This document shows positions 1 to 64,000 of a DNA stretch of 64,000 nucleotides, one piece after another. This DNA comes from Pirellulales bacterium (GTDB taxonomy: Bacteria; Planctomycetota; Planctomycetia; Pirellulales; PALSA-1355), in assembly GCA_963733035.1 (NCBI GenBank), contig CAVTBU010000005.1, positions 2,048,001 to 2,112,000 on the forward strand. The letters run 5' to 3'. The notes beneath the pieces were generated by a model. The model made no database searches and had not been told where the DNA came from. It saw only the letters and a list, made by a program, of their open reading frames with translations. The first letter of the stretch is position 1. The number at the start of each line of letters is the position of its first letter. The position numbers and the translations under genes were made by a program.

Positions 1-772
1 ATTTCGCCTCGAGCCCGGCGTCGGCCGAACCGCCACTGCTGCGTACGCCGGCATGCACTCGAGCGCCCAACTCGCTGTATTGCACGAACGGGCTGAGATG
101 CTTGCGCAAGATCTTCGCCGATTCAACCAGCGCCATTTCTGGATGAATTGAGCCGTTAGTCCAGATTTCCATCGTCAACTTGTCGTAGTTCGTCTTTTGG
201 CCGACACGAGTTTCCTCGATCTCGTATCGCACGCGAACCACCGGGCTATAGACGGCGTCGATTGGGATGATGCCGATCTCCTGCACGTTCGGGCTGTGCT
301 CGGTGGCCGGCACATAGCCGCGACCATTCTCAATCACCATTTCCACGACAAACGGTACGTCGTCGGTGAGCGTGGCAATGACGTGGTCCTTGTTGATCAC
401 CTCGACCGTCTCGTCGGTCTGCACGTCGGCCCCGGTCACGACGCCGCGAGTGTTCTTCTCCACGCGTACAACCTTGGTCGACTCGGTGTAGTTCTTGACC
501 ACCAATGACTTGATATTGAGCACAACGTCGGTCATGTCTTCAACAACGCCGGGCAACGTCGTGAATTCATGCTGGGCGCCCTGCACCTTGATCTGGGTGA
601 TTGCACTGCCTTCCAGGCTGGAGAGCAGAATTCGGCGCAGTCCATTGCCGATCGTCACGCCGAAACCTCGTTCGAACGGCTCGGCCACGAACTTGCCGTA
701 AGTGCCACTGAGCGTCTTCGTGTCGCAGGTCACTAGACTGGGCAATTCCAGCCCACGCCATCGAATATGCAT
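1..772 (-). CDS. rpoA: DNA-directed RNA polymerase subunit alpha (3' end runs off the window)
   Basis: Manual translation from ATG at 772: [38 protein letters not shown]..., the RpoA EPFERG motif; follows rpsD. Confidence 0.97.
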
Positions 773-940
773 GTCAAGTCTCCGCAAGCGCCAAGCGGGC
801 TTCTGCTAGAAGCCCGCGGTCGGGCCAACCGTCAGGGGGTCTGTGTTGTGTCGCTTGCACCTGGCGGGCGGCGGTCCGGCACCGGAGTACAAGCGACACG
901 GAAAAATTCACTCTACTTTGCCGGGAGCAAAGCTCCGTCT

Positions 941-1568
941 CTATTTCGAGCAAAGCTCGATGATCAGCTGAGTTTGCACTGGGATTGAAATATCGTCCGC
1001 CTCGGGCAGCCGAACAACTCGGCCCTCCGGGATCCCGCCCTCGATGAGGGTCAGAAAGTCCGGCACGTTGCGGCGGTTTTCGGCCAGGTTACTTTGCACG
1101 AACTGAAGACTCTTTGCCCGGTTCTTCACACGAATGACGTCTCCGACTCGCACGATGTAGCTCGGAACGTCGACGCGTTTGCCATTTACAGTCACGTGCC
1201 CGTGCGACACAAATTGCCGTGCCTGGGCTCGGCTGCTGCCAAATCCGAGCCGATGCACGACGTTGTCCAAGCGGCGCTCCAACAAGCTCATCAGGGTGTT
1301 GCCCGTATTTCCCTTGCTACGCGCTGCCCGGTCGTAGTAGCCACGAAACTGACGCTCGAGCACGCCGTAATAGTGCTTGACCTTTTGCTTCTCGCGGAGG
1401 TGCGTGGCGTAATCAGTTTGCTTGCCTCGGCGGAACTGGTGCATTCCCGGCGCGGTATCGCGGCGCTCGATACGCGCACTTGGGCGTGTCGCAACGGGTA
1501 CCCTTGAGGAACAACTTCAGGCCGTCGCGGCGACAGAGCCGGCAAACGGGTCCGGTAATACGAGCCAT
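941..1568 (-). CDS. rpsD: 30S ribosomal protein S4 (Zn-binding C+ type); one extra base near 1472, probably a sequencing error
   Basis: ATG 1568 gives [32 protein letters not shown], then the frame shifts into ORF 941..1444 (LREKQKVK...LERRLDNVV...ELCSK). Span is 628 nt = 3n+1. Confidence 0.95.
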
Positions 1569-1675
1569 ACGTTTCTCTTACAGTAACAGTGGTTTGCTGG
1601 CGTTGGTTTGGTTGATTGCAATCTGCGGAAACCGCGGCTGACCACTCGCAGCAGCAGCGCGGCGGAACGAACGTA

Positions 1676-2056
1676 CTATACGCGGCGTTTCTTGGGCGGA
1701 CGACAACCGTTGTGTGGCAAGGGAGTCACGTCTTCGATGCTCTTGATTGTCATGCCGGCCGCCTGGAGCGAAGTAATCGCGCTTTCGCGCCCGCTGCCAG
1801 GGCCCTTCACGCGGACGTCGAGTTCCTTGACGCCGAACTTGGCCGCTTTTTCGGCGGCTTGTTGTGACGCCATCTGGCCGGCGAACGGCGTGCTCTTGCG
1901 GCTTCCCTTGAAACCGCTTGTGCCAGCGCTCGCCCAACAGAGCACGTCACCCTTGGTATCGGTGATCGTGACTGCCGTGTTGTTGAAGGTCGCTTTGATA
2001 TGCGCGATGCCGACCGTTACGTTGCGACGGACCTTGCGTCGTTTGCTTTTGGCCAC
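1676..2056 (-). CDS. rpsK: 30S ribosomal protein S11
   Basis: [10 protein letters not shown]...[11 protein letters not shown]...[16 protein letters not shown] start at 2056 preceded by GAGGAG. Confidence 0.97.
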
Positions 2057-2222
2057 TTCCGATGAACTCCTCAAATACGACTATTCAAGCACACAACGAC
2101 GCGTAACCGATCTGCTCAACGACGATACGGCGACCCGGTTCACACTCGCCATTTCGGCACCGACTGTCTCGACAACCGGTCTCTCGCCCGCCGCAAGATT
2201 CCACTGCGGCGAAAAAACGCGA

Positions 2223-2606
2223 TTACCTCAAATCTTTCACGCCCTTCTTGCCGGCCACGGTCTTTTTCGGACCCTTGCGAGTACGGGCATTGGTTCGAGT
2301 CCGCTGACCGCGTACCGGCAAGCCGCGGCGATGCCGCAAACCGCGATAACAGGCGATGTCACGCAGACGCGAAATGTTTTGCGCCACTTGCCGACGCAAC
2401 TGGCCCTCGACGACGTAGTCTTTATCCAACAGGGCCGCCAACCGGGCCACCTCGTCCTCGTGCAGATCACGCGCCTTCGCACGAGGATCGATGCCGGCCT
2501 TATGGCACAACTCCCGCGCGATCTGCGGCCCCACTCCGTACAAGTACGTGAGCGACACGACGGTCGCCCGATCATTGGGAATATCGACACCCAGCAAACG
2601 CGGCAT
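2223..2606 (-). CDS. rpsM: 30S ribosomal protein S13
   Basis: MPRLLGVDIP...YRGLRHRRGLPVRGQRTRTNARTRKG. Confidence 0.98.
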   Translation of the reverse strand: MPRLLGVDIPNDRATVVSLTYLYGVGPQIARELCHKAGIDPRAKARDLHEDEVARLAALLDKDYVVEGQLRRQVAQNISRLRDIACYRGLRHRRGLPVRGQRTRTNARTRKGPKKTVAGKKGVKDLR

Positions 2607-2805
2607 ATCTAGTTCTCGCTTCTAAACAATTGCGACGGGCAATATCCCGCTCGGCAATACGTTGCTCGCAAGTGGAGCATGACAAAATACTCGTGCCGCT
2701 GTCCGGCTTGCCACTTACCCGACTCGCCCAGGAGTTCTCAAAGGCAATCCGGCGACAAGAATGGTGACGAGCCACGGCGTGGCCAATCAGTCCTGACGCT
2801 ATGCC

Positions 2806-2919
2806 TTAGCCCTGACGCTGCTTGTGCCGCGGATTGTTGCATACCACGAACACGACGCCCCGGCGACGGACGATTTTGCAGTTCTCACAGATTCGCTTGA
2901 CGCTGGCGCGGACTTTCAT
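2806..2919 (-). CDS. rpmJ: 50S ribosomal protein L36 (Zn-ribbon C+ type)
   Basis: [37 protein letters not shown]. Confidence 0.97.
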
Positions 2920-3171
2920 GGCAGCTTTCGACGGACACGGACGGTTGGCGTAAAGGTCCAAAGCACTTGAATATATCCCCTCACCGCCGACGCTTACAAG
3001 GCCCCTGCGGTGAAGATTTTTCTCCTCCACAGCCCTTGCCGTGCGGTAGGCAAGAGGAAGCTATAAATCGTGACGTTTTTTGGCCTTTTGGCTTACGGTG
3101 CGAGGATCCGGCCGACAGGTGCGACCAGGGCTCGCCCGCGCGAGCAAATGACCTGATTTCTCGAGTCTCCG

Positions 3172-3996
3172 CTAGGCTGGGATTTCCTCGCCATCCTGAG
3201 GTGGACCAGTGAGCACCCAGGGCCCGTTCTCGGTCATTGCGATCGTGTGCTCAAAATGGGCACTCGGACGCGAATCCTGCGTCGCCTGGGTCCAATAGTC
3301 GGGCATGCTCTTAACGTGCTTGCTTCCCATGTTGACCATCGGTTCGACGGCGATTACCAACCCCGGCTCGATGGCAAAATCACCATTGCGGCGCAGCTGG
3401 GCACTGACAAAATTCGGAACCTGTGGATCTTCATGCATCTCGCGGCCGATGCCGTGACCGACGAAGCTCTCGACGACGGAGAATCCCGCATCGCGGACAA
3501 ACGTTCCCATCTCCGAGGCAACCTCGCTCCAACGATTGCGTTTTCCCATTAGATCGATGGCCAAGCTGAGCACGCCGGAGGTAACTTCCAGCAGGCGCTG
3601 CACCTGCGGGTCAATCTGGCCGACCGGCCGTGTTACCGCGGAATCGCCACACCAACCCTCGTATTTGCAGCCCGTGTCGATGCTGACGATATCCCCTTCG
3701 CGCAATACCCGGCGTCCGGGAATACCGTGCACGACTTCGTCGTTGACCGAAATACAGGTCACGGCCGGAAACGGAATCTTGCCCGGCACGCCCTTGAACA
3801 GGGGAATCGCATGGTGCTCGTCGAAAAACCTTTCCACCGCGGCGTCAAGCTCGCCCGTCGTAATCCCAGGCTGCACCATGGCAGCCGTGAGTTCGTGAGC
3901 TTTCCAGACAAGCAAACCAGCTTTGCGCATCTGGGCGATTTCGCGCTGGGAACGCAGAATGTGCACGCTCTTTCTTCTCCTGTTGTCCTCGACCAA
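3172..3996 (-). CDS. map: Type I methionine aminopeptidase (start may be GTG at 3966)
   Basis: [49 protein letters not shown] metal-site motifs. Confidence 0.96.
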
Positions 3997-4080
3997 GGTC
4001 GTTAAAAACTCGCGGGCGGCCAGGACCAGGCTGATATGCCTCGCCGCAAGCCAGCTCCCACCGACACTTTAATTTATATG

Positions 4081-4647
4081 CTATTTCGCACGCTCGCGGG
4101 GACTGACGATGTCTTCGATGCGGACAAAAACCTCATCGGGGGTACCCTGGCCGTCCACCGTTCGCAGCAGTTTCTGTCGACTGTAGTAGTCATGGAGCGG
4201 TGCCGTCTGCCGCTCGTATTCCTCAAGCCGGCGGCGCACGATGTCTGGTTGATCGTCCTTTCGCCCGCGAGCCGACAGCCGTCGAATTAATTCCTCGGCA
4301 TCGGCCGTGAGTTCCAGCACCAAATCGAGCGGCGTGCCACGCGCGGCCAAAATCTTGTCGAGCGCGGCGGCCTGACCCAGCGTCCGCGGGAAACCGTCAA
4401 GCAGGTAACCATCGCGACAGTCTGGTGCCTGAAGACGCTCGCTGACAAGCTCGAGCATCAGCTCGTCCGGTACGAGTTGGCCGGATTCCATGTATCGATC
4501 GGCTCGCTTGCCGAGTTCGGTCTGCTCGCTGCAAGCGTGCCGAAGCATTTCACCGGTCGAGAGATGAACAATCCCCAGGCAGGATACTAACCTCTTGGAC
4601 TGGGTGCCTTTCCCCACGCCGGGCGGACCGATGAAAACTAACCGCAT
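4081..4647 (-). CDS. adk: Adenylate kinase (short-LID type)
   Basis: GPPGVGKGTQ P-loop, HLSTGEMLR, YLLDGFPRT, RGRKDD. Confidence 0.97.
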   Translation of the reverse strand: MRLVFIGPPGVGKGTQSKRLVSCLGIVHLSTGEMLRHACSEQTELGKRADRYMESGQLVPDELMLELVSERLQAPDCRDGYLLDGFPRTLGQAAALDKILAARGTPLDLVLELTADAEELIRRLSARGRKDDQPDIVRRRLEEYERQTAPLHDYYSRQKLLRTVDGQGTPDEVFVRIEDIVSPRERAK

Positions 4648-4711
4648 GGTGTCTCGTCTTTCCCGCCCAGCCGCGGCGTAAGTTTCCTGCTACGCCCCGC
4701 GGAAGCTGTCG

Positions 4712-6052
4712 CTACGCTTCCAATAAACCTCGATAGTTCCGCATGACGAGGTGACTGTCGATTTTCTGCACCAGGTCGAACGCCACGCTCACGGCGATCA
4801 ATAAGCTGGTCCCGCCGAAGAACTGTGCCACATTATAGTCCACCGCGAAGATACTGGTGATGATCGTCGGGGCGATGGCCACGACCGCCAAAAACCCAGC
4901 CCCCACGTAGGTGATTCGGACCATCACTTTCTCCAAGTAGTCGGCCGTCCGCTTGCCTGGCCGGTAACCGGGAATGAATGTGCCAAAACTCTTGAGATTC
5001 TCCGACATGTCTTTGGGATTGAACGTAATGGCTGTCCAGAAGTAGCAGAAGAAATAGATCAGCACGATGTACAACAGGTTGTAGACGAAACCGCTCCCGC
5101 GTCGGAACGCCTCCTCCAGATTGACCCAGATGGAGTCCGGATAGGCATTTGAGAGGCTCGTGAACAACAGCGATGGGAACATCAACAAGCTGCTGGCGAA
5201 GATGATCGGCATCACGCCAGCCTGGTTCACCCGCAGCGGCAGATACTGACGCGTGCCGCCATAGACCCGGCGTCCGCGTACGTGCTTGGCACTTTGGGTG
5301 GGAATCCGCCGCTGCCCGAGTGTGATAAACACGACTCCGGCCACCACCGCGACGAATAAGATCAACAGCAGGATGATGACTTCCACGCCGATCTGACCCG
5401 TGCTACTTCCGAGCTCGAGCGAGGAATTGTTGAGCAACGTATAAATCGCGCCCGGCATGTTGGCGAGAATACCGGCCATAATGATCAAACTGATGCCGTT
5501 GCCGATGCCGAACTCGTCGATTTGTTCACCCAGCCACATCAGGAAAATGGTGCCGGCCGTCATCATCGTCACCGTCAAGAGTTGCCAGCTGAACGGCAGC
5601 GAATCATTGACGAGGTAGTCTTCCAAAATCAGTCCGCGACTCGTTAGGTAGCCGAGATAAGCCCAACTTTGCCCGATGCAGAGCACGACCGTCGCATAGC
5701 GCGTGTATTCGTTGATCTTCTTCCGGCCGCTTTCGCCTTCCTTTTGCAGCCGCTCGAGTGGTCCCCAAACGCTCCCCAAGAGCTGAAAGATAATCGAGGC
5801 GGAAATGTAGGGCATGATGCCCAGACCGAAAATCGTGATTTGACTGAGCGACGCGGCGCTGAACACGGCCACCTGCTGGAACAACTGCCCCATGCCGGTG
5901 GATGACTTGAAGAAGGCGGTCATCTGGCTCTGATCGACGATCGGCAGCGGAATTTGCCAACCGACGCGATAGACGGCCAGCAGGCCGAGGGTGAAGAGAA
6001 TCTTCTTCCGCAGTTCGGGAATCGTGAAGACGACGCGGAGTTTTTCCCACAT
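4712..6052 (-). CDS. secY: Preprotein translocase subunit SecY
   Basis: IFGLGIMPYISASII, WLGEQIDEFGIGNGISLII, FIPGYRPGKRT, GGTSLLIAVSV. Confidence 0.98.
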   Translation of the reverse strand: MWEKLRVVFTIPELRKKILFTLGLLAVYRVGWQIPLPIVDQSQMTAFFKSSTGMGQLFQQVAVFSAASLSQITIFGLGIMPYISASIIFQLLGSVWGPLERLQKEGESGRKKINEYTRYATVVLCIGQSWAYLGYLTSRGLILEDYLVNDSLPFSWQLLTVTMMTAGTIFLMWLGEQIDEFGIGNGISLIIMAGILANMPGAIYTLLNNSSLELGSSTGQIGVEVIILLLILFVAVVAGVVFITLGQRRIPTQSAKHVRGRRVYGGTRQYLPLRVNQAGVMPIIFASSLLMFPSLLFTSLSNAYPDSIWVNLEEAFRRGSGFVYNLLYIVLIYFFCYFWTAITFNPKDMSENLKSFGTFIPGYRPGKRTADYLEKVMVRITYVGAGFLAVVAIAPTIITSIFAVDYNVAQFFGGTSLLIAVSVAFDLVQKIDSHLVMRNYRGLLEA

Positions 6053-6175
6053 GGCTTCGATCCGTCCTTCGTGGAGCCTCCCGGCGCCCGGGGCGGCGGA
6101 GGCCGTTGGGTGGTGCGCCCCGGTCCCTGGGCGATGATCTAGTCTGGAGCCGATACTACCAAATACTGTGCACGT

Positions 6176-6669
6176 TTACTTCCCGGCGGCCTTCTTGCTC
6201 TTGGCCGGCGCCGGCGCCTGCTTGGCCGGCAGCACGTTCGCCTCGCCGCCGGCCGCCTTAATCTTCTCCAGCGCCGTGGCGCTGAAAACGATGGGCCGAG
6301 ATTTTAAGCTTCTTTGTCAACTCGCCGGCACCGAGGATCTTTAACTCGTCGTAGCGACCCTTGGCCAGATCTTTCGCGCAGGCTGTCGAGCGTCACCTCA
6401 TCGCCGTCGGCATACCGGTCGTTCAGATCGCCAACATTGACGGCCTTTACCACCTTGGCAAAGGCATTGTGAAAGCCACGCTTGGGAATTCGGCGAATCA
6501 GCGGGCTGGCGCCACCTTCGAAGATCGACGGTGCGCTCCAGCCGGCCAGCTGACCCTGGCCCTTGTGGCCGCGACCGCTGGTCTTGCCGTGCCCGCTGCC
6601 GGGCCCACGACCGACGCGCTTTTTCTTTTTATGCTTGCGAATACCCCGATTGACATCAGCCAGGTTCAT
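6176..6669 (-). CDS. rplO: 50S ribosomal protein L15; two apparent indels (about 6372 and 6286)
   Basis: ATG 6669: MNLADVNRG...[21 protein letters not shown]...[17 protein letters not shown]. The C-terminus [29 protein letters not shown] / [18 protein letters not shown]...K* is recovered across two frame changes. Confidence 0.92.
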
Positions 6670-7152
6670 ACCAGCGTCACTCCCCGCAGGCGCTCGATTT
6701 CCTGCGCGCATGCGCAATTGCTTGAGCGCCTCGATTGAGGCCTTGACTAAATTGACCGGATTGTTGGAGCCGAAGCTCTTCGTCAGAATGTTGTGAATGC
6801 CTGCCGCCTCGCAGACGGCGCGCACCGCATCACCGGCGATTACGCCGGTACCGGGCGAAGCCGGCACGAGGACCACGCGAGCCGAGCCGAATCGGCCTTC
6901 GATCTGGTGTGGAATCGTGCCTTCATCGAGGGCGATTTCGAACATGCTGCGCGAGCCTTCCTTGACGGCCTTTTCGACACTGGGAGGTACTTCGTTGGCC
7001 TTGCCGTAACCCCAACCGACCTTGCCGCGGCCATTGCCCACGACGACCATGGCCGCGAAGCTGAAACGGCGGCCACCCTTGACCACCGCGGCACACCGCT
7101 TGATCTTGATAACCTTGTCGATCAGCTCTCCACGATTGCTGCCTTCAGACAC
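6666..7152 (-). CDS. rpsE: 30S ribosomal protein S5; one extra base near 6705
   Basis: [19 protein letters not shown]...GTGVIAG...[10 protein letters not shown]. Removing one base gives ...[12 protein letters not shown] with the TGA overlapping the rplO ATG (ATGA). Confidence 0.94.
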
Positions 7153-7263
7153 GTTGACCTTCCCCCAAGCGTGACGCTTGCCAATCTTACTGAATCGTTA
7201 AGTTTACTCAAACCGTCGACCAAGAAAACGGCGTTTTCCCAGACAACTCGGCGGCCGTTTGAA

Positions 7264-7632
7264 CTAGAAACTCAGCCCTGCCTCGCGGGCGGCCGTGGCC
7301 AACGCCGCGACCCGACCGTGATACTGATTCGAACCTCGGTCGAAAGCCACTTGTTTGACGCCGGCCGCCAGCGATCGCTCGGCAATTGCCTTACCGATCA
7401 GCGTCGCCGCGGTGACATTGCCACCATTCTTCACGTCTCCCCGCAAGTCCTTGTCGACGGTGCTAGCGGCAGCCAGGGTCTGGCCGGTGCTATCGTCGAT
7501 CACCTGGGCGTAGACGTGTTTGTGGCTGCGAAACACGGATAATCGCGGCCGCTCGGACGTTCCCCGGACACGCTTTCGCACCCGATATCCGCGTCGCAAC
7601 CGCTGTCGTAATACTGCTCGTTCGTGATTCAC
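7264..7632 (-). CDS. rplR: 50S ribosomal protein L18
   Basis: [20 protein letters not shown]...[26 protein letters not shown]. Confidence 0.98.
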
Positions 7633-7725
7633 TGTATTGCTTCCCGAGCTACAGGACCCAAGAATGTCCAGCGGACGTCATCCGCTGTATTTCTCATCCT
7701 CCGCCCTTCTGCTTGATCCTTTGGA

Positions 7726-8271
7726 TTACTTCGTCATTGCCTTGCCGGCCTTGCGGCGCACTTGCTCGCCATCGTAACGAATGCCCTTGCCTTTATAAGG
7801 CTCAGGTTTTCGCACAGCCCTGACCTCGGCGGCAAACTGGCCGACCAACTGTTTGTCGCTTCCCTTGACCACGACGTGCGTCTGATCGGGGCAGGTCACG
7901 GTTAAACCGGTGGGGATATCCAGGTGAATTTCGTTGGCGAATCCGACCCGCAATTGCAGCTTATTGCCCTGCACGGCAGCCAGATACCCCACACCCACGA
8001 TCTCCAGCTTCTTTTCGTAACCCTTGGTTACGCCTTCGACCATATTTCGGATCACGGCTCGCGACAGCCCGTGCAGGGCGCGAGCCAGCGGGTGATCGCC
8101 CTTGCGCGTGACGACAACCTGCTGCTTGTCGGTATCGAAGGAGACGGTTATTTCGGGCCGTAGATCCCAAGTCAACTTGCCGAGCGGTCCTTCGACCGTG
8201 ACCTCCTTGGCCGTGACGCCAACCTTCACATTCGACGGCACGGCGACGGGTTGTTTTCCGATGCGGGACAT
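7726..8271 (-). CDS. rplF: 50S ribosomal protein L6
   Basis: MSRIGKQPV...RKPEPYKGKGIRY. Confidence 0.98.
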   Translation of the reverse strand: MSRIGKQPVAVPSNVKVGVTAKEVTVEGPLGKLTWDLRPEITVSFDTDKQQVVVTRKGDHPLARALHGLSRAVIRNMVEGVTKGYEKKLEIVGVGYLAAVQGNKLQLRVGFANEIHLDIPTGLTVTCPDQTHVVVKGSDKQLVGQFAAEVRAVRKPEPYKGKGIRYDGEQVRRKAGKAMTK

Positions 8272-8308
8272 TGTCTTACCTTCGCGGCCACGGACGCGGC
8301 CAGTTCGT

Positions 8309-8704
8309 TTACCACAATTCGCAAAGCACTTCGCCGCCCAGATTCTTCTGCCGCGCCTCGCGATCGCTAATCACGCCGCGGCTGGTACTAATGATCGAAA
8401 TGCCCAGACCATTGAGCACGGGGCGGAGGCCATTCGCATGACGATAGACGCGTCGGCCGGGCTTGCTGACGCGCTTGATATGACGAATCACTCGCTCGCC
8501 GTTCGGGCCATACTTCAGTTCGATGCGCAATTCCGGTACGGGCTCTCCGGAGACTTCTTCGAAGCCCCAGATATAGCCTTCGCGCTTGAGCACCTCGGCC
8601 AAGCCACGCTTGACCTTTGACAGTGGCATCGTCACGTTTGGCCGCTCAACGCGCACCGCATTGCGGATGCGAGTGAGCATATCGGCGATGGGGTCGGTCA
8701 TCAT
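8309..8704 (-). CDS. rpsH: 30S ribosomal protein S8
   Basis: [15 protein letters not shown]...SKPGRRVY...[12 protein letters not shown]...GGEVLC. Confidence 0.98.
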
Positions 8705-8722
8705 GTTTGCAAAGTTCCCCTG

Positions 8723-8908
8723 TTACCAACTCGCCTTCTTGACGCCCGGAATCAGCCCTTCGTCGGCCAACTCACGGAAGCAGATACGGCAGATTCCAAA
8801 TTTGCGGTACACCGCCCGAGGCCGCCCACAGATCTTGCACCGCCGAACGCGGCGGGTACTGAACTTGGGCGTTTCCAGGGCCTTGGCAATTTTCGATTTA
8901 CTCGCCAT
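8723..8908 (-). CDS. rpsN: 30S ribosomal protein S14, type Z (Zn-binding)
   Basis: 61 aa, [26 protein letters not shown]...GVKKASW. Confidence 0.97.
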
Positions 8909-8961
8909 GAACTTCCTGCCTTACTCGATACATCTGGTGTTTTCAGTAGTGAGCGATGGCC

Positions 8962-9592
8962 TCAAGCCGCGCCCGCCTTGCCCTCGGTCGATTCCTCGGT
9001 CTTGAACGGCATGCCGAAGCCCCGCAACAACTCGCGCGACTCACCGTCTCCCTTCGACCCGGTCATCACTAAGGTCACATTCATTCCTTGTGGCCGCACG
9101 AACTTGTCGGGGTTCAACTCGGGAAATACCAATTGCTCGGTGAGCCCGAGGCTGTAGTTGCCGTGGCCATCGAACGCCTTGGGACTGAGTCCCCGAAAGT
9201 CTCGCACGCGCGGCAGAGCCACGGAAATCAAGCGATCCAAAAACTCGTACATCCGCGGCCCACGCAGCGTCACCTTGGCACCGATTGGCAATCCCTCCCG
9301 CAAGCGGAAGTTGGCAATCGCCTTGCGCGCCTTCGTCACCAGGGCCTTTTGCCCGGTAATCTGCGCTACGCGCCGCGGCCGCGTCTTCAATGTGCTTCTT
9401 CTCGGTGATTGCACTGCCGACGCCCATGCTGACGACGATCTTTTCCAGCCGCGGCAAGGCATGGACATTCGCGCGACCCAGCTTCTGCGCCAAGGCCGGC
9501 CGGATCTCTTTTTCGTATCGTTCCCACAGCCGTGGCGGCACTGCTTCGGCCTGCTGCTCGGGAACTTCGGTTTGTTTTGTTTTCTTCGCCAT
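8962..9592 (-). CDS. rplE: 50S ribosomal protein L5; one extra base near 9369
   Basis: N-half in ORF 9041..9592 ([13 protein letters not shown]); C-half in ORF 8962..9468 ([23 protein letters not shown]...[10 protein letters not shown]...GMPF). Span is 631 nt = 3n+1. Confidence 0.95.
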
Positions 9593-9640
9593 GATTCACT
9601 CAGCCACGTTTTGGGCCGCGTTGATTTGTTCTACGTCGAT

Positions 9641-9988
9641 TCAAGTGCTGGCGTGCGCCTTGCGGGGTGGAGCGATCACGCCGATCGCCGAGTCGCACTT
9701 CTTGCAGTAACGATCCTTGGTGCCATCCGACCGAAAGCGAACACCTGTCCGCGTCGCCTGATTGCACGAGGAACAAACCAGCATCACGTTCGACAGGCTG
9801 ACGGGCATCTCCTTTGACAGCCGACCGCCCTGCGGATTCTTTTGACTGCGGCGGATGTGCCGATAGGCACGGTTCACACCTTCGACAATCACGCGATTCT
9901 CGTCGCGCAGCACCCTGAGCACCTTGCCGCGCACCTTATCGGCGCCGGTGATCACTTCAACAATGTCGTCCACTCGTATATGCATCAC
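9641..9988 (-). CDS. rplX: 50S ribosomal protein L24
   Basis: KOW-like [36 protein letters not shown]. Confidence 0.95.
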
Positions 9989-10353
9989 ACCACCTCGCTG
10001 GCGAGGCTCACGATTTTCATGAAATTGCGGTCGCGAAGCTCACGGGCCACGGCGCCGAAAATGCGCGTTCCGCGCGGGTTCTTGTCATTGTCAATGATCA
10101 CCACGGCATTGTTATCAAAGCGCACGTAACTGCCGTCCGACCTCCGGGTCGGTTTCTTGCAACGCACGATCACACCCTTGACGACGCTCTTCTTCTTCAC
10201 ATCACTGCCGGGAATCACCGACTTGACACTACAGACAATGACATCACCCAGACCGGCCGTGCGCCGATGGGTACCGCCGAGCACCTTGATACACATGACC
10301 TCCTTGGCCCCCGTATTGTCGGCGACGCTCAATTTGGTCTGCATCTGGATCAT
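9985..10353 (-). CDS. rplN: 50S ribosomal protein L14
   Basis: [17 protein letters not shown]...FDNNAVVII...[15 protein letters not shown]...[10 protein letters not shown]. Confidence 0.98.
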
Positions 10354-10419
10354 GATTCACACACCTGGATCGAATATCTTTGGACGCCGGCCCACTAGTT
10401 ACTCGTGGCACACCGATGG

Positions 10420-10725
10420 TTATACTTCGTTCTCTTCATTCGCCGCCTTGTGCGCTGCCTTCATCGCGGCGATGTCCACTAGACGACTCTTGGCCACAAC
10501 CCGCACGAGTTCCCAGCGCTTGGTTTTCGACCGCGGGCGCGACTCTTGGATTTCCACCGTATCGCCGACGTGGCACTCCTCGGCCTCATCGTGTACGTGG
10601 CACACCGTCTTGCGATGCATAATCTTGCCGTACTTCGGGTGGCGAACCAGTCGTGGAATCTCCACCCGACGGGTCTTGGCCGTCTTGTCGCCGGTCACAA
10701 CGCCGATCGAAACTCGTTTTGGCAT
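10420..10725 (-). CDS. rpsQ: 30S ribosomal protein S17
   Basis: GVVTGDKTAKT...HPKYGK...HDE...GDTVEIQESRPRSKTKRW. Confidence 0.97.
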   Translation of the reverse strand: MPKRVSIGVVTGDKTAKTRRVEIPRLVRHPKYGKIMHRKTVCHVHDEAEECHVGDTVEIQESRPRSKTKRWELVRVVAKSRLVDIAAMKAAHKAANEENEV

Positions 10726-10740
10726 GGCAATCTCTACTGT

Positions 10741-10959
10741 TTACTTGGCGGCCGCCGCAGCCTGGGCCCGGGCCGCTCGCTGCGATTGGATGGTCTTGCA
10801 ACGGGCGATCAAGCGCCTTGTCTTGCGAAGCTCGCTGGGAGCGTCCAAGCGCTCGGTCTGCGATTGAATCCGCATCCGAAACAGACTCTCGACCGCATCC
10901 TTGAGCGTGAGCACCAATTGCTCGTCGCTCATCTCGCGTAATTCACTTGCTTTGGTCAT
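10741..10959 (-). CDS. rpmC: 50S ribosomal protein L29
   Basis: MTKASELREMSDEQL...RRLIARCKTI; position between rplP and rpsQ. Confidence 0.95.
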   Translation of the reverse strand: MTKASELREMSDEQLVLTLKDAVESLFRMRIQSQTERLDAPSELRKTRRLIARCKTIQSQRAARAQAAAAAK

Positions 10960-11023
10960 GATTCTTTCATCCGCTGTCCGCTCGACGAGTTGTTCGCCGC
11001 CGGGTGATCTGCACGCTCCTCAC

Positions 11024-11440
11024 CTAAACCGCTCGACGCCGGATGAACCGCACCCGTACGGGCATCTTGTGAGCCAATCGCGAAAAACACATCCGAGCCG
11101 CTTCCTCGGTCACGCCCGCGATTTCGTACAACACCGTGCCAGGACGTACCACGGCCGCCCAATATTCCGGCTCTCCCTTGCCCTTACCCATGCGAGTCTC
11201 GAGCGGGATCGACGTAATTGACTTGTGCGGAAAGACGCGAATGTAAAGCCGACCCTCGCTGCGCAAGTATTGCGAAGCGGCGATACGGCCGGCCTCAATC
11301 GTCTGCGCGCTGACCCAGCCACCTTGTGTAGCCTGCAGGCCAAAGTCGCCGAAGACGACGCGGTTGCCCCGCGTGGCCTTACCTTTTATACGTCCTCTTT
11401 GGCTTTTTCGGTGCTTGACCCTCTTGGGCATCAACGCCAT
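11024..11440 (-). CDS. rplP: 50S ribosomal protein L16
   Basis: [17 protein letters not shown]...IEAGRIA...[14 protein letters not shown]. Confidence 0.97.
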
Positions 11441-12077
11441 CGGTCTCGTCCTCTTGATACATACCTTGATTGACCCACACCTGGACACCGATGTGTCCCT
11501 GCGGCGTCATGGCTTCGGTAAACCCGTAGTCGATCTTGGCCCGCAAAGTCGACAGCGGAATGGAGCCGGCAATCGCTTTCTCGCGACGCGCCATTTCCGA
11601 ACCGCCAAGTCGACCGGCCAATTGAATCTTGATCCCCTTCGCGCCGGCTTCCATCGTCGATTCCATCGCCCGCTTCATACAGCGGCGGAAGCTGGCTCGC
11701 TTGGCCAACTGCTCGGCGATGTCCTCGGCCACGAGTTGCGCGAACACCTCGGGACGCGAAATCTCTTCGATCTTGATGTTGATGCGGCGGCCGACCAGGT
11801 TCTGCAGTTCATCCTGCAGACGCTCGACCTCTTGACCCTTGCGGCCAATAATGATGCCCGGACGCGCGGTGTGGAGAATCACCTTCACTTCATCGCGAGT
11901 CCGTTCAATCTCGATCTTGGGGATGCCCGCGAACTTGTACTTGCTTTTGACGAACTTGCGGATCTTGCGGTCCTCGAGCAACAGGTTCGCAAACTCCTGC
12001 TTCGAGGCATACCAACGGCTCTTCCAACCGACCATGATGCCGGTGCGAAAGCCGGTAGGGTTGACTTTTTGACCCAT
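11379..12077 (-). CDS. rpsC: 30S ribosomal protein S3
   Basis: [13 protein letters not shown]...[12 protein letters not shown]...[12 protein letters not shown]...[12 protein letters not shown]. Confidence 0.98.
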
Positions 12078-12208
12078 GTTTTCACTCGTTTCCGTTGCTC
12101 TGCATCCCGCGGGACGCCAATATTCAGTCCGCTGTCTACTTTTCTTGCGTCGGTTGTCTTTGCTTGAACAACCAAGCCGCTAAGTCAATTACGCTACCGT
12201 GTTTTCAT

Positions 12209-12544
12209 TCAGGCGACGGTGTCGACCGATATTCGAATGTGCGCCATCCGCTTTTTGATCATGAAGGCCATGCCGCGAGCTCGCGGACGAATCCGCTTGA
12301 ACATTGGCCCACCGTCGACGCGTGCATCGACTACCACCAAATCGCTTACGCCAGGGGCACGACGATCCTCGGCATTTCCCAACGCGCTTTTGAGCACCTT
12401 TTCAAGCAACCGCGCACCGCGCTGCGGCTGGTACTTCAGCAGGTCAAGCGCCTCGTCGGCGTGCTTGCCGCGAATCAAATCAGCCAGCGGACGCACTTTG
12501 CGAGCGCTGATCCGAGCGTATTTGTGAACGGCTGTGTAGGCCAT
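12209..12544 (-). CDS. rplV: 50S ribosomal protein L22
   Basis: MAYTAVHKYARISARKVR...VDGGPMFKRIRPRARG. Confidence 0.97.
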   Translation of the reverse strand: MAYTAVHKYARISARKVRPLADLIRGKHADEALDLLKYQPQRGARLLEKVLKSALGNAEDRRAPGVSDLVVVDARVDGGPMFKRIRPRARGMAFMIKKRMAHIRISVDTVA

Positions 12545-12616
12545 TGTGTCGTTCTCTCTCGATTGATCCACAGGCGCCGTCGGCGATGCCCGTGGGCTAA
12601 ACGCAATCCCGCGTGA

Positions 12617-12889
12617 CTACCTCTTGCCGCCCTTGCCGCCATGACCGCGGAAAGTTCGCGTGGGAGCAAACTCGCCGAGCTTGTGGCCGACCATGTCTTC
12701 CGTCACGAACACCTTGATATGCAACTTACCGTTATGCACCATGAACGTGTGCCCAACGAACTCCGGCACGATCGTACAAGCGCGAGCCCAGGTTTTGATC
12801 GGGTCCTTACGCCCATCGCTGGTCATCCGTTCGACCTTGGCGAACAGCTTTGGGGTGACAAACGGGCCCTTTTTTAGTGATCTTCCCAT
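12617..12889 (-). CDS. rpsS: 30S ribosomal protein S19
   Basis: [10 protein letters not shown]...[18 protein letters not shown]. Confidence 0.98.
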
Positions 12890-12961
12890 GGCACTTGCCT
12901 ATCGCAGATTCGATTGCTCTTGTACGACGCACGCACCGACTTACGGCCGGCCAAAGTTCAA

Positions 12962-13819
12962 CTACTGAATCCTCAATTGCCCGTAACGACGCGAACGCCG
13001 GCGACGCACAATCGCGGCATTCGACGGTTTGCGTCGCTTGCGGGTCGAACCACCCTTGGCACTCTGCCCAGTGGGGCTTACTGGATGCCGCCCGCCCTTC
13101 GTGCGTCCTTCGCCACCGCCGTGTGGGTGATCGGTCGGGTTCATGGCGGTGCCACGAACGTGCGGCCGAATTCCCTTCCAGCGATTGCGGCCAGCCTTGC
13201 CAACCACAATCGCGTCGTGCTCGGAATTGCCAATGGCACCCACGGTAGCCCGACAGGCAGCCGGCACGCGGCGGATCTCACCACTTGGCAGGTTAATCTG
13301 CGCCCAGTCCGCCTCACGAGCGGCCAGCGTCGCACTGGTGCCAGCCGACCGGCACAGCACGCCGCCACGCCCAGGCTGCAGCTCGATGTTGTGAATCGCC
13401 ATGCCCAACGGAATGTTTCTCAGCGGGAGGGCATTGCCCACCGACGGCGGAGCATCGGCGCCGCTCACCACTTCGTCTCCCTGCTTTAAGCCATTGGGAG
13501 CCAGGATGTAGCGCTTCTCGCCGTCCACATAGTGCAACAAAGCAATCCGAGCGCTTCGGTTCGGATCATACTCGACGCTGTTCACGCGGGCCGGCACGCC
13601 ATCTTTATTGCGACGAAAGTCAATCAAACGATAACGCTGCTTATGGCCGCCACCGCGATGCCGAGCCGTGATGCGCCCCTGGTTATTCCGGCCGCCGGTC
13701 TTCCTTTTCGGGCGCAACAAGCTTTTTTCTGGCTTGGCCCCCTTGGTGAGGTCGGCGAAGTCGCTAACCGTCGCACCACGGCGCCCGGCTGTCGTCGGCT
13801 TATATCGTCGAATACCCAT
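12962..13819 (-). CDS. rplB: 50S ribosomal protein L2
   Basis: [43 protein letters not shown]. Confidence 0.98.
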
Positions 13820-13867
13820 GATGGATCGTCTTTCGATTCGGGGCGGCGAGGCCGCCTCGGTTACTCA

Positions 13868-14188
13868 CTAGAAAAAGTCGATGCGGTGCTCGGAATGCAG
13901 CGTGACGATCGCCTTCTTCCAATCCTTCGTGCGGCCCGAACTAAAACGCGTTCGCCGCGGCTTTCCCTTTCGGTTCTGCGTATGCACACGCAGAACTTTC
14001 ACATTAAACAACTCCTCGACCGCCCGCCGCACGTCGCTCTTGGTTGCCAATCGGCTAACCTCAAACGCATAGGCATTGTGGCGCGTCGAACGATGCATTC
14101 CCTTTTCAGTCACCAGCGGACGCAGAATCACCTGGTGCGGCGCCAGAAACGGTTCAGCAGGCGTGATAGTGTCGGTGGCCATCGCCAT
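13868..14188 (-). CDS. rplW: 50S ribosomal protein L23
   Basis: ILRPLVTEK...AVEELFNVKV...WKKAIVTL. Confidence 0.97.
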   Translation of the reverse strand: MAMATDTITPAEPFLAPHQVILRPLVTEKGMHRSTRHNAYAFEVSRLATKSDVRRAVEELFNVKVLRVHTQNRKGKPRRTRFSSGRTKDWKKAIVTLHSEHRIDFF

Positions 14189-14199
14189 GATTCCCTCTA

Positions 14200-14853
14200 T
14201 TACTTCGCATCCGTGTCGGCCGATTTCGCCTGGCCCTTGGCCCGCACAGCTTCAAGCGCCGCCTTGGTCATCAGCACCCGCCTGGGCTGCAACAACACCA
14301 AGGCATTCAAGCCGTCAACCGGCGAGACCGTCACCCGGTCGATATTGCGGGCACTCTTGAAGACATTCACATCATGTTCGGCCGTGGTGACCAACAGGCT
14401 GTCGCCAGAGATCCTCAAGGCCTTGAGAATGGCAGCCATATCCTTGGTCTTGGGCGCGTCGAACTTCAAATCATCGATCAGCATCACTTCGTCGTCGCGA
14501 ATCTTCGCCGCCAGCGCCATCCGAGTAGCCAACTGCACGGCCTTACGAGGCAGGCGATAGACCCAATTTCGCGGACGCTTTGCAAAAATATGTCCGCCAC
14601 CACGGCGAATACCGCTGCGACGTGAACCGGCACGGGCATTGCCCGTCCCCTTTTGACGGTACATCTTCTGCGTTGAACCGGCCACTTCAGCCCGACTCTT
14701 CGTGCGAACCGTGCCCTGCCGCAGATTCGACTGGTACATGACCACCACATCGTGCAGCAATTGCTTGCTGATGCGCGGCACCAAGTCCGTGGGCTCAATC
14801 TCGTAGCTGCCCACCGATTTGCCGGTCCGGTCGTATACGGTCAAACTTGCCAT
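14200..14853 (-). CDS. rplD: 50S ribosomal protein L4
   Basis: TKSRAEVAGS...YRQKGTGNARAGSRRSGIRRGGG...SARNI. Confidence 0.97.
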   Translation of the reverse strand: MASLTVYDRTGKSVGSYEIEPTDLVPRISKQLLHDVVVMYQSNLRQGTVRTKSRAEVAGSTQKMYRQKGTGNARAGSRRSGIRRGGGHIFAKRPRNWVYRLPRKAVQLATRMALAAKIRDDEVMLIDDLKFDAPKTKDMAAILKALRISGDSLLVTTAEHDVNVFKSARNIDRVTVSPVDGLNALVLLQPRRVLMTKAALEAVRAKGQAKSADTDAK

Positions 14854-14917
14854 TACTGTTTTTCCTGTCGGCCACAAGCCGTCGAACTGCCGGGCCACCA
14901 GGGGCCCACCGGGATGC

Positions 14918-15604
14918 TTACAACTTGTTCGTTTCCTTGATCACCACGTACCCGCCGTTCGGCCCAGGAACCGCGCCGCGGATCAAAAGCAGATTATTCT
15001 CGGCATCGACTCGCACGAGCACCACGTTTCGCATCGTGCTCTTCTCGTTGCCATAGCGACCGGCCATCCGCCGACCTTTCGGCACGCGGCCAGGAAACTG
15101 ACTCTGACCGATCGAGCCGCAATGACGGTGTACCTTCTTGACGCCGTGCGTAGCCCGCTGGCCCCGATAGTTGTGCCGCACCATCACGCCCGCGGTACCG
15201 CGACCCTTGGTAGTGCCGACAACGTCAACACGCTTGATTTCGGCGAACTGAGTGACATCCAGCGTCTGGCCGACCTCGGCACCCTCGAATGCGCCACGCA
15301 TTTCGCGAACGAAACGCTGTGGTTCGCAGTCAGCCTTAGAGAGAGGCTCGACCCCCGCCTTGCCGCGGGCCTTCGAGCGCTTGCTGTCAAGCTTGGCAAC
15401 GTGACCACGAGTACTGCGACTAGCCAACCGACGGGGCATATCATCGAAGCCCAACTGCACGGCTTCGTACCCATCTCGATCCTTCGTGCGGACCTGCAAG
15501 ACGTGACAGGGACCGGCCTGAATTACGGTCACCGGCACCACGTTGCCGCCTTCGTCAAAAACTTGCGTCATCCCGACCTTGCGGCCGAGCAGTCCGATTG
15601 CCAT
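14918..15604 (-). CDS. rplC: 50S ribosomal protein L3
   Basis: GLLGRKVGMTQVF...DGYEAVQLG...GTTKGRG...GAVPGPNG. Confidence 0.97.
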   Translation of the reverse strand: MAIGLLGRKVGMTQVFDEGGNVVPVTVIQAGPCHVLQVRTKDRDGYEAVQLGFDDMPRRLASRSTRGHVAKLDSKRSKARGKAGVEPLSKADCEPQRFVREMRGAFEGAEVGQTLDVTQFAEIKRVDVVGTTKGRGTAGVMVRHNYRGQRATHGVKKVHRHCGSIGQSQFPGRVPKGRRMAGRYGNEKSTMRNVVLVRVDAENNLLLIRGAVPGPNGGYVVIKETNKL

Positions 15605-15785
15605 CGCAGTATTTCCTGTGGTCGGTTGCCGGCCAGTAGTCGCAGCCAAAAGGGGCCGCGCTTTACCCGCCGAGCTTCCAGTGCATAGGAGAATCCAAAA
15701 AGTCCCGCGGCATCAGAAGACCGCCCGCCAAGTGCCACCTGGACGAGCGATTGCCGCAATCAGTTCAAATCGTTCGTATTCCCGC

Positions 15786-16121
15786 CTAGTGCCTGCTGGA
15801 GGCCTTGATCTTGATGTCCACGCCAGCCGGTAGACTGAGCTTATTGAGCGCCTCGATCGTCTTGGCCGTGGCCTGCACGATGTCGATCAACCGCTTATGC
15901 GTGCGGATCTCAAACTGCTGCCGTGCCTTCCGGTCGATATGCGGACCACTCAACACGGTGTATCGCTCAATTCGCGTCGGCAGCGGAATCGGCCCATGAA
16001 CCTCGGAATTCGTCCGCTTGGCCGTATCCACGATTTCCGCGGCACTCTGATCGAGCACCGAGTGATCGTAAGCTTCCATGCGGATGCGAATGATTTCTTG
16101 CGTATGACCCGCCACCAGCAC
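15786..16121 (-). CDS. rpsJ: 30S ribosomal protein S10
   Basis: [14 protein letters not shown]...GPIPLPT...[15 protein letters not shown]...[10 protein letters not shown]. Confidence 0.97.
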
Positions 16122-16209
16122 GCTCCCGACTGCGTAAAAAGGCCCCCGGTGATCGAGGGCCGTTAACTCCTGCTCCCACCACTCGTTTCACCAAGTGGGC
16201 AAACCACGA

Positions 16210-16238
16210 ATATTAAGGCCTGGAGAGAAAGCTGTCAA
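16210..16238 (-). promoter_or_regulatory. Putative sigma-70 promoter of the S10 operon
   Basis: Minus strand TTGACA-N17-TAATAT about 90 nt upstream of rpsJ. Confidence 0.7.
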
Positions 16239-16422
16239 CAGGCTCCGGCGCGGATTGCCTTGCGACGGTGTCTGGCGGCAATGGTGGCTGGCCGCGGACG
16301 GCAATCTGGCGGAATTGATGCGATTCTACCCCCCGTGCCGTTGGTCAATTCGCCCGCCGGGCACCTGCTAGCGGGAGTTTCCGCCCCTTCCAGGACGTCG
16401 CCCGAACGATGCATCCTCCCGG

Positions 16423-18496
16423 CTACACGAACGCTTCGGCAACTTCCTGGGGGGCTGGTCCATAGGCAGCCGGCTCCATCGTGGCGGTTGCCCGACCTTG
16501 GCTCAATCCGCGCATGGCGCATCGAATAGCCGAACAGGCTGGCCAGTGGTGCCTCGGCGTCGATCACGACGTTCTTGCCGCGATGTTGTGTCTCGTTGAT
16601 GATCGCTCGCCGCTGCTGCAGATCGTTGATGAAGTCGCCGAGGTTTTCCTCGGGAGTCGTGATCTGCAGTTTCATGATCGGCTCGAGCAACACGGCGCCG
16701 GCCGCTTTCAACGCCCGATTGAAGGCATCGGCCGAGGCAAAGCGGAAGGCGATCTCGCTGGAATCGGTTTCATGAACGACACCCCCGATCACGGTCACTT
16801 TGACCCGCATGAGCGGGCAGCCCAGCAGGCCGCCACCTTGTCCTTCGTCAGTGAGCGCGTCGATCACGGTGGAAAGATAAGGTTCGGGCAGCACGTCGCC
16901 CCGAGCCGGCACCACCACGACGCCACTCCCGCCTTGCGAATAGGGTTCGATGCGAATCGTTACTTCGGCGCTCATCGACTGGCCGCCCTGCTGACGATGA
17001 CAAGTGCCGGTAACCTCGGCCGCCTTTTCCACCGTCTCGCGATAGCTGACCCGCGGCTTGTGCACGCGGACGTTCAAGTTGTAGTCTCGGAGCAGGCGAT
17101 GCTTGATCACTTCCAGATGCAACTCACCCATCCCGCTGATCAACGTTTGGCCCGTTTCTTCGTTCTCTTGAGCGCGGAACGTTGGGTCTTGTCGCTTCAT
17201 CATCTCGAGCACGTCGGCAAGTTTTTTTCGCTCGGTCGACGATTCGGGCTCGATCGCCATGGCGATCACCGTTTCAGGAAATTGAATCGTTTCCAGCAAA
17301 ATCGGGTGCTGCGGATCGCAGAGCGTATCGCCTGTGATCGAATGTCGCAGGCCAATGATACCGACGATATCGCCGGCACCGACCGAGGGAACCTGCTCCT
17401 GGCGGTCGGCTTGAATGTGCCAAAGCTGGGGAACGTTTTCTTTTTTGTCCTTGCCGGGGTTGAGCACGCGGCTGTTGGCCTTGAGTTGCCCTGAGTAGAC
17501 ACGGACATAGTGCAGGTCGCCGGTGCGGCGAGCGTCGATCTTGAATACGAGCGCGCAGAACGGCTCATTGATCGCCGGCTTGCGAGTCAGCTTGACGTCT
17601 GGCTTTTTCGGGTCGACGCCCTCGACCGGAGGCACGTCGGCAGGGCTGGGCAAATACAAATTGACGCCATCGAGCAGCGGTTGAATGCCGACGTGATCGA
17701 GTGCCGACCCACACATCACCGGCACGATGAGCCGCATGAGCGTCGCTTCGCGGAGCACGCGACGAATCAGGTCGGCCGGTACCGGCTCCTTTTCCAGGAA
17801 CAGCTCGGCGATCTCATTGCTGTATTCAAATAACTTCTCCAGCAGTTCACCGCGCCATAACTCGGCCAGGTCTTTTAAGTCGTCAGGAATCGGCTCGCGA
17901 CGAAACTCCGCACCGAGCTTCTCTTCATCGAACGTCAGGTACTCCATGTCGACCAGGTCGATGATGCCACGGAAGCGATCCTGTACGTGCGGTGGCCCGG
18001 CGCCGGCCGGATACTGGATCGCCACTGGATTGGCTTCCAACCGGTCGCGAATCTCATTGAACGTCGACTCAAAGTCGGCTCCCTCGCGGTCCAATTTGTT
18101 GATGAAGGCGATCCGCGGCACGCGATACTTGTCTGCCTGTCGCCAGACCGTCTCGCTTTGGGCCTCGACGCCCTCGCGGGCACTGAATACCACAACTCCG
18201 CCGTCGAGGACGCGCAGGCTCCGCTCGACTTCGGCGGTGAAGTCGACGTGTCCGGGCGTATCAATCAGGTTGATCGTGCAATCTCGCCAAGGAAAACTCA
18301 CTGCGGCGGCGCGAATGGTGATCCCGCGTTGCTGTTCCTCGGGATCGAAGTCGGTGACGGTGGTACCTTTGTCGACTTCGCCCATCCGGTGGCTCGCACC
18401 GCTGTAATACAGCATCCGCTCGGTGACGGTGGTCTTGCCGGCATCGATGTGGGCAATAATGCCGATGTTACGCGTATGAATGATTGTGTGTTCCAT
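16423..18496 (-). CDS. fusA: Elongation factor G; one extra base near 16521
   Basis: AHIDAGKTT, RGITI, DTPGHVDF, NKLD, SGMGELHLE. Removing one base after LFGYS restores SAMRGLSQGRATATMEP...AFV* ending at 16423 (span 2074 nt = 3n+1). Confidence 0.94.
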
Positions 18497-18827
18497 GGGT
18501 GGTCCAATCGCCGTGAGCTAACGGTCCATTGAAAAATGCCGTCGCGGCAACTTTTCAACCTCGCCCAGTGCGGTGCCAATTCCCGCACGCAAGCACAAGA
18601 TAGCGAATTATGTCGCGATCTTGTCATCGTATCCCTGCGATGAGACAGGCGCATCGAATTCTGCAACCGACTGCTCAGTTACCGAAGGCCGCCAGGCGAG
18701 TTTGCGGCTCAGCGGGTGTGAATCCAGACGCTGGCTTCCGTATTGTTGCCAAGTGGTGGGCGCAGAGCAACGCCGCGCCACAGGAAGTCTCCCCTGATGC
18801 GCGGCGCAAGCGTATTCGGATCCAAAC

Positions 18828-19298
18828 TTACCAGGCAAAGTGCGCGAATGCCTTGTTGGCATCGGCCATGCGATGGACGTTTTCGCGACGCGAAATCGCG
18901 GTGCCTTCCTTCTTATAGGCAGCGATCAGTTCTTCGGCCAGCTTCTCGTGCGTGGCACGGCCCTTTCGCTCGCGAACAGCCATTAGCAGCCAACGAATGG
19001 CGAGCGATTGCTGCCGGGGGCGATTGACCTGCATTGGCACCTGATAAGCGGCACCACCGACGCGCTTCGAGCGAACTTCAATGGCTGGCTTTACATTTTC
19101 CACGGCCTGGGTAAAGACCTCGATCGGTTCAGCATCGCCGATTTTTTTCTCAATGATGCCCAACGCATCGTAGAAGACCTTTTGCGCGGTGGCCTTCTTG
19201 CCGTCATGCATCAAGCAGTTGATGAACTTGCTAGCCAGCATCGAATCGTGCCGAGGATCCGGCGACAGTTGCTTGCGGCTGGCGGTAATGCGACCCAT
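18828..19298 (-). CDS. rpsG: 30S ribosomal protein S7
   Basis: [12 protein letters not shown]...[15 protein letters not shown]...[15 protein letters not shown]. Confidence 0.98.
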
Positions 19299-19351
19299 GG
19301 TTGGCTTGCTTCCGTCTAGAACTGGACTGTGTAATGCGCGTGACGTCGTTT

Positions 19352-19720
19352 CTACGACTTCTTCGCCCCGTATAGGCTGCGTGACTGCTTGCGGCCATCA
19401 ACCCCCAATGTATCCAAGGCACCACGGACCACGTGGTAGCGCACGCCCGGCAAATCTCGCACGCGGCCGCCACGCACCAACACGATCGAGTGTTCTTGCA
19501 ACGTGTGGCCCTCACCGGGAATATAAACGGTCACTTCCTTGCCATTGCTCAGCCGCACGCGGGCAATTTTCCGCATCGCTGAGTTCGGCTTCTTGGGCGT
19601 CATCGTCTTGACCTGCAGGCAGACACCGCGCCGCTGCGGACACCTGTCCAAGACCGGCGACTTGCTGAATTTGCGCGGCTGTTTACGACGCTTCCGCACC
19701 AGTTGATTAATGGTCGGCAT
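19352..19720 (-). CDS. rpsL: 30S ribosomal protein S12
   Basis: [10 protein letters not shown]...[11 protein letters not shown]...[14 protein letters not shown]. Confidence 0.98.
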
Positions 19721-19773
19721 GAAGGACCCGCTATTCCACTACGAGATCAGTACTTAAGGGTTGTGAATCCTCC

Positions 19774-19801
19774 AATTTAGCGATTCACCGGAGGGTGTCA
19801 A
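19774..19801 (-). promoter_or_regulatory. Putative sigma-70 promoter of the rpsL-rpsG-fusA operon
   Basis: Minus strand TTGACA-N16-TAAATT about 55 nt upstream of rpsL. Confidence 0.6.
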
Positions 19802-19947
19802 GCGGGGAATTGTTGCCTGAAACCGTGCGACGAAGGCCGTCGTCCGGTCGCCCAGCATCGACAACACTCCCGACCGTCCTTCGAACGATGAACAAGCCGG
19901 TCGGCTGGAGGCGAGCCGCCTGGCAAACCTTGTATTCGCCGCCATCA

Positions 19948-19988
19948 ACAAAACCGGGGCGCAACTTCAGCGAGCAAGTTGCGCCCCG
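19948..19988 (-). terminator. Intrinsic terminator after rpoC
   Basis: Perfect 13-bp stem CGGGGCGCAACTT (19955-19967) / AAGTTGCGCCCCG (19976-19988), 8-nt loop, followed by GTTTTGTT on the minus strand. Confidence 0.75.
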
Positions 19989-20016
19989 TTTGCTTTACGG
20001 AATACAAAAAGTCCGA

Positions 20017-23000
20017 CTATTCGCTGGCCGGCGGCTGCGGTTCGTTTTCGCCCAGCAGCGCCTCCAGCGACTTGTCGGGAGCCGGCTCGCTGCTCGGACC
20101 GCCGTTGGTCGATTCGCCGTCCCCCTCCACACCGTCGAGCAGTGGGAAGCTGCGCGACAGCACGCGGTCTTTCTCGGCCTGCAGCGCTTCGAGCGCTTGT
20201 GGTCGGATACGGACTTCCGAATCCTGGAAGATCTTGAAACCCGTGCCGGCCGGCACCAAGTGACCCAAGATCACGTTTTCCTTCAGTCCCACCAAATTAT
20301 CGACCTTGCCGGCCAAGGCTGCTTCGGTGAGCACTTTGGTGGTTTCCTGGAAACTGGCCGCCGAGATGAAGCTCGAACTCTGCACCGAGGCCTTGGTGAT
20401 ACCCAGCAATTGGGTGCTGGCCGTGGCAGGCTTGGGCTTGGTGCCCTTGGCTGCCTCGCCACCGAGCGCCTCGATCTGAGCATTTACCTGCTCCAGAGCG
20501 TCCTTGGGGACAATCGTGCCTTCGGCAAAATCGCTGTCTCCCTTGTGCGAGATCTTCACGCACTTGCTCAGTTCCTGGTTGGCCAGGCGGAACTCGAACT
20601 TGTCGAGCACGCTACCCGGCAACAAGGTCGTGTCGCCGGGCGTCTCGATCTTCACCTTCCGCAACATCTGCGTGACGATGATCTCGATGTGCTTGTCGTC
20701 AATTTCCACTCGTTGACTGCGATAGACATTCTGGATTTCGCGAGTCAAGTATTGCTGAACGGCTTCTTCTCCACTGATCCGCAAAATATCGTGTGGCACG
20801 AGAGGCCCGTCGACCAGCGCCTCGCCGGCCCGCACGAAGTCACTGGCGTGCACACGCAAATGCTTGCCGTGAGCCACCAGGTGTTCGCGCTCAATTCCGC
20901 TTTCGCTACGGACGATGATCGTTCGCTTGCCCCGCCGCTTTTCGCCGAGGAGTTCCACGGTACCGTCGATTTCGGCGATCACGGCCGGCTCTTTTGGCTT
21001 GCGGGCTTCGAAGATTTCAGTCACACGCGGCAAACCACCGGTGATATCCTGTGTACCGGACACTTCACGGGGTGTCTTGGCCAGCAGAGTGCCGGCTTTG
21101 ATGATCGCACCCTCGGTGACTTCAATGTGCGCCTTTTCGGGTAGATAGTAGAAGTCGAGAATCTTTCCTGACTCGTCTTCCAAGACGACCTGCGGATGGA
21201 AGTCGCCCTTGTGCTCCATGATCAGACGGCGCTGGTGACCGCTGGGGTCCTTTTCCAGTCGCATGGTCTCGCCCTGGATCACATCCTCGTAGCGGACCTT
21301 GCCACCCACCTCGGCCAAAATCGGAATACTGTGAGGATCCCACTGGCAGAGAGCCTGCCCCGGTTTGACCTCTTGGTTTTCGTCGACCATCAGGTACGAT
21401 CCCGCGGGCACTTCGTACTTCTCTAGCTCACGACCCTTCGGATCGAGCACCGAGATTTCGCCGTTTCGCGTGAGCACCACCTGCTGACCTTCGTCGTTGC
21501 GGACGACTTTCAGGCGGGTGAACTTCACGACGCCGTCCTTCTTGCTGCGAATTTCGCTTTCTTCGACGGCGCGGGCCGCGGTACCACCGATGTGGAACGT
21601 CCGCATCGTAAGCTGCGTGCCCGGTTCGCCGATGCTCTGGGCGGCGATGATGCCCACGGCCATGCCTTCTTCGACCATCGAACCAGTCGAAAGGTCCATT
21701 CCGTAGCACCGCCGACAAATCCCCAGCGGAGCGTCGCAGGTCATGGGACTGCGAACCTGGATCTTTTCCAGACCCAGTTCCTCGATCCGACGGGCAATAG
21801 CATTGGTGATCATTTCGTTTTCACGAACGATCACTTCGTCGGTGATCGGGTTGACGATGTTAGCGCGGCTGACGCGGCCACGAATCGAATCGGCCAACCG
21901 CACTTCCACTTTTTCGCCGCGATAGATCACGCCCTTGGTGATACCTTGGGTTGTACCGCAATCTTCCATCGTGATCACGACGTTCTGGGCCACGTCGGCC
22001 AGTTTACGCGTGAGGTAACCCGAGTCGGCGGTCTTGAGGGCCGTGTCGGCCAGCCCTTTACGGGCACCATGCGTGGAGCTGAAGTATTCGAGCACCGAAA
22101 GGCCTTCGCGGAAATTGGCTTTAATCGGCGTTTCGATAATCTTGCCCGAAGGCTTGGCCATCAAACCACGCATGCCAGCAAGCTGACGAATCTGTTCAAC
22201 ACCACCTCGGGCACCGGAGTGCGCCATCAGGTAGATCGGGTTCACGTATCCCGGCCTGCGATAGTCGTTTTCCAACTCGGCCATCATCTCGGTCGTGATT
22301 CGCTCGCGGGCGTGCGTCCAGGCATCCAGGACCTGGTTGTAGCGTTCGCCCTCGGTGATGATGCCGCGCTGATAGAGCTTGAGAATCTTCAGCACGCTTT
22401 TCTCGGCGTCGGTGATGATGCGGGCCTTGGTCGGCGGCGTGATGAGGTCGTCGGTGGCGAACGACAGACCACTATGCGTGCTCTGGCGGAAGCCCAATCG
22501 ATTCATGTCATCGAGCAGGTCGATCGTCTTGCGGCGACCGAGAATCTGGTAGCAGTCTGAAATAACCTTGGCGAGTTCACTCGACCGCATCGCCAAGTTG
22601 TAGAACGGCATGCCGTCGGGGAGCGTCATGTTGAACAGCACGCGGCCGACCGCGGTATCAATGAGCACGCCTGGTTCGGCGTTCTCACCGTCGCTCTTGA
22701 GCGCGCGGTTCGGCGGCAACTTGACCTTGATGCGTGCGTGCGTGTCTACGGCACCCAAGGAATAGGCCAACTGCACCTCATCGAGCGACGCGAAGACCAT
22801 GCCCTCCCCCTTGCGGCCGGGAAGCGAGATCGTCACGTAGTAACAACCCATGACCACGTCTTGCGACGGACTAATGATCGGCGCGCCATTTGACGGGCTG
22901 AAGATGTTGTTGGTCGACATCATCAACGTGTGCGCTTCGACCTGGGCTTCGATCGACAGTGGCAGATGGACGGCCATCTGGTCGCCGTCGAAGTCGGCAT

Positions 23001-24366
23001 TGAAACCCTTGCACACCAGCGGGTGCAGTCGAATGGCGTTGCCTTCCACGAGCGTGGGTTCGAAGGCCTGGATGCCCATACGATGCAGCGTGGGAGCGCG
23101 ATTGAGCAGCACGGGGTGATTGCGAATCACCTCCTCGAGGATATCCCATACTTCCTCGTCCTTGCGCTCCAGCATCTTCTTAGCGCTCTTGATGGTGTCG
23201 GCGTGACCCAGATCCTTGAGTCGGCGAATGATAAACGGCTGGAATAGTTCCAGCGCGATTTTCTTCGGCAGGCCGCATTCGTGCAGCCGCAGGTTCGGAC
23301 CGACGACGATCACGCTACGGGCCGAGTAGTCCACGCGCTTGCCGAGCAGGTTCTCGCGGAAGCGGCCCTGCTTGCCCTTGATCATGTCGGTGAGCGACTT
23401 GAGCGGGCGATTGCTCGAGCCAAGCACCGGGCGCTTGCAGCGATTGTTATCGAAGAGAGCGTCAACCGACTGCTGCAGCATCCGTTTCTCGTTGCGGATA
23501 ATGACTTCCGGCGCGTTCAGGTCGACGAGCTTCTTGAGGCGGTTGTTGCGGTTGATTATTCGCCGATAGAGGTCGTTCAGATCGCTTGTGGCAAAGTTGC
23601 CCGAATCCAACAATACCAGCGGCCGCAGGTCGGGCGGAATCACCGGGATCACGTCGAGCACCATCCACTCGGGCTTGTTGTCCGAATCGCGAATGGCTTC
23701 GACGATTTTCAGCCGGTTGATCAAGTCCTTCGCTTTTTGCTTGGAGCCGGTCTCGACGAGCTCGGTGCGGAGGTCCTTCGACAATTGCACCAGGTCGAGA
23801 TCCATCAGCAGCTTACGGACCGCCTCGGCGCCCATGTCGGCTTCGAACGCACCTTCGCCGTATTGTTCGCGGGCGGAGCGGTATTCCTCTTCGGTGAGCA
23901 GCTGTTGCTTTTTGAGCGCCGTATCGCCGGCACTGGTGACCACGTAATCCTGGAAGTAGATCACTTTCTCCAGGCTGGTGGTTTTCATCGAGAGCAGGTT
24001 GCCCAGGCGGCTGGGCATGGCCTTAAAGAACCAGATGTGCACGACCGGCGCGGCCAGTTCGATATGACCCATGCGCTTGCGGCGGACACGGCTATGCGTC
24101 ACCTTGACGCCACAGCGGTCGCAGATCATGCCCTTGTACTTCATCCCGCGGTACTTGCCACAGGCACACTCCCAGTCCTTTTCGGGTCCGAAAATGCGTT
24201 CGCAGAACAGGCCGTCCTTTTCGGGGCGGTAGGTGCGGTAATTGATCGTCTCGGGCTTTTTGACCTCGCCAAACGACCAGCTACGAATGTCGTGTGGCCG
24301 GGCCAGGCTGATCTTCACCGACGTGTAGTCGTTGATCCGATCGTAGGAGCTTTCGCCGATACTCAC
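20017..24366 (-). CDS. rpoC: DNA-directed RNA polymerase subunit beta'
   Basis: [12 protein letters not shown] catalytic motif, N-terminal Zn ribbon, [13 protein letters not shown]; 1449 aa. Confidence 0.99.
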
Positions 24367-24535
24367 AGTATGCCCTCCCTATGAAAAGGACGACCCGAGG
24401 AAGATGAAGGAGGAGGACTAAGGGAAAACGAAGAACAACCGTCGACATCCATACATCGGTCGTTGCTCGTTCGTCCCTTATTCTGCTGACTTCAACGTTC
24501 TTCCAGGTCTAATTCCCTCTTATCTTCTGCTCTAC

Positions 24536-27500
24536 CTAGACGCGACGCTTTTCCAATTGCATGTTCAGCCCCAGTCCGCGAATCTCGTTGGTCAGCACGT
24601 CGAAGCTGGCCGGGGTCCCGGCTTCCAGCGTGTTTTCACCTTTGACCATCGATTCGTAAATTTTCGTGCGACCCTCGACGTCGTCGCTCTTGACCGTCAG
24701 CAACTCCTGCAAAATGTAAGCGGCGCCATAAGCTTCCAGCGCCCAGACTTCCATTTCTCCGAATCGTTGACCACCGAATCGCGCCTTGCCGCCCAGCGGT
24801 TGCTGCGTGATGAGCGAATAGGGCCCTGTGCTTCGGGCATGCACCTTGTCGTCGACCAGGTGATGCAGCTTGAGCATGTAGATGTAGCCGACGGTCGTTT
24901 CCTGTTCGAACGGTTCGCCCGTGCGGCCGTCGTACAGCTGTGCTTTGCCGTGGACCGGCAAACCGGCTTCGGCCAAAGCACTTTGAATCGTCTCTTCGGT
25001 GGCGCCATCGAATACAGGCGTAATCGCCTGAAACTGCAGCTTGGCACCGGCCCAACCGAGATGGGTTTCGAGAATCTGGCCCACGTTCATACGGCTGGGC
25101 ACGCCCAGCGGATTTAGCAGGATCTGCAGCGGCGTACCGTCGGCTAAAAACGGCATGTCTTCGATCGGCAGAATCTTGGCAATCACGCCTTTGTTTCCGT
25201 GGCGACCGGCCATCTTGTCGCCCACGGAGATAACGCGCTTCGCGGCGATGTAGACTTTCACCATCTGCAACACGCCGCTCCGCAATTCATCGCCCCGCTT
25301 CATGGAGTTCAATTTGCGGTCGCGATCGTCAATCGCCTGCTCGACGATCGGCCAGTGGTTCTTGTAGGCCTTTTCCACGTCGGCCTTCCGCTGCGGACTG
25401 CGAATGTCGATCGAGTCAATCTTGAACCGCTGGGCCTGGTCCGCGATATATTTCGGATCTTGATCGCGGACGACAGGCGTGCCCTCGTCGTCGACCACCG
25501 GACGCTGCAGGATGCCTTCAATCTCCTCGACCATCGCGCTAAAGGTCGACGCGATTTGGGCAGCGCCCTCGGCTTCGGCTTCCTTGAGGGCCTTTTCGAA
25601 CGCCTTTCTTTCGTCTTCCGAAAGGCTCAGACGTCGCGAAAACTTCTGCGTGTCGATCACGATGCCTTCGACGCCGGAGGGGACGTCGAGCGAATCATTT
25701 TTCACGTCTTCGCCGGCCCGGCCGAAGATCGCGTGCAATAACTTCTCTTCCGGCGTGAGCTCGGTCTTCGATTTTGGCGAGACTTTGCCAACCAGAATGT
25801 CACCCGGGCGAACGTACGTCCCGATCCGGACGATTCCGCTTTCGTCCAAGTTGCGGAGCGCCTTTTCGCTGACGTTAGGAATATCGCGAGTAAACTCCTC
25901 TCGGCCGAGCTTCGTTTCCCGAATTTCGATATCGAACTCTTCGATGTGGATCGACGTGTAGGTGTCATCCTTGACCAGCTCTTCGCTAATGATGATGGCA
26001 TCCTCGAAGTTGAAGCCGTCCCACACCATAAACCCAACCAGCACGTTGCGACCCAGGGCCAATTCTCCCTGGAAGGTGGCGGCTCCGTCGGCGATCACGT
26101 CCCCCTTTTCCACCTTCTGACCGACCTCGACAATCGGCTTCTGGTTTTGACAGGTCCGTTCGTTGAGGCCCACGAATTTGCGGAGGGGATAGGCCTCGCT
26201 GCCGATCTCGATTCGCGTGCTGTCGACATACGTGATGGTACCCTTGCGGCGGGCGCGTACGATCATGCCCGAATTCGTAGCCACGTCGCGCTCCATGCCG
26301 GTGGCGACCACCGGTGGCTCGCTGACCAGCAGCGGCACCGCTTGCCGCTGCATGTTGGACCCCATCAGGGCCCGGTTCGCGTCGTCGTGTTCGAGGAACG
26401 GAATCAGGCCGGCGGACACACCAACCATCTGGCTAGGCGCCACGTCGATGTATTCCACCTTGTCGATCGGCACCATCTCGAAGTCCGAATGGTAACGAGC
26501 GATCAGGGTGTCGCCCTGCAGTTTCCCGTTTTCAACCAGGGCGTCGGCTGGAGCCAAATACGCTTCACTCTCTTCGTCGGCACGTAGCCATACCACTTCG
26601 TCGGTCAACTTGCCATTGGTCACTTTTCGATAGGGCGTGACCAAAAAACCGTACTCGTCGACGGCCGAGTAAATTGCCAAACTCGAAATCAGGCCGATGT
26701 TCGTACCTTCCGGCGTTTCGATCGGACAGATGCGTCCGTAGTGCGAAATATGCACGTCGCGGACTTCAAAACCGGCCCGCTTGCGATTCAAACCGCCGGG
26801 CCCCAGCGCCGATAGTCGCCGTTCATGCGTGAGCATCGAAAGCGGATTCGTCTGATCGACCACTTGCGACAGTTCGCCGCGGCCAAAGAAGTACTCGATC
26901 GCAGCCGAAATGCTCTTCGGATTGATCAGGCTCCTCGGCGTCATATCCTCGACTTCCTTCAGGCTCATCCGCTCCTGCACGGTGCGGCGCAGCTTAAGGA
27001 AGCCCTTGCGCAGCTCGTCGCAAGCCAATTCGTCGATTGTTCGCAGACGACGATTGCCCAAGTGGTCAATATCGTCGATCTCCACGTCCGGATCGCCGTC
27101 GGTCAACTTCAACAGGTATTTGATCGACGCAATCAGATCCTCGGGACGTAGCGTCATCTCGCTTTCGGACACGTTGAGCTTCAGCTTCCGGTTGATGCGG
27201 AAGCGGCCGACCTTGCCGAGACGGTAACGGTTGGTGTCGAAGAACTTTTCGTGGAACAGGGCCTTGGCCTTCTCTAACTGCGGCGGATTCCCCGGCGCAG
27301 CCGCTGGTAGATTCGCAGCAATGCCTCTTCATGGCTGCTGGTCGCATCCTCCGACAGGCTGTTAAAGATCAGCGGGTTCTTGGCATCGGTCATGACTTCG
27401 ATCGACGACAGGCCCGAGGTGCAGATGATCTCGGCGACGTTCTTCGTGATCTTCTGTCCGCCTTCGAGAATCACCTCGCCTGCCTTCTCGCTGGAAGCGG

Positions 27501-28245
27501 GGTAGACGACGTCGTCGACCGCGATCTTGCCCTCAATCTTCGAAACGCTGCGGCCATCGACGACTTTCTCAACCGAGGTGTCGTAAAAAACGCGAATCAG
27601 TTGGGCATTCAAGCTGTACTTGGGATCCATCGCACGCAGCAGCGTCATCGCCGAGAATTTGCCGCTCTGGTCGATCCGCACACTGAGCGTATCCTTCTTG
27701 CTGGTATTCAACTCAATCCAGCTACCGCGCTCGGGAATGATGCGGCAGCTGAAAGTGCGGCGGTCGCCAGCCTCGAGTTCGCTGACGAAGTCGACGCCGG
27801 GGCTACGGTGCAACTGACTAACCACGACGCGTTCCGCACCGTTGATGATGAACTCGCCGCCGCCAAGCATGATCGGCATGTCGCCCAGATAGACTTCTTC
27901 CTCAACTGGTTGCTCCTTCGTAAGTCGCAACCAGACGCGGAACGGCCGGCCGTACGTGAGCCGCAACTGGCGACATTCGTGCGGTTCGTAGCGAGGCTTA
28001 CCCAGTTCGTAGCGAACGTACTCCAGCCGCAGCGTCTTGTCGTAGCTCTCGATTGGAAAGATTTCTCGGAGCACGCCCTCGATGCCTTGATCGGCGCGCT
28101 TGCCGGGCGCGGCATCGTATTGCAGGAACGCCTCATAACTACGCGTCTGGATTTCCGTCAGGTCTGGAATTGCGTGCATCTGACGCAAACTTCCAAAATG
28201 ACGAACTTCCTTGGGACGCAGGCGACGTTCTGCCGATGTGGCCAT
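24536..28245 (-). CDS. rpoB: DNA-directed RNA polymerase subunit beta; one base missing near 27294
   Basis: N-part 27274..28245 ([19 protein letters not shown]) and C-part ([36 protein letters not shown]). Adding one C restores [20 protein letters not shown] (span 3710 nt = 3n+2). Confidence 0.96.
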
Positions 28246-28580
28246 GGTAGGATCCTCTGGCTAGCTGTGAATCGTCAACGAATAGGGCGGGGCACATCGG
28301 GCGCGCAATTGGAGCGCCGCAGCCAAATGCCATTCACGCACGGAAGAAACGAAACGGACCAAGCGGGCACCAGCCGGGTGAGCCGAACTCCTCGGCGAAC
28401 CGTTCCGAAGGAACCAGCCCACCGACGCGGAGCACGTACGCCAACCTGGAGGTTGCATGCCGGACAAGGCACCATCGGACATTGGGCGGAAAGTCGCCGG
28501 CAAAATACCGGCGCTTCTGCCACGCCGAGCACAATGCCCGGTGCTGCCGCCTGTCTGGGTGTCACGCACTACATGACTCA

Positions 28581-28997
28581 CTACTTGACCGAAACCGTCG
28601 CGCCGGCTTCTTCCAGTTCCTTCTTGATCTTTTCGGCCTCTTCCTTGGACACGCCTTCCTTAACCTTGCTGGGCGCGCCTTCGACCAGATCCTTGGCTTC
28701 CTTGAGCCCCAGGTTCGTAATCGTGCGGACGACCTTGATGACGCCGATTTTCTTGTCGCCAAAGGCTTCAAGGACGACGTCGAATTCGGTCTTTTCTTCG
28801 GCCGCGGCACCACCGCCACCACCGTCGCCGGCCGCAGGCGCGATCATCACGCCACCGCCCGTGGCGGCCTTGATGCCGTGGACGTCTTCCAAGTAGTCAC
28901 TCAACTCCTTGGCCTGCTTGAGCGTTAGCTCGACGATCTTATCGCCGAGCTGCTTCGTGTCGGCCGAGAATTCACGTTCTTGCACGTCAGTTGCCAT
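28581..28997 (-). CDS. rplL: 50S ribosomal protein L7/L12
   Basis: [10 protein letters not shown]...KIGVIKVVR...[14 protein letters not shown]...LEEAGATV. Confidence 0.98.
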
Positions 28998-29157
28998 CGC
29001 GCTATCTTCCTTTCACACATTAAGTCCCGGCGGAGTCGGTTCATGGCACCCGACGCTGCCGGCTGGGTCGAAGTTGTCTGGTTTGTTGTCTAGCTCTCGT
29101 TTAGAAACTCAAACGGTCGCTTGCCACCGCCACGGGTGGGGCGCCGTTAATGGTCGA

Positions 29158-29730
29158 TCATTTCGCGTCTTCTTCGGCCGCCGGTGCGGCGTCGACGGCG
29201 GGCCCCTCGTCGTCGGCTCCTTCACTCTTTTGCTTGACTTGGCTGGCCAGTGCACCGCCCGGACCAATGAGTTGCGAAGCCAGCTTCGAACCCGGCGAGA
29301 GAATCTGACCCACCAGAATGCTGAGCTGCTCCTGGCGAGTAGGCCACTTGCTGACCTGCTCGACCTCTTCGGGTTTCAGGGCCGCTCCCCCCATCACACC
29401 GCCGCGAGGAACGAATTTCTCAAATTCCTTGTCGCCGGCGATCCGCACGACTTCCTTGGCGAGGGCCACGATATCCGAGGCACCCCAGACCATCGCCAAT
29501 GCCCCCTCGGAGCCTTCAAAGGCCGGGGCCAACTGGGTTCCCTCGGTGGCCCGGCGAGCAAGGCTGTTCTTGACCACCAGCAGCTTGATCCCTTTGTCGC
29601 GCAGTTGCTTCCGTAGCGATGTGGTGCTATTGGCTGACAGTCCCACGACGTTCACCAACAACAATTCCTCCACGCCGTCGAGCTCGCGCTTCAGTTGATC
29701 GGTGATCAGGTCCTTGACGAATTTGCTCAT
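29158..29730 (-). CDS. rplJ: 50S ribosomal protein L10
   Basis: LRKQLRDKGIKLLVVKNSLARRA; position between rplA and rplL. Confidence 0.93.
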   Translation of the reverse strand: MSKFVKDLITDQLKRELDGVEELLLVNVVGLSANSTTSLRKQLRDKGIKLLVVKNSLARRATEGTQLAPAFEGSEGALAMVWGASDIVALAKEVVRIAGDKEFEKFVPRGGVMGGAALKPEEVEQVSKWPTRQEQLSILVGQILSPGSKLASQLIGPGGALASQVKQKSEGADDEGPAVDAAPAAEEDAK

Positions 29731-29839
29731 GTTAACTCTGCCTTGAGCACGCACTGCCGAATGTCTGCTGTTCGGTGCGGCGCTCGTGTTGTTTGCGGGT
29801 TGATGGCCGTTTCTATCTCGTTGACTCTTGTTTGCGGAT

Positions 29840-30523
29840 TTAACCGACGACGCGCACCGAGGGGCTCATCGTGGCACTGATCGCGATGCCCTTGACGTAC
29901 TGACCCTTGACCGAGTGCGGTTTGATGGACTGCACGTGATGGATGAAGGCCTGAATGTTTTCGGCGAGCTTCTGTGCGTCGAAGCTCAACTTACCGATCA
30001 CGGCATGCACGTTACCACCAGCGTCGGTACGAAATTCAACCTTACCGGCCTTGTATTCCTTGACGGTTTTGGCAACTTCGGGCGTTACCGTGCCGGCACG
30101 TGGCGAAGGCATCAAGCCGCGCGGGCCGAGCACGCGGCCCAGCGGACCAACAATTCCCATCATGTCCGGCGCGGCAATACAGGCGTCGAAGTCAGTCCAA
30201 CCGTCTTTGATTCGTTTGGCCAGGTCTTCGCCGCCAACCTCGTCGGCGCCGGCCTCCTTGGCGGCGTCGGCCAAGTCACCCTTGGCAAAAACAACGACTC
30301 GCTGCGTCTTGCCGATGCCGTTCGGCAGGACGATCGAGCCGCGGACGATCTGGTCGGCCTGTTTGACGTCAACGCCCAGTCGCATCGCGATATCGACCGA
30401 CTGATCGAATTTCGTGTTGTCATAGGTCTTGAGAATCTCGACGGCCCGCTCCAACGGCTGCGGTTCCTGGCCGGGACTCTTTTCGACGAGCGGACGGAGC
30501 CGCTTGGATACTTTGGTGGTCAT
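29840..30523 (-). CDS. rplA: 50S ribosomal protein L1
   Basis: [15 protein letters not shown]...[20 protein letters not shown]...SATMSP. Confidence 0.98.
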
Positions 30524-30597
30524 GTGTGTCTACTTTGTTTGTTTCGCTTTGATTGCGGCGATTGCTGGGCGATCGGCTAGCGTGTGGCCAAGCCCTG

Positions 30598-31023
30598 TCA
30601 GTCGGTCACTTCCAAGCCCATGCTGCGAGCCGTGCCTTCGACCATTCGCGCCGCATGATCGGCATCGCTGGCATTGAGGTCGGCCAATTTCATTTTCACA
30701 ATTCCCAGTATCTGCTCCCGCGTCACCGAGCCGACCTTATCCTTATTGGGAACACCCGAGCCCTTGGCAATGCCAGCCGCCTGTTTGAGCAGCGCGGCTG
30801 CCGGGGGGCTTTTGGTAACAAAGTCAAACGAGCGATCGTTGTACACGTTGACCACCACGGGAATCGGCATGCCGCCGGCTTCCTTCGTGCGGTCGTTAAA
30901 TTGCGAGACGAATTGCCCCAGGTTGATGCCGTACTTGCCGAGCGACGTGCCAACCGGAGGCGCCGGCGTGGCCTGTCCGCCCGGCACCTGAAACTTCGCC
31001 TGTCCTACGAGTTGTTTTGCCAT
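30598..31023 (-). CDS. rplK: 50S ribosomal protein L11
   Basis: GGQATPAPPVGTSLG...KSPPAAALLK...GTARSMG. Confidence 0.98.
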   Translation of the reverse strand: MAKQLVGQAKFQVPGGQATPAPPVGTSLGKYGINLGQFVSQFNDRTKEAGGMPIPVVVNVYNDRSFDFVTKSPPAAALLKQAAGIAKGSGVPNKDKVGSVTREQILGIVKMKLADLNASDADHAARMVEGTARSMGLEVTD

Positions 31024-31129
31024 GGGTCGCGACTGTTGGTTAGTGGTCAGTGGCTAAGGTATTTGTGGGCGAATTCCGCAACAGCTTCCGATCAGTGACC
31101 AGCCACTAGTCACGCACCGACAGCCATTC

Positions 31130-31999
31130 TCATATCGATTCGATTTGCCAGTATTCCAATTCCACGGGCGTCGAACGTCCGAAGATGTTGATCATCACCG
31201 TCACGCGGCCGCTGGCCTCGTCGATCGAATCAACCTCTCCCTCGAAGTTCTCAAACGTCCCTTCGTTGATCTTTACCCGATCGCCAACGTTGAAGTTGAT
31301 CTTCAACTTCGGCGCCTCGTCGGCCTTCTCTTCCTGCTTGGAGACGATCTTTGACACTTCGTGAGCGAGCATCGGCGTGGGCTTTCCCGCCGATCCGGTG
31401 AAATCGCCGATCCCCGGCGTCTCCCGCACCAGGAACCACGTCTCGTCGTTGATTTCCATGTGGGCCACCAGGTAGCCCGGATAGAGCTTCCGCTTGACGA
31501 CCCGCTTCTTGCCTCCCTTGAATTCCGACACCATCTCCGTGGGGACGATAATTTCTCCAAAATAGCGGTCGAGGCCGGCCACCTTCACCCGGCGCTGCAG
31601 GCTCTCGCGGATGGAATCCTCGCGGTTGCTTTGCACTTTGAGGATGTACCAATCCATCTTCGGCTCGTCTTCTCCGACGGGCGTCTCCTCGATCGGCCCA
31701 CGCGGCTCAACCTCTTCCTCCTCAGCCGCCGGCGATTCGAGCCCGGCAACCTCGCTTTCAGACGCCTCGGCCGCCGCCGCGCTCGACGCCACCTCTCCCT
31801 CGCTTGATTCGGGCGACACGCCGGCATCGTCGCGCACCTCCTGGTGGGCTACATCGCTGGGCGACATTTCACTTGCCACGTCGCGCGACTCGTCCTCACG
31901 CTGGGCTCGTTCGGCCGCATCGCTGGGCGGCATCGCCGTCGTCGGATTAGTGGCCGCCTCGTCGGGCGCCTGGCTCGCATTGTGCGGGTGTTCGGTCAC
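31130..31999 (-). CDS. nusG: Transcription termination/antitermination factor NusG with long acidic N-terminal extension (start uncertain)
   Basis: WYILKVQSNRE...RKLYPGY...VRETPGIGDF...KOW GDRVKINEGTFENFEG...IFGRSTPVEL. Confidence 0.96.
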   Translation of the reverse strand: MTEHPHNASQAPDEAATNPTTAMPPSDAAERAQREDESRDVASEMSPSDVAHQEVRDDAGVSPESSEGEVASSAAAAEASESEVAGLESPAAEEEEVEPRGPIEETPVGEDEPKMDWYILKVQSNREDSIRESLQRRVKVAGLDRYFGEIIVPTEMVSEFKGGKKRVVKRKLYPGYLVAHMEINDETWFLVRETPGIGDFTGSAGKPTPMLAHEVSKIVSKQEEKADEAPKLKINFNVGDRVKINEGTFENFEGEVDSIDEASGRVTVMINIFGRSTPVELEYWQIESI

Positions 32000-32052
32000 G
32001 CGTACGTACCTAAAAATTTCGGCAAAGATCGAAGGCCGCGGTTCACGGACGA

Positions 32053-32520
32053 CTATTCACCGCCCTGAACCACTCCCAACAGACTTAGCAACTGCCGCCA
32101 AAACACGTCGTATCCAAATAAGACCAGCGCCAGAAACAGGATCAACAAGATCACGACCAGCGAACTGCGAATCAACTCCGCTCTCGTGGGCCAGGAAACC
32201 TTGTTCATTTCCGCTTCAACAGCGATCAGGAAATCCGCAAAGCTTGGAATATTGACCAACCGAAACGCAATCCAAATTCCTACCAGGGCCAACAGTCCAG
32301 GAAGCCCAAACCGCATCACGTGCTCGCTGTTGTCGCCCAAAAAAGGGACGCGCCATCCGATTGCGGCCACGCTTAACCGCCAAGCCCCCAGCAGCACGCC
32401 CAAAGCCAGTACGGCAAACGTAACCTGCCGGGCCACGCGACCCTGGCTGCGTTTGTAAATGCCGAGCTGGAACAGTTCTCGAAAAAACAGGCCCAGCGGG
32501 GCGTTCTTTTCCTTCGCCAT
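32053..32520 (-). CDS. secE: Preprotein translocase subunit SecE (long, three-TM form)
   Basis: FLIAVEAEMNKVSWPTRAEL SecE motif; between tRNA-Trp and nusG. Confidence 0.93.
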   Translation of the reverse strand: MAKEKNAPLGLFFRELFQLGIYKRSQGRVARQVTFAVLALGVLLGAWRLSVAAIGWRVPFLGDNSEHVMRFGLPGLLALVGIWIAFRLVNIPSFADFLIAVEAEMNKVSWPTRAELIRSSLVVILLILFLALVLFGYDVFWRQLLSLLGVVQGGE

Positions 32521-32682
32521 GACGTTGCTCGTGCGTGGTCGGCTCGATATCGATTAGCGCCGGACGTCTTGCCCGATGCTCCGGTTGGAATCGCGAATCA
32601 CACAAACCCGAAAACTAAACGACGAAGCAAGCCACGGCCGGTGCGATTCCACCCGGCCGAGCACACCTCACGCTTTATGAAC

Positions 32683-32758
32683 TGGCAGGGGCGGCGGGAA
32701 TCGAACTCGCAACCTCTGGTTTTGGAGACCAGCGCTCTGCCAATTGAGCTACACCCCT
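32683..32758 (-). tRNA. tRNA-Trp (CCA)
   Basis: AGGGGTGTAGCTCAATTGGCAGAGCGCTGGTCTCCAAAACCAGAGGTTGCGAGTTCGATTCCCGCCGCCCCTGCCA; cloverleaf with encoded CCA end. Confidence 0.96.
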
Positions 32759-32821
32759 GCAAAGCGGACCGTCGCGAGCGGCTGCTTTAGCCACCGCCAC
32801 GGTAACCGACCTTGTTCGCTA

Positions 32822-34021
32822 CTACGCAATGATCTTCGTGACCACGCCGGAGCCCACCGTGCGGCCGCCTTCGCGAATTGCGAAACGCACACCGTCATCC
32901 ATGGCAATCGGCGTAATCAACTCCACACTCAGCTTGGCATTGTCACCCGGCATGCACATTTCAGCATCGCCGACCAGGTTGGCCGAGCCGGTCACGTCGG
33001 TCGTGCGGAAGTAAAACTGCGGACGGTAACCGCTAAAGAACGGCGTATGGCGCCCGCCTTCCTCCTTCGACAACACGTAGACCTCGGCCTCGAACTTGGT
33101 GTGCGGCGTGATCGAACCTGGCTTGGCCAACACCTGACCGCGCTCGATTTCCTCACGCTTGATACCACGCAAGAGCACGCCAACGTTGTCGCCAGCCTGC
33201 CCCTGATCGAGTGTCTTATTGAACATCTCGACACCGGTGCAGGTCGTCTTACGTGACTTGTCGCTCAGACCGATCACCTCAACCTCGTCGCCGACCTTGC
33301 AGATGCCGCGCTCAATACGGCCGGTGGCCACGGTACCGCGGCCTTCGATCGAAAACACGTCCTCGATCGCCATCAGGAACGGCTTGTCGACTTCGCGCTG
33401 CGGCTCCGGAATATAGCTGTCGATCGCATCCAGCAACTCCTGGATGCACTTGGTCTTTTCCGGATCGGTCGGGTTGTCATAAGCGAGCTTGCCGGCACCT
33501 CGGATGATCGGAATCTCGTCGCCCGGGAAGCCATACTTCGTGAGCAGCTCACGCAGCTCAAGCTCCACCAACTCGAGCAATTCCGGATCGTCGACCAGAT
33601 CGACCTTGTTCAGGAACACGACCAAAGCCGGCACGCCCACCTGGCGGGCCAACAGGATGTGCTCGCGGGTTTGTGGCATCGGGCCGTCGACGGCCGACAC
33701 GACCAGGATCGCGCCGTCCATCTGGGCCGCACCGGTGATCATGTTCTTGATGAAGTCGGCGTGACCAGGGCAGTCGATGTGGGCGTAATGGCGATTCTCG
33801 CTTTCGTACTCGACGTGACTGACGGCGATCGTCACCGTCTTCGTCTCATCGCGAACGGTACCGCCCTTGGCGATATCCGCGTACGACTTAAAGTTCGCCA
33901 AACCCTTGGCCGACTGCACTGCCAGAAGGGCACCGGTCAATGTGGTTTTACCGTGATCAATGTGACCGATCGTGCCCACATTGACGTGTGGCTTCTTCCG
34001 TTCAAATGTGTCCTTGGCCAT
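32822..34021 (-). CDS. tuf: Elongation factor Tu
   Basis: [50 protein letters not shown]. Confidence 0.99.
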
Positions 34022-34090
34022 TCTTTCTCCCTGATCTTTCTACGACAGATGTGTTTGTGAACTGGGTTATCTTGCAAATCCAAATATCAA

Positions 34091-34163
<73 letters not shown>

Positions 34164-34254
34164 CCGAGTTCATCCCTGCATTTCATTCATCCTGCGTACC
34201 CGCCCGATTGCTGCTGTCGTCCGGGCCAAAGGCATTTCAATTCATGTCAAACTA

Positions 34255-34325
34255 AGCGGGTGAAGGGAATCGAACCCTCGTCTTTAGCTTGGAAGGCTAT
34301 GGCTCTACCATTGAGCTACACCCGC
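34255..34325 (-). tRNA. tRNA-Gly (TCC)
   Basis: GCGGGTGTAGCTCAATGGTAGAGCCATAGCCTTCCAAGCTAAAGACGAGGGTTCGATTCCCTTCACCCGCT. Confidence 0.95.
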
Positions 34326-34504
34326 GTGTCACAGCACCCTGGCAAGCACTTCGATGTCAACCACGCTCCGCTCGGCCCGCCACTGAACCGTGCTACGTTT
34401 CCTCTCCCGAGACCCAAGCCCCCCTACCTACAACCAACCCGACCTACCAGCGAACTCATTCTGAGAACCACGTCCAAGGCAGGCGAATATCAACGCAAAA
34501 CTAG

Positions 34505-34586
34505 TGGGGGGTACAGGATTCGAACCTGTGAAGGCAGTGCCATCAGATTTACAGTCTGACCCCTTTGACCGCTCGGGAAACCCCCC
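34505..34586 (-). tRNA. tRNA-Tyr (GTA)
   Basis: GGGGGGTTTCCCGAGCGGTCAAAGGGGTCAGACTGTAAATCTGATGGCACTGCCTTCACAGGTTCGAATCCTGTACCCCCCA; long variable arm. Confidence 0.95.
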
Positions 34587-34684
34587 GCTCACTCCTGGCC
34601 CGACAACCGTGTCCCACTGGGACGGGCGTGTTCCCGGAAATCCGATCCTCAGCCGATGACCGCCTTCCCCTCCGCCGCTCTGAG

Positions 34685-34757
34685 AGCTAGCGGAGGGACT
34701 TGAACCCACAACCTGCTGATTACAAATCAGCTGCTCTGCCAATTGAGCTACGCTAGC
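34685..34757 (-). tRNA. tRNA-Thr (TGT)
   Basis: GCTAGCGTAGCTCAATTGGCAGAGCAGCTGATTTGTAATCAGCAGGTTGTGGGTTCAAGTCCCTCCGCTAGCT; classic Thr-Tyr-Gly-Thr-tuf arrangement. Confidence 0.95.
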
Positions 34758-34781
34758 GCGTTCCCCCTACGAAAACCACTA

Positions 34782-34809
34782 AATATAACGAACTTATCCA
34801 CCCGTGCAA
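34782..34809 (-). promoter_or_regulatory. Putative sigma-70 promoter of the tRNA-tuf operon
   Basis: Minus strand TTGCAC-N16-TATATT about 25 nt upstream of tRNA-Thr; a 16-bp spacer is typical of stable-RNA promoters. Confidence 0.55.
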
Positions 34810-35227
34810 TACGGGGCGTCCGGGGCAATTTCGGCGATCTCCGTCCACCAACGACAAAAGCCACCAAACGCCCGATAAGCGGAAAATCAAAGTGCTGACC
34901 GCCCGCTAAAAATTCTCCGTTTACACGATTCGTGCCCCAGCCGAGAAGAGAACGACGCAGTGCGCGCAAGCCCCATCGACTGGCAACAATCAAGGAACAT
35001 GCCGGGCGACAAAGATGGCTCCACGAGGAGATCTGCTTTACTCCGCTAAATCGTGCAGCCGCTCGCCGGCCTCCTTTTGGCTCGATCCCCTGGCTCGGGG
35101 CACCAACGAAAGCATCCCCGAGGGCTCCAGGCGAGCTCTCGGGGGTGCTGTGCGAAACCTAATCACAAACAAGATGCTACGGCACGAGTAATTTCCCGTC
35201 TAGGGGGGACCCCCGACAGACGGATAC

Positions 35228-36898
35228 TCATGCAGGGCCGGGAACGTCGATTTTCTCTTCCTGAGCCGCGACTCGAAGCTTGTTGAGAGCTCGAGCCTCG
35301 ATCTGACGAACCCGCTCCTTGGTAACACCCATTTCGGCGCCAACTTCTTTCAAAGTCTGGGGTTCGTGACCATGATCGAGGCCAAAGCGGCTGATGATGA
35401 TTTTCTGTTCTCGCTCATCAAGCCGCTCCAGGATTTTGCCGATCTGAGACTCTCTTTGAGCCTGGGCACTCTCCTGCTCGTACTGGTCGGTACGCCGCTC
35501 TTCGGTGCTAGCAAACATCTCCGAGTGACTTGTGCGGAACCGATCACGGTGACGATGTTCATCCGGAATCGTCCGGGCGAAGTTCTTCATGATCGCCCAA
35601 CTGGCATACGTGCTGAACTTGTTGCCGCGGGCGAAGTCAAACTTCTCCACAGCCCGAATCAATGACATGTTGCCGTCGCTGACCAACTCGAAAAAGTTAT
35701 CGGCTTGACCAACGTGCCGCTTGGCGATCGAAACCACCAGACGCAGGTTCGCTCGCACGATCTGATTCTTGAGCGCGACGATCTGGTCATAGAGCTTCTC
35801 GATCTGGTCCATGAGGCTGCTCTTGGCCTTGTTGACGTCGAGCTGATCGCGAAGCTTCGAGGCCTTGTACTTCAGGTAGTTGAACTTACGGAACAAATGT
35901 GCTTCCTGCTCGCGCGTTAGCAACGGAACCTCGTACAGACTAGCCAAATACGGCGGCAATCCACTGGGCAAACGCGTCTTTTTGGTCGGCGTCGGATTTT
36001 CAGGCATCGGCGCCGTGATCGTCTTTTCCGCCGTGGACCGGCCGAAGTACGGGTTCGGAATATAGTCGATCGGCAATTCCAAGATCCGCTGAGCCCGCAT
36101 CTCGTTGATCACGCGGTAGACGCTGGTCTTGGTGCGGTGATAGCGCTTGGCCAGCGTTTCCACGGGGGCGCCGCGACGATATTGCTGGAAAATCCGCCGC
36201 TTGTCGTCGTCTCCCAACGGGCCGGTGTGGTCCGGAAAAATGGCCAGGTCCGGATGTTCCTGATCGAACTGCTTCAAGGTGTATCGCACGGTTTCCACGC
36301 TTCTTCCCATCCTTTTCGCCACGCGCTTGGTGACTTCAGCCAGATTGCCACCGGCACGCGCCAGGCGTCGCGCACGCTCTACCATGTCACTACGCTCGTC
36401 GAGCGTTAGCTGGCTGAACCGAGCCCCGCGCCGAACTCGCTCCTCGTTCTTTGAGACGAAGTTCTCGACCGAACTCTTCAAAAAACCGACTCGTTTTCGG
36501 CCGTCGAAGACAAACCGCCGGCTGACCAGTCCCTGCTGCCGCCAACGCGAGATGGTCTTGGTCGAAACCTTGAACATCTTGCTCAACTCTTCGACCGTCA
36601 GCACGCGCTCGCCGGCACCGCTGGCCGGAACGTCGGCTGCGTCTGACAGATCCTCGACAAACAAGCGCAGATCATGCCCGGCGTCTCGACCCGACAATTT
36701 CAGATTCGGAAACGACTCGGGCCGGTAATCGGTGATCCGGAAACACAGATACTCGTAGGTGTACGTCCGCGACGCATCGAGTTCGGCAATTAGCTTCTCG
36801 GCCCGGTTGACCTGTTCGATCTTCTTCTCCCGGGGAGCAAAACGGACTTGCTGATCTCGCAGCTGGCGGATGATCGCGTTGTGGTAATCAGAATGCAT
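35228..36898 (-). CDS. Sigma-70 family RNA polymerase sigma factor with long N-terminal HTH-containing extension
   Basis: Region 1.2 (PYLASLYEVPLLTREQE), region 2 (ANLRLVVSIAKRH, AVEKFDFARGNKFSTYASWAI), region 4 (TLKEVGAEMGVTKERVRQIEARALNKLR); N-terminal HTH LTVEELSKMFKVSTKTISRWRQQGL. Confidence 0.9.
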   Translation of the reverse strand: MHSDYHNAIIRQLRDQQVRFAPREKKIEQVNRAEKLIAELDASRTYTYEYLCFRITDYRPESFPNLKLSGRDAGHDLRLFVEDLSDAADVPASGAGERVLTVEELSKMFKVSTKTISRWRQQGLVSRRFVFDGRKRVGFLKSSVENFVSKNEERVRRGARFSQLTLDERSDMVERARRLARAGGNLAEVTKRVAKRMGRSVETVRYTLKQFDQEHPDLAIFPDHTGPLGDDDKRRIFQQYRRGAPVETLAKRYHRTKTSVYRVINEMRAQRILELPIDYIPNPYFGRSTAEKTITAPMPENPTPTKKTRLPSGLPPYLASLYEVPLLTREQEAHLFRKFNYLKYKASKLRDQLDVNKAKSSLMDQIEKLYDQIVALKNQIVRANLRLVVSIAKRHVGQADNFFELVSDGNMSLIRAVEKFDFARGNKFSTYASWAIMKNFARTIPDEHRHRDRFRTSHSEMFASTEERRTDQYEQESAQAQRESQIGKILERLDEREQKIIISRFGLDHGHEPQTLKEVGAEMGVTKERVRQIEARALNKLRVAAQEEKIDVPGPA

Positions 36899-37541
36899 GA
36901 CGTGAACCTCTTCGCAGGTTTCGGCGGTGTTCCTTGCGTCTCCAGCGCCCTCTCCGAAACCGACCTCCTGGGGTTGCACGCTCCATCAATGGAACGTGAC
37001 TTTTCCGACGAACGGAATCTCTGCTTCTGCCCCTTGCCGGGCCAGCGACTCACGCATATGAGGCTCCGGCCCCGTTATGTATTCGCTGCCCAAGGTGTTT
37101 GGTTGTCCGAAATCCTCAGGTGTCGAACCGGAACACGGCAATTCGGTGACAAGCCGGGTTTTGCCGGGTATGTGATTGGCGTTCTTACAACCGGCCAGAC
37201 CTGAAATGCATTATTCTCTACGTATAAAAGTCACCACGGATCGTGGGAAGTTCGCGCTACGCTGCTATTTCCGCAGTTTTGCTGGATTTTTCACCCCTTT
37301 CGGTCGCACCCTTGTCCTTATAACAAATATGGCTGATTTCAGCCCACTTGGGTTCGCTAGCAGCCAAATACTTTGCGGCAACTAGCAATACCGGAAATTC
37401 CGTGGTTTTCCCAGCTTCCCATCGCCGAAACTGGTCAACTGCCGGGCTTTTGCGGGTCGATGTATCCTGTTGACTCCCTTGCGTGTTCTGCGTAAGGAGT
37501 ATTGCAAACCTTGTGCCGCATCTCTTCTCGGGGGCCCTGGA

Positions 37542-38918
37542 ATGGATTCCAGCCGCACTGTCCGCGTCGCTACCTATTTTCTGCTTCTTTTTTTAGCCGC
37601 GGCCGCGCGCGTCGGTGCTGCGCAAAGTGGCGAGAAGCACATGCTTGCGGCAGACCACCAGCCAGGCGAACTGACCCGCGTGCAGATTGCCCTGCAAGTG
37701 GGCGGCGACTTGAAACTGGTCAGCGACGCCGGCAAAGCCAGCGATCTGCCCATGAGCGTCGTAGCCAACCTGGCCTACGACGAATCGCTATTGGTCGTCG
37801 ACCCGGCCGGCAAGCCGACCCGTAGCGCCCGCTACTACGACGACGTGCGGGCGGTCATCAAGATTGACAAGGGGGGCGAAAAGCCGTCGCTCGACACCTC
37901 GCGGCGGTTGATCGTCGCCGAGCGGCCAGAGGGCTCCGCTTGTCAGCTATTTTGTCCCGCTGAGCCATTGAAGCGCGAAGAGCTCGATTTGATTGATGTG
38001 CCTGGCGGCAGCCTGATTCTCGATGACCTGCTGCCGGCCGATCCGGTAGCTCTCGGCGAATCCTGGAAACTCACTGACACGACGCTGGCCGCCCTCCTGT
38101 GCCTCGATGCCGTCGGTTGGAGTGACGCCAGCGCGGTGCTCGGCGAAATAAAGGACGGTCTGGCCGACATCGCGGCCGCCGGCACCCTGAACGGCGCAGT
38201 TGGCGGCATCGCGACCGAGATTGAGGTAAAGATCAAGCTGAAGTTCGACGTTCAAGCCCGGCACATCACGCAGTTTGCAATGCTCGTAAAGGAAAAGCGG
38301 GCCGTGGGGCACATTGGTCCCGGGCTTGATACGGTAGCGAAATTGATTGTCAACCTGACGCCCATCGAGCATTCAATGCATCTCACGGCGCAGGTACTGG
38401 AAACGATTCCCTTACAGACGGCTCCCGAGCAGCTAGCCCTGGGCTATACGCCCAAAGGGGGCCAATTTCGCTTCCAGTACGACCGACGTTGGTACGTCAC
38501 CGAGGATGATCCCAAACTGGCGGTTCTGCGAATGCTGGATCGTGGCGAACTGATCGCGCAGTGCAATATCTCGGCCCTGCCGAAACTCGAGAAACCCGTT
38601 ACTCTGGCCGCGTTCCAACGCGATGTCGAACGCTCGCTCGGCAAGAACTTCGGTCAATTTGTCGGTGCCAGCCAGGAAGTAAACCAGGCCGGCTATGCCG
38701 TGTTCCGCGTGGCGGTTCACGGTGAGGTGGGCGGCCTGCCGATCGAGTGGATCTACTACCTGGTCCAGGACCGGGGCGGCCACCGCGTCTCGTTGGCATT
38801 CACGCTCGAACAGAGCCTTGCCGAACGCTTCGACGCGACGGACCAAGCCATCGTGGCGGCCATGATGCTCACCGAGCCGCCGACGCCCACGGCAGCCAAG
38901 CCGGTGGAAACCAAGTAG
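37542..38918 (+). CDS. Hypothetical exported protein
   Basis: Long ORF with a signal-peptide-like N-terminus (RVATYFLLLFLAAAARVGAA); no recognisable catalytic motif. Confidence 0.7.
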   Translation: MDSSRTVRVATYFLLLFLAAAARVGAAQSGEKHMLAADHQPGELTRVQIALQVGGDLKLVSDAGKASDLPMSVVANLAYDESLLVVDPAGKPTRSARYYDDVRAVIKIDKGGEKPSLDTSRRLIVAERPEGSACQLFCPAEPLKREELDLIDVPGGSLILDDLLPADPVALGESWKLTDTTLAALLCLDAVGWSDASAVLGEIKDGLADIAAAGTLNGAVGGIATEIEVKIKLKFDVQARHITQFAMLVKEKRAVGHIGPGLDTVAKLIVNLTPIEHSMHLTAQVLETIPLQTAPEQLALGYTPKGGQFRFQYDRRWYVTEDDPKLAVLRMLDRGELIAQCNISALPKLEKPVTLAAFQRDVERSLGKNFGQFVGASQEVNQAGYAVFRVAVHGEVGGLPIEWIYYLVQDRGGHRVSLAFTLEQSLAERFDATDQAIVAAMMLTEPPTPTAAKPVETK

Positions 38919-38953
38919 CTCGTTTCGCCGCGGCGGTCGTTATAATTGCCGCC

Positions 38954-39226
38954 ATGAGCCAGGCATCCTCGAAATTCCGTTGGTGGCTGCTGCTGATCTA
39001 TATGGTTGGCGGATCCACGCTCTGGTCGCTGTATATCGCGTACCTTTCGATATTCCCGCCGAATCGCGAAGCGCTCGGAGACGAGACCTACACCTCTGCG
39101 TGGCGATGGATCGTTGTCGGAGGCGCCGCGCAAGGGGCGACGATCTATTTCATGACGCTCTATCTGCCGCGCATTGCTGCGTGGTGGAGGCGCAGAATAA
39201 TGGTCGACTCGTCGAGTAAAAAATAG
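38954..39226 (+). CDS. Small hypothetical membrane protein (2 TM)
   Basis: MSQASSKFRWWLLLIYMVGG... two hydrophobic segments; fits between neighbours on the same strand. Confidence 0.55.
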   Translation: MSQASSKFRWWLLLIYMVGGSTLWSLYIAYLSIFPPNREALGDETYTSAWRWIVVGGAAQGATIYFMTLYLPRIAAWWRRRIMVDSSSKK

Positions 39227-39260
39227 GAGTGCCGCTCGGTACGCGGCAAACCACTCGACC

Positions 39261-40043
39261 ATGATTCGCCGCGAAATTGCCGCTCGCGAAGGAGTGCCCG
39301 CCGCCTGGGTCATCATCTCGCAGATCGATCACGCCCGCCTGGCTGCCAAGCTGTCGAAACATTGGGGTGGCGGGCCGTTTGCCGCGATTGAACCGCGCGA
39401 GCCATTGCAATGGGCCATCGAGCATCACGACGACGGCTGGCGCGATTGGGACAGGCACCCCGGTGTCGACGCGTCAACCGGGGTGCCTCGCCAGTTCACC
39501 GAGATGGAACCTGCCGAAACGCTCGCAATTTGGACCCAATCAATCGACGCCGCCGCTGCGCAAGGATTACTGGAAGGTTACCTCGTAGCCGGACACTTCT
39601 GCCGCCTGGGGCGTCGCGCAACGGCCGGCAAAGACCATGATGCCAGCTGGCAGCCCTTCATCCAGTTTCTCGACCACTACGAACGGAACTCGCAAGAATG
39701 GCTTGCCCAATGGCAATCACAATCGCCAGAGTTCAATACTCCCCAACGCGCCGCGAAATCGCTCGATCAATTGCAATTCTTTGACACCTTCAGCCTCTGG
39801 TTCTGCTGTTCCGAATCCACGGATCGCGAAGTCGTTGATACCCCCTCCGGCACGGATCTAACGATCGACCCGCGCAGCGGTTCGCAAATCCGCCTCAGTC
39901 CCTGGCCGCTGTCGGTCGAAACCCTGGAATTGGAAGTCACCGGCCGACTGATCCCGGCCGACCGCTATACGAAGGCTGACGACTTGGCCGCCGCGCGGTC
40001 GCAGGCGATCACGCTCCGCTGGAAGCTAATGCCCCGGTCCTAG
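39261..40043 (+). CDS. DUF3891-like protein
   Basis: IISQIDHARLA and AIEHHDDGW motifs recalled as typical of DUF3891. Confidence 0.7.
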   Translation: MIRREIAAREGVPAAWVIISQIDHARLAAKLSKHWGGGPFAAIEPREPLQWAIEHHDDGWRDWDRHPGVDASTGVPRQFTEMEPAETLAIWTQSIDAAAAQGLLEGYLVAGHFCRLGRRATAGKDHDASWQPFIQFLDHYERNSQEWLAQWQSQSPEFNTPQRAAKSLDQLQFFDTFSLWFCCSESTDREVVDTPSGTDLTIDPRSGSQIRLSPWPLSVETLELEVTGRLIPADRYTKADDLAAARSQAITLRWKLMPRS

Positions 40044-40082
40044 AACATTGCGGAAATCCTCCTTAGAAGACGATGGCTCAAG

Positions 40083-40493
40083 ATGAACTTCACCGAAAAG
40101 ATACCTGCCGACCTCGAAGGCCGGGAAACGGTGGTCGTGACGCGTGAAATCACCGTGGCACACTTCCATCCCGAGATGCCCGAGGTTTATGGCACGCCGT
40201 TCATGATCTACCTGATGGAAGTGGCCGCCACCAACGCCATCCAACCATTCTTACCCGAGGGCTATACGTCGGTGGGCACCGTGGTCCACGTGCGGCATCT
40301 GGCCGCCACGCCAATTGGACGTACTGTGACTGCCAAAGCCAAGGTCGAATCGATGACCGATCGCACGGTCACCTTCAGCGTCGAAAGCCACGACGGTCAC
40401 GAACTGATTGGCTCCGGAACCCACACCCGAGCCGTCATCGATCTGGCTCGCTTCAATCGGCAGCTCGAATTCAAGCGTAACGGCGGAGCATAG
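40083..40493 (+). CDS. FlK-like (fluoroacetyl-CoA thioesterase family) hotdog thioesterase
   Basis: VYGTPFMIYLME (Thr/Glu), TSVGTVVHVRHLAATPIG (His), GTHTRAVI. Confidence 0.85.
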   Translation: MNFTEKIPADLEGRETVVVTREITVAHFHPEMPEVYGTPFMIYLMEVAATNAIQPFLPEGYTSVGTVVHVRHLAATPIGRTVTAKAKVESMTDRTVTFSVESHDGHELIGSGTHTRAVIDLARFNRQLEFKRNGGA

Positions 40494-40541
40494 GCGAGAG
40501 GGGACGAATTCCAGACCCGTCGCGCCGCCGGCACCCAGCAA

Positions 40542-41222
40542 CTATTTCTGAGTCCGTAGCGGCTGACTCGCAAGCTGTGCGGGTGCGTCGATCCAGGAGG
40601 CCGATTCGTCCGTTGCTTTGGCGATCTGAGTCGGCACCGAACCGGTCTCGACGGGGCCGGCTCCCATCAATTTCCAGCTCTTGAAATCGCTGCGTGCCAG
40701 CACGGCGTGGCCCCCCAGCACGGGCCTCCGCGTCTTCACGTCGAAGGCCACGATCTTGAGTTTGGCCGTGCCGTTGGCGCGAGTCCGCGATATCAAAGTC
40801 ACCTGCGGGATCGAAATCGGCGATGGCGGTGGTAGCGGAATCTCCGATACGCCGACAAACTTCTCCTGCCGGTCGGTTCCGACGGCGCCGCTGGTGACAT
40901 GCATCACGACATCGGCATCCTCAGGCTTGTCAACGAGCGTCGAACCGTTTCTGAGGATGCGTTCTTCGAGAGATACGATCACGTAGTTCTTGTCCACGCA
41001 GTCAAGATACTTCTCTTCCAGGTAGACCTTGGCACCGCGGATCGGTGCGAAGTCGACCTTGTCGAGTGCTTGATCAACGGCACTGGAAACCAACAGCTGT
41101 TCGATGCCAGTCCGGGCCGTGTCCGACTCCTTCGTGGTCGCGCAACCAGCCAAGAGCACGAGGACGCACCCCCAAGTCATCCAGCAACCACGGCATCCCG
41201 CAATATTTGTGGACTGCATCAT
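40542..41222 (-). CDS. Hypothetical lipoprotein (DUF6655-like)
   Basis: Lipobox LAGC followed by RTGIEQLLVSSAVDQAL; family name from recall only. Confidence 0.6.
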   Translation of the reverse strand: MMQSTNIAGCRGCWMTWGCVLVLLAGCATTKESDTARTGIEQLLVSSAVDQALDKVDFAPIRGAKVYLEEKYLDCVDKNYVIVSLEERILRNGSTLVDKPEDADVVMHVTSGAVGTDRQEKFVGVSEIPLPPPSPISIPQVTLISRTRANGTAKLKIVAFDVKTRRPVLGGHAVLARSDFKSWKLMGAGPVETGSVPTQIAKATDESASWIDAPAQLASQPLRTQK

Positions 41223-41530
41223 GAACGCCCATCCCCGGGGAACGGAAATTTCTAACGGTATCCTCCTATCGACCGTTCCGATTGCATAAGTTGAATGGGA
41301 TACGCGGACGGCGAGGATCCCTAAGCACGGATCGCCGCCGTCAGGCCCACAAATCGCTTTCCCAATCCAGGCAGTTTACCCGTCCTTAAAGTTTGACCCT
41401 TCCACCTAAACCTATCTATACTGGATAGTTCCGAGCGGGCCGCCGGGGTCTTGATGGCGGCGGGCATCGCCTCGCATGACGCCCCTTTGCTTGTAACTTC
41501 ACATCGGAACACGTAAACGAGACGCATTGC

Positions 41531-42448
41531 ATGCGCCATCTGCTCACTTCGACGACGTTCTGCTGGACTTTGCTGACCGCCTTCGCCGTGGGCGCCTCGC
41601 TAACGCGCACTGCGGAACCTTCGGCTCCTTATCGTGCCCTGGCACCGGGCGTGGAAATCACCATTCCGCCTAACCCGCAGGAAAAGGAAACGGTATCCAA
41701 GGCCGACATCATTGAAATCCTGCATGGCATCCCGGGACTGGAGTGGACGCCCAACTTCGCGCCCGAGACGCAGACGCTCAAGCAAATGGCCACGGGCACG
41801 GAGTTTCGCCGCGAAATCTGGTGCCTGGAGTTCACGTTCAAGCCGGTTCGAATGATCTGGGTCGACGTGCCGCAAGCCAGCGGCAAAATGCAGCGGAAAC
41901 TGATCTGGTACCTGGTTTATCACGTGCGCAACATGGGCGGCGCGCTCAGGCCGACAAAGAAAGACGACGGCTCGGTGGTCGTCGAGTCGACCGACCGAGA
42001 GATCCGCTTTTTCCCGCAGTTCGTGCTTGAATCGCACGAATACAAGAAGGCGTATCTAGACCGTCTCATTCCGACTGCCGTGTTGGCCATTCAGCAGAAG
42101 GAAGATCCGAATCGCAAGCTACTCAACAGCGTGGAAATCGGTAGTCAACTCGTGCCGATCTCGACCGATTTGGTCGACAAGAGTTTGTGGGGTGTCGCCA
42201 CCTGGGAAAGCGTCGACCCCCGAGTTGACTATTTCTCGGTCTACGTTGAAGGGCTCACGAATGCCTATCGCTGGATTGATCCACAGGGCGTCTTCAAAGC
42301 GGGAGATGCCCCGACCACGGGCCGCGTGCTGCTGCAAAAGAATCTGATGCTCAATTTCTGGCGGCCTGGCGACGAACGGCTGGAAGACAAGCAGACCATC
42401 TACTACGGCATTCCTGGCAAGGTTGACTATAGTTGGGTCTATCGGTAG
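41531..42448 (+). CDS. Hypothetical exported protein
   Basis: 305-aa ORF with signal-like N-terminus and aromatic-rich motifs (WGVATWESVDPRVDYFSVYVEGLTNAY, NFWRPGD); directly upstream of rpmA. Confidence 0.7.
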   Translation: MRHLLTSTTFCWTLLTAFAVGASLTRTAEPSAPYRALAPGVEITIPPNPQEKETVSKADIIEILHGIPGLEWTPNFAPETQTLKQMATGTEFRREIWCLEFTFKPVRMIWVDVPQASGKMQRKLIWYLVYHVRNMGGALRPTKKDDGSVVVESTDREIRFFPQFVLESHEYKKAYLDRLIPTAVLAIQQKEDPNRKLLNSVEIGSQLVPISTDLVDKSLWGVATWESVDPRVDYFSVYVEGLTNAYRWIDPQGVFKAGDAPTTGRVLLQKNLMLNFWRPGDERLEDKQTIYYGIPGKVDYSWVYR

Positions 42449-42550
42449 ATTGGTGGATTCGGTACCGGCACAAATTGCAAGTTTTTTCGCGAAGGGTCAT
42501 GCCCGCGCCGCCCCGAACCGGGGCAGCCGACGCGGCGGAGAAGGTCAGCC

Positions 42551-42799
42551 ATGGCACATAAGAAGGGACAAGGTTCCAGCCGAAACGGTCGCGATTCGAA
42601 TGCTCAGCGCCGCGGCGTCAAGCGCTATGCCGGCCAACAGGTCCGCGCCGGCAATATTCTGGTTCGCCAGGTTGGCACGAAGTTCCTGGCCGGGCGCAAT
42701 GTGGGTCAGGGAACCGACTACACACTGTTTGCCTTAACCGACGGCGTCGTCGAGTTCGACCAGAAAGGTCGCCGCGTCAACGTGGTCGGCGCTGCCTAA
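42551..42799 (+). CDS. rpmA: 50S ribosomal protein L27
   Basis: [24 protein letters not shown]...GNILVRQ. Confidence 0.98.
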
Positions 42800-42930
42800 C
42801 TGTCGGTCGCCATCACACCGGTTCAGGGATGCCGGGCGGACACACCCAAGTCACCAAGCCCAGGGCACGCTTCACCCTGGGCTTTGCTGTTGCGCTCCAG
42901 TCGCCGCTTCGCATCGCTCAGAAAGTCGCC

Positions 42931-43927
42931 ATGTTTGTCGATTCCGTCAGCATTCACATCGAGGCCGGACGCGGCGGTGACGGTTGCCTCAGTTTTCGCC
43001 GCGAAAAGTTCGTGCCGCGCGGCGGCCCCGACGGCGGCGATGGCGGCAGGGGCGGAGACGTGATCATTGTGGCGACCGCGGGTGTCGACAGCTTGGCGGG
43101 ACTCTCTGGACGCCGTCACTGGAAAGCCGAGCCGGGCGAACGGGGCGGCAGTTCCGCCTGCCACGGTCGCAACGGACACGATCTCATTATCCAGGTACCG
43201 CCCGGCACACTCGTCATTGACGCCGACCGAGGACACGTGATCAAGGACCTCGCGCGAAGCGGATAGCGTGGTGGCGGCCCGCGGCGGCAAGGGGGGCAAA
43301 GGCAACTTGCGATTCAAAAGCGCGACCAACCGGGCCCCTCGCCAATTTACGCATGGCGGCGAACCAGAAGCTCGGCTCATCTCGCTCGAACTTAAGGTCA
43401 TTGCCGATGTTGGGCTGGTCGGCAAGCCCAACGCGGGCAAGAGCACGCTACTCAGCCGCCTTTCGCGAGCACGACCCGAGATCGCAGCCTATCCATTTAC
43501 AACCAAACACCCAAACCTCGGCATCGTGCCGCTCGGCCCGGATCGATCGTTCGTGCTGGCCGATATACCGGGTTTGATCGAGGGCGCCCACACCGGCGCG
43601 GGCTTGGGGCATGAGTTTCTCAAGCACATCCAGCGGGCCGGCATCTTGGTGCACTTGGTCGAACCCATGCCAGCCGATGGCAGCGATCCCCTTGAGAACT
43701 ATCGTGTCGTGCATGGGGAACTTGAGCAGTATGATGAATCCTTGGCCCAGCGACCGGAGATTGTCGTCGTGAGCAAGGCCGAATTGCCCGGGTCGGCGGA
43801 GGTCCGCGAAACTCTGGCAAGACAGCTTGGCCGTGAGGTGCTGGCTATTTCCGCCGTTACGGGCCAAGGGCTGGATCGATTGCTACACGCACTGACCCGC
43901 GAACTCGACGCCCGCACGGAGGGCTGA
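42931..43927 (+). CDS. obgE: GTPase Obg/CgtA; indel near 43255-43262
   Basis: MFVDSV...[21 protein letters not shown] in one frame; [37 protein letters not shown] in the next. Span is 997 nt = 3n+1. Confidence 0.94.
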
Positions 43928-43930
43928 GCG

Positions 43931-44719
43931 ATGCCATTTGAGCCGATGTTTCCGCTGGTGGCCGTTGACGTCGGCAATACGCGATTGAAGCTCGGCGTAT
44001 TCTCCACGCCCCTGGCCGAGCCGTTGCCGCATCCGCAAGGGACACTGTCGATGGCGAGGGATTGGTCCGCTGCGGACCTCGACTCTTTTCTGCCGGAATC
44101 GCCCGCCGAGTACACATGGGCCATCGCCAGCGTCAACCGCCCCGCTTGCATTCATCTAGTCGCCTGGCTCACCGAACGTCGAGTTCCTCGGATCTGGCAA
44201 ATGGAACACACGGACTTGCCCGTTTCGGCCGACGTGGAGCGACCGGATCACGTCGGTATGGATCGCCTCGCCAACGTGGTCGCCGTGAACCGGCTTCGGG
44301 CCAGCAACGAGCCGGCCATCATTATCGACATGGGAACCGCGCTCACGGTCGACCTGGTCTCACGTACCGGTGCGTTCGCCGGCGGAGCAATTCTTCCAGG
44401 CATCTCCATGAGCGCCCGTGCGCTGCACGAGTTCACCGACTTGTTGCCGCTGGTAGAGGTCGTCGAGTCGCCCCCGGCGCTGGGCAGATCGACACACGAT
44501 GCGATGTGTTCTGGGCTCTACTGGGGTGCCGTCGGAGCCGTGCAAAAACTGGTCGGTCAATTGACGACCAACTCGACCGAGGCGGAAATCTTTCTGACTG
44601 GCGGTGCGGGGCCGCTGTTCGCCAGTGTGCTGGCCGACGAAAGCAGCCGGCCACCTCAGTTCGTGCCCCACCTTACATTGGCCGGCATCGCCATCGCCGC
44701 GCTCGAGAGGTCGCGGTAG
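43931..44719 (+). CDS. coaX: Type III pantothenate kinase
   Basis: AVDVGNTRLK, VGMDRLAN, IIDMGTALTVD, GGAILPG, LTGGAG. Confidence 0.93.
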   Translation: MPFEPMFPLVAVDVGNTRLKLGVFSTPLAEPLPHPQGTLSMARDWSAADLDSFLPESPAEYTWAIASVNRPACIHLVAWLTERRVPRIWQMEHTDLPVSADVERPDHVGMDRLANVVAVNRLRASNEPAIIIDMGTALTVDLVSRTGAFAGGAILPGISMSARALHEFTDLLPLVEVVESPPALGRSTHDAMCSGLYWGAVGAVQKLVGQLTTNSTEAEIFLTGGAGPLFASVLADESSRPPQFVPHLTLAGIAIAALERSR

Positions 44720-44721
44720 CT

Positions 44722-45861
44722 ATGCCCGCGGGCACGCGAGTCGTGTTGCTTACGCCCCCCGGCCGTGCGGCAGTGGCCAGTTTGTTGGTCGAAGGCCCCG
44801 CCGCCATATCAACCGTCTCCAACTTGTTTCAGCCCGCCGGTAGGCGTTTGTTGGCGGAGCAACCTTGCGGGCGAATCGCCTTCGGCCGCTGGCCTTCCAG
44901 CGCGGCCAGCGAGGAAGTCGTCGTTTGCCGCCGGTCTGATACGCAGATCGAGATCCATTGCCACGGGGGGCGTGCCGCAGTCCGCGCGATCATTTCGACC
45001 CTGACCGAGCTAGGCCTTGAAGAGATCCCATGGACCGGGTGGATCCGGCAGCAATCGGTCGATCCGCTCGTCGCCGATGCTCGTATCGCGCTGGCCAGCG
45101 CGACGACCGAGCGCACGGCTCTGCTGCTGTGGCGGCAACACGAGGGTGCTCTTCGTCAGGCAATCGAGACCGTCTTGGCACAGATTGCCTCTGACGATCT
45201 CGCGGCGGCACGACGCAGCATCGACGAACTGCTCGGCTGGTCCAAACTCGGCATGCACTTGACCGTCCCCTGGCGAGTCGTCCTGGTCGGACGGCCAAAC
45301 GTCGGAAAGAGCAGCTTGATCAACGCGCTGTTGGGCTATCGCCGGGCTATCGTTCACTCGACAGCGGGCACAACGCGCGACGTCGTGACCGGTTCGACAG
45401 CCATCGCAGGGTGGCCCATCGAACTGTCGGATACGGCCGGAATGCGAACAGGCGACGAAGAACTTGAAAAAGCAGGCATCGAGCTGGGCCACCGACACGC
45501 CGCCGAGGCCGATCTGGTGCTCCTGGTCTTCGATCGGAGTAAGCCCTGGACGGCGGACGATGAAACCTTCGCCGCGCAGTGGCCTCGCTCAGTTCGGGTC
45601 GTCAACAAGTGCGACCTACCCCCCGGCGAAAACTGGCTCCAGCACGATGGAATTCACGTAAGTGCCCTGAACGGTCTGGGCTTGAACGAGCTAACCGCGG
45701 AGATTGCGCAACACCTGGTGCCAACAGAGCCCTCGCCCGATCAGGCATTGCCGTTCTTGCCAACCCATGTTGCGGCGCTCGCGGCGGCTGCCGAAGCACT
45801 CGCGCGCCACGACCCTCGCGCCGGCACGTTGGCGCTTCGCAGTTTGCTGGTCGCTAGCTGA
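44722..45861 (+). CDS. Short TrmE/MnmE-family GTPase
   Basis: TPPGRAAVA, EIHCHGG, GRPNVGKSSLIN, GTTRD, DTAG, NKCD; only 379 aa and no C-terminal FCxGK. Confidence 0.8.
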   Translation: MPAGTRVVLLTPPGRAAVASLLVEGPAAISTVSNLFQPAGRRLLAEQPCGRIAFGRWPSSAASEEVVVCRRSDTQIEIHCHGGRAAVRAIISTLTELGLEEIPWTGWIRQQSVDPLVADARIALASATTERTALLLWRQHEGALRQAIETVLAQIASDDLAAARRSIDELLGWSKLGMHLTVPWRVVLVGRPNVGKSSLINALLGYRRAIVHSTAGTTRDVVTGSTAIAGWPIELSDTAGMRTGDEELEKAGIELGHRHAAEADLVLLVFDRSKPWTADDETFAAQWPRSVRVVNKCDLPPGENWLQHDGIHVSALNGLGLNELTAEIAQHLVPTEPSPDQALPFLPTHVAALAAAAEALARHDPRAGTLALRSLLVAS

Positions 45862-46046
45862 TAGCATTATAAGCGGCGGAAGTGCGCATTCGACTGTCTT
45901 GATCTGGACGCAAGTTCCCGACCGGGTCATACTTTGCAGCCAATTTAGTCGTTCGGCCGAGGGATGCGGCGGTTGCCTCGCGCATGTGAACTCGTGTCCG
46001 CGTAATTCGCCGAACGCAATGATGCCGGTTCAGGGAGGAACCCGTC

Positions 46047-48179
46047 ATGCGGTGGAATTTTTCTCACTTGCTCATGCCCGCGGCGATCTTCGTCGTGCTC
46101 AGTTGGCCATTGCTCACGTCCGAAACGGCCTTCTCGATGCCCGAGGCCGAAGATCCTTATGCGGAAACTCCGTCAAGCGACGGCGAACCCATCGAGACTA
46201 CTGCGGACGACGCAAACGAGCCGACGACGTCGAGTGACGAGCCCGCCGAGGCGCCGCAAGTTATCGTCCGCGACAACGCCAAGGAGAGGACGGCGAAGGA
46301 TTCGGCCGTCAAACCCCGACCGGCCTCCGTATTGCCGGCTACCAAACCAGCCAACGAGACTCACGACCCGTATGCGGAAAAGCCCGCTCCATCGTCTAAG
46401 CCGCTCGAAGGAGACACCGCACCAGGGGCACTACCGCCATCGCCCAAAGTTGCCGAGCTAGTTCCCGTCGAGCCTCGCGGACCGATGCCGCAGCGCGTCG
46501 CACTCGATCCGGCCACCCTCGACGGAGTGCATCCCGGTAGTACCACGCAAGATGAACTGCACGAGAAATGGGGCCAGCCCGAACTTTCACAACGTGTCGC
46601 CGGTGGCGCGCGCGAAACGTATCGCCTGGACAAACTCGGACGCGTACGTGCGACGATCTTTGAAGCGGTGGTCAGTTCTCTGACCGTCCATATCGAACAG
46701 CCGGCTCCGCTGGCATCGGTCGCACAGCGGCTGGCACTCGGGGACGTCGAGCCGGTCGACGTCTACGACGAACATGGGGATCTGCTTGGCGCGGCGTTTC
46801 CAGAGCGCGGAGTGTTGTTGGGCTATTTGCCGCGCTCGCAACCGCCCAGGGTTTTCCAGATTTTGATCGAATCGATCGACGCTCAGCCCTTTTTGGCCCG
46901 GGCGGAAGTCCGGCTGCGCGGCCGCTACGCCGAGAGTATGGCCGACGTGGAACAAGCGTTAACCCTGGCCCCGGACAATCCGCAGGCGCACCACTTGCGC
47001 GGCGAACTGCTGCTCAAGCAAGGCGAACTGAACAAGGCGCTGCAAAGCGCGGAGCGGGCCGCCGAACTCGAACCGCAAACGGCCTCGCATCGTCTGCTGC
47101 TCGCACGCATTCTGGCGGCGGCCGGCGACTATCCGCAAGCAATCAACCGCCTGCGCGATTTGCTCGGCGAGCCGGATCTCAACGACCTGGACGCCGCCCG
47201 CGCGTCGTGCCTGTGGGGAGACTACCTGGCACACTCGCATCTGAACGACTGCGCCACCGCGATCACGTATCACCAACAGGCGATCCAACTGGCCGAACCG
47301 CTGTTGGGCGATCCAGAGCGTAGCATGCGTCGCGCTGCCAAGGAACTTCTGCTCGACGCGCACTTGGGCGTGGCGTACGACATTGGCAGAGGCCACTGGC
47401 AACAAAAGACCACGGCCGTGGCCAAGTGGGTGGATCGCGCCGCCGTCTTTGCCGACGACTTGATGCGCAGCGAACACGCAGGCGCGGAAATGCGACTGCG
47501 GGTGTACCTCGGCGCGCTGGACGCCATTGGCGGCATCGTCGAACCGCCGGACGTCAGTAAATGGGTTGCCAGCACGCGACAGCTTGGCCAGAAACTCTAC
47601 GAGGCCGCGAAAGACTCGACCTATCGCGCGGAACTCGCCTGGCAGTTGGGTCGGGCGCTGAGCGAAGTCGTGGAAATTGAAATTGCCCGCGGCCAAAGTG
47701 ACGAGGCGTTCAACTCTGGGGCGCTCGCACGCTCGCTCTTCGACGAAGCACAGCCCGTGGCCGAAAAGTTGCCCATGTACAACTACGAACGAGGCACGCT
47801 CTACTATCGCCTGGGTGTGGCGTATGCCACCGAGCGCAAGGATCATGCGCAGGCCGTGGTATGGTTCGACCGGGCGGCCCCTCTGCTGGAGAGCCCCGTG
47901 CCGGCTGCCGCCATCAACGCGGGTACGCACGGCGAGGCGTTTGTAAGCATGGCCGTTTCCTATTGGGATCAACAAAATCGCCACGAAGCCTTGCGACTCA
48001 CAAACCAGGGACTCAAGTTGATGGAACAGGCGGTCGAGGAAGGATCGCTCGAGGCCGCTTCACTGGCCGTCCCGTACAACAACCTGGCTGCCATGCACGA
48101 AGAACTCGGCGACCCGGAACAGGCCAAATGGTGCGCGGACCTCGCAACTCGCTATGAAGCGGCGGCAAACACGAAGTGA
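46047..48179 (+). CDS. Exported tetratricopeptide-repeat protein
   Basis: Signal peptide, Pro/acidic linker, then TPR-like helices (ALTLAPDNPQAHHLRGELL, AVPYNNLAAMH). Confidence 0.75.
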   Translation: MRWNFSHLLMPAAIFVVLSWPLLTSETAFSMPEAEDPYAETPSSDGEPIETTADDANEPTTSSDEPAEAPQVIVRDNAKERTAKDSAVKPRPASVLPATKPANETHDPYAEKPAPSSKPLEGDTAPGALPPSPKVAELVPVEPRGPMPQRVALDPATLDGVHPGSTTQDELHEKWGQPELSQRVAGGARETYRLDKLGRVRATIFEAVVSSLTVHIEQPAPLASVAQRLALGDVEPVDVYDEHGDLLGAAFPERGVLLGYLPRSQPPRVFQILIESIDAQPFLARAEVRLRGRYAESMADVEQALTLAPDNPQAHHLRGELLLKQGELNKALQSAERAAELEPQTASHRLLLARILAAAGDYPQAINRLRDLLGEPDLNDLDAARASCLWGDYLAHSHLNDCATAITYHQQAIQLAEPLLGDPERSMRRAAKELLLDAHLGVAYDIGRGHWQQKTTAVAKWVDRAAVFADDLMRSEHAGAEMRLRVYLGALDAIGGIVEPPDVSKWVASTRQLGQKLYEAAKDSTYRAELAWQLGRALSEVVEIEIARGQSDEAFNSGALARSLFDEAQPVAEKLPMYNYERGTLYYRLGVAYATERKDHAQAVVWFDRAAPLLESPVPAAAINAGTHGEAFVSMAVSYWDQQNRHEALRLTNQGLKLMEQAVEEGSLEAASLAVPYNNLAAMHEELGDPEQAKWCADLATRYEAAANTK

Positions 48180-48293
48180 TCGTAAGCCGCCGCCTCGCAC
48201 GTATTTGAGGGTTCCGGGTTCCCGCCGTACGGTCACCAGCCTAGAATTCGGTGGACTATCTACCACCGAGTTGCTGAATCCCGGAGACCGAAC

Positions 48294-48752
48294 GTGCTTG
48301 GACGATTGCTGTTGCTGTTGATCCTGCTGCCGGCCATCGAAGTCGCCATCTTGGTTTGGCTGGCGATGAAGACCTCGTTGCTTACGGTAGTCGGTCTGCT
48401 CGTAGTGGCCGGTGTCGTCGGCACGTTCTTGGCGCGCCAGCAAGGCGTACGGGCATTGGGTCGACTATCCGATGAAGTGCGGCGCGGCAAGATGCCCGGC
48501 GACGCGCTGCTGGACGCGGTGCTAGTTTCCGGAGCTGCTTTACTGCTGATTCTTCCGGGCCTGCTTAGCGACGCGCTCGCGATTCTGCTCCTCTTTCCGC
48601 CGACTCGCAGCCTCTTCAAGACAGCCGCGCGGCGCAGTCTGCAAGGCCGCGTCGTGACGACCCAATTCTACGGCTATCAAAGTCCTGGCGGACGCGACGA
48701 GATCATCGACGTCCAGGTGCTCGACAGCCCGCCGCCGAAGCTTGGCGGTTAG
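48294..48752 (+). CDS. fxsA: FxsA family membrane protein
   Basis: LPAIEVAILV, ARQQG, LLILPGLLSD...LLFPPTR. Confidence 0.85.
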   Translation: MLGRLLLLLILLPAIEVAILVWLAMKTSLLTVVGLLVVAGVVGTFLARQQGVRALGRLSDEVRRGKMPGDALLDAVLVSGAALLLILPGLLSDALAILLLFPPTRSLFKTAARRSLQGRVVTTQFYGYQSPGGRDEIIDVQVLDSPPPKLGG

Positions 48753-48775
48753 GTGGGCTCAGCGCAAACCGCCCA

Positions 48776-49696
48776 TTAGACCGGCAGCGGTTCGACGTCG
48801 ACCGAGACGTTCATGGCATGTTCTCCCCCGCCGATGAAGACACCTTTAATGGGACAAACGTCGCTGTAGTCGCGACCCCAGGCGACCGTGATGTGTTCGA
48901 GCGACGGCACGACATTGTTTGTCGGATCGAAATCGACCCAGCCGAACCGCGGACACCAGGCCGACACCCAGGCGTGCGAGGCGTCCGCGCCAATCAGACG
49001 CGGCTGTCCGGGCGGGGGAGTCGTCAGCAAGTAACCACTGACGTAACGCGCTGGTAGTCCGAGAGATCGAAAGCAGCCGATTTGCAAGTGGGCAAAATCC
49101 TGGCACACACCGCGCCGCATTTCGAGCACCGTCTCCAGCGGCGTGGCGACGTTGGTGGCGGTCGGATCGTACGAAAAATCGCCGTGGATCCGAGCCATCA
49201 ACTCAAGCGACGCATCGAGCCACGGCCGCCCAGGCGTGAACGAAAGCTTCGCAAAATCGGCCAGCGACAAAAGTGCTGTCACGTGCGGCGAATCATAGAT
49301 GAATTGGCGCACCTCCAAATCGTCGCGCACCGGACCACGTTGCAGACCGGCAATTTCCTCCCACGCGGTTGTCTTATCGGGCGGCAAATACTCCGCAGTA
49401 TGCAGCTCGACTTCACTGTGCGCGGCCACTGACAATTCGTGATGGCGATCTTGAATCGTAAAGAATTGAATCGGGTTGCCAAAGTAGTCGCGGGATTCGT
49501 CGATCTTGTGCGGCAGGGGATTGATTTCCAACCGGTGCGAGCGACACGTTTGCCGGGCGGTGTCGCGCGGCTTGACGTGCAGTTCGTTCTGGCATAGCGG
49601 CACCCCCTCGCTGTAGAGGTAGCGCGTGGCATGCGAGACGCGGTAGCGCGTTCGCGTCGCGCCATTTGACGAACCGAGTTTTGCGCCTGGAGTCAT
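48776..49696 (-). CDS. Transglutaminase family protein (bacterial N-terminal domain plus core)
   Basis: YRVSHATRYLYS, DYFGN, RGVCQDFAHL (Cys), ARYVSGY, SHAW (His), GWVDFDPTN (Asp), WGRDYSDVCP. Confidence 0.92.
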   Translation of the reverse strand: MTPGAKLGSSNGATRTRYRVSHATRYLYSEGVPLCQNELHVKPRDTARQTCRSHRLEINPLPHKIDESRDYFGNPIQFFTIQDRHHELSVAAHSEVELHTAEYLPPDKTTAWEEIAGLQRGPVRDDLEVRQFIYDSPHVTALLSLADFAKLSFTPGRPWLDASLELMARIHGDFSYDPTATNVATPLETVLEMRRGVCQDFAHLQIGCFRSLGLPARYVSGYLLTTPPPGQPRLIGADASHAWVSAWCPRFGWVDFDPTNNVVPSLEHITVAWGRDYSDVCPIKGVFIGGGEHAMNVSVDVEPLPV

Positions 49697-49699
49697 GAT

Positions 49700-52252
49700 C
49701 TATCCGCGTCCGATTTCCGCCAATTGGTGCGCCGGTCCAGCATGGACCAGATACTTGTGCGAAATAGCGCTGGCCAGATCGCGAAGCTTGCCCGCGGAAT
49801 CTTCCAGCATCCTGTCTAGCTTGCCGCGCTGTCCCCGTTCGTCGGGATCGGCCAATGCGTGTACGTCGGCCAAGCGCACGGTCGACACGACCGAAAGGAC
49901 GAGCCGTTGCTCGTCGCTCAGCAGCGGATCGCCCACGGCGCGCGGCAACCGCTCCACGTGGTGGGCCAGGGCTGCAAGTTGATAAGCGATGGCCCGAGGG
50001 TTCGTCTCGTCGGTGATCAGCAGATCCAACAACGGCGCCAATTGCAGGTTGGTGGCGTAGCGGTTGCGATAGGTCATCGAGCTATCAGCGATCTCAAGAA
50101 GCGCTTCGAGCACCGCGTGTTCGCCGCCGGACGCCGTGGACAAGGTGCCTCGCAGTAGCGAAATCATCGCCAGCGCGCGCTCGATCCGGCGGCCCAAATC
50201 GAGAAACTGCCAGCCGGGCCCGCGGGTCATGTTTTCGGTCGCCACGCCGGCAAATGCCGAAAAATTGAAGATCATCTGGTTGAGCATTGCCAACACGTCG
50301 GCGGCTGCAACGTTTCCGCGCGGAAATGACGGCCGGAAGTCGTCGTCCACTCGCTTGAGAATTCGCCACGAGTCGACCGATATCCGATCTCGCACAACCT
50401 TGGCCACGCGGGCCAGTTCCGCAAGAATTGATTGTAGGCTTCCGGGCTGATGCTCGTCGTAGAGAAACTCCATCACGAGCAGCTCCATCGTCGAGACTGT
50501 GCCCGGACTGGAGATTTCGTCAGGCGCGGGAGACAACGGCCCGCAGAGCGCACGGTAGAGCAGGGCAAGTTCCCCCAGGCTACCGGGAGCCGTCTCGCTG
50601 ATTAATCGCGTGAAAATGCTGCGGAGCAACCGCGCCGATCCTTCGGCCCGTTCGACATGCCGGCCGAGCCAGAACAGATTGTCGGCGACGCGGCTCGGCA
50701 GATCGATGCCACTACGACGCGGTTCGACCGGCGTTCCCGGCGCTTGCAGCAGGCTGACTGGCGCCACCGGACCGTCGGCAAGCACCCACACGTCCTTGCT
50801 GCCATGGCCGACGAACAAAGAGTCACCTAGCGTGGCGGGGGACGTGCTGACGTGGGCGAGCGCACCGGGCATTACGTGGTACCCTCCTTCACCGGCAACG
50901 AGAAACGTTCGCAGCGCAATGTGTCCGGGTTTTAGCGACTCATCGTTCCAGACAGGGGCCGTTGACCGCACGACAAGCTCCTGGGCCACGAACTTCGCCG
51001 GCGAGGCCTGGATCTCAGCCGCCAGCCTTTGGCGCATGGCCGGTTCGAGCGACGCCGCGTGCACCGGCTTGCGGCCAGGATGCGGCACGGTTGGACCAAT
51101 CACCAGCCGTTCAAGATTCTCCAGCACGAATTCGCGAGAATCCTCGTCGCCGCACCACCAGGTGCGCACCGACGGAATTTGCAGCTCCTCACCCACGAGA
51201 CGCCGGCAAAGCTCTGGCAGAAAGGCCATCAGGGCGGGTGTTTCCACCAACCCACTTCCCAACGAATTCGCGACAAGAACTTGACCCGACCTCGTGGCGT
51301 TCACAAGACCTGGCACGCCCACGCTCGAATGTCCGTCGAGTTCGAGCGGATCGCAATCCTGATCCATCACGCGACGCAACACGGCGTCGACGCCAACCAG
51401 GCCACCCAGCGTCTTTAGGAACACACGGTTGTCGCGCACCGTCAGATCCTCGCCCTCTACGAGCGTGTAGCCAAGATATCTCGCGAGATACGAGTCCTCG
51501 AAATACGTCGGGCTACTGGGCCCGGGGCTGAGCAACACGATATGCGGCGATTGGCCGCGGCTTGCGGCCAGACTTCCCAGCCGCTGGCGAAGCTTGATGA
51601 AGAAGCCCGCCAACCGCTCAACCTGGCAATGGTGGAAGATGTGCGGCACCATCCGCGAAATGACGATCCGATTCTCCACCGCATAGCCTGGCCCGACGGC
51701 CGCCTGCGTGCGATCGGCCACGACCCACCACGTGCCATCCGGCGATCGTGCCAAATGTGCCGTGTAAAGGTGCAAGTGGCAGTCCTCAGGTACGCGGATA
51801 TCATGACACGGCCGGAGGAAGTCTGGATTGGCAAACACGAGCTCCGGCGGCACCAGACCTTCGCGTACTAGCTGCCGGGGCCCGTAAAAATCGGCCAGGA
51901 TCGCGTTGAGCAACCGCGCCCGCTGGGTCAGCCCTGCGGACAGGACGGTCCACTCGGCATGGCGCATGACGAGCGGCAGAGCGTCGAGTTCCCAGCGTCG
52001 ATCGCGCCCCTGCGGATCACCGTGCACGTTGTACGTGATGCCGTTCTCATGAATCAAACGTTTGGCATGTTGCCAGCGGCGTTCGAGTTCGCCGCGCCCG
52101 AGCGCGTTGAGCAATTGAAAGAATTCCTGCCACTGCGGACGGAGCGTACCGCCGGAGTCGACCAATTCGTCATACACGCCTGGCAGCGGTTGATAGCCGG
52201 CGAGGAGGCTCTCGGCGGCGGGCTTTGCACGGGAAGCTTGCGAGGGGTTCAT
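49700..52252 (-). CDS. Circularly permuted type 2 ATP-grasp protein fused to alpha-E domain
   Basis: ENGITYNVHGDP, YFEDSYLARYLG, GSKDVWV, then alpha-E LPSRVADNLFWLGRHVERAE and FLDLGRRIERA. Confidence 0.88.
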   Translation of the reverse strand: MNPSQASRAKPAAESLLAGYQPLPGVYDELVDSGGTLRPQWQEFFQLLNALGRGELERRWQHAKRLIHENGITYNVHGDPQGRDRRWELDALPLVMRHAEWTVLSAGLTQRARLLNAILADFYGPRQLVREGLVPPELVFANPDFLRPCHDIRVPEDCHLHLYTAHLARSPDGTWWVVADRTQAAVGPGYAVENRIVISRMVPHIFHHCQVERLAGFFIKLRQRLGSLAASRGQSPHIVLLSPGPSSPTYFEDSYLARYLGYTLVEGEDLTVRDNRVFLKTLGGLVGVDAVLRRVMDQDCDPLELDGHSSVGVPGLVNATRSGQVLVANSLGSGLVETPALMAFLPELCRRLVGEELQIPSVRTWWCGDEDSREFVLENLERLVIGPTVPHPGRKPVHAASLEPAMRQRLAAEIQASPAKFVAQELVVRSTAPVWNDESLKPGHIALRTFLVAGEGGYHVMPGALAHVSTSPATLGDSLFVGHGSKDVWVLADGPVAPVSLLQAPGTPVEPRRSGIDLPSRVADNLFWLGRHVERAEGSARLLRSIFTRLISETAPGSLGELALLYRALCGPLSPAPDEISSPGTVSTMELLVMEFLYDEHQPGSLQSILAELARVAKVVRDRISVDSWRILKRVDDDFRPSFPRGNVAAADVLAMLNQMIFNFSAFAGVATENMTRGPGWQFLDLGRRIERALAMISLLRGTLSTASGGEHAVLEALLEIADSSMTYRNRYATNLQLAPLLDLLITDETNPRAIAYQLAALAHHVERLPRAVGDPLLSDEQRLVLSVVSTVRLADVHALADPDERGQRGKLDRMLEDSAGKLRDLASAISHKYLVHAGPAHQLAEIGRG

Positions 52253-52510
52253 CCGCGCCGTTCGTCGCTGGTTTTCAAGAGATTCGCCGTTGTTCGTTCG
52301 TCGAGAATCAAAGCCACAAGTGGCCTGACCCCCTATTATCGCAGATACCCGCCCACACGGAAGGTCATACCCGACGGCCAGCAAACCCACCCGCGCTCAA
52401 CAACGTCGTTCCGTTGGAGTTGTGCGAACAACCCGCGCCACCGACAATCGCGTCGCAATCGAACGTCGGGATCGGCAGCATCCCTTCGCTCCGCCCCTGT
52501 CTTTTTCCGG

Positions 52511-53497
52511 TTACTGTTGAAACGCACGTTGTGCGTGCCCTACCGGGCGCATGGCGAAAAACGTCTCATGGATTGCTTCGCCCACTTGGTTCAAATGCAC
52601 CTGGAACGTATCGATGAATTCATGCAAACCCTGCTCGATGATTTCGCTGATCTGAGTGTAGTCGAGTTGCGAGCGCAGTCGACCCAGTCGCTTCTCGGGG
52701 ATGGTGTGGAAATGTCCGCGCTGGCCGCCCGTGATTGACAAGAGCGACTCCTCGGCCTTGATCAGGCAGAAATGAATCGCGCGGGGGAACTCGCGGTCGA
52801 GAATCAGAAAATCCGCAACCTGAACTGGAAGGATTCGCCCAAATCGTTTGCGGTACATTTCCAGCGCGCTGGCGCTTTCCAGCAGCGCCGACCACTGCAC
52901 CGTGTCGAGCGGAGTGCCCACGTCGGCGGCGGCGGGCAGGAGCACGTAATATTTCACGTCCAGAATGCGGGACGTCTTGTCGGCCCGTTCCAACAGCCGG
53001 CCCATGCGGGCGAAGTGCCAAGCCTCGCCGTGCGACATCGTGGCCACGGTAATTCCCTCCAACAAGTGGCTGGCGAGTTTTACCTCGTTGAAGAACTCGT
53101 AGGCCGAATCCCAAATGTTGGGGTTGGACTTTGCCGAACGCACCATCAGAAAGAATTTATTGAGCTCCTCCCACATCGAGGAACTGATCATTTCGCGCAC
53201 CGTGCGGGCGTTCTCGCGTGCCATCCGCAAGCAGGACAGTATCGAATTCGGGTTGCGCTGGTCAAAGGTCAGAAACTCAATCGCCTTGTGGCGGTCAGGC
53301 TCGCCATAGAGTTCGCGAAACAGCTCGTCGTCGCCGGTCGTTACGACCAGCGGCGCCCACTGATCGGCCGGGTGGATCTCCTCGGCGCCGACGTCCATGG
53401 CCAACTGCAGGTTGACATCGATGAACCGCGCCACGTTCTCGGCGCGCTCAATGTACCGGCTCATCCAAAAGATCGAATCCGCCACACGACTCAGCAT
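52511..53497 (-). CDS. Alpha-E domain protein (DUF403-like)
   Basis: MLSRVADSIFWMSRYIERAEN, ARENARTVRE, GRLLERADKTSRILDVK, FPRAI. Confidence 0.92.
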   Translation of the reverse strand: MLSRVADSIFWMSRYIERAENVARFIDVNLQLAMDVGAEEIHPADQWAPLVVTTGDDELFRELYGEPDRHKAIEFLTFDQRNPNSILSCLRMARENARTVREMISSSMWEELNKFFLMVRSAKSNPNIWDSAYEFFNEVKLASHLLEGITVATMSHGEAWHFARMGRLLERADKTSRILDVKYYVLLPAAADVGTPLDTVQWSALLESASALEMYRKRFGRILPVQVADFLILDREFPRAIHFCLIKAEESLLSITGGQRGHFHTIPEKRLGRLRSQLDYTQISEIIEQGLHEFIDTFQVHLNQVGEAIHETFFAMRPVGHAQRAFQQ

Positions 53498-53512
53498 GGG
53501 CCAAGCACCGCC

Positions 53513-54961
53513 TTATTTGAGACAGCCGTTTTTCAAGACCCACGTATCCTTGCTACCGCCACCCTGCGACGAGTTCACCACCAGCGAGCCCTTCTTCAGC
53601 GCGACGCGCGTCAGTCCGCCAGGTAGCACGTAGATATCCTTGCCATAGAGGATATAAGGCCGCAAATCGACATGCCGACCTTCGAGCTTGTCTTCCACAA
53701 CCGTGGGCACCTGCGACAGCGACAGCATCGGCTGAGCCACATAGTTTCGCGGGTTGGCACGGATCAGCTCGCGGTACTTGTCGTGTTCCTCTCGAGAGGC
53801 CTTGGGGCCGAGCAAGATGCCATAGCCGCCCGACTCATTCGCCGGCTTGACGACAAGTTTGTCGATGTTGATCAGCACGTGCTCGCATTGTTGCGGATCG
53901 CCGCATACGAATGTCGGCACATTGGGCAACAGAATGTCTTCACCCAAGTAGTACTTGATCATGTCGGGCACATAGGCATACACGGCTTTGTCGTCGGCAA
54001 TGCCAGTGCCGGGGGCATTCGCCAGTGCTACGCGCCCCGATCGATACACGTCGATCAACCCTGGCACACCTAGCGTCGAATCGGCGCGGAACGTTAGCGG
54101 GTCGAGAAAATCGTCATCGAGTCGACGATAAATCACGTCCACGCGCTCGAAACCACTCGTGGTGCGCATGTAGACATAGCCGTCAATCACCACCAGGTCC
54201 GAACCCTGCACCAGTTCGACGCCCATTTGCTGGGCCAGGAAGCAATGCTCGAAGTAAGCCGAGTTGTAGATGCCCGGCGTCATCACCACGACGTTCGGAT
54301 CGCCGACCGACGGCGGCGCAATGTACTGCAACATGCGCAGCAGTTGTTCTGGATAATCCTCGACGGGTTGAATCGACAGCCCTTCGAAGATCTGCGGAAA
54401 CGTCCGCTTCATCACTTCGCGATTTTCGAGCACATACGACACGCCCGACGGACAGCGGAGGTTGTCTTCAAGCACATAGAATTGCCCATCGCCGTCACGC
54501 ACGAGGTCCGTACCCGTGATGTGGCACCAAATACCGTGCGGCGGGTCGAGTCCGGCGCAGCGCGAGAGCAAATTCTTCCCGGAGTCGATCAACCAGTCGG
54601 GAACAACCCCTTCCTTGATGATCCGCCGCTCATGGTAAATGTCGTCGATGAACAGATTGAGCGCCTGGATGCGCTGTTTCAAGCCACGTTCGACGTGGTG
54701 CCACTCTCGCGAGGAAATGATGCGCGGCACGATGTCAAACGGCCACACCTTCTCCGTACCGGCCTCGTGACCGTAGACGTTGAACGTGATGCCCATATTT
54801 AGCAGGGCCAGATCGGCGGCCTTCTGCCGCCGCTCGAGTTCGCCGTCCGACAGCGCGCTTAGACGCTGCGTGAGCATCTGCGCGAGCGGCCGAGGGTGGC
54901 CGTCGGACTCGAACATCTCGTCGTAGAATCCGCCGGTTTGATAGGCGTCGAACTTGACCAT
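53513..54961 (-). CDS. Circularly permuted type 2 ATP-grasp protein
   Basis: [55 protein letters not shown]...[15 protein letters not shown]. Confidence 0.93.
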
Positions 54962-55119
54962 CGTACGCCTCCTAAAGATTCATCTCTTGCGCGGCCGCGC
55001 TTCCCTCTGATCGAATAGACGATCGTGCCGGCCGGTGCCCAGCAACAGGGCAGGGGCCGTCGAACGAATAGGCAATTCAACCGCAAAACGCCTGCTTATC
55101 TTAAGTTTCGTGTATCAGA

Positions 55120-55135
55120 CGCAAACCACATGCCT
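55120..55135 (-). promoter_or_regulatory. Putative sigma-54 (-24/-12) promoter of the ATP-grasp operon
   Basis: Minus strand AGGCATGTGGTTTGCG: exact GG-N10-GC spacing with TTGC, about 160 nt upstream of ATG 54961. Confidence 0.55.
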
Positions 55136-55386
55136 AACGCAAGGCCCAACGTCCTGGCGTGCCGGCAGTTTGCTGCGGTTGCGAAAATCGTCCCGGCTCC
55201 GGTGCTCGAGGTTGTAGCGATCCGAGAAGCGACTCGACCAGCCACAAACGCACAGCCAAATAGTTGACTGAACAACCCGAATCATTCAACCGGAGCCCGC
55301 CCGTGGAGATTCGGCGCACGGTGAACGTCGAGTTCGCAACCCCAAAACAGGGACTTGTCGCGAAGCCACGCCGTCTGAGCGACGGA

Positions 55387-55797
55387 CTAGAGTGCGTAGC
55401 GACGACGGAAAAAGATGAGGAAATACACCAGCGCACCGACGGCCAAGGCAATCGCCGATGGCTCGGGGACCACGCTGATCATCCCTGGAGGGGCAGTTGC
55501 ACCGTGGCTCGACTTGGCGGCAAGCCCATCGTCGTCGATTCCAACGTGCGACGGTTCAGCCAATGTCACTGGCCATGAGTCTTCGGAGAGCGTGCCTGGC
55601 GTAACAGCCGGCCGATCACCTGTTGACACGGAAACTTCCGCGTCGCTGGTTCCGGTCTGCGGCTCGGCCGTGGTGCTGATCGTCACGGGCTTACCTGCCA
55701 ACAGGTCGTCCACCTGATCCGCATAACTGAAAGTGTCGCCAGCGTTTAGCGCTAAGAGAAGAGTGCCGATCACAATAGCGGTCCGGGTGGTCTTCAT
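55387..55797 (-). CDS. Small PEP-CTERM (exosortase-sorted) protein
   Basis: Signal peptide MKTTRTAIVIGTLLLAL; C-terminal VPEPSAIALAVGALVYFLIFFRRR. Confidence 0.85.
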   Translation of the reverse strand: MKTTRTAIVIGTLLLALNAGDTFSYADQVDDLLAGKPVTISTTAEPQTGTSDAEVSVSTGDRPAVTPGTLSEDSWPVTLAEPSHVGIDDDGLAAKSSHGATAPPGMISVVPEPSAIALAVGALVYFLIFFRRRYAL

Positions 55798-56176
55798 CAG
55801 CGACCCTTCCACGTGCTTTGGCTCTTGCATCGATAGATTTCCGGTCTCGGCGATTCATCCAAAATGCCATAACTTGATGGCACACCGCCGAAATCAACCA
55901 TGTGACACATTATGTCAACGATAAAACGGACTGCAACCAGAAAATTCCCGAACTTAAGGATTTTTAGCGCAAATACGCCAATCACCGTCCGGTATTACGC
56001 TCCACGGCAAATATGTGGAGCGAATGCCAAGATTCAGCGGCCGCGAGTTCCTTCCAGTGGTTCTTTAACAGATCATCCCCGCAGTCCGAAACCACCCCGT
56101 CGAAAATCCGGGCTCCCCCTCCAGGCTGCCAGCATTCCGCGGTTGCACGGATCGTCGCCCCGAGGCGCTTTCCCAG

Positions 56177-57664
56177 TCAATTCCCTTCGCGCGCCGAGCG
56201 CTTCATGAGTTCAATATTTCGCTCGGTGTCACTTGGCCCCTTGGCCGACTTCCGCCGCCCCCCCAGGTACACGGCCATGTCGCTGTCGTACATCGCCTCC
56301 GGTTCGGGCTGGCGTCCGAAGTCACCGGTGGACGTCTCCCAAGCCGCAAGACGCTCGCGAAGTTGCCCAAGCACCGCCGAATAATCCGGATTGTCGGCCA
56401 GGTTCGTCAACTCATGCGGATCCGCTTCGAGGTCGTACAACTCCTCGGCCGGACGCGTGGGAGCAAACAGCAGCTTCTCTTGAAGTTGATTGAGTTGACC
56501 GTCTGCGTGCAGCTCGCGCAGCCGCTGAATGATCGCTTTGCCGTCCTTGTATGCGTTTGGCTGCAAGTGTGGTCGTTGGTTCAGATAGTTGCGGATGTAC
56601 TTAAACTGCTCGGTGCGCACGGCACGAATGTGCTCCACCGTCTCATCGCAACGGTCGCGAGCGGAGAATACCGCGTCGCGCGGCCGATAGTCCGTCGCCA
56701 ACAGATCGCGGCCTTGCATCCACTTGGGCACGTCGATGCCGGCGAGCGCCAATGATGTCGCGGTCATATCAATGTGCTCGATCAGATCGTCGCGAACGGC
56801 ACCGGCCGGGATACCCGGCCCACGAATCACAAACGGCACGTGAATTCCTTCGTCGTACAGGAACTGTTTTCCGCGGGCATGGCTGATACCGTGATCGGTC
56901 ATGAAAAACACGACCGTCTCGTCGAGGATTCCTTCGTTTTCGAGCCGCATCATGACGTCGCCAACTTCCTTGTCGGTGTAACGCACGGAGTCGAGATAAC
57001 GAGCCCAATCTTCCACGAGCACAGGGTCGCGCGGATAGTATGGCGGCAAAACGACCACCTCGGGTGACACGTTGCTGCCTAGTTCGCGAAACACCCGCTT
57101 CGCCCAGGCGTCGTATTGCTGGGGATGAGCGCCGCGGTACTTGCCGCCATGCAGCTCAACTTGCATGAAGAACGGTTGGCCTGGCTGGCGGCCTGCCCAG
57201 TCGCCTGCATCGTAAATCGCCGGATCCCACTCGAAGTTGTAGTCGGTTTTGCCCAGCCGCCCGGATTTAACTCCTGGCCCACCGATGCATGTGTAGTATC
57301 CCGCCCGCTTGAACAGCGCCGGCACCGGTTCCACGCCGTCTGGCAAATGAATCTTGAGTTCACCGCGTCCGCTACGGTGATGATGCGCACCGATGGTGGT
57401 TTGGTAGCAACCGGTGATCAATGCGGAGCGGCACGGCGAACATACGGGAGCTGTGACAAACGCCCTGGTAAACCTCGTACCCTCTCGTGCCAAGCGATCG
57501 ACGTAAGGCGTCTTGATGGCCGTCTCGCCATAGCAGGAAAAGTTCGCCGACATGTCGTCGACGAAAATCCAGACAATGTTGGGCCGCGCCGCCGGAGCGG
57601 AATGAACTGGCACAACGTTCAACGTAACGACCAGCAGGAGAGACAAACGGAGTCTTCGGAGCAT
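56177..57664 (-). CDS. Exported sulfatase (formylglycine-dependent, Cys type)
   Basis: RPNIVWIFVDD, CSPCRSALITG (CxPxR), TDHG, YDEGIHVPF, ELYDLEADPHE. Confidence 0.93.
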   Translation of the reverse strand: MLRRLRLSLLLVVTLNVVPVHSAPAARPNIVWIFVDDMSANFSCYGETAIKTPYVDRLAREGTRFTRAFVTAPVCSPCRSALITGCYQTTIGAHHHRSGRGELKIHLPDGVEPVPALFKRAGYYTCIGGPGVKSGRLGKTDYNFEWDPAIYDAGDWAGRQPGQPFFMQVELHGGKYRGAHPQQYDAWAKRVFRELGSNVSPEVVVLPPYYPRDPVLVEDWARYLDSVRYTDKEVGDVMMRLENEGILDETVVFFMTDHGISHARGKQFLYDEGIHVPFVIRGPGIPAGAVRDDLIEHIDMTATSLALAGIDVPKWMQGRDLLATDYRPRDAVFSARDRCDETVEHIRAVRTEQFKYIRNYLNQRPHLQPNAYKDGKAIIQRLRELHADGQLNQLQEKLLFAPTRPAEELYDLEADPHELTNLADNPDYSAVLGQLRERLAAWETSTGDFGRQPEPEAMYDSDMAVYLGGRRKSAKGPSDTERNIELMKRSAREGN

Positions 57665-57863
57665 CGACGGAAACCTCCAGTGCAATGGTTGGCACGCGGG
57701 CTGGCTACCAGCCTAATAGAGCGCACTGGCCGGCTCAAATCGCAACCCCCGGACAGCCCGTTCCTGCTCGGCGCCGTCCCGTGGTGCGCCCACTTCCTTT
57801 TGCGACGTCGCTCGCATGCCGGCCGGGGTTGGAGCGTCAATTGACGGACGGAAATCAAAGATG

Positions 57864-57902
57864 TTGACACGACGTGTTATTTCGACAATACTGTCGAAAT
57901 AA
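57864..57902 (+). promoter_or_regulatory. Sigma-70 promoter overlapped by a perfect inverted repeat (putative TetR operator)
   Basis: TTGACA (57864-57869)-N17-AATACT (57887-57892); TTATTTCGACA-atac-TGTCGAAATAA at 57877-57902, ending 17 nt before the tetR ATG. Confidence 0.8.
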
Positions 57903-57919
57903 GGTTGAGGGACTTCGAT

Positions 57920-58501
57920 ATGCCGAAACTCGTCGACCACGACAGCCTGCGGCGTCAAATTCGTGCGGCCGCGACAGAGGTATTTGCCGCGCGCGGCGTC
58001 AAAGGCACTGGCCTGGCTCACGTTGCCGACGCGATGGGCATTGGCCGCTCAAGTCTCTACCACTACTACTCCGACAAGGCCACGCTGATTGCGGATATCG
58101 CCAGTGATCTGCTTGCGCGGGAAGCCAAGATGTTCCGCGAAGCCTTGGAGGATGACCGACCCGTTGAACAGAGACTAAACACGTTAATCCGCCAGCTCAC
58201 AAGCGTACTGGACGAGTGGGCCGCGGTCGGACCGGCAGTGCTCGATCTGCGCTCGGTAACGAGTCCTCAGTTCCGGAAGTTTTACCGTCGGATCCGTCAG
58301 GACCTGGCCGCGCTTATTGCCGAAGGGCAGCGGGCTGGCCAGTTTGGAACGCAACTCAGCGCGGACCACGCCTCGAGCCTTGTCATTGCAATCGTCGACG
58401 GATTGCTACTGCAGTACATGGCCGATGCGCGGGCGATTCCTCGCGGTCGACAACTTGAGCGTCTTTTGGCATGGTCCATTTGGAGACTCCTTCAGCCATG
58501 A
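57920..58501 (+). CDS. TetR/AcrR family transcriptional regulator
   Basis: MPKLVDHD..RRQIRAAATEVFAARG..GTGLAHVADAMGIGRSSLYHYYSDK HTH. Confidence 0.93.
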   Translation: MPKLVDHDSLRRQIRAAATEVFAARGVKGTGLAHVADAMGIGRSSLYHYYSDKATLIADIASDLLAREAKMFREALEDDRPVEQRLNTLIRQLTSVLDEWAAVGPAVLDLRSVTSPQFRKFYRRIRQDLAALIAEGQRAGQFGTQLSADHASSLVIAIVDGLLLQYMADARAIPRGRQLERLLAWSIWRLLQP

Positions 58502-59147
58502 GCACACTTGCGCTAATGCGATGGCTTGAGTCGGCTCCCGATCGCTACGACTGGGGAATGATTGCACTGACGCTTGGACGGGTGCGCGAGCTTCATCGGG
58601 CCATCGCCACCGCGGCGGTGCGCTCGGCCGGCACCAGGGTGCTCGAAATCGGCTGCGGAACGGGAACGGTTACGTGGTTGATGGCCGAATTGGGCGCGAT
58701 TGTAACCGGCGTCGACCAGAATCCGCAAATGCTTGAAATCGCCCGTCAGCGACTGACGAAGTATGCCGGGATTGAATTCGTCGAACAGACCGCCGCGGAA
58801 ATCGACTCATTTGGCGACGGCGCCTTCGACGCGGTCGTGGCAAGCCTGTCGCTGTCAGAAATGTCGAGCGATGAGCGAATCTATGTGTTCCAGCAGGCCA
58901 GAAAGCTGCTCGCCGACAATGGAGTTTTGGTGGTCGGCGACGAAGTGATTGCCCGGCCCTATTGGGCCCGAGTGTTGCAATTTGTCCTGCGACTGCCTCA
59001 AGCGCTAATGGGCTGGATTCTGGTTGGCAGCGTCTCGCGCCCATCCGCGATCTGCCCGGCGAATTACATCGCGCTGGCTTCGAAGTACGGCAAGAACGGT
59101 TCTTCCTAATGCGAACATTGACGGTAGTCGTTGCCGAGCCCGAATGA
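58498..59147 (+). CDS. Class I SAM methyltransferase, CpaM-like (corrinoid protein-associated); one C missing near 59041
   Basis: MSTLALMRWLESAPDRYDWG, VLEIGCGTG (motif I), GVDQNPQML, FDAVVASLSLSEM. C-terminus IRDLPGELHRAGF...VVAEPE* lies in the next frame. ATGA overlaps at both ends. Confidence 0.8.
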
Positions 59148-60271
59148 TGCGTACACTTCCCAAACGCTTCGTGCATCTATTGCTGGATGTTCTTCAGACC
59201 ATCTTCCGCATGCTTCCGTGGCCCACGCAGACCGGGTTGCGAATCATCGGAAACCCAGGACCCACGAGTCCCGTGTTGATCACGGGGAACTACGATTTGA
59301 CCGTGCGTCGCCTGTTGCGCGCCATGCGGGGATACGACGCCTGGCTGATCGTCGCGCCGTCGCAGGGCGTCAACGTCTGGTGTGCCGCGGCGGGCGGACA
59401 TTTCGGAACGCATCAGGTCGTCACCGCAATCAAGACCTCGGGCATCGAACAGCGCGTTCAGCACCGCCATGCGATTCTGCCGCAATTGGCCGGCACGGGC
59501 GTTGTCGCGCAAGATGTCGCTCGCCGCGTCGGCTGGCGCGTGGCATTTGGTCCCGTTTACGCGAAGGATTTGCCGGCCTTTCTCAACGCCGGACAGCAAG
59601 CCACCGCCGCGATGCGCCGCGCCCATTTCACGCCGCGCGAGCGGCTGGAAATGATGATCGCCTGGGCGGCACCGACCAGCCTCGTGTTGGCCATTGGTTT
59701 TGGCCTCCTTGCGAGGGAGTGGCTCTTACCGGTGCTGGTTCTCACCTGGATCTTGGCCGCGACCGTTTACCTATTTGTATTCGAGTGGATCCCCGGCCCT
59801 CGCAAAGTCGTGCTGGCCGCAATTTCGACGGGCCTGGCCTCCGCCTACGTTTTCACCACTGGCGGGAGCACCCTGACAACCGTCGCTGCCGGAGTCATCG
59901 CGTTCGGCCTCGCGTGGCTGCTGTCCTTCGATTACACCGGCTCGACACCCGATCACGCGGTCGATCATTTTGACGAATCGGACTTTCACATCGCGCTGGA
60001 CAAGGACCGCTGCACCGGTGCGTTCGTGTGCTTGAAAGTCTGCCCCGAGGGCGTGTTCGAACCAGCAGCCAAGGCGAAGAAGATCGACCTCGTGCATGGC
60101 GAACAATGCGTGCGCTGCGCGGCCTGCATTGTCCAGTGTCCAAGAGATGCGCTTTTTCTAGAAGACCATCAAGGCCGCCGTATCACGCCTGACGTCATTC
60201 GTCAATTCAAGCTCAATCTGCTCGGCCGTCGCGCGACTGTGGCGGCCGGCTCGAATACGTCACGCGAATAA
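59144..60271 (+). CDS. Fused HgcAB-like protein: corrinoid-binding (CdhD/HgcA-like) domain, about 4 TM helices, ferredoxin domain
   Basis: IGNPGPTSPVLITGNYDLT, GVNVWCAAAGGHFGT cap helix, ILPQLAGTGV, FGPVYAKDLPAFL; hydrophobic helices; CTGAFVCLKVCP and CVRCAACIVQCP. Confidence 0.88.
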   Translation: MMRTLPKRFVHLLLDVLQTIFRMLPWPTQTGLRIIGNPGPTSPVLITGNYDLTVRRLLRAMRGYDAWLIVAPSQGVNVWCAAAGGHFGTHQVVTAIKTSGIEQRVQHRHAILPQLAGTGVVAQDVARRVGWRVAFGPVYAKDLPAFLNAGQQATAAMRRAHFTPRERLEMMIAWAAPTSLVLAIGFGLLAREWLLPVLVLTWILAATVYLFVFEWIPGPRKVVLAAISTGLASAYVFTTGGSTLTTVAAGVIAFGLAWLLSFDYTGSTPDHAVDHFDESDFHIALDKDRCTGAFVCLKVCPEGVFEPAAKAKKIDLVHGEQCVRCAACIVQCPRDALFLEDHQGRRITPDVIRQFKLNLLGRRATVAAGSNTSRE

Positions 60272-60327
60272 GTCGCGTGGCCGAGTGAATTCCGTGACTC
60301 GTGGCACCGCTCCAACTGGGCACTCCG

Positions 60328-61323
60328 TCACTTCGACGCGGCCTTTTCCGACGGGTACTTTTCGTCAAAACGTTTCATGATTTCCTTCCAGTTGGTGAAC
60401 AGCACTCCCTCGCGTTCGAAGAAAGCCAGCACGTCCGGGTCGTCGAACATCTGGGCTTCCCAGCTTCGTTGTCGCCAGCTGCCAGTAATGTGCTTGAGAC
60501 CCTCGGTCAGCGTGGAGGGATGAAAGATAATCTCGTTCAACCCCGGCGAAAGCGAACGCATGAGTTCGTAAAACTTCTGTTTCTTGTCTTCGTAATTTTC
60601 TCCGTCGAGCGTGGAGTTGAAGTCGTCGAGCTTCGGCAGCTTATAGTTCTGCATCAACTCCAGGCCTTGTTTCGTGATCGGGTAGCCCTTCTTGCGAAAC
60701 TTTTCAATCACAGCGGGCGTCGGCTCCACGACCATCGCGGGAATGTGGTACTCCTCCGCCACGGTCATGTAGGCCTTCGTATAGTCAGGACGCGCGTAGA
60801 GCGTGCCCATGTGGGTGTCGATATGGCTGGGGCGAATACCGCGCGAAATGGCTCGTTCGACCTGAGCACGGATTTCCGTTTCGATCTCCTCGGCCGAGGC
60901 ATGCGTGGCTGTGTCGATCACGTCGCGACGGAGATAGCCGTCTTCGTCGACCATGCCGGGTACCTTGTCCTTGCCGGCCACGGGCGGCCAGCGGTACCAC
61001 TTCCATTCGCTGTTCATCGCCAAGTGCAGCCCCATGTCGTGCTGCGGATTCTCCTTGTACCAATTGGCGATTTCGTTGAACCAAGGGCAGGGGACCATCA
61101 TTGCGGCCGATTGAATCCGCCCGTTCGACAGGTAGTTCTTGGCCGCGTCGTTCGCCTCGTAGCACATGCCAATGTCGTCGGCATGCAGGATCAGAACGAT
61201 CTTGCCCGAGGGATAGCCGAGTTTTTCGGCCCAGGTTTCGGCACGCGCCGAGAGCGACGCGGCGAGAGTAACGAATCCAAACAAAACGGCGAAGCGAAAC
61301 CAGGACGAAGTTGAGCGATGCAT
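60328..61323 (-). CDS. Exported YdjC/ChbG-family carbohydrate deacetylase
   Basis: LILHADDIGMC, MVPCPWF, GLHL, PSHIDTHMG, EIIFHP; signal peptide. Confidence 0.85.
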   Translation of the reverse strand: MHRSTSSWFRFAVLFGFVTLAASLSARAETWAEKLGYPSGKIVLILHADDIGMCYEANDAAKNYLSNGRIQSAAMMVPCPWFNEIANWYKENPQHDMGLHLAMNSEWKWYRWPPVAGKDKVPGMVDEDGYLRRDVIDTATHASAEEIETEIRAQVERAISRGIRPSHIDTHMGTLYARPDYTKAYMTVAEEYHIPAMVVEPTPAVIEKFRKKGYPITKQGLELMQNYKLPKLDDFNSTLDGENYEDKKQKFYELMRSLSPGLNEIIFHPSTLTEGLKHITGSWRQRSWEAQMFDDPDVLAFFEREGVLFTNWKEIMKRFDEKYPSEKAASK

Positions 61324-61497
61324 GACTTGGAAGATCCCGGGGAGAGCGGACGATGATGGTTGGCCACCGCACGCGGGCGGCGAGTTCGATTGTGGATGCC
61401 GGTCGCGCGGGCGTCAAGCAATAGCGAGTCCCCTTGCGCGATGGCTGGCCGCCGTCCGGTCAGGCTGCGAAAAGATCGCTTCGCAATCAGAGTTTGA

Positions 61498-62580
61498 CTA
61501 CGGCCTACCCCCTGTGATTGCCGATTCGTCGAACGTAGCCACGTTAATCTGGCTCCGCGCGTGCGATGTGTACACCAGGCGAATCTTGCCGTCCTTGCCC
61601 TGAATGGCATACGGATAGGCATAGTCAAAGTCACCGGTCGCGATATTCCGGCGGTGTGGCCAGGTCTTGCCGCCGTCGGTCGAAATGGCGGCGGTCAAGG
61701 GCGTCCTGTTGACTGGGCTGTCGTTGTACACGAGCAGCAAATGTCCATTCTTCAGCTTCAGCAGGTCGACGGCGGCGTTTGGATTGGGAAACTCAGTGTC
61801 GGTTCCTTCGCTCCAAGTTTGCCCGCCATCGTGCGACTCAGCCCGGACGATGAATCCCTCGGTCCCCGGGCCATAACCGCCCCCACGGCGACAATAGGCT
61901 AGCAGGTCGTTCTCGGTCAATTGAACCACCGACGGCTGAATATTGCCGCGCTTCGAGCGAATCGGCTCCGAGCGGTTCCATCGCTTGGTCTTCGGATTGA
62001 ATCGCAAGAACAGCGACACGCTGTCCGAACCCACCAGTTCGGTATCGTGCCCGGTTTCACGATAGACCGGTAGCAGATACTCGCCGCTCTCGAGCAACAG
62101 AGGTCGGCTGCGAACCATCATGCCTTCTTCGAGGGCCACCAAAAAGGAATCGCTCCAGGTATGTCCGCGATCATGCGAAAGCTTGGCAGCGATTCGCGAC
62201 GTGCTCCAGGTATCGCCGAACCGCACGACGTAAAACAACCACACGACGCCGTCGGGGGCTTGCCACACCACGGCGTTGCCGTCGGAATAGAAGGGCGTGT
62301 CGGCAATGACCTCGGGCTCAGACCATTTGGATTCGCCCACCTTCTTGCGCATGCCGTAGTCGGCGGTCACGTCGGCATACTCGCCGTCGCCACCGTAATA
62401 CGCGATGTATAAGTCGCCGTTGTCGAACTCTTCGATTGTCGCCGGATGCTTATACTTGCCGGGATATTCGGGGCCAATCACTCGCTCGAATTGAATATCA
62501 TCGGCCGCTTCGGCAAGCGGCGCCGCTACCAGGCTAGCGGCGAGGGACAGAAACAGAACGGGTAGAACAGGGAACTTCAT
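61498..62580 (-). CDS. Exported BNR/Asp-box sialidase-like beta-propeller protein
   Basis: Asp boxes SHDRGHTW, SHDGGQTW, STDGGKTW; FPNPNAA, RTPL, YAYP; signal peptide. Confidence 0.85.
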   Translation of the reverse strand: MKFPVLPVLFLSLAASLVAAPLAEAADDIQFERVIGPEYPGKYKHPATIEEFDNGDLYIAYYGGDGEYADVTADYGMRKKVGESKWSEPEVIADTPFYSDGNAVVWQAPDGVVWLFYVVRFGDTWSTSRIAAKLSHDRGHTWSDSFLVALEEGMMVRSRPLLLESGEYLLPVYRETGHDTELVGSDSVSLFLRFNPKTKRWNRSEPIRSKRGNIQPSVVQLTENDLLAYCRRGGGYGPGTEGFIVRAESHDGGQTWSEGTDTEFPNPNAAVDLLKLKNGHLLLVYNDSPVNRTPLTAAISTDGGKTWPHRRNIATGDFDYAYPYAIQGKDGKIRLVYTSHARSQINVATFDESAITGGRP

Positions 62581-62638
62581 CGGTGCAACTCAGCGGTGGG
62601 GCTCGATTGAGGTTTGGCGGTGGCTGTTCAGTATACCC

Positions 62639-63655
62639 TCAATCGTCGTACAGCATCACCATTGTCCGTCCATCGGATGTAACGTAGCCTCGGAACAAGC
62701 CGGGCGTATTGAACGGGGCCGTGAATTGACCATCCGCGCCGAGGGCGATCACACCCCCTTCGCCGCCGGCCGGTTTGAGCTTCTTTTGGATCACTTCGGC
62801 GGCCGCCGCTTCGATCGACATTCCCCTGTATTTCATCAGCGCGGCGATGTCGTGGCAGGCGGCGTAGCGAATGAAGTATTCGCCCTCGCCGGTCCCGGAC
62901 ACCGCACACACGCCATTCTCGGCATAGGTGCCGGCACCGACGATCGGTGAGTCGCCGATGCGGCCGTACATCTTGTTGTTGCGGCCACCGGTCGAGGTGG
63001 CGGCCGCCAAATTGCCTGCCGTGTCGCGGGCAACGGCTCCGACAGTTCCCCAGGGTTCTTTCTCCGTCAGCTCGGTACTCGCTTGCCGCTTGGCCTCCTC
63101 GGCTTCACGCTGCCAAACTTTTTGAATTTGCCGCCAGCGTCGTTCGGTCCAGAAGTAGGCCGGATCGACGGTTTCCAAGCCCACCTTGGCGGCGAACACT
63201 TCGGCGCCCCGTCCGGCAAGAATCACGTGCTTCGTCTTCTCCATCACGGCGCGGGCCGCGGTGACCGGATTCTTGATGACCGTGACACTGGCAACGGCTC
63301 CTGCCTGCAGGTTGCGGCCGTCCATGATCGAGGCGTCCATCTCGTTCTGGCCTTCGTGCGTGAACACCGCGCCTTTGCCAGCATTAAAGTGGGGCGAGTC
63401 TTCCAATACCCGCACCGCCGCCTCGACGGCGTCGAGTGCCGTGCCGCCAGATCGCTTGAGCACCGCTTGGCCGGTTTCCAGAGCCCGTTGCATGTCGGCT
63501 CGCACCAACTTTTCGAGCTCTGGCGAGAGCTCCGCCCGGGCGCCAGCCGCGCCGCCATGTATCGCCAGCACAACATTCGGCACGGGCGAGTCGGCCGAAA
63601 CGACCGAAGCCACGACGGCCACCATGAGAAGCGAGAATAACAGACTTTGCAGCAT
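62639..63655 (-). CDS. iaaA: Isoaspartyl peptidase/L-asparaginase (Ntn hydrolase) with signal peptide
   Basis: LAIHGGA, FNAGKGAV, EMDASIMDG, GTVGAVA (Thr nucleophile), ATSTGG, GRIGDSP, SGTGEGE. Confidence 0.9.
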   Translation of the reverse strand: MLQSLLFSLLMVAVVASVVSADSPVPNVVLAIHGGAAGARAELSPELEKLVRADMQRALETGQAVLKRSGGTALDAVEAAVRVLEDSPHFNAGKGAVFTHEGQNEMDASIMDGRNLQAGAVASVTVIKNPVTAARAVMEKTKHVILAGRGAEVFAAKVGLETVDPAYFWTERRWRQIQKVWQREAEEAKRQASTELTEKEPWGTVGAVARDTAGNLAAATSTGGRNNKMYGRIGDSPIVGAGTYAENGVCAVSGTGEGEYFIRYAACHDIAALMKYRGMSIEAAAAEVIQKKLKPAGGEGGVIALGADGQFTAPFNTPGLFRGYVTSDGRTMVMLYDD

Positions 63656-63835
63656 GAGCACGGCCCTCAAAACTTGAAGAAGCCAACGGGGCGGAACGGC
63701 AAAATGCCGCGATTCAGGATATGCGGGGACAACGTCGCGATCAAACTGGAGTTCGCCCCGTTTACAGCGCGCGCTAAGTTTCCGATGATGCAGATCGTAC
63801 TTGCCTCTCCAGCACCTGTGTCACCCGGCATTTCC

Positions 63836-64000
63836 ATGTCTGATTCTGTCGAATCCTCCCCCGTGGCCGAACCATGCGAGGCTGCGCCGCGTGAAACCGC
63901 TGTCGGCTTTGCCACCTCGCAGGTCACTCTCAAGCCGCGCAAGGCACGACCGTTTTATGGCCGGCACCCGTGGGTGCTCGATTCGGCGGTGGCGCGTGTC
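63836..64000 (+). CDS. RlmI-like class I SAM-dependent rRNA methyltransferase (5' fragment, runs off the window)
   Basis: Manual translation MSDSVESS...VTLKPRKARPFYGRHPWVLDSAVARV, matching the PUA-domain HPWV start of RlmI-like enzymes. Confidence 0.65.
   Translation, partial: MSDSVESSPVAEPCEAAPRETAVGFATSQVTLKPRKARPFYGRHPWVLDSAVARV

Follow-up and report, generated by a model that had tools for sequence, protein, structure and literature searches.

A putative TetR-regulated operon of a corrinoid protein-associated methyltransferase and a fused HgcAB-like protein in a planctomycete genome

The locus under study lies within a 64,000-nucleotide stretch of DNA (the window, i.e. the whole stretch analysed) and comprises three open reading frames on one strand, encoding a TetR-family repressor, the corrinoid protein-associated SAM methyltransferase CpaM and a single-chain HgcAB-like protein, flanked by a divergent sulfatase gene and a convergent YdjC-like gene (Table 1). 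The tetR stop and cpaM start codons overlap as ATGA (58498-58501), as had been described in the sequence-only reading of this DNA, while at 59144-59147, where it placed a second coupling, the letters ATGA are present but join the two genes only after one base is restored in cpaM (see below). In the related loci L099 and L100, the fusion gene has its conserved start at the equivalent of the second ATG (59147), with a TGATG/TAATG overlap of 1 nt, and the database record P0001 (374 aa) likewise starts at this codon. The GC content of the operon (0.59-0.62) is similar to that of its flanks, and there is thus no sign of recent transfer. A terminator scan returned three weak sites against 3.2 expected, none of them 3' of the operon, and an Rfam search of positions 56000-61500 for a riboswitch or other RNA gave no match at E ≤ 1. 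The best named EF-Tu matches of the host belong to Planctomycetota/Pirellulales (90-97% identity), in agreement with the planctomycete origin proposed earlier. A full B12-dependent MetH (1694.6 bits) is present in the host genome, indicating that the host uses cobalamin; CobS (PF02654) was not found in this 92%-complete genome.

Table 1. Positions of the genes, protein domains and sites of the operon and its flanks in the window.
Feature	Position	Strand	Details
Sulfatase gene (5' flank)	56177-57685	minus	divergent from operon
Sigma-70-like promoter	TTGACA 57864-57869, 17-nt spacer, AATACT 57887-57892	+	10/12 consensus matches
Candidate TetR operator	57877-57902	.	perfect inverted repeat TTATTTCGACA-N4-TGTCGAAATAA; arms 11 nt, 100% complementary
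tetR, TetR-family repressor	57920-58501	+	193 aa; PF00440 + TetR_C_6
cpaM, corrinoid protein-associated SAM methyltransferase	58498-59147	+	NF043040; as given reads 58498-59109
Frameshift site in cpaM	59040-59042	+	CCC run, one base short vs relatives
HgcAB-like fusion gene	59144-60271	+	375 aa from ATG 59144; 374 aa from conserved ATG 59147; NF043039
Corrinoid-binding domain, CdhD/CFeSP-type	59216-59578	+	PF03599 46.8 bits, residues 25-145
Cap-helix motif NVWCA (Cys80)	59372-59386	+	residues 77-81
Four TM helices	59633-59926	+	residues 164-189, 191-212, 220-238, 243-261; AlphaFold2 model
Ferredoxin domain	59990-60154	+	Fer4 families, residues 283-337
YdjC-like gene (3' flank)	60328-61323	minus	convergent with operon

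A single promoter and operator had been proposed ahead of the three genes. TTGACA-17-AATACT is indeed the sole promoter-like site in 57600-60500, and a perfect inverted repeat overlaps its -10 hexamer; however, shuffled sequences are expected to yield 0.7 ± 0.8 such sites, and the promoter match alone is therefore not significant. The same -35/operator/-10 arrangement is also readable upstream in loci L006 and L038. Additionally, the core TCGACA-N4-TGTCGA is found 26-51 nt 5' of tetR in exact form in seven of ten related loci and with one mismatch in two further loci, with just one additional match at up to one mismatch in those ~9-kb loci. Across the 6.6-Mb genome, the 14-base operator core has a single exact site and three sites with one mismatch (C4:208828, C7:501401 and C9:137827), while 63 matches per strand are obtained at two mismatches, compared with 17 in the reversed control.

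The tetR product matches the PF00440 helix-turn-helix (42.8 bits, cut-off 24) and TetR_C_6 (37.5 bits, cut-off 27), and homologues with 42-49% identity occupy the same position in ten loci, their alignments starting at residue 1 of the form initiated at ATG 57920. A tetR gene lies directly 5' of the cpaM/corrinoid pair in 24 of 64 loci which, together with the operator conserved upstream of tetR, argues for the TetR control suggested in the sequence-only reading. Since the pair is accompanied by a tetR gene in these 24 loci only, TetR is outside the core system. The ligands of TetR regulators are typically small organic compounds. Comparison with solved structures returned generic family members, with TtgR among the nearest (E ~3e-8), and gave no pointer to a ligand. 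Among the literature matches listed there was no link of TetR to hgcA or hgcAB, in a search whose word-start 'tetr' also catches other words.

The third gene was earlier described as a single-chain combination of corrinoid domain, membrane helices and ferredoxin, and this architecture was recovered by domain profiles and structure modelling (Table 1). A comparison of the N-terminal domain with CdhD-type models, as had been suggested, gave a match to PF03599, and the CFeSP gamma subunits 2h9a and 4c1n match residues 34-147 (E 7e-12). Residues N77, V78, W79, C80 and A81 of the cap helix are invariant in 22 sequences. The AlphaFold2 model from which the four TM helices are taken is of mediocre confidence (pLDDT 68.4 on average, under 50 at the cap helix). 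In the ferredoxin domain, the first Fe-S motif takes the form C-x5-C-x3-CP (60011-60046; C-T-G-A-F-V-C-L-K-V-C-P), with Ala in place of the second Cys, the second motif is a complete CxxCxxCxxxCP (60107-60142), and no Cys occurs past residue 332. A three-Cys first motif is shared by 38 of 55 fused proteins, while 12 of the 55 possess two complete motifs and 47 have no Cys after the last motif.

Profile searches against the HgcA, HgcB, fused-HgcAB and CpaM models, a check proposed with the sequence-only reading, separated the fusion from the mercury methylase. The fusion passes NF043039 (391.6 bits, cut-off 285, positions 3-349 of 350; 391.7 bits in the genome search) and the CpaM frame as given passes NF043040 (222.2 bits, cut-off 180, positions 1-183 of 216), whereas the fusion fails both the HgcA model NF040863 (168.2 bits, cut-off 275) and the HgcB model NF040864 (46.8 bits, cut-off 99), two complete CxxCxxCxxxCP motifs not being present. 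The separation also works in the other direction, with scores of 383-502 on NF040863 and only 190-204 on NF043039 for six true HgcA proteins. A tree of 88 rows contains a branch (SH-aLRT 99) that has the 23 split HgcA rows all to one side, and the fusion of the window is placed apart from them, in a 16-row fused clade (99). Among 8000 candidates scored, 1177 proteins were detected at E ≤ 0.001, and the family was confirmed in at least 595 genome stretches. The earlier ranking of the locus as the best candidate for an undescribed system has to be given up, since both proteins have curated NCBIfam models, the family is large and fused HgcAB has been in print since 2015 (Podar 2015). Judged from these profiles and the tree, the cassette is an ordinary member of a widespread, catalogued but uncharacterised family, the sister family of the mercury methylase HgcAB; of family membership and operon structure alone we have hardly any doubt.

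In this lineage, the cassette was found in none of 30 relatives searched (three of the same genus, 15 of the same family and 12 of the same order), and in a sample of the phylum 3 of 401 genomes (G000 included) had a match over the cut-off. In the same-genus genomes G401 and G403, the same locus holds a ~1300-aa DUF5060/beta-lactamase-like/Pec_lyase gene, and the sulfatase and YdjC-like genes are neighbours in congeners without the cassette as well. The cassette is an accessory gene set in this lineage, its slot being taken by a pectate-lyase-type gene in two genomes of the genus.

The proposed synteny with a SAM methyltransferase was confirmed by a neighbourhood survey, in which 71 of 79 related loci had cpaM immediately 5' of the corrinoid gene. 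Furthermore, cpaM and the corrinoid domain form a single ORF in 12 of the 79 (confirmed by NCBIfam in all four tested, L064, L070, L075 and L079), and a start-codon heuristic identified a 4-nt overlap at their junction in 31 loci. cpaM is obligately paired with the corrinoid gene, natural single-chain fusions included. A model of the L038 CpaM/corrinoid complex reached an ipSAE of 0.62, a score that is the model's own confidence and not a measurement, against 0.00 for the best control, with at least 81% of contacts shared between runs and a partner pLDDT of at least 80. Among solved complexes, 116 of 157 attain the ipSAE mark, against 2 of 215 mismatched pairs; the counts are rough, since own alignments were used. 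The modelled interface is formed around the SAM-pocket loops of CpaM and the helix following the cap helix. With regard to substrate, solved structures matching CpaM were generic SAM methyltransferases only (best 9fcx, E 7e-14) and gave no pointer, and neither the phrase 'corrinoid protein-associated methyltransferase' nor CpaM in that sense was found among the literature matches listed.

The next-best families for CpaM are UbiE/MenG-type quinone C-methyltransferases, all under cut-off (50 bits vs 158), and the membrane domain of the fusion could present a lipophilic substrate. These features would suit a pair whose substrate is a metabolite of biosynthesis or of the membrane (natural product, quinone or lipid), with TetR sensing a pathway intermediate and with no detoxification of xenobiotics. 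We regard this as unlikely, given that no recurrent biosynthetic genes were found here or across the 79 related loci, where TetR is the only conserved neighbour, and that the sulfatase and YdjC-like flanks are likewise neighbours in the congeners mentioned above.

The sequence-only reading overlooked a frameshift at the CCC run within cpaM. The frame from 58498 stops at 59107-59109, 35 nt short of the next gene, while the final 35 family-typical residues of CpaM (NF043040 positions 181-215) are encoded in the -1 frame at 59034-59147; in the sequence as given, a full-length CpaM is thus not contained in one frame, as opposed to the intact CpaM of the relative L100 (262.1 bits on NF043040, positions 1-215). 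Alignment with the closest relatives L100 and L099 places a 1-nt gap after the run. A contig of run X3 that covers 58667-59501 (34 differing letters in 836; 96%-identical) has an extra C behind 59039, i.e. a C4 homopolymer against the C3 present here, while run X1 (100%-identical) and run X4 provided short contigs only, missing 58472-59311. Additionally, rpoB (~27290-27298), obg (~43256-43263) and rpsD (~1470-1485) are frame-broken, their family profiles likewise continuing across frames. Because these genes are split in the same manner and the 96%-identical relative carries the extra C, the cpaM frameshift is most likely an assembly error, and the cassette is therefore probably intact in the organism. 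Programmed frameshifting was discarded, as the relatives are single-frame and three unrelated essential genes are similarly broken.

Were the 1-nt deletion real, CpaM would lose its final ~35 residues and with them the last two beta-strands of the Rossmann-type fold, the methyltransferase would be dead and the operon a remnant. The sequence as given does, after all, contain the shift, the lineage has the cassette only as an accessory gene set, and no run X1 contig spans 58472-59311. We nonetheless find such decay quite improbable, since essential genes in the same 64 kb display the same kind of break, which points to assembly indel errors, since the site is a homopolymer that is one base longer in the run X3 contig, and since the -1 frame past the site remains uninterrupted and resembles the family as far as the conserved stop/start overlap. 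The finding also serves as a warning that this assembly has indel errors even in essential genes.

Taken as a whole, the locus is likely to be a TetR-repressed operon of CpaM and an HgcAB-like fusion, intact as a cassette, accessory in its lineage and operating through a relay from SAM via CpaM to cobalamin; the relay on its own is favoured by a modest degree. Cobalamin binding, the use of SAM by CpaM, the direction of methyl flow, the acceptor and the inducer are all parts of the scheme that we infer. TetR would be bound to the palindrome that covers the -10 hexamer and be freed by a small ligand. The C-terminal ferredoxin would reduce the cobalamin of the N-terminal domain to Co(I), with Cys80 of the cap helix as the axial ligand, and CpaM would dock at the cap-helix face and transfer the methyl group of SAM to Co(I). 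Finally, the Cys-ligated methyl-Co(III) would hand its methyl group to an acceptor at the membrane face, which is probably not mercury. Purified HgcAB is reported to form methyl-cob(III)alamin from SAM with ligation by a Cys thiolate (Zheng 2024). Tentatively, and as a possibility to which we give rather less than even weight, the cassette may be envisaged as an inducible membrane machine of a probably aerobic planctomycete, in which Cys-ligated cobalamin is charged by a dedicated class I SAM methyltransferase and kept reduced by a built-in ferredoxin of 7Fe-type or with a site-differentiated cluster. The target of the methyl group or of Co(I) would then be a non-mercury electrophile, for instance a metalloid or a small organic or halogenated compound, which would double as the ligand of TetR.

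It is very unlikely, in our estimation, that the corrinoid protein works mainly by way of Co(I) against small electrophilic molecules, halogenated or otherwise, as in dehalogenation, with the ferredoxin and CpaM/SAM serving as a device for reductive reactivation. Methionine synthase, which is reductively reactivated by SAM, provides the comparison; a reducing ferredoxin and a SAM methyltransferase are exactly the parts of such a system, and the small organic ligands typical of TetR regulators would also be in keeping with it. Heterologously expressed HgcAB is reported to dechlorinate CCl4 in a 2026 preprint (not peer reviewed), but that preprint is silent on fused forms ('fused' occurs nowhere), and the frequency with which CpaM is paired with or fused to the corrinoid protein is more in line with a stoichiometric methyl donor than with a factor for occasional repair.

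With regard to mercury, alignment of the fusion with true HgcA leaves the fifth (last) HgcA helix without a counterpart, and no equivalents of HgcB Cys73 (ND132 numbering) or of the C-terminal cysteines were found. The HgcA cap-helix motif ends in GK; it reads NVWCAAGKG in 18 of 23 split HgcA sequences against NVWCAAAGG here. HgcA is described as having five TM helices (Zheng 2024), and in HgcB the C73A substitution is reported to abolish methylation and the C94/C95 double mutant to lose 95% of it (Cooper 2020). The regulator reported beside hgcAB is ArsR-like, and two cultured carriers of fused HgcAB are reported to have produced no methylmercury above controls. The earlier inference that mercury is not the substrate is upheld by the failure of the HgcA and HgcB models, the absence of the HgcB cysteines and the reported result for these cultured carriers, and the target molecule is probably not mercury. 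A working mercury methylase, i.e. a single-chain equivalent of HgcA plus HgcB, is exceedingly improbable: the corrinoid domain, the cap-helix NVWC with its conserved Cys, the membrane domain and the ferredoxin are held in common, and Podar (2015) is on record that a negative result in P. furiosus is no proof that the enzyme cannot methylate mercury, but the fusion scores below both cut-offs, falls outside the split-HgcA side of the tree, has four TM helices and not five, lacks the cysteines needed according to Cooper (2020), belongs with carriers reported to form no methylmercury and stands beside a TetR rather than an ArsR-like regulator.

The methylmercury-forming enzyme has its closest sister in this family, whose members environmental hgcA surveys routinely catch and then discard. 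The identity of the substrate would show what role such chemistry plays outside mercury and would sharpen hgcA-based risk estimates; this copy alone adds little. The lead that we draw is that CpaM may be a built-in SAM module, paired with the corrinoid protein, fused to it in some loci and docked onto it in the model, while the conserved TetR operator offers a handle for finding the ligand, which could in turn reveal the substrate.

Among known systems, autoregulated TetR operons (TetR/QacR/TtgR type) are matched here by the N-terminal PF00440 helix-turn-helix and by a palindrome, the candidate operator, over the promoter of the repressor's own operon, although the genes under its putative control are a methyl-transfer pair and not an efflux pump. 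MetH reactivation and TsrM-type cobalamin enzymes, as treated in the Discussion of Zheng (2024), would be alike in principle, in that a low-potential reductant generates Co(I) which is then methylated by SAM; unlike them, the fusion has neither a radical-SAM domain nor MetH modules, and the SAM site is on a separate class I methyltransferase. AcsC/CdhE, the large subunit of the corrinoid iron-sulfur protein of the Wood-Ljungdahl pathway, belongs to the same cobalamin-domain fold family (PF03599; PDB 2h9a, 4c1n). In contrast to that protein, the fusion is membrane-anchored, lacks both a TIM-barrel methyltransferase partner and an acetyl-CoA synthase context, and is predicted to use Cys ligation and SAM, instead of methyl-tetrahydrofolate, as the donor.

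HgcA and HgcB have in common with the fusion the CFeSP-type corrinoid domain and its cap-helix Cys, the membrane domain and a ferredoxin of dicluster type, and SAM is reported as the methyl source of HgcAB (Zheng 2024). They are set apart from it by profile scores, by the number of TM helices and the cap-helix sequence, by the first Fe-S motif (here without its second Cys), by Cys73 and the Cys-rich tail, neither of which has an equivalent here, by the dedicated SAM methyltransferase attached here and by the type of regulator. The closest match is the family of CpaM plus HgcAB-like fusion itself (NF043040 and NF043039; the 'fused HgcAB' of Podar 2015, Gilmour 2018, Capo 2022 and Lin 2023). Here, as in 24 of the 64 loci, a tetR gene precedes the pair; the cpaM of this copy is frameshifted in the assembly, and the cassette resides in a Pirellulales-like genome whose 30 searched relatives have none. 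In nothing essential does it differ from the family: both profiles are passed, the one-chain order of corrinoid domain, TM helices and ferredoxin is the same, cpaM lies directly 5', its stop codon overlapping the start codon once the base is restored, and the cap helix reads NVWCAAxGG as in most fused members.

The tetR, cpaM and HgcAB-like fusion genes of the cassette constitute a real operon on the plus strand, enclosed by a divergent sulfatase gene and a convergent YdjC-like gene. The stop codon of tetR and the start codon of cpaM share an ATGA at 58498-58501, as had been noted in the sequence-only reading. The second gene encodes a class I SAM methyltransferase, scoring 222.2 bits (cut-off 180) against NF043040, the NCBIfam model 'corrinoid protein-associated methyltransferase CpaM', and the third reaches 391.6 bits with the 'HgcAB-like fusion protein' model NF043039 (cut-off 285). 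The product of the third gene combines a corrinoid domain of the CFeSP type (residues 25-145, PF03599), with NVWCA at residues 77-81, four long helices in its AlphaFold2 model (residues 164-261; mean pLDDT 68.4) and a C-terminal ferredoxin domain. The profile searches proposed earlier thus identified both enzymes and the corrinoid domain, and the anatomy initially read from the DNA (a corrinoid domain, NVWCA, about four transmembrane helices and a ferredoxin in one chain) was largely right. The novelty of the set was, however, overstated when it was called the best candidate for an undescribed system, since NCBI models already name both CpaM and the HgcAB-like fusion protein, and fused HgcAB has been in print since 2015 and forms its own clade (Lin 2023). 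Among the papers listed (15 of 132 for the TetR link), none dealt with CpaM or with such a link. The cassette adds an ordinary further example to a known family of uncharacterised function.

Coordinates of the cassette flanks, tetR, genes divided over two frames and other features of the window
Feature	Coordinates	Strand	Remarks
sulfatase gene	56177-57685	minus	divergent flank of cassette
tetR	57920-58501	plus	PF00440 42.8 bits (cut-off 24); TetR_C_6 37.5 bits
YdjC-like gene	60328-61323	minus	convergent flank of cassette
rpoB	region 27263-27321, break near 27290-27298	minus	N-terminal piece 27277-28245 with Rpb2_1 and Rpb2_2; ORF 24539-27172 with Rpb2_3 to Rpb2_7
obg	42931-43924, break near 43256-43263	plus	GTP1_OBG positions 1-108 in 42931-43263; positions 113-155 and GTPase domain in 43268-43924
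rpsD (ribosomal protein S4)	944-1568, break near 1470-1485	minus	Ribosomal_S4 positions 1-36 in one frame; positions 42-95 and S4 domain in another
circularly permuted ATP-grasp, Alpha-E and transglutaminase-like gene cluster	48779-54961	minus	two CP_ATPgrasp_2 proteins, two Alpha-E domains, one Bact_transglu_N/Transglut_core protein
small secreted-looking protein	55387-55830	minus	tail VPEPS, then hydrophobic stretch and RRR, which we take to resemble a PEP-CTERM sorting tail; no Pfam match at 1e-5
sigma-70-type protein, 583 aa	35231-36979	minus	regions 2 and 4; several additional helix-turn-helix matches in N-terminal half

The cpaM gene, FRAMESHIFTED in the sequence as given, had been read as intact, and its frameshift was overlooked: the frame opened at 58498 ends at a stop at 59109, and positions 181-215 of NF043040, the last 35 family-typical residues of CpaM, lie in the -1 frame, which ends at 59147. 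The second ATGA overlap that had been proposed (59144-59147) therefore holds only once one missing base is restored. The two closest relatives, metagenome contigs L100 and L099 (CpaM 77% and 74% identical, respectively), each possess a single unbroken frame, compared to which the window is one base short after the CCC at 59040-59042. A contig of the independent run X3, which spans 58667-59501 and differs at 34 of 836 letters, carries an extra C at this site; the coverage of the 100%-identical run X1 excludes the site. Within the 64-kb window, three essential genes (rpoB, obg and rpsD) are each divided over two frames, with a Pfam profile running across each break. Because the organism could not live with these genes broken, the assembly must carry indel errors; the rpoB break is most likely such an indel, and the cpaM shift is most likely another. 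By homology, the conserved start of the fusion gene is the second ATG, at 59147, which produces a 1-nt TGATG overlap with cpaM.

The best named matches of EF-Tu belong to Planctomycetota/Pirellulales (90-97% identity). The fusion gene was found in none of the 30 relatives searched (three of the same genus, 15 of the same family and 12 of the same order), and in a phylum sample three of 401 genomes, including that of the window, scored over the cut-off. Two genomes of the same genus, G401 and G403, retain both flanking genes, sulfatase and YdjC-like, at a nucleotide identity of 73-79%, and the slot between them (G401:C4:206900-211400, locus L189, and G403:C1:456300-461000, locus L190) holds a DUF5060/beta-lactamase-like/pectate-lyase gene of approximately 1300 aa and no cassette. 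Given this absence from relatives and the otherwise filled slot, the cassette is accessory in this lineage; its GC content displays no anomaly. The host genome encodes a full B12-dependent MetH, and CobS was not found in it (92% completeness).

The fusion family is large, comprising at least 1177 proteins at E <= 0.001 among 8000 candidates scored, and at least 595 genome stretches were confirmed to carry its members. The synteny survey that had been suggested was performed on 79 genome loci and showed cpaM to be the immediate upstream neighbour of the corrinoid gene in 71, the junction being a 4-nt overlap in 31 loci (by a start-codon heuristic). Among the other eight, three (L025, L051 and L078) are truncated by contig ends or short contigs, L039 has cpaM 1.9 kb upstream, and L076, L080, L081 and L082 belong phylogenetically to the true split HgcA. 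Twelve loci encode CpaM and the corrinoid domain in a single ORF: 11 of these, mostly from Chloroflexota, specify CpaM-HgcA-like proteins of approximately 500-540 aa with a separate ferredoxin, and L079 (591 aa) unites CpaM, corrinoid domain and ferredoxin in one chain. NCBIfam confirmed the CpaM-corrinoid fusion architecture in all four tested (L064, L070, L075 and L079). A TetR-family gene is the sole conserved neighbour of the pair: among the 64 loci whose sequence extends 700 nt or more beyond cpaM on its upstream side, 24 have such a gene immediately before cpaM and in the same orientation, with a 4-nt overlap in 15 of these. One Thermoanaerobaculales contig carries two cpaM and fusion pairs approximately 1.6 kb apart (L073:607-2273 and L073:3879-5575).

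Phylogenetic analysis of 88 rows (quick mode with SH-aLRT support only, leaving out loci with a cut ORF or undefined start) yielded a branch with support 99 that separates the complete set of 23 split HgcA rows from the window's fusion. The latter forms a pair with L099 (support 100) within a clade of 16 rows (support 99), whose remaining members come from MAGs bearing the labels Myxococcota, 'delta proteobacterium', Gammaproteobacteria and Spirochaetaceae; three further Planctomycetota copies (L074, L084 and L085) each fall in a different clade outside this one. In the Poribacteria locus L070 (3251-4834), CpaM is fused to an HgcA-like part scoring about equally with the HgcA and fusion models (231 and 237 bits, respectively), and this protein branches in the tree as the sister of the entire split HgcA group (support 99); it may represent an intermediate that connects CpaM with the lineage of true HgcA.

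Upstream of tetR there is a promoter-like TTGACA-17-AATACT, a match which by itself is within chance (1 found versus an expectation of 0.7 +/- 0.8), and its -10 hexamer is overlapped by a perfect inverted repeat, TTATTTCGACA-N4-TGTCGAAATAA (57877-57902). The core of this repeat, TCGACA-N4-TGTCGA, is present exactly, 26-51 nt upstream of tetR, in seven of the ten closest TetR-bearing loci and with one mismatch in two more, a variant palindrome taking its place in L034. Elsewhere in these ten loci of approximately 9 kb, just one other match with at most one mismatch occurs, and in the window's 6.6-Mb genome the only exact copy of the 14-base core is that at the cassette. The more distant TetR-bearing loci L017, L055, L056, L062 and L077 possess another palindrome, of the form GACCGAC-NN-GTCGGTC.

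At the sequence level, the pairing or fusion of CpaM with the corrinoid domain and the conserved cap-helix Cys are established. A complex model of L038 CpaM with corrinoid domain residues 1-160, each partner being given its own alignment, reached an ipSAE of 0.62 (best control 0.00), with runs agreeing in at least 81% of contacts and a partner pLDDT of at least 80. Of 157 solved complexes, 116 attained the score mark, as did 2 of 215 mismatched pairs; these counts apply to the L038 model approximately, since its alignments were our own. The modelled contacts involve CpaM residues 74, 97-103 and 122-129, which flank the SAM-binding motifs on the CpaM alignment (A5), and the helix following the cap helix of the corrinoid domain, and the model supports binding between the two. 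Purified HgcAB is reported to form methyl-cob(III)alamin from SAM with Cys thiolate ligation (Zheng 2024). Together, these observations suggest a relay in which the ferredoxin domain would reduce cobalt to Co(I), CpaM would supply the methyl group of SAM to the cobalamin, and methyl-Co(III) would hand it to an acceptor at the membrane. A Co(I)-based, non-methylating role of the corrinoid protein is kept open by the CCl4 dechlorination by HgcAB described in a 2026 preprint.

For the proposed methyl relay, mercury is an unlikely acceptor, in agreement with what had been supposed from the DNA, because the fusion fails both the HgcA (168.2 bits, cut-off 275) and HgcB (46.8 bits, cut-off 99) models and has no counterpart to the fifth HgcA TM helix or to the HgcB cysteines specified below, and because the fused-form carriers P. 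furiosus and M. methylutens, as summarised in Capo 2022, produced no methylmercury above controls. The fusion was aligned with HgcA/HgcB pairs of the true split type, taken from metagenome contigs, of which five pairs, together with Syntrophus HgcA, were checked by NCBIfam (HgcA 383-502 bits, HgcB 110-135 bits). The missing cysteines comprise the 'GVGC' Cys after ferredoxin motif 2, equivalent to Cys73 of HgcB from strain ND132, and the Cys-rich tail; C73A is reported to abolish methylation, and a double C94/C95 mutant to lose 95% of activity (Cooper 2020). The cap helix reads NVWCAAAGG, whereas 18 of the 23 split HgcA have NVWCAAGKG, and the second Cys of ferredoxin motif 1 is replaced by Ala. 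Of the 55 fused proteins examined, 38 share the 3-Cys form of the first motif, two complete motifs occur in 12, and 47 are devoid of Cys beyond the last motif; the 3-Cys motif and Cys-free tail are therefore common, albeit not universal, in the family. The 3-Cys site suggests a [3Fe-4S] or site-differentiated cluster, and the PDB sequence matches include 7Fe ferredoxins.
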